The position numbers were made by a program, and so were the translations under genes. Below the pieces are notes generated by a model. It searched no databases, had not been told where the DNA came from, and saw only the letters and a list, made by a program, of their open reading frames with translations. Of a stretch of 44,294 bases of DNA, positions 1 through 44,294 are shown piece by piece. How positions within the stretch are numbered: the first letter of the stretch is position 1; each line of letters begins with the position of its first letter. Origin of the DNA: Candidatus Doudnabacteria bacterium (GTDB lineage: Bacteria > Patescibacteriota > Doudnabacteria > UBA920). The stretch covers positions 1 to 44,294 of the forward strand of contig JAHFJI010000001.1 in NCBI GenBank assembly GCA_023245955.1, written 5' to 3'.

Positions 1-1823
1 GCAGTAGTGGTTTCACCTGCGCCTAGTTGTAAGAAGTTTACCAGGGCTTGGCCCTTAGAAGTTCTGGAGCCTTCCGGAAGTTCGTAGACTTTAGTTTGGA
101 ATACACGGCCTTTGTTGGTAAAGAACAGAATGTCGTCGTGGGTGTTGGCGGAGATAAGTTTTTCTACCACGTCTTCTTCTTTCAAACTTTGCCCAATTAC
201 ACCTTTGCCACCTCTGGTTTGTTGCTTATAGGTGTCTGGTAAAAGTCTTTTCACATAGCCAGACTGAGTAATGGTTACAATCATCTGGTTTTCTGGAATA
301 AGGTCTTCTGCTACAAAAGTACCCAGGGCGTTTTTAACTATCTGAGTTCTGCGTTCGTCTCCATACTTGTCTCGCATTTCTATGGTTTCGTCTTTTACAA
401 TTCCTAGAATCTTTTTTGGATGTGCAAGCAGATCCTCTAGCTTGGCAATAAGTTTTCGTTTTTCTTCTAATTCATCCTCAATCTTTTTGCGTTCAAGTCC
501 GGCCAGGGTTTGCAAGCGCATTTCTAAGATGGCCGTAGCTTGTAGCTCGGACAGCTTAAACTTTTTCATTAAGGCCGTGTGCGCCTCTTCCTTGGTTGGA
601 CTCTTTTTTATAACCGCGATTACCTCGTCTATGTGGTCCAGGGCAATGGACAAGCCTTCCAGTATGTGGGCACGCTCTTTGGCTTTCCTTAGGTCGTACT
701 CTGTTCTTCTGCGAATAACAATTTGCCTATGTTTAATGAACTCTTCCAGTACAGTTTTAATATTGAGCACGTGCGGCTCAATACCATCCACAAGAGTAGT
801 TAGGTTTAGGTGAAAAGTATCTTGAAGCTGGGTGTAAGAGTAAAGCTGATTTAATATCTTGTTTGGTAGAGCTTCTTTTTTAAGATCTACCACGATGCGG
901 ATACCAGAAGAAGACTCATCACGCACGTCCCTAATGCCTTCTAGTTTTTTGTCCCTTACTAGGTCGGCAATCTTCTCCAGCATGGTGGCTTTGTTTACGC
1001 GGTATGGAATCTCCGTAATAATTATTCTAAATGTGCCATTCTTGTTTTCTTCTATTTCTGCCCTCCCTCGCACCACAATACCGCCCCTACCCGTTGCGTA
1101 GGCGTTTTTAATTGCGGATACATCATAGGCTATGCCTCCGGTAGGAAAATCTGGTCCGGTAATAATGTCGGCTATGTCTTCTACAGTGGCATCTGGGTTT
1201 TCTATTAAATGTATAACTCCATTAGTTACTTCAGTGAGGTTGTGGGGAGGAATATCTGTGGCCATACCCACTGCAATGCCCAGGGTACCATTCAGTAAGA
1301 GCTGTGGAATTTTTCCAGGTAATACTACTGGTTCTTTTTCGGTAGCGTCATAGTTGTCCCTAAAGTCCACAGTTTCTTTTTCTAGGTCCGCCAAGAGCTC
1401 TTCTGCTATGGGTGTCATTTTGGCCTCGGTATAACGCATAGCGGCAGCACCATCACCGTCCAGCGAGCCAAAGTTACCTTGACCCTTTACAAGCGGGTAG
1501 CGCATGGCAAATTCTTGTGCCATGTGCACCATGGAGTCGTATACGGCTACATCGCCATGCGGGTGGTACTTACCTAACACCTCACCGACAATTTTGGCGG
1601 ACTTGGTGGTTTTGGCACTTGGACGCAGGCCCATACTGCGCATGGCATATAGTATGCGTCTGTGAACTGGTTTTAGACCATCTCTTACGTCTGGTAGCGC
1701 ACGCGCAACAATAACAGACATGGCATAACTCAGGTAAGAGTCTTGCATCTCATTTTCTATTGTACGTGCTCGGATATTGCCAATATTGCCCGTTGCTGGA
1801 ACGTCTGAATCTATATTTGCCAT
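1..1823 (-). CDS. gyrA: DNA gyrase subunit A, N-terminal ~607 codons; the 3' end runs off the window
   Basis: Own translation of the minus strand from the ATG (complement of 1821-1823) gives [61 protein letters not shown]...GKYHPHGD...QGNFGS. It is absent from the ORF track because it is open to the window edge. The + strand ORFs at 48-1714 are its antisense shadows. Confidence 0.95.
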
Positions 1824-1873
1824 AACAAATTAGTAGTAAGAATAAAGTAGTAAGAATTAAGTAGGTTATTAAG

Positions 1874-2089
1874 CTACTTACCAAAGCCAGCCTTCGCTTG
1901 GAGGGCCTTTTTTTGAATGGCGATAAAGAAATCTTGAGGAGTTTTCTTATTCTTAGGAATCTGGCTTGTAATAATCCAAAGGCCAACTAATAATATAAAA
2001 ACGGTTATTACAATAGCCCACAAAAGTTGTTCTCGTTTGTTTTCGGGTAGGTCTTGTATTTTTTGTATTGTAAGCATAGGAAGAATCAT
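1874..2089 (-). CDS. small membrane protein, hypothetical
   Basis: 71-aa ORF with one clear hydrophobic helix (LLWAIVITVFILLVGLWIITS). It sits tightly between the MBL-like gene and gyrA on the same strand. Confidence 0.45.
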   Translation of the reverse strand: MILPMLTIQKIQDLPENKREQLLWAIVITVFILLVGLWIITSQIPKNKKTPQDFFIAIQKKALQAKAGFGK

Positions 2090-2120
2090 GAATTATGAGT
2101 CAAGAATCATGAGGTAATTT

Positions 2121-2744
2121 CTAACTAGTAAGTATAATTACTTTAGTGTCTTCAGTGTCTGCGAAGTCTTTCTTCTTTACTATAATCTTCTCCAGCGTCT
2201 CTGCCTTGCCCCCCATTTCTTTTACAAACTTATTTACTTCGTCTAATGCAAGCTTTATTCCCTCAGTAGAAAAGTGGGAAGGTATAACCATTTTGGCTTC
2301 TACTTGGTTTACTATTTTTGCTGCTCCACTTGCATCTAGCACGGTATTGCCACCTACTGGGAGTATTAATATGTCTATATCGCCCAGGTCCTCCAGTTCG
2401 TTTTCTTGGATGTTAAAGTTCTTTATATGAGCAAGGTTTAAGATTTTGATTCCTTCGCTCTCTATTAAGAACACAGTCACATAATTTTCATCTTGGAGCA
2501 GGGGTATGCCGGTAACAGTTACGCCTTTTACATCGTACTCGCCCGGGCTAGATATTATAAACGGTTCACCAGTCAGTGAACTATGGCTACTGTAAAGAGA
2601 ATTTTGGGGCTCAGACAGCACGAGTACGTCCACGGTTCCTCTTGGTGAGGCTAGACCCGATTCTTTGCTATATGGGTCAGTAATTACCACTGCTTCTTTA
2701 GTCGTAAGCTTAAAACTGGATAGACCTAGGTATTGAATATGCAT
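2121..2744 (-). CDS. MBL-fold (UPF0173-like) hydrolase-like protein; metal-binding His motif not evident
   Basis: 207-aa ORF. The N-terminus MHIQYLGLSSFKL...VVITDP and the overall pattern resemble the beta-lactamase-fold hydrolase family. I could not find the HxHxDH motif. Confidence 0.6.
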   Translation of the reverse strand: MHIQYLGLSSFKLTTKEAVVITDPYSKESGLASPRGTVDVLVLSEPQNSLYSSHSSLTGEPFIISSPGEYDVKGVTVTGIPLLQDENYVTVFLIESEGIKILNLAHIKNFNIQENELEDLGDIDILILPVGGNTVLDASGAAKIVNQVEAKMVIPSHFSTEGIKLALDEVNKFVKEMGGKAETLEKIIVKKKDFADTEDTKVIILTS

Positions 2745-3101
2745 AGTGCGATGCGAATCTACGAATTCATGCGAATCTACGAATATCCACGAATTCGAAA
2801 TATCTATATTTAGTGGTTATATTATATCATTTTGTGGTGAGAGATGCAAAGGATTTTATGGGTTTTATGTCTTATTTAGGAAAGATTTTAGGCTTGCTTG
2901 GTGGGGCTTATTGTTGTATACTGTGTAGGCTTATTTGGTAGGTGCTTTCCGCCTATGACGGAACTTTTATTATTAATTCCCAAATGAGCTTCGGTATAAG
3001 CACCTTTGATTTGTAACTAATTTATGACTCATTTTTAACCCAGGCATACACTTTTTCTATTGCGTGGTTTTTATTTTCATAAATTGCAAGAATAAACTTA
3101 T

Positions 3102-4343
3102 ATGAGTAACGAACTTGGACAAGATGGTGTTGGTGTAGCACCAGTGCAGGCAGTAAATACACTGAAGCAAAACATAGATGAGTCGCTAGCAGAAAAAGCT
3201 AGTAGTATGGACGACCTTATTTCCAGTGGAGCGGAAATTCGGGTACTTAAGGCTGGAGACATGGTTGAGGGAAAACTGCTCTCTGTGGGTAAGAATGAAG
3301 TTTATGTGGATCTAGAGGGTATAGGTATAGGTGTGGTGCGTGGTCGTGAGTTATATGATGACCAGGCAACCCTAGCTTCACTTAAAGTAGGCGATACTAT
3401 ATTTGCCTCTGTAGTAGAAGGCGAAAATAAGGATGGTAATGTAGAATTGTCGCTTCGTCAGGCTGGACACGAACGTGTTTGGCAGTCCCTAAAGGAGAAG
3501 ATGGAGTCCCGTGAAGTTGTGAGCACTAAGATTTTGGGTGCAAACAAGGGTGGGCTTATGGTAGAAGTGAACGGTGTGCTAGGGTTTTTACCGGTTTCTC
3601 AGTTAAACCTGGAGCACTATCCACGTGTGGAAGACGGTGATAAACAGAAGATTTTCTCTGCCTTGCAAAGTTACGTTGGTACATCTTTTGCTGTGCAGAT
3701 TATAACTGCCGACCCAGAAGAAGAGAAGCTTATCGTGAGTGAGAAAGCTGTATCGGAAAAAGAAACCGAAGACAGACTATCTCAGCTTAAGATGGGTGAT
3801 GTGATTAAAGGTACTGTTACGGGTGTAGTAGATTTTGGTATCTTTGTGAAGTTTGGTGACCTAGAAGGTCTTGCTCACATAAGTGAGCTAGCTTGGCAAC
3901 GGGTAGAAAATCCTAAAGATTTGTTCCGAGTTGGTCAGAGCGTAGAAGCTAAGATTATCGGTATAGATAAGGGTCGTGTGTCTTTGTCTGTGAAGCAACT
4001 CCAACCAGATCCATGGCTTGAGGCAGTAAAACAGTACCAAATTGGCCAGGTGGTAGAGGGTAAGGTAACTAAAGTAATGCCATTTGGTGTGTTTGTGGAA
4101 TTGTCCAAAGATATTCAGGGTTTGGCTCATTTAGCTGAGCTGTCTCACGAGGCTATTAAAGACGCAGAAAGCGTGCTTAAGGTTGGTGACGTAAAGTCTT
4201 TCAAGATTATCTCTATTGAACCGGCCGACCACCGCTTAGGCTTGTCTCTCAAAGCGCTTGAAGAAAAACCGGTTAAGGCTGAAACTGTTGTAGAAGCTAA
4301 AACTGAAGAAGCGGAGGTTACTCAAGACGAAACCAAGGCCTAG
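3102..4343 (+). CDS. rpsA: 30S ribosomal protein S1
   Basis: 413 aa with repeated S1 OB-fold units (G.VV.G.V..V...G.FV.L....G..H.SE motifs occur at least 4 times). Confidence 0.9.
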   Translation: MSNELGQDGVGVAPVQAVNTLKQNIDESLAEKASSMDDLISSGAEIRVLKAGDMVEGKLLSVGKNEVYVDLEGIGIGVVRGRELYDDQATLASLKVGDTIFASVVEGENKDGNVELSLRQAGHERVWQSLKEKMESREVVSTKILGANKGGLMVEVNGVLGFLPVSQLNLEHYPRVEDGDKQKIFSALQSYVGTSFAVQIITADPEEEKLIVSEKAVSEKETEDRLSQLKMGDVIKGTVTGVVDFGIFVKFGDLEGLAHISELAWQRVENPKDLFRVGQSVEAKIIGIDKGRVSLSVKQLQPDPWLEAVKQYQIGQVVEGKVTKVMPFGVFVELSKDIQGLAHLAELSHEAIKDAESVLKVGDVKSFKIISIEPADHRLGLSLKALEEKPVKAETVVEAKTEEAEVTQDETKA

Positions 4344-4364
4344 TAAGAACATTTCTCAATATTT

Positions 4365-4393
4365 AAAAAGAGCTCTGAAAGGGAGCTCTTTTT
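4365..4393 (+). terminator. rho-independent terminator after rpsA (A-run/T-run, possibly bidirectional)
   Basis: AAAAAGAGCTC-tgaaagg-GAGCTCTTTTT. Confidence 0.6.
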
Positions 4394-4399
4394 AAATAT

Positions 4400-4485
4400 T
4401 GGTGCCCAGGGAGGGACTCGAACCCTCAATCTCTTACGAGCCCAGGATTTTAAGTCCTGTGCGTATACCATTCCGCCACCTGGGC
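4400..4485 (-). tRNA. tRNA-Leu(UAA), class II, CCA encoded
   Basis: The reverse complement GCCCAGGTGGCGGAATGGTATACGCACAGGACTTAAAATCCTGGGCTCGTAAGAGATTGAGGGTTCGAGTCCCTCCCTGGGCACCA folds as a cloverleaf. The anticodon loop is CTTAAAA. Confidence 0.9.
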
Positions 4486-4495
4486 AGATGTTTTT

Positions 4496-4570
4496 TGGAG
4501 GTGCGTGTGGGAGTTGCACCCACGCATGGCGGTTTTGCAGACCGCAGTGTTACTACTTCACCAACGCACC
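4496..4570 (-). tRNA. tRNA-Cys(GCA)
   Basis: The reverse complement is GGTGCGTTGGTGAAGTAGTAACACTGCGGTCTGCAAAACCGCCATGCGTGGGTGCAACTCCCACACGCACCTCCA. The acceptor pairs GGTGCGT/ACGCACC and the anticodon loop is CTGCAAA. Confidence 0.9.
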
Positions 4571-4631
4571 CATGGCTTAAAGCCCTCAAATTATAACGAA
4601 TTTTATAGCTCTAGGGCAATAGCTGTGTTAT

Positions 4632-4655
4632 AAAAAACAGCCCAGCCAAGGGCTG
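4632..4655 (-). terminator. terminator downstream of the 4673-5323 gene
   Basis: On the minus strand: CAGCCC-ttggct-GGGCTG followed by TTTTTT. Confidence 0.5.
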
Positions 4656-4672
4656 AGCCGTTTTAGATTTAT

Positions 4673-5323
4673 TTAGTTAGCCAAGGCTAATTCTTTGTTT
4701 ATAATGGTACCAGTAGTTGTGGTGTTTAGCTTAGCAAGTCTAGTAGCTTCGGCTTTGGCTGTAAGCTCGTTCATTTCTTTTTCTACCTTTTCACAGCCAC
4801 GTAACCAGTTTGGTGAACCTGGCACTACGTATACCTTTAACTTCTTTTTACAAGTATTGTACTTGTCTTTATAAATAGGTTTTTCAAGTAAGTCACTAAC
4901 AGCTTTAAAGCCGTCGTAGGGAGTGGTAAATTGTCTCCATTGGCTGTGGCCAGGTTTTACACCTACACTACCACAGTTAAAGTTTGCAGCCCGTTTACAG
5001 TAGTTGCTCTCCACAAAAGTGATACCAAGGGCATGTTGCCACTGTGGAAGAGTAACTATCTGATCTGCGTATGGTGCAAGTGGAGAACCTTTGGACTCTA
5101 GATAGTCTTGTAGAGACTTTACTAGTTCGTCGTTACTGGTTATATCGCTCATGCTTAAGCCTGTGTTTAGCGCATCTGGTTTAAGCTCAAACACCATTAC
5201 ACTATTGTTGCTTGCTATTGGTTCTGAAGCGAGGCTGGCGTGTGGGAAGATAAAACCGATTACAGGAATAAACAAGCTAATAGCTAGTATATGTATTTTA
5301 GATGTTAGGTTGGGAGTTTTCAT
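4673..5323 (-). CDS. secreted hypothetical protein (signal peptide)
   Basis: 216 aa. The N-terminus MKTPNLTSKIHILAISLFIPVIGFIFPHASLASEP looks like a Sec signal. No family recognised. Confidence 0.6.
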   Translation of the reverse strand: MKTPNLTSKIHILAISLFIPVIGFIFPHASLASEPIASNNSVMVFELKPDALNTGLSMSDITSNDELVKSLQDYLESKGSPLAPYADQIVTLPQWQHALGITFVESNYCKRAANFNCGSVGVKPGHSQWRQFTTPYDGFKAVSDLLEKPIYKDKYNTCKKKLKVYVVPGSPNWLRGCEKVEKEMNELTAKAEATRLAKLNTTTTGTIINKELALAN

Positions 5324-5677
5324 TTTGGCAATAACTCCTTTCAGTCTGGGTAAGGGTTTTATCCTTTACCTTTAATGCATTAGCCTAACTCTTGAGCGGT
5401 GCGGTATGAGTGAGCCAATAATAAAAGCGCTCTTTTGGAGCACTTCTTATGACAGGAGTATACATAATTAGGGGCTTTTGGTCAAGTCTTTATTGCCAGT
5501 TCTAGCTTTATATAAGCCATAAATCGTTTTTTTGCTCGCGATAATGCTCTAAAAACACTGTCAATAGCCAAGTCAGTTTGACTTATCTTTATAAATCTAT
5601 CTACTTTTACACTTTATGGCTTATACATGCCATATATTTGATGTAAACTTAGTAATTTTTGGCTATATTCACCAAAA

Positions 5678-5708
5678 TCAAAAACCAGCACTCATAGCTG
5701 GTTTTTGA
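5678..5708. terminator. perfect 12-bp stem hairpin with flanking A/T runs (bidirectional terminator-like)
   Basis: TCAAAAACCAGC-actcata-GCTGGTTTTTGA. Confidence 0.45.
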
Positions 5709-5792
5709 TTTGTGCACGTGTAGATGCAAAGTATCCTGAAGCCTATATCAGACCTACTACTGAGTTGTTTTATCTAATCCTCTCTACACTAC

Positions 5793-5833
5793 AAAAAAAA
5801 TAAAAGACATCCACTAAAGTGAATGTCTTTTAT
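5793..5833 (-). terminator. terminator ending the 5835-5997 RNA-like region
   Basis: ATAAAAGACAT(C/T)CAC stem with a TAAA loop, followed on the minus strand by a T8 run. It is near-identical in design to the hairpin at 5998-6038. Confidence 0.55.
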
Positions 5834-5834
5834 T

Positions 5835-5997
5835 TGGGGCGGGTAAGGGGAATCGACCCGCCCACGGCTATGTTCAATGCGCTACGCTTATTTCACATAA
5901 CGCCTAACGCGAGCCCGCCACTTGCATTGCTCCAAGTATTCGCAATGCATCCCACAAAGCCGGGACCGTTCCCGTTCGATTCTTCTTACTCCTTTCC
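5835..5997 (-). ncRNA. unclassified structured RNA / tRNA-Gly-derived element
   Basis: ORF-free and bounded by two terminators. Its 3' end GGGTCGATTCCCCTTACCCGCCCCA copies the 3' end of the neighbouring tRNA-Gly, with one T missing from the T-loop. Internal hairpins include GCATTGC/GCAATGC. The 5' end (GGAGTAAGAAGAATCGA) can pair with the 3' end. Confidence 0.35.
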
Positions 5998-6038
5998 AAA
6001 AAGATAAAAACCACACCTAAAGGTGAGGTCTTTATCTT
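5998..6038 (-). terminator. terminator after tRNA-Gly
   Basis: AAAGATAAA(A/G)ACC(A/T)CACC stem with a TAAA loop and a T-rich tail on the minus strand. Confidence 0.55.
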
Positions 6039-6112
6039 TGGAGCGGGTAAGGGGAATCGAACCCCTATCCCCTCCTTGGCAAGGAGGAGTTCTACCATTG
6101 AACCATACCCGC
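6039..6112 (-). tRNA. tRNA-Gly(GCC)
   Basis: The reverse complement is GCGGGTATGGTTCAATGGTAGAACTCCTCCTTGCCAAGGAGGGGATAGGGGTTCGATTCCCCTTACCCGCTCCA. Confidence 0.9.
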
Positions 6113-6282
6113 TCGTCACAGTTTGCTCCAAGTTTCAAGTTTTGCCTTTTAGGCAAAAGCATTTCACTTTCCGCAACTATTCCTCTAACTTTTACGCTTA
6201 ACCTCACAAAGCTTCAGCCCAAGTGTAAAAGTTTATTCAAACAATTTCTGGTCGAAGACCATGAGCGAGTCTTCGAGTCGAA

Positions 6283-6357
6283 TGGTGCCTCGGGTCAGAA
6301 TCGAACTGACAACGCAAGCCTCTTCAGGGCTTCGCTCTACCATTGAGCTACCGAGGC
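6283..6357 (-). tRNA. tRNA-Phe(GAA)
   Basis: The reverse complement is GCCTCGGTAGCTCAATGGTAGAGCGAAGCCCTGAAGAGGCTTGCGTTGTCAGTTCGATTCTGACCCGAGGCACCA. Confidence 0.9.
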
Positions 6358-6386
6358 TGGTTTTCTAAAGCTTCTAACTATTGCTT

Positions 6387-6466
6387 GGTGGACCCGCTGA
6401 GCGGGTCTAACACCACGCTAATCACGCTGAGCGTGATTGCCAGTACGCTAAGCGTACTAAGCGTGG
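6387..6466 (-). repeat. three tandem small hairpins of one design in the tRNA-Val/tRNA-Phe spacer
   Basis: The hairpins are GACCCGCTGAGCGGGTC, AATCACGCTGAGCGTGATT and AGTACGCTAAGCGTACT. CCACGCT/AGCGTGG encloses the last two. Confidence 0.5.
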
Positions 6467-6539
6467 TGGACGATACAGGACTCGAACCTGTGACATCTTC
6501 GGTGTAAACGAAGCGCTCTACCAACTGAGCTAATCGTCC
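6464..6539 (-). tRNA. tRNA-Val(UAC)
   Basis: The reverse complement is GGACGATTAGCTCAGTTGGTAGAGCGCTTCGTTTACACCGAAGATGTCACAGGTTCGAGTCCTGTATCGTCCACCA. Confidence 0.9.
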
Positions 6540-6639
6540 TTATGGCTTGAGTATTATACTAAATCACTAAAAATAAATCAATCTAGTTTACTTGCTATAT
6601 AGGCAGTTTATTCATATAATATCAAGGCAATTGAAGCTT

Positions 6640-6726
6640 GCCCAGGTGGCGGAACTGGTATACGCGCATCCTTGAGGTGGATGTGGGAGCAATCCCGTGG
6701 AGGTTCAAGTCCTCTCCTGGGCACCA
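6640..6726 (+). tRNA. tRNA-Leu(GAG), class II
   Basis: GCCCAGGTGGCGGAACTGGTATACGCGCATCCTTGAGGTGGATGTGGGAGCAATCCCGTGGAGGTTCAAGTCCTCTCCTGGGCACCA. Confidence 0.9.
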
Positions 6727-7171
6727 AGAAAAGAATATTGGTCTTCAGGTCAGTATTTTTTTCTTGGTTATATATGAAGATGGACTTCAAGGGAGCGGCT
6801 TTCGCTTTAGCGAAAAATTTCATACGACTATTTGGAGCATGAAATAACGGCTGGTCCTGGCGTTCGCGAACGACAGAGCGCGGCCGACACGAGCTGGAAT
6901 GGAAGTGAATTTCATTCATCGCAAGCTCCGTAGCGTCATACGACGAGGGCTCTGACGAGGAGTGTAGTGTGAAGCGACCGAGTCCGACACCTTGGGCATT
7001 ATAAAAATACTCTGACAGCTGTCGCGATGATTTTGCATGTAAAAAAAGCCCGTTGCAATGAGTAGTTGCAGGGGCTAAGATGTTTGCAACTATTCTCGTT
7101 GCATTTAAGAGCACAGAGTCACGACCTCTTCTCGAGTTTTTGCGTAGAGATGCTACTATAGGAATAGCCAC

Positions 7172-7262
7172 AAAAAAATTCCGAAGGAATTAGGGGCGAA
7201 ACCCACCCGTATTCCTCCCCAGACCCCTCCTACGGGCGGGAAAACAACCGAGGCAAGTTCCT
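7172..7262 (-). ncRNA. hairpin-plus-terminator module, third (diverged) copy of the inner end of the 408-bp repeat at 29.5/31.8 kb
   Basis: The minus strand reads CCCGCCCGT[AGGAGGGGTCTGGGGAGGAAT]ACGGGTGGG, then AATTCCTTCGGAATTTTTTT. The 21-nt loop is identical to the one at 29496-29516. The stem differs but still pairs, with one G-U on this strand only. Confidence 0.4.
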
Positions 7263-7290
7263 CCGCCCTCGAAGTGGGTTTGAGTAAAGT

Positions 7291-10254
7291 GTGATCAGAG
7301 CACCAAATAAAGAATTGTTTGTTATTGTTTTTGCGTTTTATTCCAATAGCAAAAATAGAAGTATGCTTGGTACAACCTTAGAAAAAAAATCAATCTCGTT
7401 TTTTATTTTGCTGTTTTTATTCTGGCAGACGTGTGTGGCCGGCTTTTTTTTATTTAGTGTTAAACCAGCTAGCGCTACAGTTGTAACTAACGATACGACT
7501 GGAAATTATACAGATGATTTTGCAGATGGAACTGGCCTTTCCAGCACAAGCAATGCCGCTGTAGATGTGGCAAGCGGAACTGTAAAATTAACTAATGGTA
7601 GTAGCGGTTTTACCGCGCCATTTAACACTAGTGGGTACGTTATTATAAATAAAATTGTACCAGTCAGTGTTGCCAAGTGGGGGACGGTCACCATAACACC
7701 AACAACACCAACCGGTACAACTGCGGGGGTGCAAGTTATAGACGAAGAAGGAACACTTTTTTCCGATTCGCTTGTGCCGGGAAACAGCGCCGGTATTACC
7801 ACTTCGTCTTTTAGTATTTCGGATTTGTCCGTAACCAGAACATCCACGCCCAATAGCAATAGCAGTAATGCAAAGTTTGGCCGCATAGCTTTTAAAATAC
7901 TACTCACAACTTCGGATACATCTGTTACTCCTTCGGTAAATAGTTTCGCCTTTTCTTGGACAGTCAGCCAGGGAGACTTAAGCGCTTCGCCTATAGCAAG
8001 CACAGCCTGGGCTGCCCCAAGAGGTAATAACCAGGCTACTGCTCGCGGCACTTACAATTCTAGCGGAATGTATCCGGCACTCCGCTGGAAAAAAACTATT
8101 GGAATTGATAGTGGCGGACCTTTTGTTCGGGGTGTTGGCGACACTGTGTACTATAAAACTTCGGGTGGCATTGTCACTTGGCCCACCGTTAACGACGGTA
8201 CTTTAACGTCTATAAATAAAAATACTGGAGCAACCCAGTGGAGTAGAGTTTTTTCCGGTAATGCTTTTACCAATACAGATTTTACTCTCTCCGCAAACGG
8301 AACTATATATCATTCAGACCAATTCCATGATATGTTCATGGCTTTTGACGGAACAGACGGTAGTCTTAAATGGACGTATCAATTTACGAGCGGGCATAGT
8401 AATACGGAAGCATCTATAGGTTCAGACGGAACTATTTACACCATACGTACCGACGATAGCACTTTCGTTAACGTGTATGCCTTTAACCCAGACGGCTCGG
8501 TTAAATGGATAAAGACAGTTGTACCAAATGGGAGTAAGTTTTCTGGAGGACCAATTTCTATTGGCAGTGATGGCACAGTCTATTTTGTTACCCAAACGTA
8601 CGACAACAGTTTTAACAATACAAATAACGGACTTTTGTACGCGCTTAACCCGACCGATGGCTCTACAAACTTTACCTATGCTACCGGTGATTCGAGCCTC
8701 TATCCGGTTATAGACTCGAGTGGCGTAATTTATGTTGCCAATACTTCTTTAGCCTCCTTACCCAAGAGCATAACCGCGGTAAATTCAAATGGAACACTTA
8801 AGTGGGTGTATAGTTTAGGCACGACCACCCAGTCTTGGAGTTCGCTTGCCTTGCGACTAGACGGCGTGCTACTAGCAGAACGTGTTACCTCCACCTATCC
8901 CACAACCGGTGGTCTGGTAGAAGCTATAAACACTTCGGACGGTACACTTGCTTGGTCAAAACCATTTAGCGACAACAATGGAATTTTTACCCACGTCTTT
9001 ATGACTAATGCGTCTAATGGTTTTTACCGTTCCAGTGTGTTAATACCTGCGAGTGCATCGTTTTCCTTTTTCGACTCGAGCGGGAATAACAAGTGGAACA
9101 TAGTAAGAGACGGCGGAATTGGGTCTAATACTATTATTTACCAGTATGCCATGGAAGATGAAGACGGCAATTTATACATTAATGCAAACCATGCTGGGAT
9201 AGAAGACGTAATTGTTAACACGGTGCCTTGGACTTTGCAAGCTTCTACTAGCACGGTAGCGCCCATCCACGGCGATGCAATTCTATTTTCTGTTACTACT
9301 TCCATGCTGCAAACAAACCCATTAACTGGAGATAGCAATCAAATGCAAGCTGTTATGGATAATGGCACCAAAGTGCCACTTACTTATTCTTCAACAAATA
9401 GTTCAGGTAACACCGTTTGGTCTAGTGCCTATTACACTATTCCAGGTAGCATGGCCTACGGAAGGCATGCGTATACTGTTGAGGCAAACGCAGCTGGGCT
9501 CCAGACAGATGTCCCAGTTAATTTTGCTTCTCCAGCCACTAACTCAAGTAACACTGGTTTAACTACAACTGGCGAGTTTAGTGTGCAAGCAAGTGGCAGT
9601 GGTTTGCCGTCTGGCGCGTATGAACTCCCTAAAATTCCTATTGGAGGCTTTGCTATAGTAGTGAACCATGGAGAGGGTGTAGCAGCGGACAGGAAAGTAA
9701 CGCTACACTTTAATGCCGGTGCAGATGTTAAAAAAATAGCTCTTTCTATGTCTAGCGACTTTGTTGGAGCAAGCCAAGAGCCTTATACAGAAAGTAAATT
9801 GTGGGATGTATGTTCTATCTATTCCGGAGCAGTGGTTAAGCCACTGTGCCCAGATGGTAATTACACGATATATGCAAAGTTTTATACAGCTTGGGGACAA
9901 ACATCGCCTGTTGTTTCAAAAGATATAATTTTAAAAACAGTGGTGGACAAGGTACATAATAAAAAAGTGGCTAGCGCCACTATTCATGCGCCGGCTCAAT
10001 ATGGAGAATTTACGCGCGATTTAAAATACGGTTCCAGTAATCAGCAGGTTATGTGGCTACAAAATGTATTAAAGAACTTAGGCTATTTTCCAGTGCTTGT
10101 TAAGTCGAGCGGTAATTTTGGTGCTATTACAAGGCAATCTTTAAAAAAGTTTCAGTGTGCAAGAAAGATTGCCTGCACAGGCGCGGGTTTAAAAAGTGAG
10201 TATGGCCAAGTGGGCGCAAAAACTAGAGACATACTAAACCAAGTAGTGCAATAA
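7291..10254 (+). CDS. large secreted protein with beta-propeller (PQQ-like) repeats and a C-terminal peptidoglycan-binding domain
   Basis: 987-aa ORF. The likely true start is the ATG at 7363 (MLGTTLEKKSISFFILLFLFWQTCVAGFFLFSVKPASA, a signal peptide). DG(S/T)(L/V)KW / GT(I/V)Y repeats recur. The C-terminus VMWLQNVLKNLGYFP...GNFGAITRQSLKKFQ is PG_binding_1-like. Confidence 0.8.
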   Translation: MIRAPNKELFVIVFAFYSNSKNRSMLGTTLEKKSISFFILLFLFWQTCVAGFFLFSVKPASATVVTNDTTGNYTDDFADGTGLSSTSNAAVDVASGTVKLTNGSSGFTAPFNTSGYVIINKIVPVSVAKWGTVTITPTTPTGTTAGVQVIDEEGTLFSDSLVPGNSAGITTSSFSISDLSVTRTSTPNSNSSNAKFGRIAFKILLTTSDTSVTPSVNSFAFSWTVSQGDLSASPIASTAWAAPRGNNQATARGTYNSSGMYPALRWKKTIGIDSGGPFVRGVGDTVYYKTSGGIVTWPTVNDGTLTSINKNTGATQWSRVFSGNAFTNTDFTLSANGTIYHSDQFHDMFMAFDGTDGSLKWTYQFTSGHSNTEASIGSDGTIYTIRTDDSTFVNVYAFNPDGSVKWIKTVVPNGSKFSGGPISIGSDGTVYFVTQTYDNSFNNTNNGLLYALNPTDGSTNFTYATGDSSLYPVIDSSGVIYVANTSLASLPKSITAVNSNGTLKWVYSLGTTTQSWSSLALRLDGVLLAERVTSTYPTTGGLVEAINTSDGTLAWSKPFSDNNGIFTHVFMTNASNGFYRSSVLIPASASFSFFDSSGNNKWNIVRDGGIGSNTIIYQYAMEDEDGNLYINANHAGIEDVIVNTVPWTLQASTSTVAPIHGDAILFSVTTSMLQTNPLTGDSNQMQAVMDNGTKVPLTYSSTNSSGNTVWSSAYYTIPGSMAYGRHAYTVEANAAGLQTDVPVNFASPATNSSNTGLTTTGEFSVQASGSGLPSGAYELPKIPIGGFAIVVNHGEGVAADRKVTLHFNAGADVKKIALSMSSDFVGASQEPYTESKLWDVCSIYSGAVVKPLCPDGNYTIYAKFYTAWGQTSPVVSKDIILKTVVDKVHNKKVASATIHAPAQYGEFTRDLKYGSSNQQVMWLQNVLKNLGYFPVLVKSSGNFGAITRQSLKKFQCARKIACTGAGLKSEYGQVGAKTRDILNQVVQ

Positions 10255-10314
10255 TTGGGCCAGGTGTGCTACCATATAGTGGTAAAATAAATTTAATTAT
10301 TTTTAAAGAAAAAT

Positions 10315-11841
10315 ATGAAAAGAAAATTTCAACTTGTTGTTTCTATGAGTACGGTCGCACTAATGGTGTTACTTGTTCCAAATTTAGCCTCAGCAGCGTT
10401 AACCCTTAATAGCACTACTATTTTATCTGATGTAGGGCTTAACTTAACCGCTGCTGCAGCATCTACGCATGTTTTACCTGCCAGCACCGCAAGCGCGCTA
10501 CAAGTGACAGATGGAACCAATTCTTTTCTTACCGTAGACACTAGCACCACAACCTCTGGCGCATCTGCTCTTTCAGTTGTTGCCGGTACGGCACCTACTA
10601 TTGCCTCCGCGAGTGGCGCGGAATACACCACTCTTACCGTAACACCGCCAACCATTACCCTGACTGGTACCACCGCTGTTACTTCTACCATGGATAGCAT
10701 ACGTTTCTCCCAGCCAACCATTACCGACGCTTCTGCTGTTACTGTAAGTAATGCTGCAACCGTAACCATAGCCGGAGCACCAATCCCAGCAGGTTCTGCA
10801 ACCATAACCCAAGCCAGTGGATTAAAGATAGAAGCAGGAGCAGTGGCCAGTGGCGCAACCCGTGCCTACGGACTCTTTGTTGATTCTCCAACCAGCGGGA
10901 CAGCAAACTACGCTGCTTTGTTTAATACGGGTAATGTGGGGATAGGTGTTGCTGCACCGGCCGGTCCTTTAGATGTAAGAAATACTACAACGAGCACGAG
11001 TACATATTATGGAACTCTTATTGTTCCTACAGATAACGCCAGCGGTACTTTAAGTGATAGAGCCGGCTTGCTTTTAAGTATGAGTGTTACAAATAACACT
11101 GCGAAAACTATTACTAATGTGAACACTCTGTCTGTCTCGGTAAATGATTCAGGAGATAACACTACCATAACGAATTATAGAGCTGGTAATTTCTCCACAG
11201 GCATTGCTTTCGGTATGTCTACGGTAGCCATTACCAACATGGTAGGCTTAGAAACTCTTCTGACCATTGGCAGTGGTAGTAGCCTCACCGTTACTAACGG
11301 TTATGGACTTAAGGTGAAAGGGCCTACCTTTGGTGCTGGGACTATTACGAACAACTACGGTGTGCACATAGAAGACCAGACCAATACTGGAAGTGGCACC
11401 ATTACCAACAACTGGAACCTGTACTCGGCTGGTTCTACTACCCGTAACTATTTTGGTGGGAGCGTGGCTATTGGCGTTACATCTACAACTAGCAACTCTA
11501 AACTAGAAGTTAAAGACGGGCACTATGCTTCTACCCAAACTACAGCGCCAACCTCTAGCGTAACCGGTACAGGTTATTCCGGGTCTTCCATGGTCAGCGG
11601 CAGTACAGATACAAAAGGTGGTATAACCGCAACAGTGGGCGCTGCTGCTGGCACGCTCGTAGTAACTTTTAACGCTGCCTATGCAACAGCGCCAATCTGT
11701 ACTGCAAGTCCAGCCACCGCAACCGGTCAGGTAGATGTGATTAAAATGTACGTAACTTCTTCAACTTCTGTTCTAACCTTAAATTTTGTCGCCACGCCAA
11801 CTGGTGGTAGCGAAACCTGGAATTACATTTGCGTGCAATAG
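10315..11841 (+). CDS. secreted T/S/A/G-rich surface protein, hypothetical
   Basis: 508 aa with a signal peptide (MKRKFQLVVSMSTVALMVLLVPNLASA). Low-complexity Thr/Ala/Ser/Gly-rich body with a cysteine pair near the C-terminus. Confidence 0.7.
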   Translation: MKRKFQLVVSMSTVALMVLLVPNLASAALTLNSTTILSDVGLNLTAAAASTHVLPASTASALQVTDGTNSFLTVDTSTTTSGASALSVVAGTAPTIASASGAEYTTLTVTPPTITLTGTTAVTSTMDSIRFSQPTITDASAVTVSNAATVTIAGAPIPAGSATITQASGLKIEAGAVASGATRAYGLFVDSPTSGTANYAALFNTGNVGIGVAAPAGPLDVRNTTTSTSTYYGTLIVPTDNASGTLSDRAGLLLSMSVTNNTAKTITNVNTLSVSVNDSGDNTTITNYRAGNFSTGIAFGMSTVAITNMVGLETLLTIGSGSSLTVTNGYGLKVKGPTFGAGTITNNYGVHIEDQTNTGSGTITNNWNLYSAGSTTRNYFGGSVAIGVTSTTSNSKLEVKDGHYASTQTTAPTSSVTGTGYSGSSMVSGSTDTKGGITATVGAAAGTLVVTFNAAYATAPICTASPATATGQVDVIKMYVTSSTSVLTLNFVATPTGGSETWNYICVQ

Positions 11842-11859
11842 GTCTAGCTCTAACTGTTA

Positions 11860-11888
11860 AAAAAATCCCGCGCTAAGCGGGATTTTTG
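11860..11888 (+). terminator. rho-independent terminator
   Basis: ATCCCGC-gctaa-GCGGGAT followed by TTTTT. Confidence 0.7.
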
Positions 11889-11960
11889 TTTTCAATAGAC
11901 ACGGGAAGTGGCCGAGTTCTTTCCTAGGTAAAAAAATACTCCAACAACCGGACGAGGTTT

Positions 11961-12956
11961 TTAGTTTGCTTGAATTATTTCCCATGTAGCACCAGTGCGT
12001 TTTAAAATACCAGGAAAGGCGAAGCCTGCGGCGTTGCGGTGACCGCCACCGCCTAAGAGGCGGGCAAGTATGCCCACGTCTACACCACCACCAGGTTTAT
12101 GAGGGTCGCTACGTAAGCTGCCCTTTACTAGGTTGCCGTCTTGTTTTAGGAACATAGCAAACCTAGCTTCTGGAACTTTATTTATAGATTCCACAAATTC
12201 TTGGAATACAGACTGAGGAGGATTCCCAAGGATTTCTAAATCACGGGAGTCAATGACTCCGCAAATCATGCCAGACTCTGGCACTACCCAGGTATTGTTT
12301 AAAGCAAGACTCCAGGCTTTAAGCGTTTTTGCATCTTTGTTGCCGAATACTTGACTAGCAATTTGGCTAGGTCTTGCTCCTTTTGTGAGTAGGGTGCTAG
12401 CGGTTCTTAAAGTAGAAACTTTGGTATTTGTATGCATAAAAGAGCCGGTATCTGTCATAATGCCAGCAAGTAGACAAGTGGCGGTATTTTGATTAATTAT
12501 CCATCCATTTGCTTGTATAAATTCGTACATGAGTTCGGCCACGGAAGAAGCTTCCGGGTTTACCACATTTATTTGTCCATAGAGTTTGTTATCTGGGTGG
12601 TGGTCAAAGTTTATAATCGGACAATTGATACTTGTGAGTTCCGGGATATTTGCTCGTTTTAGGTCGGAGCAACCAGAAATAACCACGTAGTCTGGTTTTA
12701 TGTTTTTGGGCAATCCTTCCGTTACCCATTCGCTCCCAGGTAAAAACTTAAGTTGCTCAGGCACTCCACCAATCACTCCTATGTGAACTCTTTTGCCTAA
12801 GTTTTGCAGTGTGTGGGCAAGTGCCAGTACTGTACCTAGGTCGTCACCGTCGGTGCGCTCATGGGTAGTAAAAAAAATAACTGCGGATGCTTTTAAAGCT
12901 TCCGCGGCAAGTGTAAAATTTATATGTAATTTATCTCCATTGTCTGCGTATTGCAT
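11961..12956 (-). CDS. DHH/DHHA1 family phosphoesterase (NrnA-like oligoribonuclease/pAp phosphatase)
   Basis: 331 aa with HERTDGDDLG, DHHPDN and GGGGH motifs. Confidence 0.85.
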   Translation of the reverse strand: MQYADNGDKLHINFTLAAEALKASAVIFFTTHERTDGDDLGTVLALAHTLQNLGKRVHIGVIGGVPEQLKFLPGSEWVTEGLPKNIKPDYVVISGCSDLKRANIPELTSINCPIINFDHHPDNKLYGQINVVNPEASSVAELMYEFIQANGWIINQNTATCLLAGIMTDTGSFMHTNTKVSTLRTASTLLTKGARPSQIASQVFGNKDAKTLKAWSLALNNTWVVPESGMICGVIDSRDLEILGNPPQSVFQEFVESINKVPEARFAMFLKQDGNLVKGSLRSDPHKPGGGVDVGILARLLGGGGHRNAAGFAFPGILKRTGATWEIIQAN

Positions 12957-12960
12957 GGGT

Positions 12961-13320
12961 TTAGCTGTCTTTGTGGATTTTGTCCATTAACTCCGAGAGG
13001 TGCTGAGCCTGTCTTGGTGAAGTATCTAGGTGAAATTCTAGCCTAGGTATTACTTTCATAGCCAATTCCCTGTTTATTTCCCCTTGTATGTGGTATATGT
13101 TGCTTTTGAGCTCAGCTAAAACCACTTCGTCTTTACCACCAAAAATAGATAGCCACACTTTTGCCACCCTCATATCTGGGGTTACGTCCACTTTACTTAC
13201 AGTGGCTAGTGAGTTGGTTTCCAGGGTATATTCTCTTATAATTGGCCCAAGAAGGGCTTGGATAAGACTCCCTACCCGTTCTGGCCTCACACTGTGGTCT
13301 TTGGGGTTTTTATCTGTCAT
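12961..13320 (-). CDS. rbfA: ribosome-binding factor A
   Basis: 119 aa located immediately downstream of infB, with a typical RbfA pattern (R.ERV...I...L..II). Confidence 0.8.
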   Translation of the reverse strand: MTDKNPKDHSVRPERVGSLIQALLGPIIREYTLETNSLATVSKVDVTPDMRVAKVWLSIFGGKDEVVLAELKSNIYHIQGEINRELAMKVIPRLEFHLDTSPRQAQHLSELMDKIHKDS

Positions 13321-13337
13321 AAATAATTAGTATTATT

Positions 13338-13432
13338 CTCTACGAACTTATGAAATGTACGAAATTGCGAAAATAAGAATCAGGTAAAAGTACAGGTTTC
13401 GTACTTTCGTAATGGTTAGTAAGTTCGTAGAG
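13338..13432 (-). promoter_or_regulatory. long imperfect hairpin filling the infB-rbfA spacer
   Basis: The 13-bp perfect arms are CTCTACGAACTTA (13338-13350) and TAAGTTCGTAGAG (13420-13432). There is inner GTACGAAA/TTTCGTAC pairing. Confidence 0.45.
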
Positions 13433-13434
13433 GT

Positions 13435-15360
13435 CTAAAGGCTTTTCTGCTTTAAGACTTCCTCAAAAGATTCTAATATATCTCCTACTTTTACTACTAT
13501 GCTACCTTTTATTTTCATACCAAACTCATGGCCGCTACTAACTTCTTTGGTGGCCACTTTTTGTTCTTGTAACTCTATAATATCTACTTTTCCTAAATTA
13601 ACTTCTCCACGCCAGATGGCCAATTGTTTGTTTTTACGGAGTTCGCCGTCTTTTACTTTACCGCCGATAATCATTTCACCTTTTTCGGTCCGGAAGATAG
13701 CTAGTATCTCCGCTTTTCCAAAAGTTGTATGTTCGTATTCTGGGGTAAAGAGTTTTACTACAGCTGTGGTAATGTCTTCTAGTAGCTCGTAAATAACTTC
13801 GTAAGTGTCTACGCTTACTTGTTTTTGCTTGGCCAGATTTATAGCCTTGGGATTAGTTTTCGTTCTGAAAGCAATTATAGTTGCCTTGCTTGAACTGGCT
13901 AGCAAGACGTCCGATTCATTTACTTCTCCAACGCCTTGGCTAACTAGGCTAATGGTAACTTCATCATTTTTGAGCTTGGCCAGTGACTGGTTTATGGCTT
14001 CTAGTGAGCCAGCTACATCTGCTTTTATAATTAAGTTGACTGTTTTGCTGGTGCTGTCCCCTTGAAGCTGGGTTTTTGTCTTAAGCGTATGGCTTCGTTT
14101 TTGACGTAGAGCAAAGTCTGCCAAGTTTTTAGCTGTATCTATTGCATCCAAAGTTTGAATAATGTCTCCTGCTTCTGGCGCAACGGAAAAACCAGAAACT
14201 TCTACAGGTGTGGCGGGGGTAACGTTCTTGAGCTTTCTCCCCCGTTCATCTTCTAGGCTCTTAATGCGTCCATAGCCACAGCCGGCTACTATAATGTCGC
14301 CTACGCGCATGGTACCATTTTGTACAATTACGCTGGCAACTGCACCCTTACCGCGTTCGGTGTGAGATTCTATAACTGTGCCAACAGCACGACCATTCGG
14401 GTTTGCTCGGTAATTTTCTACTTCGGCTAGTAGTAAAAGCATGTCTAAGAGCTGGTCTATGCCCTGATTGTTTTTGGCTGATACTTCTACAGCAATGGTC
14501 TTTCCACCCCATTCTTCAGTTACTACGCCAAGGTTAGCCAACTCCTGCTTTACTTTCATAGTGTTGGCGTTTTCTTTATCAACCTTGTTTATAGCAACTA
14601 TAATAGGTACTTCGGAAAACTTGGCTCGGTTTATAACTTCTACTGTTTGTGGGCGTACGCCGTCATCGGCTGCGACTACGAGTACTATTAAATCGGTTAC
14701 GTTTGCGCCACGCGCGCGCATTTCAGAAAAGGCTTCGTGCCCAGGTGTATCAAGAAAAGTAATAAGCTTGCCGTTGTGTTTTACTTGATACGCACCAATA
14801 TGCTGAGTAATACCACCGGACTCTCCACCAACAACATCGGTTTTGCGGATAGCATCTAGTAGCGTGGTTTTTCCATGGTCTACGTGGCCCATAACTGCCA
14901 CAATTGGTGGGCGAGACACTAAGGACTCTTCTGTTTCTTGGTTGAGTATTTCTTGTAGTTGGCCTGTGCCAATGCTGGCTTTATTGCTCTGCTCTTCTGC
15001 TAGTACTTCAAAGCCCATGTCCTGTGCAATAATCGTTGCGGTGTCATAGTCTATCTCCTCGTTTATGGTAGCCATGACCCCATTTTGGATGAGTACTTTG
15101 ATTATCTCAGTAACAGGCTTTTTTAGAAGTTCGGCAAAGTCTCTCACTTTTATAAACGGTGGAATGTGAACAGTTATAGGGGTAACTGGGCCAGTTGGAG
15201 CAACGACTTTCTTTGGGCTGAGGGCTTCAAAAATCCGATTAGCTACAAAATTATCTAGCTTATTGGCTCTTGGGGGTATGTTAATACCAGCTGCGGCTGC
15301 CTTGGTCCGAAGTTCTGGGATGGATAGATTTAGTTGTGAAGATAAACTAGATAAGTTCAT
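13435..15360 (-). CDS. infB: translation initiation factor IF-2
   Basis: 641 aa with the GTPase motifs GHVDHGKTTLLD, DTPGH and NKVD. Confidence 0.95.
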   Translation of the reverse strand: MNLSSLSSQLNLSIPELRTKAAAAGINIPPRANKLDNFVANRIFEALSPKKVVAPTGPVTPITVHIPPFIKVRDFAELLKKPVTEIIKVLIQNGVMATINEEIDYDTATIIAQDMGFEVLAEEQSNKASIGTGQLQEILNQETEESLVSRPPIVAVMGHVDHGKTTLLDAIRKTDVVGGESGGITQHIGAYQVKHNGKLITFLDTPGHEAFSEMRARGANVTDLIVLVVAADDGVRPQTVEVINRAKFSEVPIIVAINKVDKENANTMKVKQELANLGVVTEEWGGKTIAVEVSAKNNQGIDQLLDMLLLLAEVENYRANPNGRAVGTVIESHTERGKGAVASVIVQNGTMRVGDIIVAGCGYGRIKSLEDERGRKLKNVTPATPVEVSGFSVAPEAGDIIQTLDAIDTAKNLADFALRQKRSHTLKTKTQLQGDSTSKTVNLIIKADVAGSLEAINQSLAKLKNDEVTISLVSQGVGEVNESDVLLASSSKATIIAFRTKTNPKAINLAKQKQVSVDTYEVIYELLEDITTAVVKLFTPEYEHTTFGKAEILAIFRTEKGEMIIGGKVKDGELRKNKQLAIWRGEVNLGKVDIIELQEQKVATKEVSSGHEFGMKIKGSIVVKVGDILESFEEVLKQKSL

Positions 15361-15484
15361 GAATGAAAGATACCAATATACAAATGAGTACGAATGGAAC
15401 TAATGGATACAAATAATACTCTGGATTATGAGTACAACTGTTAAATTGTACAGAAAATAAGGGGAAAAAGCAAGCTCCGGAATT

Positions 15485-15570
15485 GCAGATTGCAGATTGC
15501 AGATTGTAGATTTGAATAACAAAATAAGGTCATAATTCAATTTGCAATTTAAAATCTGCAATTTGCAATT
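15485..15570. repeat. 7-mer word stutter (GCAGATT x3 plus GTAGATT) with an inverted partner (AATCTGC, GCAATTT x3)
   Basis: Read directly. The two arrays are reverse-complementary words about 40 nt apart. Confidence 0.6.
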
Positions 15571-16429
15571 AGAATGTTCGCAGTTTTCCTACTATCATAC
15601 GTTGTTTTTTGCCGGCCATTTTTACTGTGGTTGGGAATTTGGCGACTGGTCTTCCAAACATGGTAAGGGTTTGACCTCTCGGCTCTAAAAATTCTACAGA
15701 GGTACAAGAAATAACTGTTGCATTAGGTAGCGACTCCAGCCTTCCTTCTTTGAGGGTTTCTCGTATTTTTAACGTATCCAATCTAGAGGTTTTTTCTATT
15801 AGCATTAGATCCAGATACCCATCTGTAGGGTTGGCAATTTTCTGGTGTTTGGTGGAAGCGCCTCTACTATTTACTAAGAGACCACCTGGGCCAGTAATAT
15901 CTAAAATATATGAATTATCTATTTTGAGTTGCCAGTTAGTGCTTGGTCGTGAAAAGAGTTGTAGCGTCTTCCAGAGTCCAGCTTGCTCTAAATTTTGGCT
16001 CATTATTCCAAACTCTAGAAAACTAATAAAGTAAAAAGAGCCAATTACCGCTAGGTCTATATTGGCGATTCTCCGAGCGGCGATAGTTTTTACTCCAGTT
16101 GCAATATCGTTTATGCCCAATATGTGTGCTAAATAAGACTCTTTATTGCCAAGTGGAATAAAGCCTAGTAAAAAATCTCGGTGTTTTAGGGCCACTAAAA
16201 CTTGATTTAAGGTGTCGTCACTGCCACAAGCCACTATAGTGCTGGCTCCCCTATTTGCAGCTATATCTACTAAGTCTACTACTGTTTTAAGGGTGGTTAC
16301 CCGGCCTATTTCACCAGAAATGTTAAATTCATGCAAAAGTCCTTGCAATTCTCCTTGCAATTGTTCAAATTTTGGTAGCGCTAGTTTGCCTGGGTCAAGG
16401 ATATAATAGTACATAATAAAAATTTCCAA
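15569..16429 (-). CDS. diacylglycerol/lipid kinase family protein (YegS-like)
   Basis: 286 aa with GSDDTLNQV in place of the canonical GGDGT motif. The probable true start is the ATG at 16414 (MYYYILDP). Confidence 0.7.
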   Translation of the reverse strand: MEIFIMYYYILDPGKLALPKFEQLQGELQGLLHEFNISGEIGRVTTLKTVVDLVDIAANRGASTIVACGSDDTLNQVLVALKHRDFLLGFIPLGNKESYLAHILGINDIATGVKTIAARRIANIDLAVIGSFYFISFLEFGIMSQNLEQAGLWKTLQLFSRPSTNWQLKIDNSYILDITGPGGLLVNSRGASTKHQKIANPTDGYLDLMLIEKTSRLDTLKIRETLKEGRLESLPNATVISCTSVEFLEPRGQTLTMFGRPVAKFPTTVKMAGKKQRMIVGKLRTF

Positions 16430-16525
16430 TTTCTAATTTCCAATTTCTAACATAGATGTGCCTGGCCTAAGCCAACAACTCTGTATTGTTTTAGAAATTA
16501 GTAATTAGTAATTAGAAATTATCTT

Positions 16526-16915
16526 TTAGCTCTCTGGGTCTGGCTCGTTTAGTTTTTTACCGGTTTTTTCGCTTGAACCCATAGAACATTTACCCGAAAA
16601 TTGAGCCCCATCTTCTACGCGGAGTATCGCGCAGGAAACATCTCCACTTATACGAGCGGTGCTTTCTAAGATTAAACTCCCAGAAACTTTAATATTTCCA
16701 AGGATTTCCCCTGCCACAGTGCAGTTGCCAGCTGTTACGTTTGCTGTAATCTTAGAAGATTCTCCGGCGTATACATTTTGAGTGGTTTTAACTGTCCCGT
16801 TTACGTGTCCTTCTATACGGATGTTCCCTTCTGAGTTAAAGTCCCCCTGAATCTTAACTGATGGTCCTACTACTGTTTCGGCTGGTCCTGTGGAATTGTC
16901 TTGTATTTTCTCCAT
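16526..16915 (-). CDS. bactofilin-family polymer-forming protein
   Basis: 129 aa with beta-helical repeats typical of bactofilin (G.I.G.V.....V.........G.I.A..V.V.G.V.G). Confidence 0.75.
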   Translation of the reverse strand: MEKIQDNSTGPAETVVGPSVKIQGDFNSEGNIRIEGHVNGTVKTTQNVYAGESSKITANVTAGNCTVAGEILGNIKVSGSLILESTARISGDVSCAILRVEDGAQFSGKCSMGSSEKTGKKLNEPDPES

Positions 16916-17037
16916 ATTTATGTACTTTTTCTTTAATAGTGAGGTTTTTTATAGTTCTCTGTGGCGCTATTGTAACATTCTGCGTGCTTCCCAGCAACCA
17001 AGCTTTGCGCTATAATATCTTTAATTAATGCCAAAGT

Positions 17038-17244
17038 ATGTCTAAGAAAAAACACCGAGAACAAGAAGCTCAAAACACGCATGCTGGCCTAGTTGCCACA
17101 TCTGAATATTCAGTTATATTTTCAGATTTAACTAGAGTCGTCTTGCTAAATCTATTGTATTTGGGACTTGTTTTGGCTTTGTACTATTATAATCATAAAA
17201 CAGCTTTTCTAGAGCAATATGTAGCCAGACTATTCCATTGGTAA
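17038..17244 (+). CDS. small membrane protein, hypothetical
   Basis: 68 aa with one hydrophobic helix (VVLLNLLYLGLVLALYYY), followed by a terminator. Confidence 0.4.
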   Translation: MSKKKHREQEAQNTHAGLVATSEYSVIFSDLTRVVLLNLLYLGLVLALYYYNHKTAFLEQYVARLFHW

Positions 17245-17287
17245 TAATTGCTAGTAAATCAAAAAACACCCGATTGATCTGAGCCCC

Positions 17288-17324
17288 AAAAAGTAGACTC
17301 CTAAAAAAGTCTACTTTTTGTTTT
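17288..17324 (+). terminator. rho-independent terminator
   Basis: AAAAAGTAGAC-tcctaaaaaa-GTCTACTTTTT. Confidence 0.6.
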
Positions 17325-17507
17325 GTGCATACTTAACCGGAGGGATAAATAGCTGGTTCTAAGCAAATTTTAAGTGTTTTGGATTCCGAGGAGACAATAT
17401 TGTCTAGGGTCTGGTGGTGGCTTCTAGAGGAGGAGTTTTTTATTCTGATATATTTGGCTAAAAGATAATTCGGCGATGATGGAGGGGTTTGTGGGGGGTA
17501 AAAAATG

Positions 17508-18751
17508 CTATGCCCCCTCATCAATAAGTTCATCAAATTTTGTAGTCATTGTCGGATTACCGCGTGTTAATTTCTTTATTGTCAAATCATTAGCTTTGTT
17601 ATTCGCAATACGCAGATTGTCTTCAGAATGTAAAAGGTTCTCTTTTGTCTTTTGTAGTTGTTCGATTGATTTATCAATGCTTTCAATAGCAGTTTTAAAT
17701 CTTTCTGATGCAAGTCTGAAATTTCTGCCAAACGAATCACGAAAGTCATTTAATTGGCTTTCAAAATTAGTCACATCGATATTCTGAGTTCTCATTAACG
17801 CTAATTCGGCCTTATACTTCAAAGAATTCATTGCTGCGTTGCGAAGTAGGGTAATAATTGGGATAAAAAATTGTGGACGAACTACATACATTTTCGGTTG
17901 TTTATGAGAAACATCAACAATGCCAGTATTGTATAGTTCATTTTCCGCCTCCAAGAGCGTGACCAAGACAGCATACTCGCATTTTTTCTCTACACGATCT
18001 TTATCCAGTTCGTGTAAAAAGTCCTCATTCTTTTTTTTGCGGCTGTTTCATCCCCTTCGTTTTTCATTTCAAACATAATTGAAACGATTTCATTACCAGC
18101 TTTGTCGGTTTCGCGATAAATATAATCACCCTTGCTACCAGACTTGGAATCATTATCCTTTTCGAAGTAAGCAGTTGGGAACGCTGTAGCCCTAAGTTTA
18201 TTAAATTCAAATTCACAATGCTGCTCTAGGGTTTCACCAACCATCTTGGTACTGAGTTTTAATTTCATGTCTTTACGAAAAGTAATCTCTTCGTCTTTCA
18301 TCTTTATGATATCATCCTTGGACTTGAGTTCAGTGGAGAACTTCTCGTTCAATGACTTCTCAAGTAATTGCTTTTCGGTCTCTTTTCTTTTAAGTTCACC
18401 TGTCAGTTTTTCACGCTCTTTCTCAATTTTATTGACGGCTTCAGTGACGGCAAGTTTCTTCTGAAGCTCCGAGTTACTGACTTTTGATTCCATTTCGGCG
18501 ATTTTCAGTTCCTTCTTCGCTAAAAGTTCAGCAAATTCTTTATCCTTTTTTGCCAAATCTGCTTGAAATGTATTTTTAGTATTTGCCTCGGCAATTTTAA
18601 CGGCGCTCGCTTTGTCTTTTTCGGCCATATCTAAACGCTCATGCAATTCTTTCTCAAACTGATGGTCACGAACTTGCTTAAGCATGTCTGCAAAGCCAGC
18701 TTCGTCAACTTTGAAAGTTTTTTTACAATGTGGGCATATAATTTCGTTCAT
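17508..18751 (-). pseudogene. DUF2130-like protein (N-terminal zinc ribbon, coiled coil, D..ExK nuclease-like motif) split by a 1-nt frameshift in an A8 tract
   Basis: ORFs 17990-18751 and 17508-17966 are two halves of one gene. With 9 A instead of 8 at 18031-18038 the reading becomes ...[39 protein letters not shown]..., joining the two halves. The family name is from memory. Confidence 0.7.
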
Positions 18752-20097
18752 ATTTTTTTTAATACCGTTAATAGCTCTTTTGATTTAACTGGTTGCGGTT
18801 TATGCGATCTAATTGATACCTGCGATCGCGGTGTACCTTTTAAGAAATTATTTATCAGATAATTCTCAACAACAGCTTTAACCACCGGAACGGCTACTGC
18901 GTTACCAAACTGGTGATATGCTGCTGAATCGTCTGGGTGAATTTTGAAACTTTCAGGAAAACCTTGAATTCTCGCGGCTTCTCTTGGGGTAATTCTTCTT
19001 GGTTGATTATTGACCACTACACCTAATTTGTGCGCGTCACTTGAAACAAGAGTAATTGAGATACTGTTTGGGTCAAGAAACTTAAAAACTTCAAATGACA
19101 TGTTTCCGGCTACAGGATTATATTTGCCATCTACTTGTTTGATATAGCCCTTTTCTTCTAAAGATTCTATGACGGCCTCTATTTTTGGGATTTTAACAAA
19201 TGTTTTAATTTGCTCTAAGGTGAGGCGTTTTCCGTCTTGATGTGTTCCAAACATCTTTCTCCTGCGATTTTTAACAAGCTGATTCATAAGCTCTATTTCG
19301 TCTTTGCTACATTCGCCTTTAATTCCCAATTCCCATGAATGAATAGAGTCACCGTTTCTATAATCGATAAGCCTAGTTCCATTGAGTTTTGAAAAATTGC
19401 TGCCGGCCACTTTTTTTAACCTTGTAATAAAATCTTTAGAGCACAGATATTTGCTATCAACTTCCTGGTCTAAAATATCTCCAACAACTTTAAATTCATT
19501 GTGGCCAAAGAGCGATTTTTGCGAGAATAAGTTTTTAAATTTGTGGCTATCTACTGCTCCACGGTCTGAATTTATGGTTAAGATCGGTTTTTCGTTAAGC
19601 TGGCCAACTATGTAGACTCTTACTCTATTTTGGGGCACACTAAAATTCGAACTATTGAGCAATAAATAATTAACTCCATAGCCTAATTTTTCCAAGGCTT
19701 GAATGATGGTGGCAAATGTTCGCCCATTATCATGAGTTGTTAGCCCCCTAACATTTTCTAGCAGAAAAAGCTTTGGCTTATGATTCTTCAGTATTCTTTC
19801 GATTTCAAAAAAAAGTGTACCTCTTGTATCACCAAATCCTCTTTGTTTGCCTGCATAGGAAAATGGCTGGCAAGGGAAACCGCCAAGTAATACGTCAAAT
19901 TGTTTTATTTCCTTAATATCTCGGATGTCGCCATGCGGTATTTCTCCAAAGTTCATTTCGTAAGTTTCACACGCTTTTTTGTCAATTTCTGAACTTAAAA
20001 CGCACTCGGTTTCAATACCAAATTTGCGACATGCTTCCTCAAATCCAATCCGTATGCCACCAGTACCAGCGAAGAGGTCAACAAATGTTAATTTCAT
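18748..20097 (-). CDS. DNA (cytosine-5)-methyltransferase
   Basis: 449 aa with motifs FAGTGG (I), GGFPCQPFS (IV), ENV (VI), QNRVRV (VIII) and GNAVAVPV (X). Confidence 0.92.
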   Translation of the reverse strand: MKLTFVDLFAGTGGIRIGFEEACRKFGIETECVLSSEIDKKACETYEMNFGEIPHGDIRDIKEIKQFDVLLGGFPCQPFSYAGKQRGFGDTRGTLFFEIERILKNHKPKLFLLENVRGLTTHDNGRTFATIIQALEKLGYGVNYLLLNSSNFSVPQNRVRVYIVGQLNEKPILTINSDRGAVDSHKFKNLFSQKSLFGHNEFKVVGDILDQEVDSKYLCSKDFITRLKKVAGSNFSKLNGTRLIDYRNGDSIHSWELGIKGECSKDEIELMNQLVKNRRRKMFGTHQDGKRLTLEQIKTFVKIPKIEAVIESLEEKGYIKQVDGKYNPVAGNMSFEVFKFLDPNSISITLVSSDAHKLGVVVNNQPRRITPREAARIQGFPESFKIHPDDSAAYHQFGNAVAVPVVKAVVENYLINNFLKGTPRSQVSIRSHKPQPVKSKELLTVLKKI

Positions 20098-21137
20098 AGC
20101 TTTTCTTTAATAAATTTCACCAAGGTCTCAAATTCTTTTTGTGAATAAGCCACTGTACAATCGCTGTAGTTGCATATTGTTGAAATAGCACTTTTCCTTT
20201 GAAAATTGCCTGCACCGTCAATGATATACGCAACAAAATTTCCACCTCTGTGCATCAAGTCACGTCGTGCTTTTGCCTGACCTGATTTTCGTTCAATAGT
20301 GCTATTGGTTGTGACCTGAAAAGTCACCTCAACGCCAATGGCTTTGTTATCTTTTTTAACGACAATATCGAAAGGTATATTTTTCTTACTTCCTGCTACT
20401 TTAACTGAGCCGTTACGATTAACCGAAAAACTTTTGTCTAATTTTGATTTCAAATAATCAACAATATATGTTTGGGCGACCTGTCCGAGTGTATTAGCTT
20501 GTGCTCCTCCAGTGATTCTGCTGACCCAAATATACTTTTCTTTCGCATATTTTTCTAAAGCTTCCTTTTGCCCTAACAAATTGCCGATCTCACATTTTGA
20601 AAGATTGCTTGCAGTTGTTTCGTTGATCGAATTTGCACCAAATAAAAGAATTGAGATTAAATCCTCCTTCAATTCATCCAAGGCTTGTTCGTTAGTAATA
20701 CTTTTTCCGTCTATGCCAAGCTTTTTGTTATCTAGGTTTCCCTTTATCGGCAGTTTTTTGAAGGAATAATCGTAATTTTGTTTTTTCCAGGTAAAGGTGA
20801 AGAAGAATTTGCCTTTCTTCTTTTCAAAGACTGACGAAAGTTGTTTGTTTAGACGTTGTATTTGTTCACCACCAAAGTCTGTCAAAACCACCAAATGTTT
20901 TAAGAATAGATTGGCTGGGAAATCCGAGCTGTTTATGAGTTCAAAAATCTTATATGGATTTTTGTCTGAAAGATCGAGAAGGGACAAAAATTTGTCCTGA
21001 GTTTTAATTAGTAATGGAATTATGCTGGCATTTCCCTCAAGCTGTGACAGAAAATCCGGCCACCAATAAATAGCATTGGCTTCTAGTTCTTGAATGTTTT
21101 TGTTGAAAGCAGTTTTTAGCATATTATGAAATGTCAT
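20094..21137 (-). CDS. putative type II restriction endonuclease (PD-(D/E)XK-like); specificity unknown
   Basis: 347 aa. Its stop overlaps the methyltransferase start (ATGA). There is a candidate catalytic stretch PFDIVV...VEVTFQV. Assignment rests on operon context. Confidence 0.6.
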   Translation of the reverse strand: MTFHNMLKTAFNKNIQELEANAIYWWPDFLSQLEGNASIIPLLIKTQDKFLSLLDLSDKNPYKIFELINSSDFPANLFLKHLVVLTDFGGEQIQRLNKQLSSVFEKKKGKFFFTFTWKKQNYDYSFKKLPIKGNLDNKKLGIDGKSITNEQALDELKEDLISILLFGANSINETTASNLSKCEIGNLLGQKEALEKYAKEKYIWVSRITGGAQANTLGQVAQTYIVDYLKSKLDKSFSVNRNGSVKVAGSKKNIPFDIVVKKDNKAIGVEVTFQVTTNSTIERKSGQAKARRDLMHRGGNFVAYIIDGAGNFQRKSAISTICNYSDCTVAYSQKEFETLVKFIKEKL

Positions 21138-21340
21138 TTAATTAAGTCATCAATGCTAATTCCCAGTCCGGCCGCAATCTTTACAACAGTATCAATCGAC
21201 GGATTCTGAACCGCATCTGATTCTATTTTAACAAGCGTCGGGTATGGCAAATCAGCCTTCTTGGCCAATTCATCTTGGGTTAAATCCTTTATAGCTCTCC
21301 AAGCTTTAATTTTCGCACCGATTGTTTTTGGGGTTGTCAT
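21134..21340 (-). CDS. XRE-family HTH protein, likely the R-M controller (C) protein
   Basis: 68 aa with an HTH (LTQDELAKKADLPYPTLVKIE). Its stop overlaps the start of the endonuclease gene. Confidence 0.75.
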   Translation of the reverse strand: MTTPKTIGAKIKAWRAIKDLTQDELAKKADLPYPTLVKIESDAVQNPSIDTVVKIAAGLGISIDDLIK

Positions 21341-21610
21341 AATTGACTGGTAAAACTTGGTTATATTATATCAATTCTAAAACCTTTCACAAGCCCACAT
21401 CTCCGCAAAATTCTATCCCGAGCTCAAACCACTAACCAAAAAGTTATCTACCCATAATCTAAGTCGAAAAACTTTCAAACATCCTACAAATCAACCAAAT
21501 GGTGTCCCAAAAGTTCGAACTGCACACCATCAACAAAACCGCTAACTTATACAGTCAAAAAGCACCTTTCGGATAAAACAAAAATCCCTCCGTTCTGGAG
21601 AGATGTTTGA

Positions 21611-21684
21611 TGGTGGACCTATGGAGAATCGAACTCCACACTCATCCATGCCATGGATGCGTATTACCACTATACTATAGGCCC
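21611..21684 (-). tRNA. tRNA-Ala(GGC)
   Basis: The reverse complement is GGGCCTATAGTATAGTGGTAATACGCATCCATGGCATGGATGAGTGTGGAGTTCGATTCTCCATAGGTCCACCA. The G3-U70 pair is present. Confidence 0.88.
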
Positions 21685-21799
21685 TAGTGAAGTAGAATCA
21701 AGAAGCAAGAATTATGAATCAAGTATTAGGACGTCTTACGTTCAAGCCCTTACTTGATTCTTGCTTCGTGATTAGTGATTCTGTTTTTTGCTATTTCCC

Positions 21800-22081
21800 C
21801 TATCTTGTCGTGTTGGCACCTTGGATACTTGGAAGTTTTTGCTGTTGTGTTTGTTGCAATAGTCTACGCCAGTCGTCTACTTCTTTCTTAAAAGCTGGGA
21901 TTATACCCACTATGTTTAACACCCAGCCCAATACAACTAGTGCTATAACAAAGCCTAATACGTAGCCAAATCCAGTAAATAAACCATGACTAAGCGCTTT
22001 CCACCAATTATTACCCTTGTTTACTTGTTCAATATTCGCATTTATAGCTTTGAGATATTCTTTGAGCTCTGGGTCTAACAT
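21800..22081 (-). CDS. small membrane protein, hypothetical
   Basis: 93 aa with two hydrophobic segments (FTGFGYVLGFVIALVVLGWVLNIVGIIP). Confidence 0.55.
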   Translation of the reverse strand: MLDPELKEYLKAINANIEQVNKGNNWWKALSHGLFTGFGYVLGFVIALVVLGWVLNIVGIIPAFKKEVDDWRRLLQQTQQQKLPSIQGANTTR

Positions 22082-22174
22082 TTATTTTATTTTTAATTTT
22101 ATGCCTATATTATACCAAAACATTTAATTTTGGTCTTTAGCTCCTATTTTATACTTTATTCCAGTATGTAAAAC

Positions 22175-22249
22175 TGGTGCCCTCGGCAGGAATCGGACCT
22201 GCATCTACGCGTTAGGAGTGCATTGCTCTATCCATTGAGCTACAAGGGC
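22175..22249 (-). tRNA. tRNA-Arg(CCU)
   Basis: The reverse complement is GCCCTTGTAGCTCAATGGATAGAGCAATGCACTCCTAACGCGTAGATGCAGGTCCGATTCCTGCCGAGGGCACCA. Confidence 0.85.
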
Positions 22250-22360
22250 AATTTCCTCCAAATTGTAGCACAAATGCTCTATATATAGATAATCCTCTGT
22301 GTTATAGTCTTAGTAATTATAGCTGTCAAAGATGACCATTGACACTCTGGCGAGTTGTAA

Positions 22361-23758
22361 TTGTATCTTATGATAAGAATACTTACTTTAATTAAGCAGA
22401 AACTCACCCAACCCCTATTTTTACGGCTAGTTTTTGCCATGCTAATGAGCTCTCTTTTTTTAGAGGTGAAATACCCAATAATAAACAGTTTCGGCTATTT
22501 TTTAGGTGAAAAAAAGGATTTTACCATAATATTTGCTTATTTAAGCGATATTATTCTGTTAGGATGGATTTTCATCGCTATTTACTATAATTTACCCTTA
22601 AGTAAAAGGGAAAATAGATATCTTGGGGAAAATTCATCCTTTGCATCACTTTTACTAATAATATTAATAGTTACATCATATTATATTAATTATAGCAAGC
22701 TAATAATACCTATTATATCTATATATATATTAATATATCTTACTAAGCTTATTGTTTTACATGGAACATTGAGTATATGTTTAGATGACCTGTTTAAAAT
22801 ATTTAAAGGAGTTTTTTTACTATTTATAGGTCTAGAATGTGCCTTGGCGATATATCAATTTTGGAATCAGGCTAGTTTAGGTTTACAAAAGGTGGGGGAG
22901 TCCATGATTGGACCATACATATTTAGCGTGGCCAAAGTAGAAGCTTTTGGTCAGGTGTTTATTAGAAGTTATGGAACTTTTGCTCATCCAAACGTATTTG
23001 GGGCTTTTTTGGTTATTGGCTTAGTTATTAGTCTTGCAGCATTTATCAATGCAAATCTTAAGTCAAGGTTGGTACTTCTTTTACTTGTAGGTATTCAAAC
23101 TTTTGGCTTAACTCTAACCTTTTCTAGGTCAGCGTGGCTTGTGGCCATGTTGGCTATTCTTATATTTGTATGTTTAACGTGGAACATTGATTTGAGTGTG
23201 GGGGAAAAGTTGTATCCAGCTGTATTGTTAATCTTGTTAAGTTTTGTGGTTATTGGAATTATCTACTTGCCGTTTATAGCTGAAAGGGGACGGGTAGCTG
23301 GGACGACTGCTTACACAGAAAGAACAAACTACAACACTGCTGGGTTAAAAATGATTATAGATTATGCAGTGTTTGGAGTGGGCCCTGGGCAAAGTTTGCT
23401 TCACATGGAACACTATATGCCAGGTAGGATAGAGCCATGGGATATACAACCCATACACAATTATTATTTACTCTTTACTACTGAACTCGGTCTACCTGCA
23501 TTTTTTGTGTTTGCTCTATATATATCCTATGTACTACAAAAGTCTTTCCGTGTTTATAAGGCCATGACAAATTTAGACGTTGAATTTATTTGCCTGCTAT
23601 CTTGTTTAATTGCTATTTTGATTTTAATGATGTTTGACCACTACTTTTACACTTTAGAATCTCCAGCTATACTATTTTGGGTAGTCTTGGGGCTACTGGT
23701 AAATAAATTGTATAGATTGGAGAAGATAGGGGACATCCAGAACAGAATTATGAATTAG
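22361..23758 (+). CDS. O-antigen ligase/polymerase-like polytopic membrane protein
   Basis: 465 aa with about 10 or more hydrophobic helices. The central SRSAW...FG.GPG pattern resembles the Wzy_C family. The ATG at 22370 is the likelier start. Confidence 0.7.
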   Translation: MYLMIRILTLIKQKLTQPLFLRLVFAMLMSSLFLEVKYPIINSFGYFLGEKKDFTIIFAYLSDIILLGWIFIAIYYNLPLSKRENRYLGENSSFASLLLIILIVTSYYINYSKLIIPIISIYILIYLTKLIVLHGTLSICLDDLFKIFKGVFLLFIGLECALAIYQFWNQASLGLQKVGESMIGPYIFSVAKVEAFGQVFIRSYGTFAHPNVFGAFLVIGLVISLAAFINANLKSRLVLLLLVGIQTFGLTLTFSRSAWLVAMLAILIFVCLTWNIDLSVGEKLYPAVLLILLSFVVIGIIYLPFIAERGRVAGTTAYTERTNYNTAGLKMIIDYAVFGVGPGQSLLHMEHYMPGRIEPWDIQPIHNYYLLFTTELGLPAFFVFALYISYVLQKSFRVYKAMTNLDVEFICLLSCLIAILILMMFDHYFYTLESPAILFWVVLGLLVNKLYRLEKIGDIQNRIMN

Positions 23759-24096
23759 GAGTTAAGAGTTTTGAATTTAGGATTTAGAATTTCTTCATTC
23801 CTGACTCATAATTCATAATTCTTGATTGTCCCCGCCGCTAGCTCAAACTATACCCTTTCAGGGCAAGGACTTTCAGCCGCTACCCATTTTCTTTATACTA
23901 TTCTGCTATCGATTAGAGTTCTGCAAATGTTTTAATGATGTGAGTGGTAGACCGGTATTTAAAGCGTTTCCGACATGCTCCAATGTTTACATTCAAGAGA
24001 ACTGTATTTTAGAGTAGGAACTACGAGGACTTTTAGTCCAAGCGTCCCTCAACCTATGGACTTTCAGTCCATAGTGCGTTGAGTCGGCATTTGCTT

Positions 24097-24170
24097 GGGC
24101 CTATAACATAGTGGTAGTGTGGGACATTCGCATTGTCCAAGCGGGAGTTCGATTCTCCCTAGGTCCACCA
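24097..24170 (+). tRNA. tRNA-Ala(CGC)
   Basis: GGGCCTATAACATAGTGGTAGTGTGGGACATTCGCATTGTCCAAGCGGGAGTTCGATTCTCCCTAGGTCCACCA. The G3-U70 pair is present. Confidence 0.88.
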
Positions 24171-24248
24171 AGAAAAAGTCTCACCCTCAGTGGGGTTTTT
24201 TCTTTTTAGACAACTTGACATGTAGCGTACATCATATACAATTAAACT

Positions 24249-24566
24249 ATGGATAATTTCTTTAGCCAAATAGAGTTTGAGTGGGACGTTGGAAATATCC
24301 GCAAAAACTTTGAAAGACATGATTTGGATACAAGACGAATAGAAGAAGCTTTTCTTGGGTTTAACATCATGATGCCGGATGAAAAGCATAGTACGACTGA
24401 AGTGCGTAACTTACTAATTGGGAGGGATAATCTTAACAACAAGTTGTCGGTAATATTTACCATTAGATATGGCAAAGTGCGAGTTATTTCAGCTCGTGGT
24501 GCTAACAAGTTAGAAAGAGAGTTATATGAAAAAGCATTTAAAAAGTATTCCCAAATTCAAAAGTGA
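24249..24566 (+). CDS. brnT: BrnT-family (DUF497) toxin
   Basis: 105 aa. The N-terminus FEWDVGNIRKNFERHDLDTRRIEEAF is typical of BrnT. Confidence 0.75.
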   Translation: MDNFFSQIEFEWDVGNIRKNFERHDLDTRRIEEAFLGFNIMMPDEKHSTTEVRNLLIGRDNLNNKLSVIFTIRYGKVRVISARGANKLERELYEKAFKKYSQIQK

Positions 24567-24804
24567 GCATGAGGAGTTTAAGTTTTGGCAGACAGCAGAT
24601 ACCAGGGAGTATTTTGATTACTCAAAGGCACAACCGGGTTATTTCCCCAACCTTAAACCATCTTCCTCACCAATCTCAATACGTTTTCCGGACACCATTC
24701 TCTGGCGACTTAAAGAGCGCGCCAATCAAATGGACGTGCCCTATCAGTCGCTCATAAAGCACTATGTCGTCCGCCAACTTGAGCAGGAAACACGAGGAAA
24801 ATAA
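24526..24804 (+). CDS. brnA: BrnA-family antitoxin (C-terminal RHH)
   Basis: 92 aa with IPKFKSEHEEFKFWQTADTREYFD...ISIRFPDTILWRLKERANQMDVPYQSLIK. It overlaps the 3' end of brnT. Confidence 0.75.
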   Translation: MKKHLKSIPKFKSEHEEFKFWQTADTREYFDYSKAQPGYFPNLKPSSSPISIRFPDTILWRLKERANQMDVPYQSLIKHYVVRQLEQETRGK

Positions 24805-24979
24805 AAAATGAAAGGATGTGTGTGTGTGCATACATTCTTTCATGGTAATTTGAACACACAGCCTCCGCCTTGTGTCCAAAAACTGTAAGTGAGCCGGGCT
24901 CCCACGGCGGGACTGTTTCTATTGACGGACACCGGTACGAACACTGACCAGTATCCCGACCAAAGTAAAAATATTCTGC

Positions 24980-25028
24980 TTAGTGCAGAGTATTTTTATT
25001 TGCACTAACACTGTTAGTGCAGTATACT
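24980..25028 (+). promoter_or_regulatory. operator/promoter for the RelB-DinJ-like TA pair
   Basis: Three TTAGTGCA/TGCACTAA half-sites, including the palindrome TGCACTAACACTGTTAGTGCA (25001-25021). TATACT follows directly, about 30 nt upstream of the start at 25056. Confidence 0.55.
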
Positions 25029-25055
25029 AAGTGTAGTTATTAATTTCCAAATTAT

Positions 25056-25271
25056 ATGTCCACACTCACTATACGAATAGATGATAAATTAAAAACTCAG
25101 GCGGCAAGGCAGGCGGCTGTGCTTGGCGTGCCACTTACTTATGTTGTGAAGAATGCTCTTATGAATTTTGTGCAGTCTAAGAAAGTGGTAATTGGTGAAC
25201 CAGAAATTGTTATTGTAGATGAAGCTATCCAGCGCAAGATGGACAAGATTGGTAAACTAATTCCCTTGTAG
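25056..25271 (+). CDS. RelB/DinJ-family antitoxin
   Basis: 71 aa. TIRIDDKLKTQAARQAAVLGVPLTYVVKNALMNFV matches the DinJ N-terminal pattern. Confidence 0.7.
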   Translation: MSTLTIRIDDKLKTQAARQAAVLGVPLTYVVKNALMNFVQSKKVVIGEPEIVIVDEAIQRKMDKIGKLIPL

Positions 25272-25273
25272 CA

Positions 25274-25654
25274 ATGAAGCTAATTATTACGACAGAAATA
25301 TATACCACAGAATTTTTACCGCACGCCCAAACGTTTAATTTAGATGTGCTAAAGTCTTCTGCCCGAAAGGCTTTGTTGGGTTTGGGCAATATGGTTAGTA
25401 CTAGCAGACGGATGCCAGGTACTGTTCTAAAAAAGATGAGTCTGATTAGCTCTGGTGGCGCAGGTCGTGTATTGTTCTTGCTACAGGTTGGTAAGGGTGT
25501 GGCAGTACTGGTTATGGTGCGGCAAAAAAACGATAAACAAATTGGTCAAAACATGGCTATTGTAAACCCACGTTTTAAAAAGTTATTGGAAAAGAATATG
25601 GATAAAATTTTAAAAGAACTAGAAGCTGGGCGTTTCCGGGAATGGCTCATTTAG
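25274..25654 (+). CDS. putative cognate toxin (RelE/HigB-like suspected)
   Basis: 126 aa beginning 2 nt after the antitoxin stop. The stretch KKMSLISSGGAGRVLFLLQVGKGVAVLVMVRQKNDKQ resembles the K..R....G.SGG.R core of RelE-superfamily toxins. Confidence 0.45.
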   Translation: MKLIITTEIYTTEFLPHAQTFNLDVLKSSARKALLGLGNMVSTSRRMPGTVLKKMSLISSGGAGRVLFLLQVGKGVAVLVMVRQKNDKQIGQNMAIVNPRFKKLLEKNMDKILKELEAGRFREWLI

Positions 25655-25728
25655 TCTCTTTAAGTGGATGGGTATGGTCGTGGGTAATTTTGAAGTTGCT
25701 ATTTTTTTTGTGGGGTTTCGTATAGAAT

Positions 25729-26148
25729 ATGTTCATGACAAATCTTGGTGTGGAACAAATTAAGTTTGGGGAGAATATCGGTACGGAGCCTCGGTTTAAG
25801 TTTCGGCGTTGGTTAGAGGCCTGGGTGGAGGCGGTAAATGTTGGCAATAGACAGGTGTGGCAATCTGCTGTTTTGGATGTAATTACTGTTTCAGACTTGC
25901 TGGAGAAAGATTTGGACTACGCCAAGTTTGTTTCATACCTAACGCACCCTCCAAAACAACTTCGTATGCCACTTGCAAGCGTGGTCCAGGAAGATGGTTT
26001 GTATGTGGTGCGAGGCTCTCTAGAAGTTTTTGCAAGTGAGTTAATGATATTTGAAGGAACATTTGAGATGACAGTCCATGAGGTAGAGCCAGGAGCGTAT
26101 AAGATTTTTGGTGTGGTCTGTTACCCGCACTTCCGTGTGTCTGTATGA
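25729..26148 (+). CDS. hypothetical protein
   Basis: 139-aa ORF; no family recognised. Confidence 0.45.
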   Translation: MFMTNLGVEQIKFGENIGTEPRFKFRRWLEAWVEAVNVGNRQVWQSAVLDVITVSDLLEKDLDYAKFVSYLTHPPKQLRMPLASVVQEDGLYVVRGSLEVFASELMIFEGTFEMTVHEVEPGAYKIFGVVCYPHFRVSV

Positions 26149-26224
26149 ACTATCCGAATCTACGAATGGCACGAATCTACGGATACCTCCGAATAATTAA
26201 TATGTGTGCAAGTTCACATAGTTG

Positions 26225-26338
26225 TCATTGCGAGGTACTCCGTGGCAATCTCGTACTTATGTTAAATTGTTAAATTGTTATTTTGTTAAATTGAAATGCA
26301 GATTGCCACGTCGTTCGCGGACTCACTCCTCGCAATGA
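26225..26338. repeat. palindromic element, GATTGCCACG family, copy 1
   Basis: TCATTGCGAGG..CGTGGCAATCT, an AT-rich loop with GTTAAATT words, then AGATTGCCACG..CCTCGCAATGA. Confidence 0.7.
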
Positions 26339-26361
26339 GAGAGTTATAACAATACTCGCTT

Positions 26362-27087
26362 ATGAAATCTCTAGGACTAAAGCTGGAAACAAGATTGTTT
26401 AAGAGTGGGTACTCTGTTGTAGTCGGTTGTGATGAAGTTGGCAGGGGAGCGTTGGCCGGGCCTGTGGTGGCTGGAGCAGTAGCGTGGAAACCAGAATCAA
26501 GAATTAAGTCGTCCTGGACCCTGAGGGGTCCGGAGACCCTCGAAGGGAATCAAGAATTAAGTAAAATACAAGACAGTAAGCTACTCTCAGAGAGACAGAG
26601 AGAGGAGTTGGAGATTCACATCAAACATAATGCGCTGGCTTGGGGGGTCGGAGTGGTGGGTTCTGGTGTAATAGACAAAATAAATATTCACCAAGCAAAC
26701 TTACTTGCCATGGAGCGTGCAGTAAAAAATTTAATTACTAAACTTTCTAATGTTGCCGAGACGGATAAAAAATTGAAGCACAGAGAAAATATTTACTTAT
26801 TAATAGATGGCAAATTCGTATTACCCAAATGGAGCGGTGAGCAGACAGCGGTGGTGGACGGAGATGCAAAGATTTTTTCTATTGCCTCGGCATCCATTAT
26901 AGCCAAAGTCTATCGTGATAGACTTATGATGAAACTAGATAAAAAGTTTCCTGGCTATGAACTGGCTAGCCACAAGGGTTATGGTACGTCTGCTCATCGC
27001 AAGGCCATTGTGAAGAAGGGGATGAGTAAAATTCATCGTAAAACATTTTGTGGAAATATTGACGTATGGCGCTCTAAAACGGTATAG
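26362..27087 (+). CDS. rnhB: ribonuclease HII, with an ~18-aa extra segment
   Basis: 241 aa with GCDEVGRGALAGPVVAGAV and DSKLLS motifs. The spacing between them is about 18 aa longer than in E. coli RNase HII. Confidence 0.9.
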   Translation: MKSLGLKLETRLFKSGYSVVVGCDEVGRGALAGPVVAGAVAWKPESRIKSSWTLRGPETLEGNQELSKIQDSKLLSERQREELEIHIKHNALAWGVGVVGSGVIDKINIHQANLLAMERAVKNLITKLSNVAETDKKLKHRENIYLLIDGKFVLPKWSGEQTAVVDGDAKIFSIASASIIAKVYRDRLMMKLDKKFPGYELASHKGYGTSAHRKAIVKKGMSKIHRKTFCGNIDVWRSKTV

Positions 27088-27130
27088 TATGAACACATTT
27101 GTCATGTTCTACGGGTGTTTCATGGGGTGT

Positions 27131-27247
27131 TGTCACTCCGAGCAGGCCTTGCGACGTGGCAATCTGTATTTCAATTAAACATTTTAGCAACATAACAATT
27201 GAGCATAAAGACAAAGATTGCCACGTCGCAGACTCCTCAGAGTGACA
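27131..27247. repeat. palindromic element, GATTGCCACG family, copy 2
   Basis: TGTCACTC..CGACGTGGCAATCT, an AT-rich loop, then AGATTGCCACGTCG..GAGTGACA. Confidence 0.7.
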
Positions 27248-27265
27248 CAATGTCAAGTCATAAGT

Positions 27266-28870
27266 TTATATTTGGAGAGGTCGCATAGTTGGTCTAGTGC
27301 GCTGGTCTCGAAAACCGGTAGGGGCGAAAGCTTCTCGAGGGTTCGAATCCCTCCCTCTCCGCCAGAAATCGAAATCGTTTTTTGAAGCCGAAATTGGGTC
27401 GCGCCGAAGGCGCGACACTAATGCATTCCCCCCGCCGAATTCAGAATCCAAAAGGGTTTTCCACGCTCCGCGTGGTTTAAAAAGGAGTGTTCGATCTTTG
27501 ATTTCAAAGTTCGAACCGACTTTTTTGAACAGATGAAGATTTTCTTCATCTGTTCTATCGTTTGCCAATTTCACATTGGTAATATTGAGTTTTAGAAATT
27601 TTTCCGTGAGTTCGAACCGATTATTCGCTTTTTGCTCAAAAGATGATAATTTTTCCTTGAAAAGCTGTTTTTGATGTACAAGCTTGTTTTTCATGTCGCG
27701 ATATTCTTCAAGCGATAAAGAATTATCGAGATAGAGTGTCATCAGCTTTTCAATCTTGTTTTCAATTGAAAAAATTTCATCTTTTGTATTTTGAACAAAA
27801 AGCGTAGACGATTGGACTTCTGATTGCCGATCTTTGTCATTTTCGGCAATCATCCATTTTGCCCAATCGTCTGGCAAAGAAACTTTTTTGATTTCATTTT
27901 GAATTTGAGAAGTGATGATGTCCTCACGAACATATCGCTGGTCGCAAGGATTTTTCCTTTTGGTACACCGCAAATAGTTATTTCCTTTTTGTCGTTCGGT
28001 AGTAATGAAACATCCGCAGACACAATGGAAAAATCCTCTGTACAAATATGGGTGTAAACCTTTACCTTTTGGCTTAGACTTTCTCATCATCACTTCTTGA
28101 ACGGAATCAAAAAGTTTCTTTGTGATAATCGGTTCGTGTTTTCCTTCGTGAATTTCGCCACCATATCGAAGGAGTCCGCAGAAAATCGGATTTTTAAGCA
28201 TGTTATGAATATTTGAAACAGAAAGTTCTTGCTCTTTTCTTGAACGCAATCCAAGTTCATTAACCGTGTCTCTAACTTGTCGGAGCGTATATTTGCCACT
28301 TCCATAGGCCTCAAACGCTCTTTTGATATATGGCGAGCGTTCAGGGTCTGGAATGATAACTTTCTTATCACTGTCGTTTAGATACCCCACAGGAGCGTTT
28401 TGAGGCCAAATACCATCCTTCAATTTTTGACGATGACCACGCTTGATATTTTCCGACAAGTTATCTACATAATACTTGGATTGCGAAAAAGCGATTGAGA
28501 GCATGAACTTTCCTTGAGGTGTTGGATCAAACCAAAAAGTTGAAAACTTTAAATCCTTGATGACTTCGGTATCAACAAAATAAATTATTTTCCCACCGTC
28601 TACCGAGTTTCTCGCAAGTCTATCGGGGTGCCACGCTAAAATTCCGTTAGCTTCACCAGCCTCCATGCGGAGAAGCATTTCATTAAAGACTGGCCGACCC
28701 GGAATCTTGGCGGTCTGTTTTTCCACAAAAATATCAATAACTTCGATTTGCTCTTTAACCGCTAACTCCTTGAGTTCGGCCAGTTGATCCGAAATGCTTC
28801 TCACTTGCCGATCTTTGTCATCGGTAGACTTGCGAGTGTATATAAAAAACTTTTTGGTTTGATTATTCAT
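27266..28870 (-). CDS. large serine recombinase (resolvase domain, recombinase domain, zinc ribbon, coiled coil)
   Basis: 534-aa ORF with N-terminal FFIYTRKSTDDKDRQVRSISDQ and a Cys cluster CVCGC..LRCTKRKNPC. The last ~70 codons run through repeat A and antisense across tRNA-Ser, so the true stop and tail are uncertain. Confidence 0.85.
   Translation of the reverse strand: MNNQTKKFFIYTRKSTDDKDRQVRSISDQLAELKELAVKEQIEVIDIFVEKQTAKIPGRPVFNEMLLRMEAGEANGILAWHPDRLARNSVDGGKIIYFVDTEVIKDLKFSTFWFDPTPQGKFMLSIAFSQSKYYVDNLSENIKRGHRQKLKDGIWPQNAPVGYLNDSDKKVIIPDPERSPYIKRAFEAYGSGKYTLRQVRDTVNELGLRSRKEQELSVSNIHNMLKNPIFCGLLRYGGEIHEGKHEPIITKKLFDSVQEVMMRKSKPKGKGLHPYLYRGFFHCVCGCFITTERQKGNNYLRCTKRKNPCDQRYVREDIITSQIQNEIKKVSLPDDWAKWMIAENDKDRQSEVQSSTLFVQNTKDEIFSIENKIEKLMTLYLDNSLSLEEYRDMKNKLVHQKQLFKEKLSSFEQKANNRFELTEKFLKLNITNVKLANDRTDEENLHLFKKVGSNFEIKDRTLLFKPRGAWKTLLDSEFGGGNALVSRLRRDPISASKNDFDFWRRGRDSNPREAFAPTGFRDQRTRPTMRPLQI
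27274..27364 (+). tRNA. tRNA-Ser(CGA), class II
   Basis: GGAGAGGTCGCATAGTTGGTCTAGTGCGCTGGTCTCGAAAACCGGTAGGGGCGAAAGCTTCTCGAGGGTTCGAATCCCTCCCTCTCCGCCA. Confidence 0.9.
27359..27478 (+). repeat. 120-bp repeat A, left copy (starts with the last 6 nt of tRNA-Ser)
   Basis: Exact reverse complement of 29033-29152, checked base by base. It contains the GC hairpin GTCGCGCC-gaa-GGCGCGAC. Confidence 0.9.
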
Positions 28871-29032
28871 ATGCTTAAAAACCTAAAAGGGCGACCATGT
28901 TGCACCAATATTACCTTTCGGCAAAATTGAACACAGTCGCCCGTCTAGATGCTCAAGCAAATAAAAAGCCGAAAGTGTCTAATATTGGTGCATTTCAATA
29001 TTACCATTTTTGAATTTGCATTGGCAAACGAA

Positions 29033-29152
29033 AAACCACGCGGAGCGTGGAAAACCCTTTTGGATTCTGAATTCGGCGGGGGGAATGCATTAGTGTCGCG
29101 CCTTCGGCGCGACCCAATTTCGGCTTCAAAAAACGATTTCGATTTCTGGCGG
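29033..29152 (-). repeat. 120-bp repeat A, right (inverted) copy
   Basis: Exact reverse complement of 27359-27478. It ends in TGGCGG, which is also the first 6 nt of repeat B. Confidence 0.9.
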
Positions 29153-29554
29153 TGTCTATTATACAAAATTCGAACTTATTTCGAAACTAATCCCGATGAT
29201 GAATGAATTCCGCCACGCCACAGCCTCCGCTCCACGACAGCCCGCAAGGGCTGTCCTTCCGCTTCTGCTGTGTCGCTCCGTCCTCGCCTGCAACCCTGCC
29301 CATGCTTCTTTTGTTTTGCCGTGGTTTTGATTTTCTTTTTTCGGTATGGGCGTGTGCAGGCGAGGGACGGGTTTCTCCTTGAGGGAGAAACTGGCGGAAT
29401 TCAAATGCGGACTCGGTTTTGCCAAAACTATTTTCTGGGGAAAAGGATTTGGCAAAACCTCGGCTGATTTTTACTGGGGATTTCTGCCCGCGCGGAGGAG
29501 GGGTCTGGGGAGGAATCCGCGCGGGTTTCCTTTCGGATTTTTTGGCGGCGGCTA
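29147..29554 (+). repeat. 408-bp repeat B, left copy (GC-rich, highly structured)
   Basis: Reverse complement of 31782-32189. Both ends were checked base by base, and identical 98-aa and 65-aa shadow ORFs cover the middle. Confidence 0.9.
29158..29186 (-). promoter_or_regulatory. outward-facing extended -10 promoter candidate in repeat B, reading across the core toward the recombinase gene
   Basis: The minus strand reads TTTCGA-N15-TGTATAAT. Confidence 0.35.
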
Positions 29555-29589
29555 TGGATAAAAAGGCTACAAAATGCTAAAATATTCTT

Positions 29590-30780
29590 ATGAAGTATCA
29601 CGATATTACTCAACATGAAATTGAGGCTCTCAAACATAATTACAACATGTCTGACGCTCATACTCATCAATCGCAATCTCCTACGCAAGAGGAGATTGTA
29701 AAGCGATTACCCGAGCTTTGGCATGAAGCGGAAAATACTCGCCAATATGACATGGAACAGAAGTTTCTTAAAAATTTCTTTCGTGTCCAAAAACAGGATT
29801 CTTTAGTCGAAGACAACAGTCGTTGTCTTCTCGTATACGCTTCATCTATTGCAATGGTAATTACTGCAAATTATCTGATGAAGAAAAAAATGAGTGTAAG
29901 TTTAATGCACCCTTGTTTTGACAACATCACTGATATTTTGAAGCACATGGAAGTACCAATTTCTCCACTGGAAGAAGACTGGTTGCGCGATTCAGAAAAT
30001 ATTTACGAGAACCTAAAGAAAAATGTAAAAACTGACGCTCTTTTTATCGTTGACCCCAATAATCCAACGGGATTTACTTTGACAGGAACAGCAAAAGATA
30101 CTTTTGAAACAAAAAAGGGATTTTTGGAATTATTCAGATATGCAAAAGACCACAATAAATTATTGATTTTTGATTTTTGCTTTGCTTCTTTTTTACTTCC
30201 TGACCCCGATTTAGGCATATTTGATTTATATAAAGAACTTGATAATTCCGGTGCGAGTTATATTACGATTGAGGACACCGGAAAAACATGGCCACTTCAA
30301 GATACAAAAGTCGCTATTCTCACAACAAGTAAAGATATATTTGATGAAATTTACAATATCCATACCGCCTATTTGTTAAATGTTTCGCCTTTTATTTTGA
30401 ATGTAGTAAATCAATATATTTATGATTCAGAAAAAGATAATTTTGCATCAGTTTTTGATCTTTTAGAAAAAAATCGAGCATTGGCAAGAGAAGTCTTAAA
30501 AGATTCTATCCTTGAACCACTAGAACCAATTTCAAAAGTATCTGTGCTTTGGTGTAAAATAAAAGATGATTCAATTAAGGCAACTGAATTAAAAGAATAT
30601 CTAACCAAATCCGATATTCATGTTTTGCCAGGTACATATTTCTTTTGGCATGACCAAGAAAAAGGAGAACATTTTATTCGTATTGCTCTTGCCAGAAACC
30701 CCGATATTTTTGAGAAAGGAATAAAAAAACTTAGAGAAGTAATTGATAATTATGGAAAAACTCACAGCACAAAAAATTAA
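29590..30780 (+). CDS. PLP-dependent aminotransferase (fold type I, class I/II-like)
   Basis: 396 aa with FIVDPNNPTGF (the N-P-x-N-P-T-G signature) and a lysine in IEDTGKTW at the expected PLP position. Confidence 0.75.
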   Translation: MKYHDITQHEIEALKHNYNMSDAHTHQSQSPTQEEIVKRLPELWHEAENTRQYDMEQKFLKNFFRVQKQDSLVEDNSRCLLVYASSIAMVITANYLMKKKMSVSLMHPCFDNITDILKHMEVPISPLEEDWLRDSENIYENLKKNVKTDALFIVDPNNPTGFTLTGTAKDTFETKKGFLELFRYAKDHNKLLIFDFCFASFLLPDPDLGIFDLYKELDNSGASYITIEDTGKTWPLQDTKVAILTTSKDIFDEIYNIHTAYLLNVSPFILNVVNQYIYDSEKDNFASVFDLLEKNRALAREVLKDSILEPLEPISKVSVLWCKIKDDSIKATELKEYLTKSDIHVLPGTYFFWHDQEKGEHFIRIALARNPDIFEKGIKKLREVIDNYGKTHSTKN

Positions 30781-31558
30781 AGGGGTATATATTCCTCTCA
30801 TCACTCCATTTTACAAAGGAGCTTTTGATGGTGAGTCAATGAAAAAACTTATTGATTCTGTTGAGCCTTTTGTCGCTGGTTATGTCCCATGCTTAAGTTC
30901 CGGTGAAGGTACAAAATTATCTAAAGATCAATGGATTGAGGTTGTAAAAACAGTACGAGAATTAACAGATAAGCCTGTTATTGCAGGAATAAAACGCGAA
31001 ACATTGAACGAAACGATTGAGCTTGCAAATATTGCAAGTAAACTAAAATGCGAAGCGATTATTGTTCCTATATCACAACAAAACGAGGAAGAAATTTTTG
31101 ATTATCTTTCACGATTATCAAAATCGGTTTCCTTACCGATTATTATCTACAACACTGAAAAGTATCATATAGATAATATAGAATTTCTTTTAAAAATTTC
31201 TACGATTGAAAATATTATTGGTCTCAAAGATTCATCAGAAAACCAAGAATTTTTTGACCAAGCTTGTAAATTACGCGCAGAAAACAAACTAAATATTGCG
31301 ATATTACAAGGTTTAGAAAATCAACTTAAAGATTCAAAAAATTCTGATGGTTTCCTGATTTCATTAGCGAATATTGAACCTCAACTTTGCAATGATGTAT
31401 TTATAAAACCTTCCTCCGTTTTAGATGAAAAAGTGATTGATATTTTTTGGAAATATAATCTAGGTAGTGCTAATTGGTTCATTACGCTCAAAGCACTTTT
31501 ATATGAGAGAAAAATTATAAATTCTGCTGAAGAAATATCTTTAGCAATAAAACCGTAA
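30752..31558 (+). CDS. DapA/N-acetylneuraminate-lyase family class I aldolase
   Basis: The track ORF starts at 30743; the ATG is at 30752 (MEKLTAQKIKGVYIPLITPF). The Schiff-base lysine context is IIGLKDSS. It overlaps the upstream gene by 29 nt. Confidence 0.7.
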   Translation: MEKLTAQKIKGVYIPLITPFYKGAFDGESMKKLIDSVEPFVAGYVPCLSSGEGTKLSKDQWIEVVKTVRELTDKPVIAGIKRETLNETIELANIASKLKCEAIIVPISQQNEEEIFDYLSRLSKSVSLPIIIYNTEKYHIDNIEFLLKISTIENIIGLKDSSENQEFFDQACKLRAENKLNIAILQGLENQLKDSKNSDGFLISLANIEPQLCNDVFIKPSSVLDEKVIDIFWKYNLGSANWFITLKALLYERKIINSAEEISLAIKP

Positions 31559-31562
31559 AATT

Positions 31563-31784
31563 ATGGAAAAAACAACAATTACAAAATCAGAGTTTGAGGC
31601 AATGGGCAAAGAATGGACTGCACTCGATACAGAGTATGACAATTTGTTTCAAGCATTTTTGGATAATCCTCATACCAAAACACAAGAAGAACTTTCAAAA
31701 TTTAAAGCTATGCAAAGTCGTCTATATGCAATAGAACTTGAGTTATATAAAGTTGCTGAAGGTACGATGATAATTCAAGATTAG
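31563..31784 (+). CDS. small helical protein, hypothetical (RDF-like role only speculative)
   Basis: 73 aa. Its TAG stop codon is the first 3 nt of the right copy of repeat B. Confidence 0.5.
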   Translation: MEKTTITKSEFEAMGKEWTALDTEYDNLFQAFLDNPHTKTQEELSKFKAMQSRLYAIELELYKVAEGTMIIQD

Positions 31785-32189
31785 CCGCCGCCAAAAAATC
31801 CGAAAGGAAACCCGCGCGGATTCCTCCCCAGACCCCTCCTCCGCGCGGGCAGAAATCCCCAGTAAAAATCAGCCGAGGTTTTGCCAAATCCTTTTCCCCA
31901 GAAAATAGTTTTGGCAAAACCGAGTCCGCATTTGAATTCCGCCAGTTTCTCCCTCAAGGAGAAACCCGTCCCTCGCCTGCACACGCCCATACCGAAAAAA
32001 GAAAATCAAAACCACGGCAAAACAAAAGAAGCATGGGCAGGGTTGCAGGCGAGGACGGAGCGACACAGCAGAAGCGGAAGGACAGCCCTTGCGGGCTGTC
32101 GTGGAGCGGAGGCTGTGGCGTGGCGGAATTCATTCATCATCGGGATTAGTTTCGAAATAAGTTCGAATTTTGTATAATAGACACCGCCA
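31782..32189 (-). repeat. 408-bp repeat B, right (inverted) copy
   Basis: See 29147-29554. It ends in GACACCGCCA, 21 nt before the next gene start. Confidence 0.9.
32150..32178 (+). promoter_or_regulatory. outward-facing extended -10 promoter candidate driving the histidine phosphatase gene
   Basis: TTTCGA-N15-TGTATAAT ends 33 nt upstream of the ATG at 32211. Only 21 nt of non-element DNA precede that ATG. Confidence 0.4.
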
Positions 32190-32210
32190 TGGAATTATTA
32201 AGTCCTATAT

Positions 32211-32759
32211 ATGTCTATCCACATTACATATTTTGTTCACGGTACCACACCTGACAATGAAAAACATATTTCATCGGGCTGGAAAGACGTAGAACTTTCT
32301 CCATTAGGGGTACAGCAGTCCATAGAACTGAAAGACCAGACTAAGGGTCAAGCATTTGATGTTATCTTCTGTTCAGATTTAAAGCGAGCAGTGCAATCGT
32401 CTGAGTTAACCTGGAAAGGAATTTATCCGATTATCGTCGATGCCCGACTGCGCGAATGTAATTACGGAAAGTTGAATGGGGCATCTTCGGATATAGTAGA
32501 GCCAATGCAAGAAGCAGAGTGTCTCCACAATCCTTTTCCAGAAGGTGAGAGTTACGAAGATGTAAAAAAACGAGTTGCAGATTTTTTAAGTTTGCTTAAA
32601 TCTGAGTACGATGAAAGGCGAGTCGCGATTGTAGCACACAAAGCTCCCCAGCTTGCACTGGATGTATTGATAAAAAATAAAACTTGGGAACAGGCACTTG
32701 CAGACGATTGGAGAAAAAGAAAAGCCTGGCAACCAGGATGGGATTATACACTTAATTAA
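32211..32759 (+). CDS. histidine phosphatase (phosphoglycerate mutase-like) family protein
   Basis: 182 aa with N-terminal YFVHGTT.DN......G..D..LS..G..Q and a later AHKA pattern. Confidence 0.7.
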   Translation: MSIHITYFVHGTTPDNEKHISSGWKDVELSPLGVQQSIELKDQTKGQAFDVIFCSDLKRAVQSSELTWKGIYPIIVDARLRECNYGKLNGASSDIVEPMQEAECLHNPFPEGESYEDVKKRVADFLSLLKSEYDERRVAIVAHKAPQLALDVLIKNKTWEQALADDWRKRKAWQPGWDYTLN

Positions 32760-32768
32760 TATTTTTTT

Positions 32769-33077
32769 ATGAGCAACAAGACACAACTCAATCAGTTATC
32801 CAAGAGAGAAATTTTAGAGTCATTGTTTGAAAGACAACAGCAAGACAACAGCACACTGAATAGATTGGTCTTGGCAGTAGCACTGTCTGCGGGGCTAGAT
32901 GCAAAAGAGGTGGCCAAGAAATTTACGGACGCGGTGGCGACTGGAGCATTCGCGGATGAGTTTAATAAAGCTTTGCATAGTGAGTTTGAGGCCAGGGCAC
33001 AGAAGAGTAGTACAGAAGCTGAAGAAGCTAGTTCACTGCCTATCGATGATGTGTCTGCAGGACATAATCATGAATAG
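32769..33077 (+). CDS. hypothetical protein
   Basis: 102-aa ORF, helical and acidic; no family recognised. Confidence 0.45.
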   Translation: MSNKTQLNQLSKREILESLFERQQQDNSTLNRLVLAVALSAGLDAKEVAKKFTDAVATGAFADEFNKALHSEFEARAQKSSTEAEEASSLPIDDVSAGHNHE

Positions 33078-33183
33078 TTAAAATTTTAAATTACAAAACC
33101 CAAATTTCAAATAAGCTCCAAATTCAAAATTACAAATAATAAATTAAGAAATGGAGGTTTGGAACTTGTTTGTTATTTGATGT

Positions 33184-34371
33184 TTGTTATTTGGTGATTG
33201 TATTTTTATGGATAAAGTACTTGTTGGAAAAAAGGTTTTAATTCTGTACACTGCCCACACTATGGGTCACGCCCGTATTGCCGAGAACATCGGCTACTGG
33301 TTAGGTGAGAGCGGAGGAGAAGTGGTCTTGCGAGAGGTCTTAAAAAGCAATCCGTCCAAACTAATAAAAAGATTTTTAAGTTTTCATATCTGGGTCAATA
33401 CTTATGTGCCTCGGGTCTGGAAATTTTTGTACATGTGGGGATTCTGGATTTTCATGATGCCCTGGCGACTGCTAGTAGCAAATTTTCAAAAGAGCGAAAT
33501 AGAAAAGATTGTAGAGACTCTAAAGCCAGACATAATTATCACCACCCAGACTTCACCTTCTGCTGTGGTAAGTGTTCTAAAACGTCAAAAAAAGTTTGCG
33601 GGACTTTGGGGGATTGCTTTTAGCGACTATCATTTTCACCGGGCATGGGTCTACCCTAGGGCAGACTTTTATTTAGCCAACATAGAAGAGCAGGAGATGG
33701 AGCTCACGCGTCTGGGTGTGTCCAAGGATAATATTTTTAGAATGGGTTTGGCTTTACCACCTTTGCCAAATATAGACAGAGATGTCATTCGGCAAAAACT
33801 GGGAATAGCTAGAACACAAAAGGTGGTTTTGGTGGGTAGTGGTTCGCTTGGAGTGCGTATGCCAGAAGAGCTTATGAAGGCATTAGATGAGCTGGTCGGT
33901 CGCGGTAAGAGCGAAGGCTTAGATATTACTGTAGTAGTCGCATGTGGGAGGAATGCTGGTTTGTGTGAAGAACTGGTGCGTGCAAGAGAGCTAAAGCCTT
34001 GGCTTATACCTATTGGCTTCTATGAGCCCATGTATGAGCTGTATGCTGTGAGCGATATTTTCCTTAGCAAGCCAGGGGGACTTACTATTGCAGAAAGTAT
34101 ACGTCAAACTTTGCCAGTATTTATTACCCACTATTTGCCAGGACAGGAGGAATTGAACATAGAGTATTTAGAAAAGCACAAGGCGGTAGTTTCACTCTAT
34201 AAACTAGAGTTTCACAAGTGGATAGAGCCACTATTAACAGAGCTGAAGCAGGGGCTTATCCGGCAAAGTATTGGCGTATATGCGGGGCTTGAGGGTATTG
34301 TTAGCCCCAATAATATAGGCAGTTTAGGCCATTTTGTAGCTAGTAGTTTCATAAATGACAGCCGTAATTAA
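33184..34371 (+). CDS. GT28/MGDG-synthase-like glycosyltransferase (MurG/UgtP-like fold)
   Basis: 395 aa. The ATG at 33208 (MDKVLVGKKVLILYTAHTMGHARIAENI) is the likelier start. The C-terminus has SKPGGLTIAES. Confidence 0.7.
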   Translation: MLFGDCIFMDKVLVGKKVLILYTAHTMGHARIAENIGYWLGESGGEVVLREVLKSNPSKLIKRFLSFHIWVNTYVPRVWKFLYMWGFWIFMMPWRLLVANFQKSEIEKIVETLKPDIIITTQTSPSAVVSVLKRQKKFAGLWGIAFSDYHFHRAWVYPRADFYLANIEEQEMELTRLGVSKDNIFRMGLALPPLPNIDRDVIRQKLGIARTQKVVLVGSGSLGVRMPEELMKALDELVGRGKSEGLDITVVVACGRNAGLCEELVRARELKPWLIPIGFYEPMYELYAVSDIFLSKPGGLTIAESIRQTLPVFITHYLPGQEELNIEYLEKHKAVVSLYKLEFHKWIEPLLTELKQGLIRQSIGVYAGLEGIVSPNNIGSLGHFVASSFINDSRN

Positions 34372-34449
34372 AAGAAAAAGATAATGTTTGACGGACTTTT
34401 TGGTTTGGGGTAGTATAAATGCAAGATTAGGAATTGAAGAAAAGTTACT

Positions 34450-35031
34450 ATGCCAAAGAAAGAAAGATCATTTTTCGGAAAAATAATGGGGAGTACGGAA
34501 GACGAGGAGTCGGCTGTTGTTAATCCTGTAGATGAAGAAGAGGAAGAGTTTGAGGAAGTTGGTGAGGCTGAGGTACTAGCTGATGAAACAGATGCAGAAG
34601 ATGAGGCTTTTGTGGAAGAAATTGAAGTAAAAGCTACAGAATCTAAGGCTACACCGGTCAAAACAGAATCTGGGCCACATGAAGAGTGGCTGTCTGACTT
34701 TGAAGGCCAGCTCAATATAGACATGTATCAGACTAAGGACAATGTAATTATCAAGTCCACCATTGCAGGGGTAAGGCCAGAAGATATGGATATAACCGTT
34801 GCAAACGACATGGTTACTATAAAAGGTGCAAGACAAAAGGAAGAAAAGGTCTCCGAAGATGACTATTTCTACCAAGAGTGTTACTGGGGCAACTTCTCTA
34901 GGAGCGTAATTGTACCGGTAGATATAGACAGCGAACACATTGAAGCAGACTTAAAAGACGGTATTCTCACTATCGTAGTACCAAAGGCCGCTAAAGCCAA
35001 GACAAAGAAAATAAAAGTAAAAGGGCTCTAA
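34450..35031 (+). CDS. Hsp20/alpha-crystallin small heat-shock protein with an acidic N-terminal extension
   Basis: 193 aa with an alpha-crystallin core (...DMYQTKDNVIIKSTIAGVRPEDMDITVANDMVTIKG...F.RSV.VP..ID...I.A.LKDGILTIVVPK). Confidence 0.85.
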   Translation: MPKKERSFFGKIMGSTEDEESAVVNPVDEEEEEFEEVGEAEVLADETDAEDEAFVEEIEVKATESKATPVKTESGPHEEWLSDFEGQLNIDMYQTKDNVIIKSTIAGVRPEDMDITVANDMVTIKGARQKEEKVSEDDYFYQECYWGNFSRSVIVPVDIDSEHIEADLKDGILTIVVPKAAKAKTKKIKVKGL

Positions 35032-35050
35032 AGATTTATCCGGTTTTATG

Positions 35051-35077
35051 ATCTCCCGCTATTGCGGGAGATTTTTG
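35051..35077 (+). terminator. rho-independent terminator
   Basis: ATCTCCCGC-tatt-GCGGGAGAT followed by TTTT. Confidence 0.7.
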
Positions 35078-35146
35078 TTTTACATATGGCTACATGATAC
35101 AATCAAATATATAGATAGTTTAGTAGTAGCGTGGGCATGTACACGA

Positions 35147-35220
35147 GAAACCTGGCCGGCCTTTCCATCTGGCTCAGGCAGGAGTACCTGATTCGCATAT
35201 GTAAAGGCCGGCCAGGTTTC
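35147..35220. repeat. perfect 18-bp inverted repeat (GAAACCTGGCCGGCCTTT / AAAGGCCGGCCAGGTTTC) with a 38-nt spacer, upstream of ftsK
   Basis: Read directly. Confidence 0.7.
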
Positions 35221-35286
35221 TTCTATAATAGGTGGCTTTAGTTCCCAGTTTTGGATTAAAAAAGTTAAAAGTTTTTAAAAAGCAGT

Positions 35287-37494
35287 ATGCCAAAAAAACC
35301 AGAAAAAGAAAAAAGACAGTATAACAAACAGAAAAAAGAAAGTTTTTTAGTTCATTTGAGTCCAGACACGAAAAGAGCCTTGGTGGTGGTGCTCTTACTT
35401 GCCTTAGCTTTGCTAACTCTCATGGGATTTGCCAATGTTTCCGGTGGGTTTGGAGTATTGTGGACGAGACTTATTTTATTGTTTTTTGGGACTTTTGGTT
35501 ACATGTTGCCTGTGCTGCTTTTGGCTACAGCAGTAGCCTTGGGCTGGCCTAGAGCTTTGGAATCATTTGAAGAGGACTGGGGTAAGCGTACTAGTGTAGG
35601 TATTTTGCTTATCTCCCTTGCCTTGGTCGGTGGTTTTCACATGTTAGCCTCTCGTTTGAGTGGCGTGGCAGGTCTGGAATTGGCCAAGTCTGGCAACGGT
35701 GCCGGTTTGCTGGGTGCGGCGTTGGCGCTACCTGTTGGTGGACTATTTGGGTTTTGGGCTGGCCTAGTCATATTTATGGTTATTTTGTGCATTGGCATTC
35801 TCATTACCTTTAACTTTCCCCTATTTGTGAAGCGTAAAGAAGTGGCCACGACCAAGCCTTTGGTTGTACCATTGCAAACTCCCGGCGCTATAAAGATTAA
35901 TAGTGCACAGGATGCGAATTTTACAACCAGTAATGTGGAGGCCGCGAATGTTCATGTAAAACCGGCCGTTGTTGCTCAATCACAAGTCATAAAACCCACA
36001 GATAAAGCTCTCTCAGAGTTGCCAGACGCAGTGGTTTTGGAGCAAAGAAAAGATTGGAAACTTCCACCTTTTGATTTATTAGACGACCATAAGTCCGAAG
36101 TGGATAGTGGCAATATAGAGGCCAACGTCGCTATTATTCAAAAAACTTTAGCAGATTTCGGAATAGAGGTAGAAATGGGCGAGGTGAATGTGGGACCAAC
36201 GGTTACGCAGTACACGCTTAGACCGAATACCGGTGTAAAGCTGTCACAGATTGCTGGGCTAAAAAATGACTTGGCGCTATCGCTTGCGGCACATGCTATC
36301 CGCATGGAGTTGCCTATACCAGGTAAGCCACTTGTGGGTATAGAAGTGCCAAACAAAACTAGCAGAATAGTGAGTTTGCGGGAGGTGTTACAGACTTCAG
36401 ATTTTATCAATCATGCAAGTAAGCTAGCCTTTGCTTTGGGCCGTGATGTGGCTGGCAAACCTCAAGTTGCAGATTTGGCTAAAATGCCTCATTTACTAAT
36501 CGCGGGTAGTACGGGTACAGGGAAAAGTGTGGCTCTAAATACTTTTGTAATTAGCCTACTCTATAGAAATACACCACAAGATGTAAAGCTTATTATGGTG
36601 GACCCAAAACGTGTGGAGATGACTATGTACAATGGCATACCACACCTATTAACTCCACCAATTACTGAGCCTGAGAAGGCAGTTAACGCACTGAAATGGG
36701 CAGTAAGTGAGATGGATAGGCGGTATAAGTTACTTGCCGAATGTAAGAAGCGGAATATTTTGGAATATAATGCAACTTCTAATTTGCCCTTATCTTACAT
36801 AGTTATATTAGTTGATGAGTTAGCCGACCTAATGGCTGTGGCTCAAGGGGATATAGAAGCGGCAATTGTAAGGCTGGCACAGATGGCCAGGGCCGTAGGC
36901 ATACATCTAGTTTTGGCTACGCAACGCCCTAGTGTAGATATTATTACAGGCCTTATTAAGGCCAATATAACCTCGCGCATTGCTTTCGCTGTAGCAAGCC
37001 AGGTAGACAGTAGAACTATCTTAGATAGCGGTGGCGCAGAACAACTGCTGGGCAATGGCGATATGTTATTTGTTTCTTCGGAGTTTAATAAACCTAGACG
37101 CATACAGGGTGCCTATGTGGGCGAGAAAGAGGTGAATAAAGTAGTGGACTTCTTTAAAGTGCAAACTGGTGCGGTTATTTATAACGATGATATTGTGGAA
37201 AGACCTAAACACGCCTTTTCTATCCCTGGCTTTGAATCTGGCGATGAGGATGACGAACTGCTGTCGGAAGCAAAAGATGAAGTTATCCGGGCCGGTAAGG
37301 CTAGCGCGTCTTTCTTACAGAGAAGGCTAAAAGTAGGTTATGCCAGAGCTGCCAGACTATTGGATTTGTTGGAAGAACAAGGTGTAGTGGGTCCAGGGGA
37401 TGGTGCTAAGCCTAGAGAAGTATATGGGGCGACCTCTGCAGAAGAAGGAGTTGAAGAGGTTACCGAGACTTCCCATGATACTGGAAATGTATAA
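35287..37494 (+). CDS. ftsK: DNA translocase FtsK
   Basis: 735 aa with N-terminal TM helices, Walker A GSTGTGKS, a motor domain and a C-terminal gamma domain (ASASFLQRRLKVGYARAARLLDLLEEQGVVGP). Confidence 0.93.
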   Translation: MPKKPEKEKRQYNKQKKESFLVHLSPDTKRALVVVLLLALALLTLMGFANVSGGFGVLWTRLILLFFGTFGYMLPVLLLATAVALGWPRALESFEEDWGKRTSVGILLISLALVGGFHMLASRLSGVAGLELAKSGNGAGLLGAALALPVGGLFGFWAGLVIFMVILCIGILITFNFPLFVKRKEVATTKPLVVPLQTPGAIKINSAQDANFTTSNVEAANVHVKPAVVAQSQVIKPTDKALSELPDAVVLEQRKDWKLPPFDLLDDHKSEVDSGNIEANVAIIQKTLADFGIEVEMGEVNVGPTVTQYTLRPNTGVKLSQIAGLKNDLALSLAAHAIRMELPIPGKPLVGIEVPNKTSRIVSLREVLQTSDFINHASKLAFALGRDVAGKPQVADLAKMPHLLIAGSTGTGKSVALNTFVISLLYRNTPQDVKLIMVDPKRVEMTMYNGIPHLLTPPITEPEKAVNALKWAVSEMDRRYKLLAECKKRNILEYNATSNLPLSYIVILVDELADLMAVAQGDIEAAIVRLAQMARAVGIHLVLATQRPSVDIITGLIKANITSRIAFAVASQVDSRTILDSGGAEQLLGNGDMLFVSSEFNKPRRIQGAYVGEKEVNKVVDFFKVQTGAVIYNDDIVERPKHAFSIPGFESGDEDDELLSEAKDEVIRAGKASASFLQRRLKVGYARAARLLDLLEEQGVVGPGDGAKPREVYGATSAEEGVEEVTETSHDTGNV

Positions 37495-37591
37495 TCTTGC
37501 GTCATTTATCCTTAATACTTGCTACTTTGCTTGAAAAGATTAGGGACTTACCTCGAGTTGATGGTAAAAGATCAAGAAACAAAGATACTTA

Positions 37592-38338
37592 GTGTATAAT
37601 AAAGATATGGGTGATTTTGAGGTACACAAAATAGTTATAGAAACTTTAGGAGAGTATTTAATAGGTCTAAGAGAAGATTTGAGTTTGTCTGTTGAGTATG
37701 TGGCTCGTGAAGTCGGAGTGGCTCCAAAACTTATTTGTTCACTTGAGGCTGGTAACTTTAAAGAACTACCTGAGTCGGTGTATGTAGTGGCGATTTTAAA
37801 AAAACTCGCTGCTAGGTATGGTGTTGCCAGTGGCTTGTTGATAGCCGAGTACAATCGTGAGGCTACTATAGCCAAGCAGAGTAATCATGAGTCTGCTAAT
37901 AACACATGGCAAGTTCTAGCACATAGGTTGGCTCCGTTTAAGTGGACTTCCATTTTCGCTGTATTTGGTGGGGTGTTATTTTTGGGATTGTGTGTGTGGC
38001 AGGTGTTTGCAATTGGCACTACACCGACTGTGCGCGTAACAACACCACAATCTGGACAGCGTGTCAGTGGTGGCCTTGTGGAGGTGGCTGGTTCTGCAAC
38101 TCCTGGGAGCGAAGTATTGGTCAATGGGCAAACTGTCTATGCTGGTAGTGACGGCTATTTCACCAGTAGTTTAAGCTTCATGCCAGGCGCGCAGACCTTA
38201 ACTATCAGTGCTAAGAGTCGGTTTGGCAAAGTTAAATCGCAGACTATTTCTTTTTTGGTTGAGGCCCCTGCCATGTCCGAAGTGGCAGGCCCGCCCTTGG
38301 CTAAGGGTCAAAGCTTAGAAAGTGCAGAAGTGCACTAG
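37592..38338 (+). CDS. HTH-domain membrane protein, RodZ-like
   Basis: 248 aa. The ATG at 37607 is the likelier start. It has an N-terminal HTH (LREDLSLSVEYVAREVGVAPKLICSLEAG), one TM helix and a beta-rich C-terminus. Confidence 0.65.
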   Translation: MYNKDMGDFEVHKIVIETLGEYLIGLREDLSLSVEYVAREVGVAPKLICSLEAGNFKELPESVYVVAILKKLAARYGVASGLLIAEYNREATIAKQSNHESANNTWQVLAHRLAPFKWTSIFAVFGGVLFLGLCVWQVFAIGTTPTVRVTTPQSGQRVSGGLVEVAGSATPGSEVLVNGQTVYAGSDGYFTSSLSFMPGAQTLTISAKSRFGKVKSQTISFLVEAPAMSEVAGPPLAKGQSLESAEVH

Positions 38339-38476
38339 TGCTGTAACAAAGCTATTTTATAGCAGTTTATGTGAGAGGCTTAATGGAGGCATTACGCAAG
38401 GCAAACTGCTGGGCAAAAAATTGTACCAGCAGGGTCTGTCCTAGATACATACGTAATTTCCAAGAAAGGTAATATT

Positions 38477-39547
38477 ATGGCAAAAGCTACGAAATCCAAA
38501 ATAGATGGTGATAGCGCAATGTCTGGTAGATGGAAAGCAGTAGAGAGTGCGCTAGATCAGATACGCGATAAGTTTGGTGAGGGGAGCATAATGAAGCTTT
38601 CTGACTCGCACGCTATGGACGTGGAAAGCTATCCAACTGGAAGTATTAGTTTGGACTTAGCTCTTGGTGTGGGAGGCATTCCTCGTGGACGCATTATAGA
38701 AGTATATGGTCCAGAGAGCTCTGGTAAAACCACTCTTACGCTTCACATGATTGCTGAAGTACAAAAAAAGGGTGGTTTAGCAGCGTTTATAGATGCAGAA
38801 CACGCGCTAGACCCAGAATTTGCTAAAAACTTAGGGGTGCATGTTGATGATTTACTAGTTTCTCAACCCGACTCGGGTGAACAAGCCTTGGACATTGCAG
38901 AAACTTTAGTTAGGAGCAACGCAGTAGATATAATTGTGATAGACTCTGTGGCAGCCTTAACTCCCAAAGCAGAAATAGAAGGCGATATGGGTGATAGTCA
39001 TATGGGATTGCAAGCTAGGCTTATGAGTCAGGCCTTGCGTAAGTTGACCGGTATAATGTCTAAGTCCAGGACTACGGTGATATTTATAAACCAAATACGC
39101 ATGAAGATTGGGGTTATGTTTGGTAATCCAGAAACTACAACTGGTGGTAATGCGCTCAAGTTTTATGCTTCGATTCGCTTGGATGTACGTAGAATTGCCC
39201 AAATAAAAAATGGTGAAGTAGTAATAGGGAGTAGGGTCAAGGTAAAGGTGCTTAAGAATAAGGTGGCACCACCATTTAAGACAGCAGAATTTGATATTAT
39301 GTATCAGCCGGGTAATTGGGGCATATCTGTACCGGGTGATATGCTAGATACGGGTGTAGTGCTGGGTGTAATTGCTAAGTCTGGCAACACTCATAGCTTT
39401 GGAGAGATTAAGCTTGGAGTGGGTAGGGAGAACGCTAAAACTTTCTTAAAAGAAAACCCCGAGGTGCTAGCTGAAATAGATAAAGCCGTTCGGGTTAAAG
39501 TAAAAGAAGGTGTCCCACTTCCTTCTACAGAACCCACCGAAGAATAA
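38477..39547 (+). CDS. recA: recombinase RecA
   Basis: 356 aa with [10 protein letters not shown] (Walker A) and the FINQIR loop region. Confidence 0.97.
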
Positions 39548-39561
39548 ATAATCATAACCTA

Positions 39562-39593
39562 GCCCTTAAGTTAATAACTTAAGGGCTGTTTGC
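39562..39593 (+). terminator. hairpin terminator after recA (weak T tail)
   Basis: AGCCCTTAAGTT-aat-AACTTAAGGGCT. Confidence 0.5.
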
Positions 39594-39785
39594 TAAGTAG
39601 ATGTGTGACCGCTATCATATATCCATGCCCGGTAGACCCAGTAGAGCTCTAGGAGATTCTGCTGGGTAGAGCTTCTTTGCCAATGTTCTACTGGGGCGGT
39701 TAACGGTTTACATCGATTAATATAAATTCACTCAAAAGCTGTTCCGTTAGCATACTAATTTGAGTGCAAAGAAGTCTTACCGGAT

Positions 39786-39860
39786 ATGGCAAACGAGCAA
39801 ATATATGCCAGTATGGATTTGGAACTTTCGGGTTTTGATCCAGACGAAGCAGGCGAGTAA
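39786..39860 (+). pseudogene. 24-codon fragment paralogous to the 5' end of the exonuclease gene at 41314
   Basis: MANEQIYASMDLELSGFDPDEAGE* compares with ...YVSLDLELTGFDPDEDE. The 17-nt string TTTGATCCAGACGAAG(C/A) is shared with 41368-41384. Confidence 0.55.
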
Positions 39861-39931
39861 TTTATACTGCTCTAGAAAAACAAAGAGCCTGCATATGATT
39901 TGGTACATATGTAGGCTCTTACCTACTCTTA

Positions 39932-40417
39932 CTAATCGACAGCGATCCATTTGATCTTCCCACCCATGATGTCAGGGATTTGAAGCACAACTTTATTAGT
40001 ATGCACTTCCCTTTTTTGGACATCGCTCCAAACACTCCAGCCGAGTTGACCGTTGAGTGTAATTTGCAGAACCCCATTTTCAATGGCTGCTTTGTGTAAG
40101 AATACATAAAAGCAGTGTAGATTATCCTGTGAATCACTGTCGTAGATTTCACGAGCTATAATATTGCTTTGTTTTTTGTAAACAAGCCATATCCTAAACC
40201 AAAAGCACCCATCAACTCCACATCGTTGATTAAGTACTACTACGTGCCCTAAATTAACGGTTTCGTAAGTTTGGAATTGCTTATGGTATTGTGAATCCGC
40301 TTTAAGCACGGCTCTTTCGGCATCTTGTGTAGTCAGCTTCACGTGTCCCCCTTTGAGCGTTTTTTTGGTTCCATTATTGGAACAGCTGATTATGCAATAG
40401 ATTTTTAATAAAGGCAA
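39932..40417 (-). CDS. hypothetical protein (orphan)
   Basis: 161-aa ORF; no family recognised. Confidence 0.45.
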   Translation of the reverse strand: MPLLKIYCIISCSNNGTKKTLKGGHVKLTTQDAERAVLKADSQYHKQFQTYETVNLGHVVVLNQRCGVDGCFWFRIWLVYKKQSNIIAREIYDSDSQDNLHCFYVFLHKAAIENGVLQITLNGQLGWSVWSDVQKREVHTNKVVLQIPDIMGGKIKWIAVD

Positions 40418-40486
40418 TTACCACGTCATAGTATATGCGCATATATACATTTATTGACTATATATAAAGCAGATTGTATACTATAA

Positions 40487-41227
40487 GTGACGATGAAACC
40501 GCCATCAGTTACCAAAGACTTTATAGAATATGTAGGACTTTCCGAAAAAGAGCAGGCTATATACTTTGCTGCTTTGGAATTGGGCGAATCACTACAAGCA
40601 CCTTTGGCTCAAAAAGCTGAAATTAAACGTACTACCCTGCGTGAGTTACTACCAGATTTGCTTGGACGAGGAGTTTTAGAACAGGTAGTAAAGGGCAGAC
40701 GACATTTTATTGTAGCCAAAGACCCTCGAGTTTTATTAGATGAGTTAAAACTTAAAGCAGATAAAGCTATGGCGGACTTGCCGGTCTTATTAGCCTTACA
40801 AAATTCGCTAACCTCTAAGCCAGTAGTACGATTCTATGAAGGTATTGAAGGTATCAAGCTGGTGTATAAAGAAACACTAAGAGCTGGCCAGCCAATCTAT
40901 TCGTTTATAGAGGTAGAGGCCATACACCCGGAGATTCAAAGATGGCTAGCAGATGAATATACCAGGGAACGAACCAAGCGCCAAATCCGAGCTCTGAACA
41001 TAGTAAATGCCTCAGAAAAATTAACAGTCGTTATGCCGCAAAATGAATTTCGAGAAAACCGAATAGTAAGTGCTAAAAGTTTTCCATTTCGTATGGAAGT
41101 CCTTACATTTGGTGACTATGTAGCATTTATACAATTTAGGCGGACTGACACGCCAACTGCGGTGCTCATCCAAAGTCAGGCGGCTGCAGTTACCATGCGT
41201 TCAATACACCAGCTTGTGTGGAGATAG
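40487..41227 (+). CDS. TrmB-family transcriptional regulator
   Basis: 246 aa with an N-terminal winged helix (LSEKEQAIYFAALELGESLQAPLAQKAEIKRTTLRELLPDLLGRGVLEQVVKGRRHFIVAKDP). Confidence 0.7.
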   Translation: MTMKPPSVTKDFIEYVGLSEKEQAIYFAALELGESLQAPLAQKAEIKRTTLRELLPDLLGRGVLEQVVKGRRHFIVAKDPRVLLDELKLKADKAMADLPVLLALQNSLTSKPVVRFYEGIEGIKLVYKETLRAGQPIYSFIEVEAIHPEIQRWLADEYTRERTKRQIRALNIVNASEKLTVVMPQNEFRENRIVSAKSFPFRMEVLTFGDYVAFIQFRRTDTPTAVLIQSQAAAVTMRSIHQLVWR

Positions 41228-41313
41228 ATGTTTTATTTGGTTTTTGATATATCCTAAAGCATATTGCTTTAGGATATTTTTTATTTGCTGGTAGAGCTAG
41301 ACTCCCGTACAAT

Positions 41314-43560
41314 ATGAATATGGAATCTGTAAAATACGTTAGCTTAGATTTAGAACTGACTGGCTTTGATCCAGACGAAGATGAAATTATAGAAATTGGG
41401 ATTGTTACTTTTACTGTTCGCGCGGGTGTTTTGGTGTTGTTGGAACGGTATGAGTCGTTGTGTAGACCCAAGGCAGATGTACGAAATAGAATTTTAGGGC
41501 TTACGGGTATAGACCAGGCAGAAGTCATGTCTGCGCCTCTTTGGAGTGAAATATTACCACAGGTTAAGACTTTATTATCTGACGCCATCATTGTGGGTCA
41601 TGGGGTTAGCATGGACGCTAAGTTCTTAGAGACAAATGGCGTAAGTGTTGCTGGAGCTGTGCTAGATACACTGGAACTTGCACAAATATTTTTACCCACA
41701 CATCATAGTTACAATCTGGAAAACTTGGCCACTACTTTGGACGTAGAACATAGTTCGAGTCATAGAGCCTTAGCAGATGCAGAAGCGACTTTTGGTATTC
41801 TAGGCAAAATGGCTCAAATCTTTCAAAGTTTGTCTCTGGAGACTAAAGAGCGTCTCGGGGTGGTTGCCACGTCGCACCGGTTGTTGTGGTTTAACCTTTT
41901 TTCCAGTCTAATAAAACTCGAAGAGGCAACAGCAGATAAACAAGGAATGCCTGACCATGCTACTGTGGTTGCTAATTTGCCAACAAACTTTGAGTCCGGA
42001 GGTTTGCTTATCGGTCCCGGCCCTGGTGTAAAGGTAGTGCCTAATTTTGGAGAGCTTTCTACTTCTGCTGTGCCTTATGTGGCAGCTTTTAGCCAACGAG
42101 CTGAAGTGCTGAATTTAGCCAAAGAGTATGGAGTAAGTCCATATCTTGGAGCTTTTGAGCAAGTAAGAGAGCAAAATCTGGAAAATCTAATAGGAAATGT
42201 TGCTGACCTTAACCCTAGAGAAATAGTGGCTCTTTGTAAGGTGCTGGTCTGGCTGGGTACGGTAAAAGGGTTTGGGTTATTAGCAGAATTAAATTGGTCT
42301 ATTATTGGTACAGATCTTAAAAAACTTTTTGTTGGTGGCTATATGTCTAGAGTTCCAAGTGGTTTAGCTCTGGCGGACTTGCGTTCTATACCAGATTTTA
42401 CTGACAAGAGAAACTTATGGATAAGTCAGCTAGATGCTTGTGTAGAGTTTCTGGAGCAAAAGAGCGGCCTACAAGTTAGTTGGGCTGGTATTGGGGCACA
42501 GGTTAGAGCTTTAACCAAGGACAAAGATGGAGTCTCTGGTTATTTGAATGAAGAACAAGCATGCGAGATTATGGCTATCACTGATGTGTTTTTTGCTCGT
42601 GTTTTATTACTTTTAAAGCAAGAAATGCAATTGGTTTCTGGAAGCGTAGCTCTTAAAGACCTGGGACTGTACGAGATAAACCGAATTTCCCAGTCAGCCA
42701 CGAACTTTTGTGAACGCTTACTTAAATTTACTAAGCAAAACGCTAACGACACGGGGCTTAATAGAATTATTGATCAAATTACAAGGTTTTTTGACTTAAA
42801 TGGAGATAATGCGTTTGTAAGGTGGATAGAAGTTAAAGATGCTAAATGCAGTTTTGTGATGCGAGCTGTGGATTTATCTGATACTTTTGGTATCTGGGCA
42901 CGCGGAAAGCACAAAATTGTCTATCAAACAGATTTTAACAATCCAGAACTGATTAACTACCTTAAAAAACGCTTGGGCCTTAGTGTTGTCGGAGAGCATA
43001 TGGTGGAAAAGTCTGCGGAGGCGCATACAATTGTTTCTAATACCGTGGTAAGTCCAGACATTTCAGGCTACTTGGTTAATAAGTTAGTAGAAACAGAAGA
43101 TTGTTTGGTAATTTTTCCAACTCTAGATAAAATGAAAGCCTTTTACGACTCCGCTGTGGATAAGGCTAATTTGACTGCTTCGGTTATAGCGGTGGGGATA
43201 CATGGTGGGGCGCAAAAAGTACTTAGAAATTTTTCTCATAGCAAAAAAACTGTTATTTTAGCCGCTGTACCACAGTTAACGTCTTTTTATGGTGAAAAGT
43301 TGATTTGTAAAAGGGTAATATTTGCTGGAATGCCTTTTGTAGATGCTCTACATCCGTATAATGTGGAGCTAATTAGCCAATATTTTGCTAGTGCAGAAGA
43401 GTTTAAGTGGGTAACTGGTTTGCTATTGGCCACTCAAGTGTTAAGGGTGCTAAATTTTGCCACTGTGGATAATGTGGAGTGCATTACACCTGCAGAAGAA
43501 GCAGGGCTAGCCACGAATATGCTCAATGCGTTACTTATAAACAACTTATCCACAGTATAG
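41314..43560 (+). CDS. DnaQ-like DEDDh 3'-5' exonuclease fused to a DinG-like C-terminal region (no clear Walker A seen)
   Basis: 748 aa with Exo I DLELTGFDPDEDEIIEIG, Exo II VGHGVSMDAKFL and Exo III HRALADAEAT. About 550 further residues have no recognisable P-loop. Confidence 0.75.
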   Translation: MNMESVKYVSLDLELTGFDPDEDEIIEIGIVTFTVRAGVLVLLERYESLCRPKADVRNRILGLTGIDQAEVMSAPLWSEILPQVKTLLSDAIIVGHGVSMDAKFLETNGVSVAGAVLDTLELAQIFLPTHHSYNLENLATTLDVEHSSSHRALADAEATFGILGKMAQIFQSLSLETKERLGVVATSHRLLWFNLFSSLIKLEEATADKQGMPDHATVVANLPTNFESGGLLIGPGPGVKVVPNFGELSTSAVPYVAAFSQRAEVLNLAKEYGVSPYLGAFEQVREQNLENLIGNVADLNPREIVALCKVLVWLGTVKGFGLLAELNWSIIGTDLKKLFVGGYMSRVPSGLALADLRSIPDFTDKRNLWISQLDACVEFLEQKSGLQVSWAGIGAQVRALTKDKDGVSGYLNEEQACEIMAITDVFFARVLLLLKQEMQLVSGSVALKDLGLYEINRISQSATNFCERLLKFTKQNANDTGLNRIIDQITRFFDLNGDNAFVRWIEVKDAKCSFVMRAVDLSDTFGIWARGKHKIVYQTDFNNPELINYLKKRLGLSVVGEHMVEKSAEAHTIVSNTVVSPDISGYLVNKLVETEDCLVIFPTLDKMKAFYDSAVDKANLTASVIAVGIHGGAQKVLRNFSHSKKTVILAAVPQLTSFYGEKLICKRVIFAGMPFVDALHPYNVELISQYFASAEEFKWVTGLLLATQVLRVLNFATVDNVECITPAEEAGLATNMLNALLINNLSTV

Positions 43561-43656
43561 TACACATGGGTAAGATGCAAGTTCTATAATTTTCTTGACT
43601 TAAAATTAAAATAAGCTCAAGTGTATGCACAAATTTGATTAATACACAGGCAATAA

Positions 43657-43685
43657 TTGACACACTTATCTATACGTTTTAAAAT
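43657..43685 (+). promoter_or_regulatory. near-consensus sigma-70 promoter
   Basis: TTGACA (43657-43662), a 17-nt spacer, then TAAAAT (43680-43685). It points into at least 600 nt without a credible ORF. Confidence 0.5.
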
Positions 43686-44294
43686 GATTACAGATGAAGT
43701 TTTAGCACATTAACAAAAGAATAATAGTGTCGTTCCCGTATTATCCGGGGATTATATTGGACGAAGGAAACCTGCACAGTAAGTAACATTGGTGTAGTAA
43801 TCCAAGTTACGTTCGAGGATGTGGCTTTAAATTTAGCTACACCTGACTTTGTGTTCAGTTTTCCTTTTGCTCTTCGTCATAGCTTGCCCAAGTCAAGCTG
43901 ACTTGTAAAAAACAAAAATAAAATGTAGGTTCTCACTCCACGTGTGGTGGAGTCATAAATTCAAAAAATCAAAAATCAAAAATCAAAAAAAAGAACAATT
44001 TGTTTTAGGTGGAAGACCACCGCAAGAGGAGCTTAAGGTTCAGTTTGGCACTAAACTTGGAATGTCAGACGCTATCTCACCTGAATTGGTGGGAAATCCT
44101 TAAAGTGACGAAATGTGTCTTTATGCAGCGGGTTTTATACCTAAGTTTTGGGTATATAAGCCGTTGCGTAACGATGCTCAAACTTTTGAGGCCTCGCGCC
44201 TCTGCTGGGCACCTAATAAACGTGGCCCTTAGCAGGGGCGCATTGTATTTATAAGCACTTTTTGTGCTAGAATTATAATAGTTTGGAAATTAGT

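Follow-up and report, generated by a model that had tools for sequence, protein, structure and literature searches.

The window, the whole stretch of 44,294 nt analysed here from a Candidatus Doudnabacteria contig (JAHFJI010000001.1), contains a 4.8-kb mobile gene island (segment 27365-32189) at the end of a tRNA-Ser gene. The island was inserted into the tRNA 3′ end by a large serine recombinase (LSR), through attP × attB exchange within the sequence CCGC. A complete second attP, inverted and long-armed, separates the recombinase gene from the divergently oriented cargo operon, and this internal copy preserves the 3′ end of the recombinase gene as an intact spare. The layout recurs in dozens of Patescibacteria genomes, where the family is very common. 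In what follows, T denotes the 3′ part of the tRNA, H the host flank beyond the tRNA, and x and y′ the arms of attP, with a prime marking an inverted copy. The parts of the element are these:

27274-27364, plus strand: tRNA-Ser(CGA) (ARAGORN; Rfam tRNA, 55 bits)
27359-27364, plus strand: attL core CCGCCA, the tRNA 3′ end
27359-27478, plus strand: repeat A, arm x, the P′ arm of attP; plus strand with two hairpins
27266-28870, minus strand: LSR gene in its integrated form, 534 aa (Pfam Resolvase, Recombinase, Zn_ribbon)
28871-29032, minus strand: upstream region of the recombinase gene, 162 nt
29033-29152, plus strand: inverted copy of repeat A, arm x′
29147-29152, minus strand: core of the internal inverted attP (TGGCGG on the plus strand)
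29033-29206, plus strand: spare 3′ end of the recombinase gene, within ORF 28949-29206
29147-29554, plus strand: repeat B, arm y, the P arm of attP
29555-29583, plus strand: promoter-like site of the cargo operon, flush with the inner edge of repeat B
29590-30780, plus strand: cargo gene 1, class I/II aminotransferase-like protein, 396 aa (Pfam PF00155)
30743-31558, plus strand: cargo gene 2, DHDPS-family protein, 271 aa (Pfam PF00701)
31563-31784, plus strand: cargo gene 3, 73-aa ORF with no family match
31782-32189, plus strand: inverted copy of repeat B, arm y′, the P-type half of attR
32184-32189, plus strand: attR core CCGCCA, the last 6 nt before the host flank
32190-32759, plus strand: native flank (21 nt) and His_Phos_1 gene (start at 32211)

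Recomputation returned exactly the coordinates, repeat lengths, perfect identity, 162-nt upstream region and 21-nt gap given in the first-pass annotation. One inverted repeat (27359-27478 and 29033-29152; 120 nt, 100% identical) brackets the LSR gene and the other (29147-29554 and 31782-32189; 408 nt, 100% identical) brackets the three cargo genes, with the two overlapping by the 6 nt TGGCGG at 29147-29152. Chance cannot account for perfect inverted repeats of these lengths. The minus strand of repeat A at 27359-27478 supplies the codons for the final 38 residues of the recombinase body. A conserved P-type half-site, in which TTCGAA and the core are 16 nt apart, takes up the first ~45 nt of repeat B, and the remainder is G+C-rich with many hairpins. 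A terminator-like hairpin lies in the x′ arm (29050-29036, minus strand), and the region upstream of the recombinase gene has a promoter-like site at 29027-28998. This region is 162 nt long in the window versus ~21 nt in most relatives, and the start codon lies ~21 nt inside the upstream arm in most loci.

The attachment sites can be assigned as follows: attB consists of a B-type half-site, formed by the T-arm and the 3′ half of the acceptor of the tRNA, then CCGC and an unspecific flank; attP is y′-CCGC-x; attL (T-CCGC-x), in which the tRNA half-site is retained as the left half, makes up the left junction, and attR (y′-CCGC-H) the right one. The earlier reading of the three junctions as attL, an inverted attP and attR that share arms is borne out by related loci. 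The site y′-CCGC-x, at the junction upstream of the recombinase gene, is conserved across loci, and a half-site of the form TTCGAAC-N16-CCGC lies just outside the distal repeat A arm in essentially every related locus. This indicates that x′-core-y is a conserved site and no accident of one genome. The spacing between TTCGAA and CCGC across these loci is 11 nt in the tRNA and 16 nt in y′, which fits the 5-bp offset between attB and attP described for large serine integrases (PMC11722253). The flank of the far junction is always non-conserved, H having no consensus where T and y′ are nearly invariant, and where readable it contains a terminator hairpin of the host at a distance of 8-10 nt from the core. 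The order at the junctions is strict, T always joining x and y′ always joining H. The 6-nt core CCGCCA proposed earlier holds for the window, but CCGC alone is invariant across the family, being the only sequence (4 nt) common to attL and attR in 9 of 17 loci; the longer core is thus specific to this window. Because the second, inverted attP lies between them, x and x′ surround the recombinase segment and y and y′ the cargo segment. The empty site, for which a search had been suggested, was found in a relative (L131) that is syntenic on both sides (RNase HII, glycosyltransferase, Hsp20), where tRNA-Ser(cga) ...CTCTCCGCCA is followed by 9 nt and then by the His_Phos_1 start codon.

The recombinase gene does lie between the repeat A arms, as first annotated, but its ORF runs on past repeat A and covers another 93 nt of tRNA antisense sequence, a feature that had been missed. 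In this integrated form, the residues after ...DFDFW-R are encoded by the tRNA antisense strand. The native ORF crosses attP, its W-R codons being the core TGG CGG, and ends in a conserved tail of 17-21 residues encoded in y. Since the native ORF spans attP, integration through this site at the 3′ end of the gene swaps the tail for tRNA-antisense sequence. The spare 3′ end in the window reads ...PRGAWKTLLDS...DFDFWR-CLLYKIRTYFETNPDDE and then a stop codon across the internal attP, and has the conserved native tail. Among 66 unique tails, the codons beyond the half-site show an entropy of 1.18 at third positions versus 0.52 at positions 1 and 2, and the pN/pS of the tail codons is 0.25. The native tail is found in only ~10% of recombinases, which indicates that the two orientations are far from equilibrated.

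GTDB genomes yielded 79 loci with recombinases 67-90% identical to that of the window. In 59 of 68 loci the 3′ end of the recombinase gene meets a tRNA-Ser gene, whatever its anticodon. Arms of the ~120-nt repeat are at least 99% identical in 35 of 53 loci and 95-99% identical in a further 7 (42 of 53 at ≥95%), and the second repeat, around variable cargo, was found in 21 of the 31 loci with enough flank. The cargo differs among loci and comprises restriction-modification systems, Fic, protease and metabolic enzymes. Horizontal spread is indicated by the presence of recombinases 70-90% identical in different classes of Patescibacteria and beside four distinct tRNA-Ser genes, and the layout is shared by sister recombinases at tRNA-Ala and tRNA-Glu. 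Literature searches found neither a description of a layout with a spare inverted attP nor a natural counterpart of two inverted serine-integrase attP sites, in line with the novelty claimed for the architecture; yet the element is no singleton but a member of a large family.

Natural variants carry the recombinase segment in either orientation, even where the recombinases are at least 90% identical. Protein clusters at ≥90% identity contain tails of both types, and P0061 and P0128 are identical up to the core. In L083 and L084 the tRNA-Ser gene lies directly upstream of the recombinase gene; the x arms of these flipped loci are non-identical, and exchange between different elements could have produced them instead of a simple flip. 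In L167, where both flanks are visible, the recombinase gene is co-directional with HTH and cargo genes. Tandem arrays with hybrid y′-CCGC-x2 junctions are seen in L061 and L001, the recombinase gene of L049 lies between two convergent tRNA-Ser genes, and L082 and L085 have attP-type sites on both sides of the recombinase gene and no tRNA, the arms of L085 being mosaic. The cargo has the same orientation in all loci examined, which would be unexpected if long perfect repeats recombined freely. Flipping had been proposed for both segments, and the variants support it for the recombinase segment but not for the cargo.

For many homologues the contig is ~2 kb long and breaks off at the repeats, a sign of the difficulty that this layout poses to assemblers, and chimeric or collapsed joins in a metagenome assembly might have created the layout. 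Such an artefact is extremely improbable. The same layout is present in dozens of independent assemblies from different assemblers, with arms that differ by up to 30% between loci but are identical within a locus, and in two closed chromosomes, OY969413.1 (L038) and OZ246398.1 (L033), of which the former has an isolate name that agrees with the Nanopore long-read MAGs of Microflora Danica (PMC12313526). Furthermore, De Bruijn assemblers cannot invent junction k-mers, and the repeat junctions are taken as real, as the first-pass annotation supposed. It is highly unlikely that the recombinase and the cargo are instead independent modules, each with terminal inverted repeats and a palindromic joint when free, that were inserted successively at the same core. 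Every unique segment does have its own perfect inverted repeat and shares only the core with its neighbours, and in L001 and L061 as many as five such pairs are strung together. However, the longer chains consist of tandem pairs of recombinase and cargo, each beside a tRNA or pseudo-tRNA end, and in all loci the recombinase segment lies on the tRNA side and the cargo segment on the flank side. The y′ half-site flanks the recombinase gene in all loci, even without a detectable cargo repeat, and cargo-only insertion (T-core-y) is absent from the loci gathered, all via the recombinase or the His_Phos_1 gene.

The two orientations among near-identical recombinases, along with the promoter-like and terminator-like sites at the repeat edges, would also suit a domesticated phase-variation switch, in which a host-serving invertase uses the repeats as inversion sites, expression of the cargo, recombinase or tRNA is toggled, and the resemblance to attachment sites is historical. 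With the start codon inside the upstream arm in most loci, the upstream context could matter. This reading is unlikely, given that the cargo is fixed in orientation and wholly different between loci, including typical mobile-island genes, that the empty site in L131 shows insertion, that the spread over classes and four tRNA-Ser genes speaks for horizontal transfer, and that the recombinase promoter-like site of the window lies within the invertible segment. A self-replicating circle as the main form of life, with integration secondary, is very unlikely. Here the inverted attP pair would amplify copy number by flipping a replication fork (Futcher mechanism), much as in the yeast 2-micron plasmid with its FLP recombinase. 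If the element excises, the ~4.8-kb circle deduced earlier is valid: attL × attR exchange would yield two long inverted, site-bearing repeats of 522 bp separating two unique arcs, one encoding the recombinase, and L082 and L085 have the recombinase gene between attP-type sites without a tRNA. The likeness to 2-micron nevertheless stops at topology. FLP is a tyrosine recombinase and the enzyme here a serine recombinase; 2-micron has an origin and partition genes and never needs integration, whereas a replication initiator, partition gene and recognisable origin are absent from the element and the relatives examined. Moreover, the cargo is unrelated from locus to locus, a viral and extrachromosomal collection held no relative, and every long contig shows chromosomal integration.

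The closest known systems include the large serine integrases of phages and integrative elements. Like the phiC31, Bxb1, A118/LI and SPbeta enzymes, the recombinase has a resolvase catalytic domain, a recombinase domain and a zinc ribbon, although its similarity to solved large serine integrases is very low (SPbeta and A118 integrases are distant PDB matches, E about 1e-5). As in those systems, exchange is of the attP × attB type at a very short shared core, and the outer recognition motif of the bacterial half-site lies 5 bp nearer the centre than that of the element half-site. A recombination directionality factor was not found. Serine integrases seldom target tRNA 3′ ends, as tyrosine integrases usually do, and this target sets the element apart from the systems named, as do the integrase ORF running across attP and the second, inverted attP, whose arms measure 120 nt and 200-430 nt where ~50 bp suffices for an LSR site. 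Two inverted attP sites block deletion and allow exchange or inversion. Engineered MiMIC and RMCE pads likewise hold a segment between two inverted attP sites (of phiC31), but that arrangement is artificial. L082 and L085, with the recombinase gene between two attP-type sites, resemble this arrangement, and L049 looks like the product of both attP sites meeting tRNA attB sites.

The integrase gene of Myxococcus phage Mx8 (intP/intX) reportedly contains attP, and the "suicidal" SSV-type archaeal integrases are outlined as having attP within the integrase gene (PMC7253208). In these systems, as here, integration alters the coding sequence of the integrase itself, in this case by replacing the last 17-21 codons, but the Mx8 and SSV enzymes are tyrosine recombinases. 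No integrase of either type is known to have a spare copy of the lost gene end beside a second attP, re-attachable by inversion. Tn4451 (TnpX), Tn5397 (TndX) and IS607 are likewise small cargo elements with a serine recombinase; they move by way of a circular form, but lack long inverted repeats and a tRNA target, and IS607 is described with a different domain order (PMC6188088). In Thermococcales, a plasmid integrase is reported to cause chromosome inversions between tRNA genes (PMC5495485). Similarly, a retained element-borne integrase site can recombine with other tRNA genes, and the pattern of L049 is that expected from such recombination, although the archaeal enzyme is a tyrosine integrase without an internal duplicated attP.

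Ultimately, an integrative island with an internal inverted attP that is live, and with a recombinase ORF that crosses attP and swaps its tail, is the probable explanation of the whole. The case for attL as a lasting substrate consists of the lack of conservation in H and the tandem arrays; counting against it, canonical LSRs are not known to recombine attP with attL. Recognition of attB may rest on the tRNA half-site, in which case attL would remain a target for attP and the internal attP would be live. Gene conversion may keep the arms identical, for which the mosaic arms of L085 count. As to the function that we infer for the internal attP, it would flip the recombinase segment, which would restore the native tail and place the gene downstream of the tRNA and co-directional with the cargo; it would take in further elements in tandem; and it would recombine with other tRNA-Ser genes.

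The island at tRNA-Ser occupies positions 27365-32189 of the window and comprises two segments, each enclosed by its own inverted repeat. The tRNA, repeats and genes that the first-pass annotation had placed here are all present in the sequence as it described them, namely:

27274-27364: tRNA-Ser(cga) gene (Rfam, 55 bits)
27359-27478 and 29033-29152: inverted repeat A, 120 nt, 100% identical, around the minus-strand recombinase gene (rec)
29147-29554 and 31782-32189: inverted repeat B, 408 nt, 100% identical, around three plus-strand genes

The two repeats overlap by TGGCGG, the complement of which (CCGCCA) closes both the tRNA and the right repeat, and the His_Phos_1 gene begins 21 nt past the right repeat end. 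The tRNA-Ser is complete through CCA at 27364, with its 3′ end regenerated after insertion at that end of the gene. The three genes of the cargo segment encode a class I/II aminotransferase-like protein, a DHDPS-family protein and a 73-aa open reading frame (ORF), and this A+T-rich cargo contrasts with the G+C-rich arms of repeat B. Ten tRNA genes lie in the 44 kb (among them those at 4400-6726 and 21611-24170), including a cluster of six. Only the tRNA-Ser is occupied by an element, and the window showed no further att-like site. An Rfam search of this element and of a related locus (L033) matched only the tRNA, and exact-sequence look-up of the window recombinase and aminotransferase returned no record.

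Its domains and the logic of its sites place the enzyme among the large serine recombinases, and the element is a tRNA-targeting integrative island. The protein matches the resolvase-type catalytic domain PF00239 at residues 9-153 (E = 3e-18) and the Recombinase domain PF07508 (E = 4e-16), and its motif YTRKS(15)TDD, with the serine nucleophile, aligns to the YCRVSTD motif of PDB 3g13. The zinc ribbon PF13408 scores 21.1 bits in the window protein, below the 25.3-bit cutoff; it is among the precomputed Pfam domains of most homologues, and the cysteine pattern CVCGC...C...C is found in the window protein. Large serine recombinases have a coiled-coil inserted in the zinc-ribbon domain, and residues ~340-440 of the window protein look heptad-like by eye. 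Solved serine integrases (e.g. those of SPbeta and A118) are only distantly similar.

Database matches to the recombinase number more than 7000 at E <= 1e-10, the best 120 of which are 73-98% identical; those that carry a name come from Patescibacteria. Many lie on contigs of ~2 kb, which is the size of the rec segment plus its arms. Seventy-nine loci from GTDB species representatives were analysed (numbered with the prefix L). Sufficient flank was available in 68 loci, and in 59 of these a tRNA-Ser gene adjoins the 3′ end of rec (anticodons gct in 21, gga in 19, tga in 10 and cga in 9); one more locus has tRNA-Asp there. In 35 of 53 loci the two copies of the ~120-nt inverted repeat agree at 99% or more, and in 7 more they agree at 95-99%. 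Of the 31 loci with 7 kb or more upstream, 21 have a second repeat, which begins 4-8 nt inside the distal repeat-A arm and measures 86-434 nt (mostly ~203-230 nt). Between loci the arm sequences diverge by up to ~30%; within a locus they are identical. The layout is also found in the closed chromosomes OY969413.1 and OZ246398.1. MFD isolate names agree with the Microflora Danica Nanopore long-read project (PMC12313526). Because the layout recurs across loci, its arms match within each locus and closed chromosomes carry it, a short-read chimera is excluded, and the double inverted-repeat layout proposed from the window alone is real.

The architecture extends to a wider clade than the tRNA-Ser family, since sister recombinases at other tRNA genes have the same double-repeat layout (L019:13305-15144 at tRNA-Ala; L065:11644-13375 at tRNA-Glu; L027 at tRNA-Asp), as does a 677-aa recombinase beside a pseudo-tRNA end (L001:3602-5635). 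These sister recombinases have their own arms and their own cores (CCACCA, TCACC). No relatives of the element were found in a scan of viral contigs. Among the tRNA genes themselves, ARAGORN calls a tRNA-Ser with anticodon ACT (A34) beside tRNA-Ser(GCT) in many of the genomes examined (L001:11707-11794; also L008, L013, L014, L017, L025, L049, L050 and L063); an unmodified A34 is unusual in bacterial tRNAs except tRNA-Arg(ACG). At L071:330-403 it calls a tRNA with anticodon TTA ('tRNA-Stop'), possibly a suppressor tRNA or a sign of recoding.

The arms of repeat A (x, with inverted copy x′) and repeat B (y, with inverted copy y′) much exceed the length of a serine-integrase site. The inner edge of x falls at an identical homologous position in all loci, directly after the hairpin CCACGCTCCGCGTGG; when x is read inward, a terminator-like hairpin ends it. 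The rec start codon lies only ~21 nt inward of this edge in most loci and 162 nt inward in the window. The y region of the window (29147-29589, copy 31782-32189) folds far better on either strand than shuffled sequence does (z = -4.8 and -6.0). Several near-perfect hairpins make it up. Some of them, for example CCGCGCGG...CCGCGCGG, reappear as modules of ~43 nt in y arms from other lineages, and another TTTTTTGGCGG at the inner end of y resembles the x′-core junction.

Just beyond the distal repeat-A arm, every locus carries a conserved half-site, ...GAAATACATTCGAACTTCGTCCAATACACA|CCGC, also where no cargo repeat is detectable. This makes the junction upstream of rec a conserved site, y′-CCGC-x, and the internal inverted attP is kept across the family. 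The junction on the tRNA side reads T-CCGC-x, where T is the 3′ part of the tRNA, and that on the far side y′-CCGC-H, where H is the host flank beyond the tRNA; no locus departs from this order. Across 20 nt, T and y′ hardly vary, and H is without consensus, consisting, where legible, of 8-10 nt followed by a host terminator hairpin. In 9 of 17 loci attL and attR have CCGC alone in common, and in the rest no more than 6-8 nt. Since those nine share nothing more, the exchange falls inside the 4-nt CCGC. A half-site symmetry search for the crossover dinucleotide found no consistent symmetric motif in x and limited the placement to CCGC; CC is our guess for the dinucleotide, because the polarity is strict and both CG and GC are palindromic. 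Alignment of the full 600 nt past the core proved too mosaic for a single model.

In large serine integrases, the motif of the second DNA-binding domain lies 5 bp nearer the centre in attB than in attP (PMC11722253). In each tRNA-Ser the palindromic T-loop motif TTCGAA stands 11 nt from CCGC, and in each y′ the distance is 16 nt, a comparison of left half-sites only. This offset fits the 5-bp rule, so T behaves like a half-site of the B type and y′ like one of the P type.

An empty counterpart of the site occurs in locus L131, which is syntenic with the window on both sides (RNase HII, His_Phos_1, glycosyltransferase, Hsp20) and has its tRNA-Ser directly before His_Phos_1: only GAGAAAATT separates a near-identical tRNA-Ser(cga) from the ATG of His_Phos_1. 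At the window locus, an uninterrupted site would join ...CTCTCCGCCA to TGGAATTATTAAGTCC. The junctions and this empty site together show 27365-32189 to be an island inserted at tRNA-Ser, with CCGC as its core, bounded by attL and attR and with a complete inverted attP inside. The reading as attL, inverted attP and attR put forward by the first-pass annotation, along with the empty site it had looked to related genomes to supply, is thus borne out by the conserved y′-CCGC-x, the TTCGAA offset, the strict junction order and L131.

The gene next to the insertion has a varied setting elsewhere. tRNA-Ser adjoins His_Phos_1 in several genomes, and homologues of the window's 'host' His_Phos_1 are cargo or att-adjacent on other contigs. 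In L106 and L114 an HTH gene is followed directly by a His_Phos_1 gene, and in L121 and L111 attR-like or y-arm sequence lies immediately 5′ of it. The His_Phos_1 gene may have a past as island cargo.

The first-pass annotation overlooked that the rec ORF (27266-28870, 534 aa) continues through repeat A and on along the tRNA antisense strand. Where attP follows, the rec frame instead runs through W-R (TGG CGG) into y for 17-21 codons, giving a native tail with the motif R-C-[VL]-L-[DN]-[EK]-V-R-x-Y-F-x-x-N-P. Codons past the DNA half-site have a third-position entropy of 1.18 vs 0.52 at first and second positions, and a pN/pS of 0.25, so the native tail is a genuine, selected part of the protein. 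The integrated form has in its place a variable stretch encoded by the tRNA antisense strand (FWRRxRDSNPR...); of the 120 best homologues, 77 tails are of the tRNA type and 12 native, the remainder being truncated or otherwise unclassified. Both types occur within single protein clusters (at least 90% identity) from different samples, and two homologous proteins, P0061 and P0128, are the same up to the core codons. The compared reading frames show that the rec ORF crosses attP and that integration alters the protein: going through the attP at the 3′ end of the gene, it swaps the native tail for a tRNA-antisense one. The integrase gene of Myxococcus phage Mx8 likewise contains attP. A spare rec 3′ end is intact in the internal copy in the window, at 29033-29206 (...DFDFWR-CLLYKIRTYFETNPDDE*).

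Several natural arrangements, besides the two tail types within single clusters, speak for an active internal attP. In L002 the recombinase is 97-98% identical to that of the window and its 3′ end enters y, not a tRNA. In L083 and L084 a tRNA-Ser lies immediately 5′ of rec in the same orientation, and in L167, with both flanks visible, rec is co-directional with the HTH gene and cargo, the opposite isomer of the usual divergent layout. Two convergent tRNA-Ser genes flank rec in L049, and attP-type sites lie on either side of it in L082 and L085. L061 holds two complete elements in tandem with a hybrid y′-CCGC-x2 junction, and L001 a chain of three; in such arrays an incoming attP must have recombined with a resident attL or attR. 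Near the L001 chain, a 191-nt perfect direct repeat (1897-2087 and 5472-5662) comprises an AT-rich flank and a degenerate tRNA-Ser 3′ end (GACTCGTGACCGAATCCCACCGTCTCCGCCA); it provides extra attB-like sites, and two further elements lie there in tandem.

These loci show that the rec segment occurs in nature in two orientations. The flips of both segments that had been proposed from the window therefore fare unequally: that of the rec segment is matched by both orientations in related loci, but for the cargo segment no evidence of a flip was found, its orientation being constant in every locus examined, with the HTH gene at the internal attP and a non-coding region at attR.

A search for circle closure (cargo distal end-y′-core-x-rec 3′ end) returned L082 and L086, in which a gene converges on rec across attP; their flanks gave no match to known cargo ends. 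At L082:9541-12869, rec lies between attP-type sites with perfect 120-nt x arms, and a 320-nt y′ region ends at a host junction in a second core (GCGG), with the half-site type of the 677-aa recombinase family. L082 could be the same element integrated via a second attachment site, i.e., a circular permutation.

Since H is unconstrained, the enzyme would recognise its target chiefly through the tRNA half-site. If so, attL would still be a usable partner for attP, which would explain the tandem arrays. Recombination of the internal inverted attP with attL would flip the rec segment, and this flip is predicted to be reversible because the same two site types are regenerated. It would restore the native tail and leave rec downstream of the tRNA, co-directional with the cargo; that the flip controls activity or directionality is speculation. 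Excision of the island by attL x attR would yield a circle with two inverted 522-bp attP copies.

A bolder reading takes the rec segment for a self-inverting cassette that makes a one-way serine integrase a reversible switch of its own activity, which we consider unlikely. Here, the tRNA half-site alone would decide target recognition, attL would thereby stay open to the internal inverted attP, and the recombinase could invert its gene repeatedly with no directionality factor. In one orientation the enzyme would carry a junk, tRNA-encoded tail and the island would be locked; in the other, the conserved 17-21-residue tail would be re-attached, rec would sit behind the tRNA promoter, co-directional with the cargo, and the island would be mobile. 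The tail would then be a built-in directionality or regulatory module, recalling engineered integrase-RDF fusions. If true, these islands would be a class of their own, 'flip-flop' integrative elements, and probably the chief means by which Patescibacteria shuttle cargo.

Other accounts of the repeats were weighed against an island with an internal inverted attP. Independent modules with palindromic joints are excluded by the T-x and y′-H polarity and by the retention of y′-core-x without a detectable cargo repeat. A single-strand 'dumbbell', in which the repeats would rebuild a double-stranded attP from ssDNA, has parallels in CTX phage and integron attC, where a double-stranded site is rebuilt in this way; it was rejected on mechanism, because the concerted double-strand breaks of a serine recombinase would leave chromosome ends capped by hairpins. 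De novo formation of the repeats with every integration is unsupported, given the constant inner boundary of x, arm identities that range from 100% down to 86%, and the mosaic arms of L085, whose inner 55 nt are identical and whose outer 65 nt come from another lineage. These mosaic arms, and the bimodal distribution of identity (about 100% or below 93%), fit inherited repeats kept alike by gene conversion.

The suggestion of a 2-micron-like circle survives in its topology, as deduced from the integrated form, since the excised element would hold the two inverted attP copies; the likeness is of topology only, and the replicative lifestyle it might imply is unlikely. The 2-micron plasmid has its own origin and partition genes, none of which occurs here or in the relatives examined, and its FLP is a tyrosine recombinase, unlike the serine enzyme of the element.

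Within the integrated island, the cargo has conserved ends. The first gene after y in 17 of ~28 loci encodes a 65-70-aa XRE/HTH_3 protein, divergent from rec (L033 ~9353-9560, minus strand; L167:2303-2497; also L010, L038, L050 and others). It is absent from the window and its closest relative, L001, where the y arms are twice as long. This protein is a candidate regulator or directionality factor; no directionality factor of the element was identified. At the distal end, next to the attR-side arm and within the cargo segment, 10 other loci have a conserved non-coding sequence of ~260-340 nt (L033:4234-4575; L036:3996-4335; L010:4638-4900; L038:7989-8250; others) that closes with a terminator-like hairpin (11 loci aligned). 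This sequence, a candidate element-encoded non-coding RNA, has no Rfam match and is absent as such from the window. It is G+C-rich, 78-93% conserved between loci with unrelated cargo, and opens with a promoter-like AT-rich stretch; a few pairs covary. Gene content between these ends is unrelated across loci: Dam methylase, DpnII and an AAA_13 protein in L033, a Fic protein in L038, a protease in L010, and HinfI, methylases and an AAA_15 protein in L167.

The 534-aa enzyme differs from Hin/Gin invertases, which have ~190 aa and a C-terminal HTH domain. Integrons use the tyrosine integrase IntI, attI and attC-bounded cassettes, whereas the element has a serine enzyme and segments between long inverted repeats. 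To our knowledge, two inverted attP around a segment otherwise occur solely in engineered cassette-exchange landing pads. The Mx8 integrase and those of the SSV type (PMC7253208) resemble rec in having attP inside their own gene, but are tyrosine enzymes. The literature covered, which omits much subscription literature, yielded no account of this architecture and none of serine-recombinase elements in Patescibacteria.

Three traits set the family apart: its serine integrase has tRNA genes as targets; the integrase gene runs across attP, so that the enzyme is edited on integration; and the element contains another attP, inverted, together with a spare end of the gene. It offers a natural system for studying directionality control without a separate directionality factor. 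Genome engineering may also gain from it compact integrases directed to tRNA genes, as well as natural cassettes with 'two inverted attP'. Because its repeats break short-read assemblies, metagenome-assembled genomes of Patescibacteria probably under-represent the family. These bacteria (the candidate phyla radiation) account for much of bacterial diversity. Across them, the recombinase family marks small islands at tRNA-Ser with restriction-modification systems, toxins and metabolic genes, and such islands may be a major route of gene exchange in Patescibacteria.

Follow-up and report, generated by a model that had tools for sequence, protein, structure and literature searches.

Introduction

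The closest described systems are the elements and prophages of the large serine recombinases (LSRs), among them A118/LI, phiC31, Bxb1, SPbeta SprA, and the transposons of the TnpX and TndX types. They insert at a specific chromosomal site, which yields attL and attR; their attP is about 50 bp long with an imperfect dyad, and their attB is shorter because its outer motif lies nearer to the centre by 5 bp. Published work places the zinc-ribbon motif 5 bp nearer to the core in attB than in attP and describes the sites of LSRs as short duplexes for which accessory DNA is not needed (PMC3783163). These features, together with the domain set of the recombinase, recur at the locus described here. 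A second point of reference is the tycheposons of Prochlorococcus (bioRxiv 10.1101/2020.12.28.424599), which are likewise small elements at tRNA 3' ends in streamlined genomes; they can be mobilised by large serine recombinases, and their accessory cargo varies.

Patescibacteria (CPR) are a major fraction of the bacteria in groundwater, and little has been written on their mobile elements. The DNA analyzed here (the window) is a stretch of 44,294 nucleotides from Candidatus Doudnabacteria (contig JAHFJI010000001.1). A sequence-only reading had singled out a 408-bp inverted repeat in it as either a large structured RNA or an elaborate recombination arm. The account that we prefer, to which we give slightly less than an even chance, is that the repeat forms the arms bounding the cargo of an LSR element of about 4.8 kb (27365-32189) at tRNA-Ser(cga), and that the hairpin modules in these arms act in cis on transcripts.

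Materials and methods

The relatives were 160 Patescibacteria loci selected by their recombinase, of which 145 could be evaluated for tRNA context. BLAST of the central 200 nt of the 408-nt arm against the 160 loci returned no homologue. Homologues of the four-way junction were obtained by searching the translation of a shadow ORF against predicted proteins, after which the encoding contigs were fetched. An automatic, fold-based count of G-U and A-C pairs was too noisy, and explicit stem counts were used instead. The source strain was rare (about 5x), and the reads were too short for an inversion test in the source population.

Results

Two abutting inverted repeats

The window holds two perfect inverted repeats. 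The arms of the longer one are 408 nt in length, 100% complementary, and separated by 2227 nt. The shorter one (120 nt) flanks the recombinase gene. The two repeats abut, with an overlap of 6 nt (TGGCGG). The four arms are as follows.

29147-29554, plus strand: left (inner) 408-nt arm (self-comparison of the window)
31782-32189, minus strand: right (outer) 408-nt arm, with the same modules mirrored (self-comparison; sequence)
27359-27478, no strand assigned: A arm, the outer 120-nt copy, which includes the P' half-site (CCGCCA-N16-TTTGAA) along with the final ~40 recombinase codons
29033-29152, no strand assigned: A' arm, the inner 120-nt copy, upstream of the recombinase gene

The 120-nt repeat was absent from the sequence-only reading. 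It adjoins the 408-nt arm and changes the interpretation of that arm.

The GC-rich character that had been ascribed to the segment, in AT-rich DNA, was borne out: the GC fraction was 0.50 in 29001-29500, compared to 0.29-0.33 in the cargo enclosed by the arms, and it was 0.58 in the central 199 nt of the arm. The arm had also been said to contain no credible ORF. For most of its length this stood; the ORFs are mirrored on both strands, the indels among homologues are not multiples of three, and a protein-coding arm was rejected. The first ~60 nt are the exception, as they hold a tail of ~20 codons of the recombinase frame and its stop (29204-29206). The ORF at 28949-29206 continues the C-terminus of the recombinase in a configuration where gene and arm are contiguous.

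Perfect inverted repeats might be produced in assembly, e.g. by a fold-back chimera; the copies of each repeat are 100% identical, and an arm is where many related contigs stop. Against this, the two-repeat architecture was shared by over 60 assemblies that are independent of one another and stem from many studies; contigs of 0.7-1 Mb labelled as chromosomes are among them. It recurs in most of the 160 loci that have enough flank. We consider an artefact to be extremely improbable.

The recombinase and its attachment sites

The features at the recombinase end of the element are listed below.

27274-27364, plus strand: tRNA-Ser(cga) (ARAGORN; Rfam; sequence)
27266-28870, minus strand: LSR, 534 aa as an open frame (Pfam)
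29125-29174, minus strand: predicted attP, intact and internal, 50 bp, TTCGAA-N16-CCGCCA-N16-TTTGAA (sequence)
29153-29206, plus strand: P half-site; also the tail of the recombinase frame, with its stop at 29204-29206, as read in the attP configuration

The LSR gene converges on tRNA-Ser(cga), and its frame crosses the A arm and enters the tRNA in antisense. Pfam assigned a resolvase domain (PF00239, E 3.4e-18) and a recombinase domain (PF07508, E 3.7e-16) to the product, and the zinc ribbon (Zn_ribbon_recom, PF13408) scored 21.1 bits, slightly below the cutoff of 25.3; these three domains are the set that marks an LSR. Its relatives in the PDB are the SPbeta and A118 integrases, and its identity to phage integrases does not exceed 26%.

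The T-loop and the acceptor 3' strand of the tRNA make up the B half of attB. The last 6 nt of the tRNA, CCGCCA (27359-27364), are the shared core, so the junction of tRNA and element is attL, in which the tRNA is followed by P'. In attR, the core CCGCCA (32184-32189) is preceded by the P half-site and followed by the chromosome. The same 6 nt are thus common to both repeats, the tRNA 3' end, and the right boundary, and the hybrid attL and attR with a short shared core are those of an LSR element. The junction of the two repeats is the attP, with its core TGGCGG at 29147-29152. In P, the distance between TTCGAA and the core is 16 nt; TT(T/G)GAA in P' has the same distance, and in the tRNA TTCGAA is 11 nt away. 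This spacing is kept in relatives as well. The change from N16 in attP to N11 in the tRNA agrees with the published 5-bp inward shift (PMC3783163); 29125-29174 is, by its motifs, a predicted LSR attP that follows the published attB/attP spacing rule.

On our preferred account, the true repeated unit is X, 29033-29554 (522 nt), comprising the C-terminal codons of the recombinase, a complete attP, and a chain of hairpins. One copy of X is undivided, with the recombinase segment on one side of it and the cargo on the other. The second copy would have been cut at the attP core on integration, its halves now being the outer 120-nt arm (attL) and the outer 408-nt arm (attR). The first ~55 nt of the 408-nt arm are predicted from the sequence to be the P half-site for the recombinase, and they would also supply the recombinase stop in the attP configuration. 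The stretch 29153-29206 is conserved beside A' in relatives, where matches extend from position 4 of X to positions 151-174. The earlier description of an elaborate recombination arm fits these ~55 nt, as the P half of an LSR attP.

The A arm is kept in nearly all of the 160 loci. It contains the hairpins GTCGCGCC-GAA-GGCGCGAC and CCACGC-TCC-GCGTGG, and the hairpin stems of the A arm covary (124 distinct arms). In relatives, RNA contigs link the 5' end of the recombinase with A'.

The 3' end of the LSR abuts a tRNA-Ser, of any anticodon, in 128 of the 145 evaluable loci, and in ~130 loci the recombinase reads to the tRNA and the cargo away from the recombinase. At locus L047, the recombinase segment sits between two convergent tRNA-Ser genes, a layout that would be expected had the internal attP recombined with a second attB (tRNA-Ser). 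The dyad centre falls on the GC of CCGCCA; the possibility that this palindromic central dinucleotide abolishes polarity was rejected, as 128 of 145 loci share one polarity. A palindromic dinucleotide would lose insertion polarity and might account for inverted duplications.

An empty site (27364 joined to 32190) was not found in Logan contigs. The junction of an excised circle would be identical to the internal attP, so a circle is not recognisable in these contigs. No recognisable candidate for a directionality factor was present in the cargo; relatives carry an XRE-type HTH protein of ~65 aa that is absent from the window.

Hairpin modules

Past the attP half-site, three kinds of hairpin module are combined in the arm as a mosaic: a four-way junction, H1, and H2 followed by a T-run. 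Their locations are as follows.

29204-29402, plus strand: four-way-junction module, 199 nt, closing stem TTCCGCCACG/CTGGCGGAA (consensus fold, covariance model)
29409-29467, plus strand: module H1, GGACTCGG, stem 29415-29426, loop ACTATTTTCTGGGGAAAAGGA, stem 29448-29459, CCTCGGCTGA
29487-29543, plus strand: module H2 with mini-hairpin and T-run, terminator-like and inward-facing
31934-32132 and 31822-31839, minus strand: four-way junction and H2 loop, respectively, of the right arm
7198-7249, minus strand: solo H2 with mini-hairpin and T7 run, not part of the element and located downstream of a tRNA-Leu at a distance of about 470 nt

The helices that had been picked out by eye were all found in the sequence, each at the coordinates given for it. 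The interior of the junction is composed of a GNRA hairpin, ACAGCCC-GCAA-GGGCTGT (29237-29254); a long hairpin (29278-29370) in which CCGTCCTCGCCTGCA (29278-29292) pairs with TGCAGGCGAGGGACGG (29355-29370) and encloses GCCCAT/ATGGGC; and the hairpin GTTTCTCC-ttgag-GGAGAAAC (29371-29391). In H1, GGTTTTGCCAAA (29415-29426) pairs with TTTGGCAAAACC (29448-29459). In H2, the stem is formed by CCCGCGCGGA (29487-29496) and TCCGCGCGGG (29516-29525) about the conserved loop GGAGGGGTCTGGGGAGGAA, after which comes TTTCCTTTCGGATTTTTT; the whole of the hairpin and T-run occupies 29487-29543. The covariance model R1 scored 209 bits on 29204-29402. The start of the junction coincides exactly with the recombinase-frame stop (29204-29206), its closing stem includes the att core sequence (CCGCCA/TGGCGG), and an 11-bp inverted repeat bounds it.

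The folding energy of the arm was -171.2 kcal/mol on the plus strand (z = -4.4) and -156.1 kcal/mol on the minus strand (z = -6.1); in either case, none of 100 shuffles was as good. The stems proved to be real and under selection. For H1 and H2 together, 95.3% of cells were paired, and double changes were present in 16 of 22 pairs; none of 500 shuffles reached the observed value, and slid controls were at most 51% paired. The consensus of the four-way junction (10 homologues) had 55 pairs, with 94.3% of cells paired. Double changes were present in 21 of these pairs; shuffles gave 8.0 +/- 2.0, and slid controls gave 2-5. Around the one conserved loop of H1, at least seven different, fully complementary stems were found. 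Conserved structure was established for each module and not for one global fold; in hundreds of uncultured bacteria from groundwater, compensatory mutations have preserved the base-pairing.

The loops are strongly conserved and non-palindromic (UCUGGGGARGGA in H1, GGAGGGGUCUGGGGAGGAA in H2, and similar G-runs in LH). The inward direction that had been claimed for both copies held for the terminator-like end: in the window it is directed at the cargo, and relatives agree, with T-runs on the cargo side of H2 in most of them and, at locus L041, canonical inward terminators in both arms at the place of H2. A terminator scan of the window made no call at the H2/T-run end, where a weak mini-hairpin of 3 bp stands between H2 and the T-run. 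The H2 loop, at 19 nt, is large for an intrinsic terminator. Conserved loops suggest specific recognition, which a plain terminator does not need.

Transcript and strand evidence

The modules might instead belong to a discrete non-coding RNA, encoded by the arm or by the junction, H1, and H2, that would serve as a cofactor or guide of the recombinase, in the manner of the IS110 bridge RNA, or as a sensor or regulator. The strong covariation and conserved loops accord with this proposal, as do the location beside a recombination site (the same type of module also occurs beside other recombinase families) and the att core CCGCCA/TGGCGG in the closing stem of the junction. GNRA loops point the same way; the loop of the small hairpin is GNRA on the inward strand in 6 of 10 homologues. 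The ratio of G-T to A-C mismatches in stems was 14:8 for the junction, 3:3 for H1, and about 2:1 for H2, and for the junction G-U:A-C becomes 32:8 on the inward strand if two near-invariant G-U pairs are included. As a means of choosing an RNA strand, this asymmetry was set aside, the stem counts being balanced or weakly inward; G-T and A-C mismatches that are about balanced do not point to an RNA of one strand.

Several results speak against a discrete RNA. At gathering score, Rfam 15 returned only tRNAs in the window; with E values up to 10 allowed in 28900-29700, the best had E of 1-9, far below gathering, and no family was assigned to the arm. A promoter scan gave none evident ahead of the arm. 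Three metatranscriptome runs made on the same samples in which the DNA is abundant showed the adjacent tRNA and nothing of the arms, a result from unstranded contigs that does not favor a stable RNA from either copy; in other metatranscriptomes, also as unstranded contigs, coverage of the arm was low and the recombinase region was at least as deep. The modules are dispensable, as most relatives have arms of only 200-230 nt in which the central 200 nt are missing, and H1 or H2 is absent from some. A T-box-like or guide reading, in which UGGCGG of the junction would base-pair to the 3' end of the tRNA or vary together with the att core, was rejected: at four loci (L161, L163, L165, and L169) the adjacent att core is TGGTG and the stem is still CCGCCA, so the stem does not track the target. 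To our knowledge, LSRs make no use of RNA. We judge a discrete RNA to be decidedly unlikely. The single folded RNA of 300-400 nt that had been proposed was not supported, given the modular arm, the short arms of most relatives, the unequal depths of the modules (see below), the negative Rfam and transcript results, and mismatch counts in which no transcribed strand stands out.

Alternatively, the hairpins could act as DNA, in a folded strand or cruciform: in attC-like recombination or exchange, in single-stranded replication or priming, or by folding back into a duplex attP. As in attC, pairing is kept and stem sequence is not, and G-T and A-C mismatches show no strand asymmetry. Inversions are tolerated; H2 occurs reversed (H2rc) within LH, and loops are flipped between the two arms of L019. 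R1 matches L053 on both strands with similar scores. Flipped modules, a counterpoint to action in cis on RNA, fit behaviour at the DNA level. The arms always come as perfect inverted pairs, and each strand therefore has them in both orientations. Core-like GGCGG motifs are frequent at segment boundaries. In arrays, recombinase segments alternate with cargo segments, and every segment has inverted copies of X at its ends, which points to segment shuffling. Nevertheless, LSRs use short duplex sites without accessory DNA (PMC3783163), the cargo contains no replication or transfer gene, and the motifs at arm ends are loose. A single segment orientation was found in ~130 loci, where the exceptions were second-tRNA rearrangements or arrays, which gives no sign of frequent flipping. 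Back-and-forth inversion of the segment by way of its arms was rejected, as no isomer of opposite orientation was found among the relatives. Overall, action as DNA appears unlikely.

Modularity and copy number

The family gave 145 hits in GTDB species representatives and 309 in JGI metagenome contigs; a plasmid database contained no match to X. The architecture of the arm varied among relatives (H1-H2, HX-H2rc-LH, H0-LH-H1-H2, and others), i.e. modules have been gained, lost, and shuffled, and some contigs skip the central 200-218 nt. In groundwater DNA, depth was 30-100x at the P site, 500-1300x at the four-way junction, and 2500-4900x at H2; within one metagenome, module copy number differs 10- to 100-fold. 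The four-way junction is also found beside other att types, and beside a 28%-identical recombinase that reads straight into it.

Such a mosaic with gain and loss, and a very high metagenomic copy number, above the level of the recombinase, would suit selfish or neutral palindromic repeats of the REP/BIME, BOX, or Correia type, having no role for the element. The solo H2 elsewhere in the window (92% identity to the majority H2 type, with no remnant of an arm around it beyond the 60-nt H2) and the 11-bp inverted repeat bounding the junction in the manner of a miniature element are in keeping with that proposal. This H2 is the only solo copy in 44 kb, and the high metagenomic depth fits dispersed repeats and arm-bound modules alike. 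However, in the 160 loci the modules are almost confined to arms, where neither their order nor their orientation with respect to the att core changes. The loops are far more conserved than the stems, which indicates a function beyond mere palindromy. We attach a rather low probability to repeats without a role.

Cargo

The segment between the 408-nt arms contains the following.

29555-31781, plus strand: cargo (ORFs, Pfam)
29555-29583, plus strand: promoter-like site
29590-30780, plus strand: aminotransferase-like gene
30743-31558, plus strand: DHDPS-family gene
31563-31784, plus strand: 73-aa ORF

Its depth equals that of the host, about 5x. Cargo varies by locus, and that of the window is not homologous to the cargo of relatives. 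An element of the family brings along one accessory gene or one operon, with examples such as a methylase, Fic, a glycosyltransferase, cytochrome d1-type proteins, and amino-acid enzymes.

Discussion

Repeat architecture, att geometry, modularity, and selection for pairing were evident from the loci themselves; a role of the modules at the RNA level, as terminator, UTR, or insulator, is what we infer from them. In the preferred account, the ~350 nt of the arm beyond the P half-site consist of GC-rich stem-loops in the form of three modules, each autonomous (junction, H1, and H2 with its T-run). For a gene joined to attP, these would constitute a structured 3' UTR and the intrinsic terminator of the recombinase. 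The integrated recombinase reads into the tRNA and not into the arm, so the 3'-UTR role would be confined to excised or array configurations. Because the arm is duplicated in inverted orientation, the modules would flank the cargo on either side as terminators or insulators that face inward. In most relatives the inner copy is also located within the 5' leader of the recombinase.

A further reading treats the 320-520-bp unit as the linker of a serine-recombinase cassette system that operates among the tRNA-Ser genes of Patescibacteria, with the modules as required cis elements (attC-like DNA or arm RNA). We hold it to be very unlikely. If true, it would mean that recombinase and cargo segments are joined, swapped, and moved among the tRNA-Ser genes of a genome.

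Full-text searches of the literature returned nothing on this element family, and the family appears to be undescribed. It is very widespread, and its tiny elements target all tRNA-Ser isoacceptors. The duplicated, inverted attP unit leaves a predicted functional attP inside the integrated element. This site appears able to recombine with further tRNA-Ser genes, as L047 indicates, and so it may be a source of chromosome inversions and of cassette arrays in these reduced genomes. The hairpin modules represent a new set of nucleic-acid motifs conserved in structure and loop. As to practical use, the family would offer natural recombinases with a defined, predicted attP/attB pair in which the T-arm and acceptor of a tRNA are recognised.

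Among known systems, ROOL, GOLLD, HEARO/omega RNA, and the IS110 bridge RNA share with the arm that they are structured, non-coding, and near mobile elements or tRNAs, and the bridge RNA is encoded beside the recombinase and the att junction. They differ in that the arm has no covariance-model match, is modular with dispensable modules, and is associated with a recombinase class that is not known to need RNA. REP/BIME of enterobacteria, BOX of pneumococcus, and Correia repeats, which are often terminators or mRNA stabilisers, are also GC-rich hairpins in variable mosaics with high copy number and compensatory stem changes; the modules here are essentially restricted to att-proximal arms, have fixed order and orientation, and are more conserved in their loops than in their stems.

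The attC sites of integrons are likewise cassette boundaries with conserved secondary structure, variable stems, and variable cargo, but there a tyrosine recombinase acts on folded single strands, and each cassette has one attC of 60-140 nt, not an inverted pair. Integrons are defined by IntI and attI, and the sole recombinase here is a serine recombinase. Invertible segments (Hin/Gin/Pin, shufflon) occur in both orientations, which was not the case in ~130 loci. The inverted repeats of the yeast 2-micron plasmid and of plastids resemble the excised form, with two unique segments between long, perfect inverted repeats that are kept identical and contain the target of a recombinase. FLP, however, is a tyrosine recombinase of a eukaryotic plasmid, whereas the present element has one orientation and no replication function.

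By description rather than by sequence, tycheposons differ in host phylum, and we know of no report of an inverted-repeat architecture or hairpin-module arms in them; nor do we know of a counterpart of this layout among serine-integrase elements. Compared to the LSR systems, the element described here has a recombinase of at most 26% identity, is only ~4.8 kb long, and carries no phage genes. Its attP lies inside a unit of 320-520 bp that is present in two inverted copies, so placed that a complete internal attP is kept and the last ~40 codons of the recombinase lie in the repeat.

The repeat and its attachment sites

The 408-nt inverted repeat was shown to bound the cargo of a large serine recombinase (LSR) element integrated at tRNA-Ser; it is part of a unit that contains attP and is duplicated in inverted orientation. 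Its arms (29147-29554 and 31782-32189) were 100% complementary in the repeat finder, with a spacing of 2227 nt. The GC-richness seen in the sequence-only reading was borne out (0.50 across 29001-29500 vs 0.29-0.33 within the segment enclosed by the arms). Abutting this repeat is another perfect one, also inverted and 120 nt long (27359-27478, the outer copy, A; 29033-29152, the inner copy, A'), which shares six bases with it, TGGCGG (29147-29152). The same reading had found no credible ORF; the exception is the beginning of the arm, whose initial ~60 nt contain the end of an ORF (28949..29206) that repeats the C-terminus of the adjacent recombinase gene. The features of the recombinase end are:

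27266-28870, minus strand: ORF of 534 aa between the 120-nt arms, with resolvase, recombinase and zinc-ribbon domains
27274-27364, opposite strand to the ORF: tRNA-Ser(cga), into which the 3' end of the ORF runs
Site 1: tRNA / P', attL
Site 2, 29125-29174, inverted orientation: P / P', complete attP
Site 3: P / chromosome, attR

Its three domains identify the ORF as an LSR. Its identity to phage serine integrases did not exceed 26%, and the nearest solved structures were the SPbeta and A118 integrases. The core CCGCCA closes tRNA-Ser(cga) and recurs as the outermost six bases of the right 408-nt arm (32184-32189); where the 120-nt and 408-nt repeats meet, its complement is found. The attP sequence is TTCGAA-N16-CCGCCA-N16-TTTGAA. 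The T-loop of the tRNA also has TTCGAA, here 11 nt from the core, 5 bp closer than in attP; attB and attP of serine integrases are known to differ by the same 5-bp relation (PMC3783163). By the arrangement of the three sites, the true repeat unit (X) is 29033-29554 (522 nt): one copy is intact, and the other was split at its core when the element integrated into the tRNA gene. A recombination arm had been offered as the alternative to a structured RNA. Comparison of the sites supports this for the first ~55 nt, shown to correspond to a predicted att half-site (P), but the remainder is a chain of hairpin modules.

Two further features adjoin these sites. An extended -10-like sequence, TGTATAAT (32171-32178), was found by eye in the outer P half-site; it is directed outward, 33 nt upstream of a histidine-phosphatase gene (32211-32759), and the element may supply this downstream host gene with a promoter. 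Just upstream of tRNA-Ser, an imperfect inverted repeat (57 nt, 82%; 26257-26313 and 27152-27208) lies on either side of an RNase HII gene (26362-27087).

Relatives and their cargo

Relatives were searched for with the window LSR. There were 145 in species-representative genomes, nearly all Patescibacteria MAGs, and a further 309 on JGI metagenome contigs; 160 loci (80 from each set, designated L001, L041 and so on) were fetched. The 120-nt repeat flanking the LSR gene was essentially universal among the fetched relatives. An assembly artefact is a highly improbable source of the layout. The LSR converges on tRNA-Ser in 128/145 evaluable loci (anticodons gct 44, gga 36, tga 25, cga 23). At loci with enough upstream flank, a second abutting perfect repeat of ~200-420 nt was usually present around 1.5-5.5 kb of cargo.

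The cargo is unrelated from locus to locus (examples are a C5 methylase, Fic, a glycosyltransferase, a cytochrome d1-type protein and an FAD oxidase), and its genes are oriented away from the LSR. In most relatives the first cargo gene encodes an XRE-type HTH protein of ~65 aa (Pfam HTH_3), seen at L041:3340-3560 and at equivalent places in L024, L030, L036, L044, L048, L060, L061 and L079. It is likely a repressor or switch, since its gene is transcribed divergently from a promoter-like site directed through the arm to the LSR. The window element is without this gene; its cargo comprises an aminotransferase-like gene, a DHDPS-family gene and a 73-aa ORF. In groundwater metagenomes, word depth was hundreds to thousands for the LSR and arms vs ~5x for the window cargo and flanks; the backbone is therefore a multi-copy family and the cargo strain-specific.

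Some loci were rearranged. In L047 (3439-5582), an LSR segment with 120-nt arms and no cargo arm is located between convergent tRNA-Ser genes (gct, gga); by its sequence it looks like the product expected if the internal attP had recombined with a second tRNA-Ser attB, which would be a chromosomal inversion. L130 (1-10258), L044 (1163-5623), L154 and L156 are arrays of alternating cargo and LSR segments, each junction being a full attP unit; in the last three of these loci the LSR reads directly into a P arm, not a tRNA. Sister LSR families (L017:5632-9062, L053:4882-8279, L064:5713-7375, L104:4823-6659 and L161) share the layout of two inverted repeats and occupy other tRNAs, tRNA-Ala among them. 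Where measured, the sister LSRs were 28-41% identical.

Two other tRNA regions of the window were noted. A direct repeat of 66 nt (73%; 5794-5859 and 5998-6063) within the tRNA cluster (4400-6726) comprises an AT-rich hairpin and the 3' part of a tRNA-like sequence. Adjoining tRNA-Ala(cgc), small ORFs that overlap or lie side by side form two pairs (24249-24804, 105 + 92 aa; 25056-25654, 71 + 126 aa) with the look of toxin-antitoxin systems, the former possibly of the BrnT/BrnA type.

Modular construction of the arm

Every helix picked out by eye in the sequence-only reading was found in its place, and the repeat folded better than 100/100 dinucleotide shuffles on either strand (z = -4.4 on the plus strand, -6.1 on the minus). 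The single large RNA drawn from those helices was not supported: the arm is made of separate modules that occur in varying combinations and depths among relatives. When the arms were aligned, only the first ~55 nt (P) and some downstream blocks were common. The modules were named H0 (CACGCGC-GGA-GCGCGTG), LH (a long hairpin whose apex is rich in G or C), HX, H1 and H2, with H2rc as flipped H2. Architectures were H1-H2 (32 arms), HX-H2rc-LH (16), H2 only (14), H0-HX-H2rc-LH (12), LH only (12) and, in the closest relatives, H0-LH-H1-H2. The window arm comprises, in order:

P half-site
29204-29402: four-way junction
29409-29467: H1
29487-29543: H2 and a T-run

The junction had no BLAST homologue among the 160 loci, and contigs exist in which exactly this part of the arm is skipped. 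Within the same sample, depth was about 30-100x for P, 500-1300x for the junction and 2500-4900x for the H2 loop, with a sharp break at 29204-29207. A solo H2 with a mini-hairpin and T7 run occurs at 7198-7249 (minus strand), far from any recombinase, ~470 nt downstream of tRNA-Leu(gag) and 40 nt upstream of a 987-aa gene (7291). Identity to the majority H2 type is 92%, and no other match to any arm was found in its vicinity. The uneven depth, skipping contigs, varied architectures and solo H2 together show that the arm is not one entity.

Selection for base pairing

Covariation was sought module by module, and homologues with compensatory changes were found. For H1 and H2 (20 diverse sequences, alignment A1), 95.3% of cells were paired, and 16/22 pairs had changes on both sides; 0/500 shuffles reached the observed values, and slid controls were at most 51% paired. 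The conserved H1 loop is closed by at least seven different stems, each fully complementary. Junction homologues were obtained indirectly: a 98-aa shadow ORF led to 14 predicted "proteins" and thence to their contigs, which yielded nine DNA homologues (72-83% identity). The consensus structure, a four-way junction, has 55 pairs, with 94.3% of cells paired; double changes occurred in 21 pairs (shuffles, 8.0 +/- 2.0; slid controls, 2-5). The resulting covariance model scored 209 bits on each of the two window copies and weakly detected a same-shaped domain in the closest relatives, L001, L081 and L084 (E ~1e-5).

The nine homologues adjoin different att types. In a sister group including L161 (1999-3034), the window-type junction adjoins a different core, TGGTG, and in L161 itself the neighbouring LSR, only 28% identical, reads straight into the arm. 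The alignments show that structure is selected module by module. Covariation extends to the hairpins of the 120-nt arm, even though these fall within LSR C-terminal codons. One of them is GTCGCGCC-GAA-GGCGCGAC (27394-27412 and 29099-29117); among 124 aligned arms its stem covaries (GCGCC/GGCGC, GGCGC/GCGCC, GGCAC/GTGCC), and the encoded peptide changes too. Beyond P, the arm was thus shown to consist of autonomous, shuffled, high-copy hairpin modules with selected pairing and conserved loops. Selfish palindromic repeats would also be shuffled and numerous; with loops conserved beyond what a palindrome needs, this explanation is considered fairly improbable.

Strand, transcripts and function

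Several features point inward, from the core toward the cargo: T-runs after H2, canonical terminators that face inward in each L041 arm, GNRA loops in 6/10 junction homologues, and an LSR-frame stop exactly where the junction begins. The ratio of G-T to A-C stem mismatches (junction 14:8, H1 3:3, H2 about 2:1) is balanced or weakly in favour of the inward strand. Other features point to DNA: H2-like apices occur in either orientation, the loop of the L019 CCACGC/GCGTGG hairpin is flipped between its two arms, and the junction model matches L053 on both strands. Folded arms acting as DNA in recombination, replication or uptake are accordingly a minor but real possibility.

A discrete ncRNA associated with the recombinase would fit the folding and GNRA loops, but is unlikely: the arms matched no Rfam family and fit none of the curated RNA families, and in three metatranscriptomes from samples where this DNA is abundant (unstranded contigs only, weak data) the tRNA was seen and nothing on the arms. 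In two others (also unstranded contigs), the LSR region was covered at least as deeply as the arms, and contigs that join the LSR 5' end to A' and span A'-core-P suggest that in typical members the inner copy belongs to the LSR leader. In L041, a promoter-like TTGGTA-N18-TATAAT overlaps the XRE gene start and is directed through the arm to the LSR. In relatives, A' stops ~20 nt ahead of the LSR ATG; the window LSR has a 160-nt insert there (28871-29032) with its own promoter-like site (29027-28998, minus strand). RNA and DNA contigs skipping 28871-29014/29016 confirm the short form. The window cargo has a promoter-like site immediately inside the arm.

Our tentative preference, held at somewhat less than even confidence, is that the modules act in cis on transcripts. 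When the LSR gene is joined to attP, they would form its structured 3' UTR and terminator, a role that would cover the excised form, arrays and L161-type layouts; by virtue of the inverted duplication, they would also serve as inward-facing insulators at both cargo ends.

Comparison with known systems

The structured motifs are real and widespread, and so is the element family. We could not find the layout described in the literature searched; in it, an attP unit is duplicated in inverted orientation, an internal attP is kept and the LSR C-terminus falls within the repeat. By sequence comparison, the domains and att geometry of the window element are those of the LSR class, of which it is a member. 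The arm resembles BIME and BOX mosaics in construction and, like integron attC sites, is conserved in structure rather than sequence, but it is a member of neither group.
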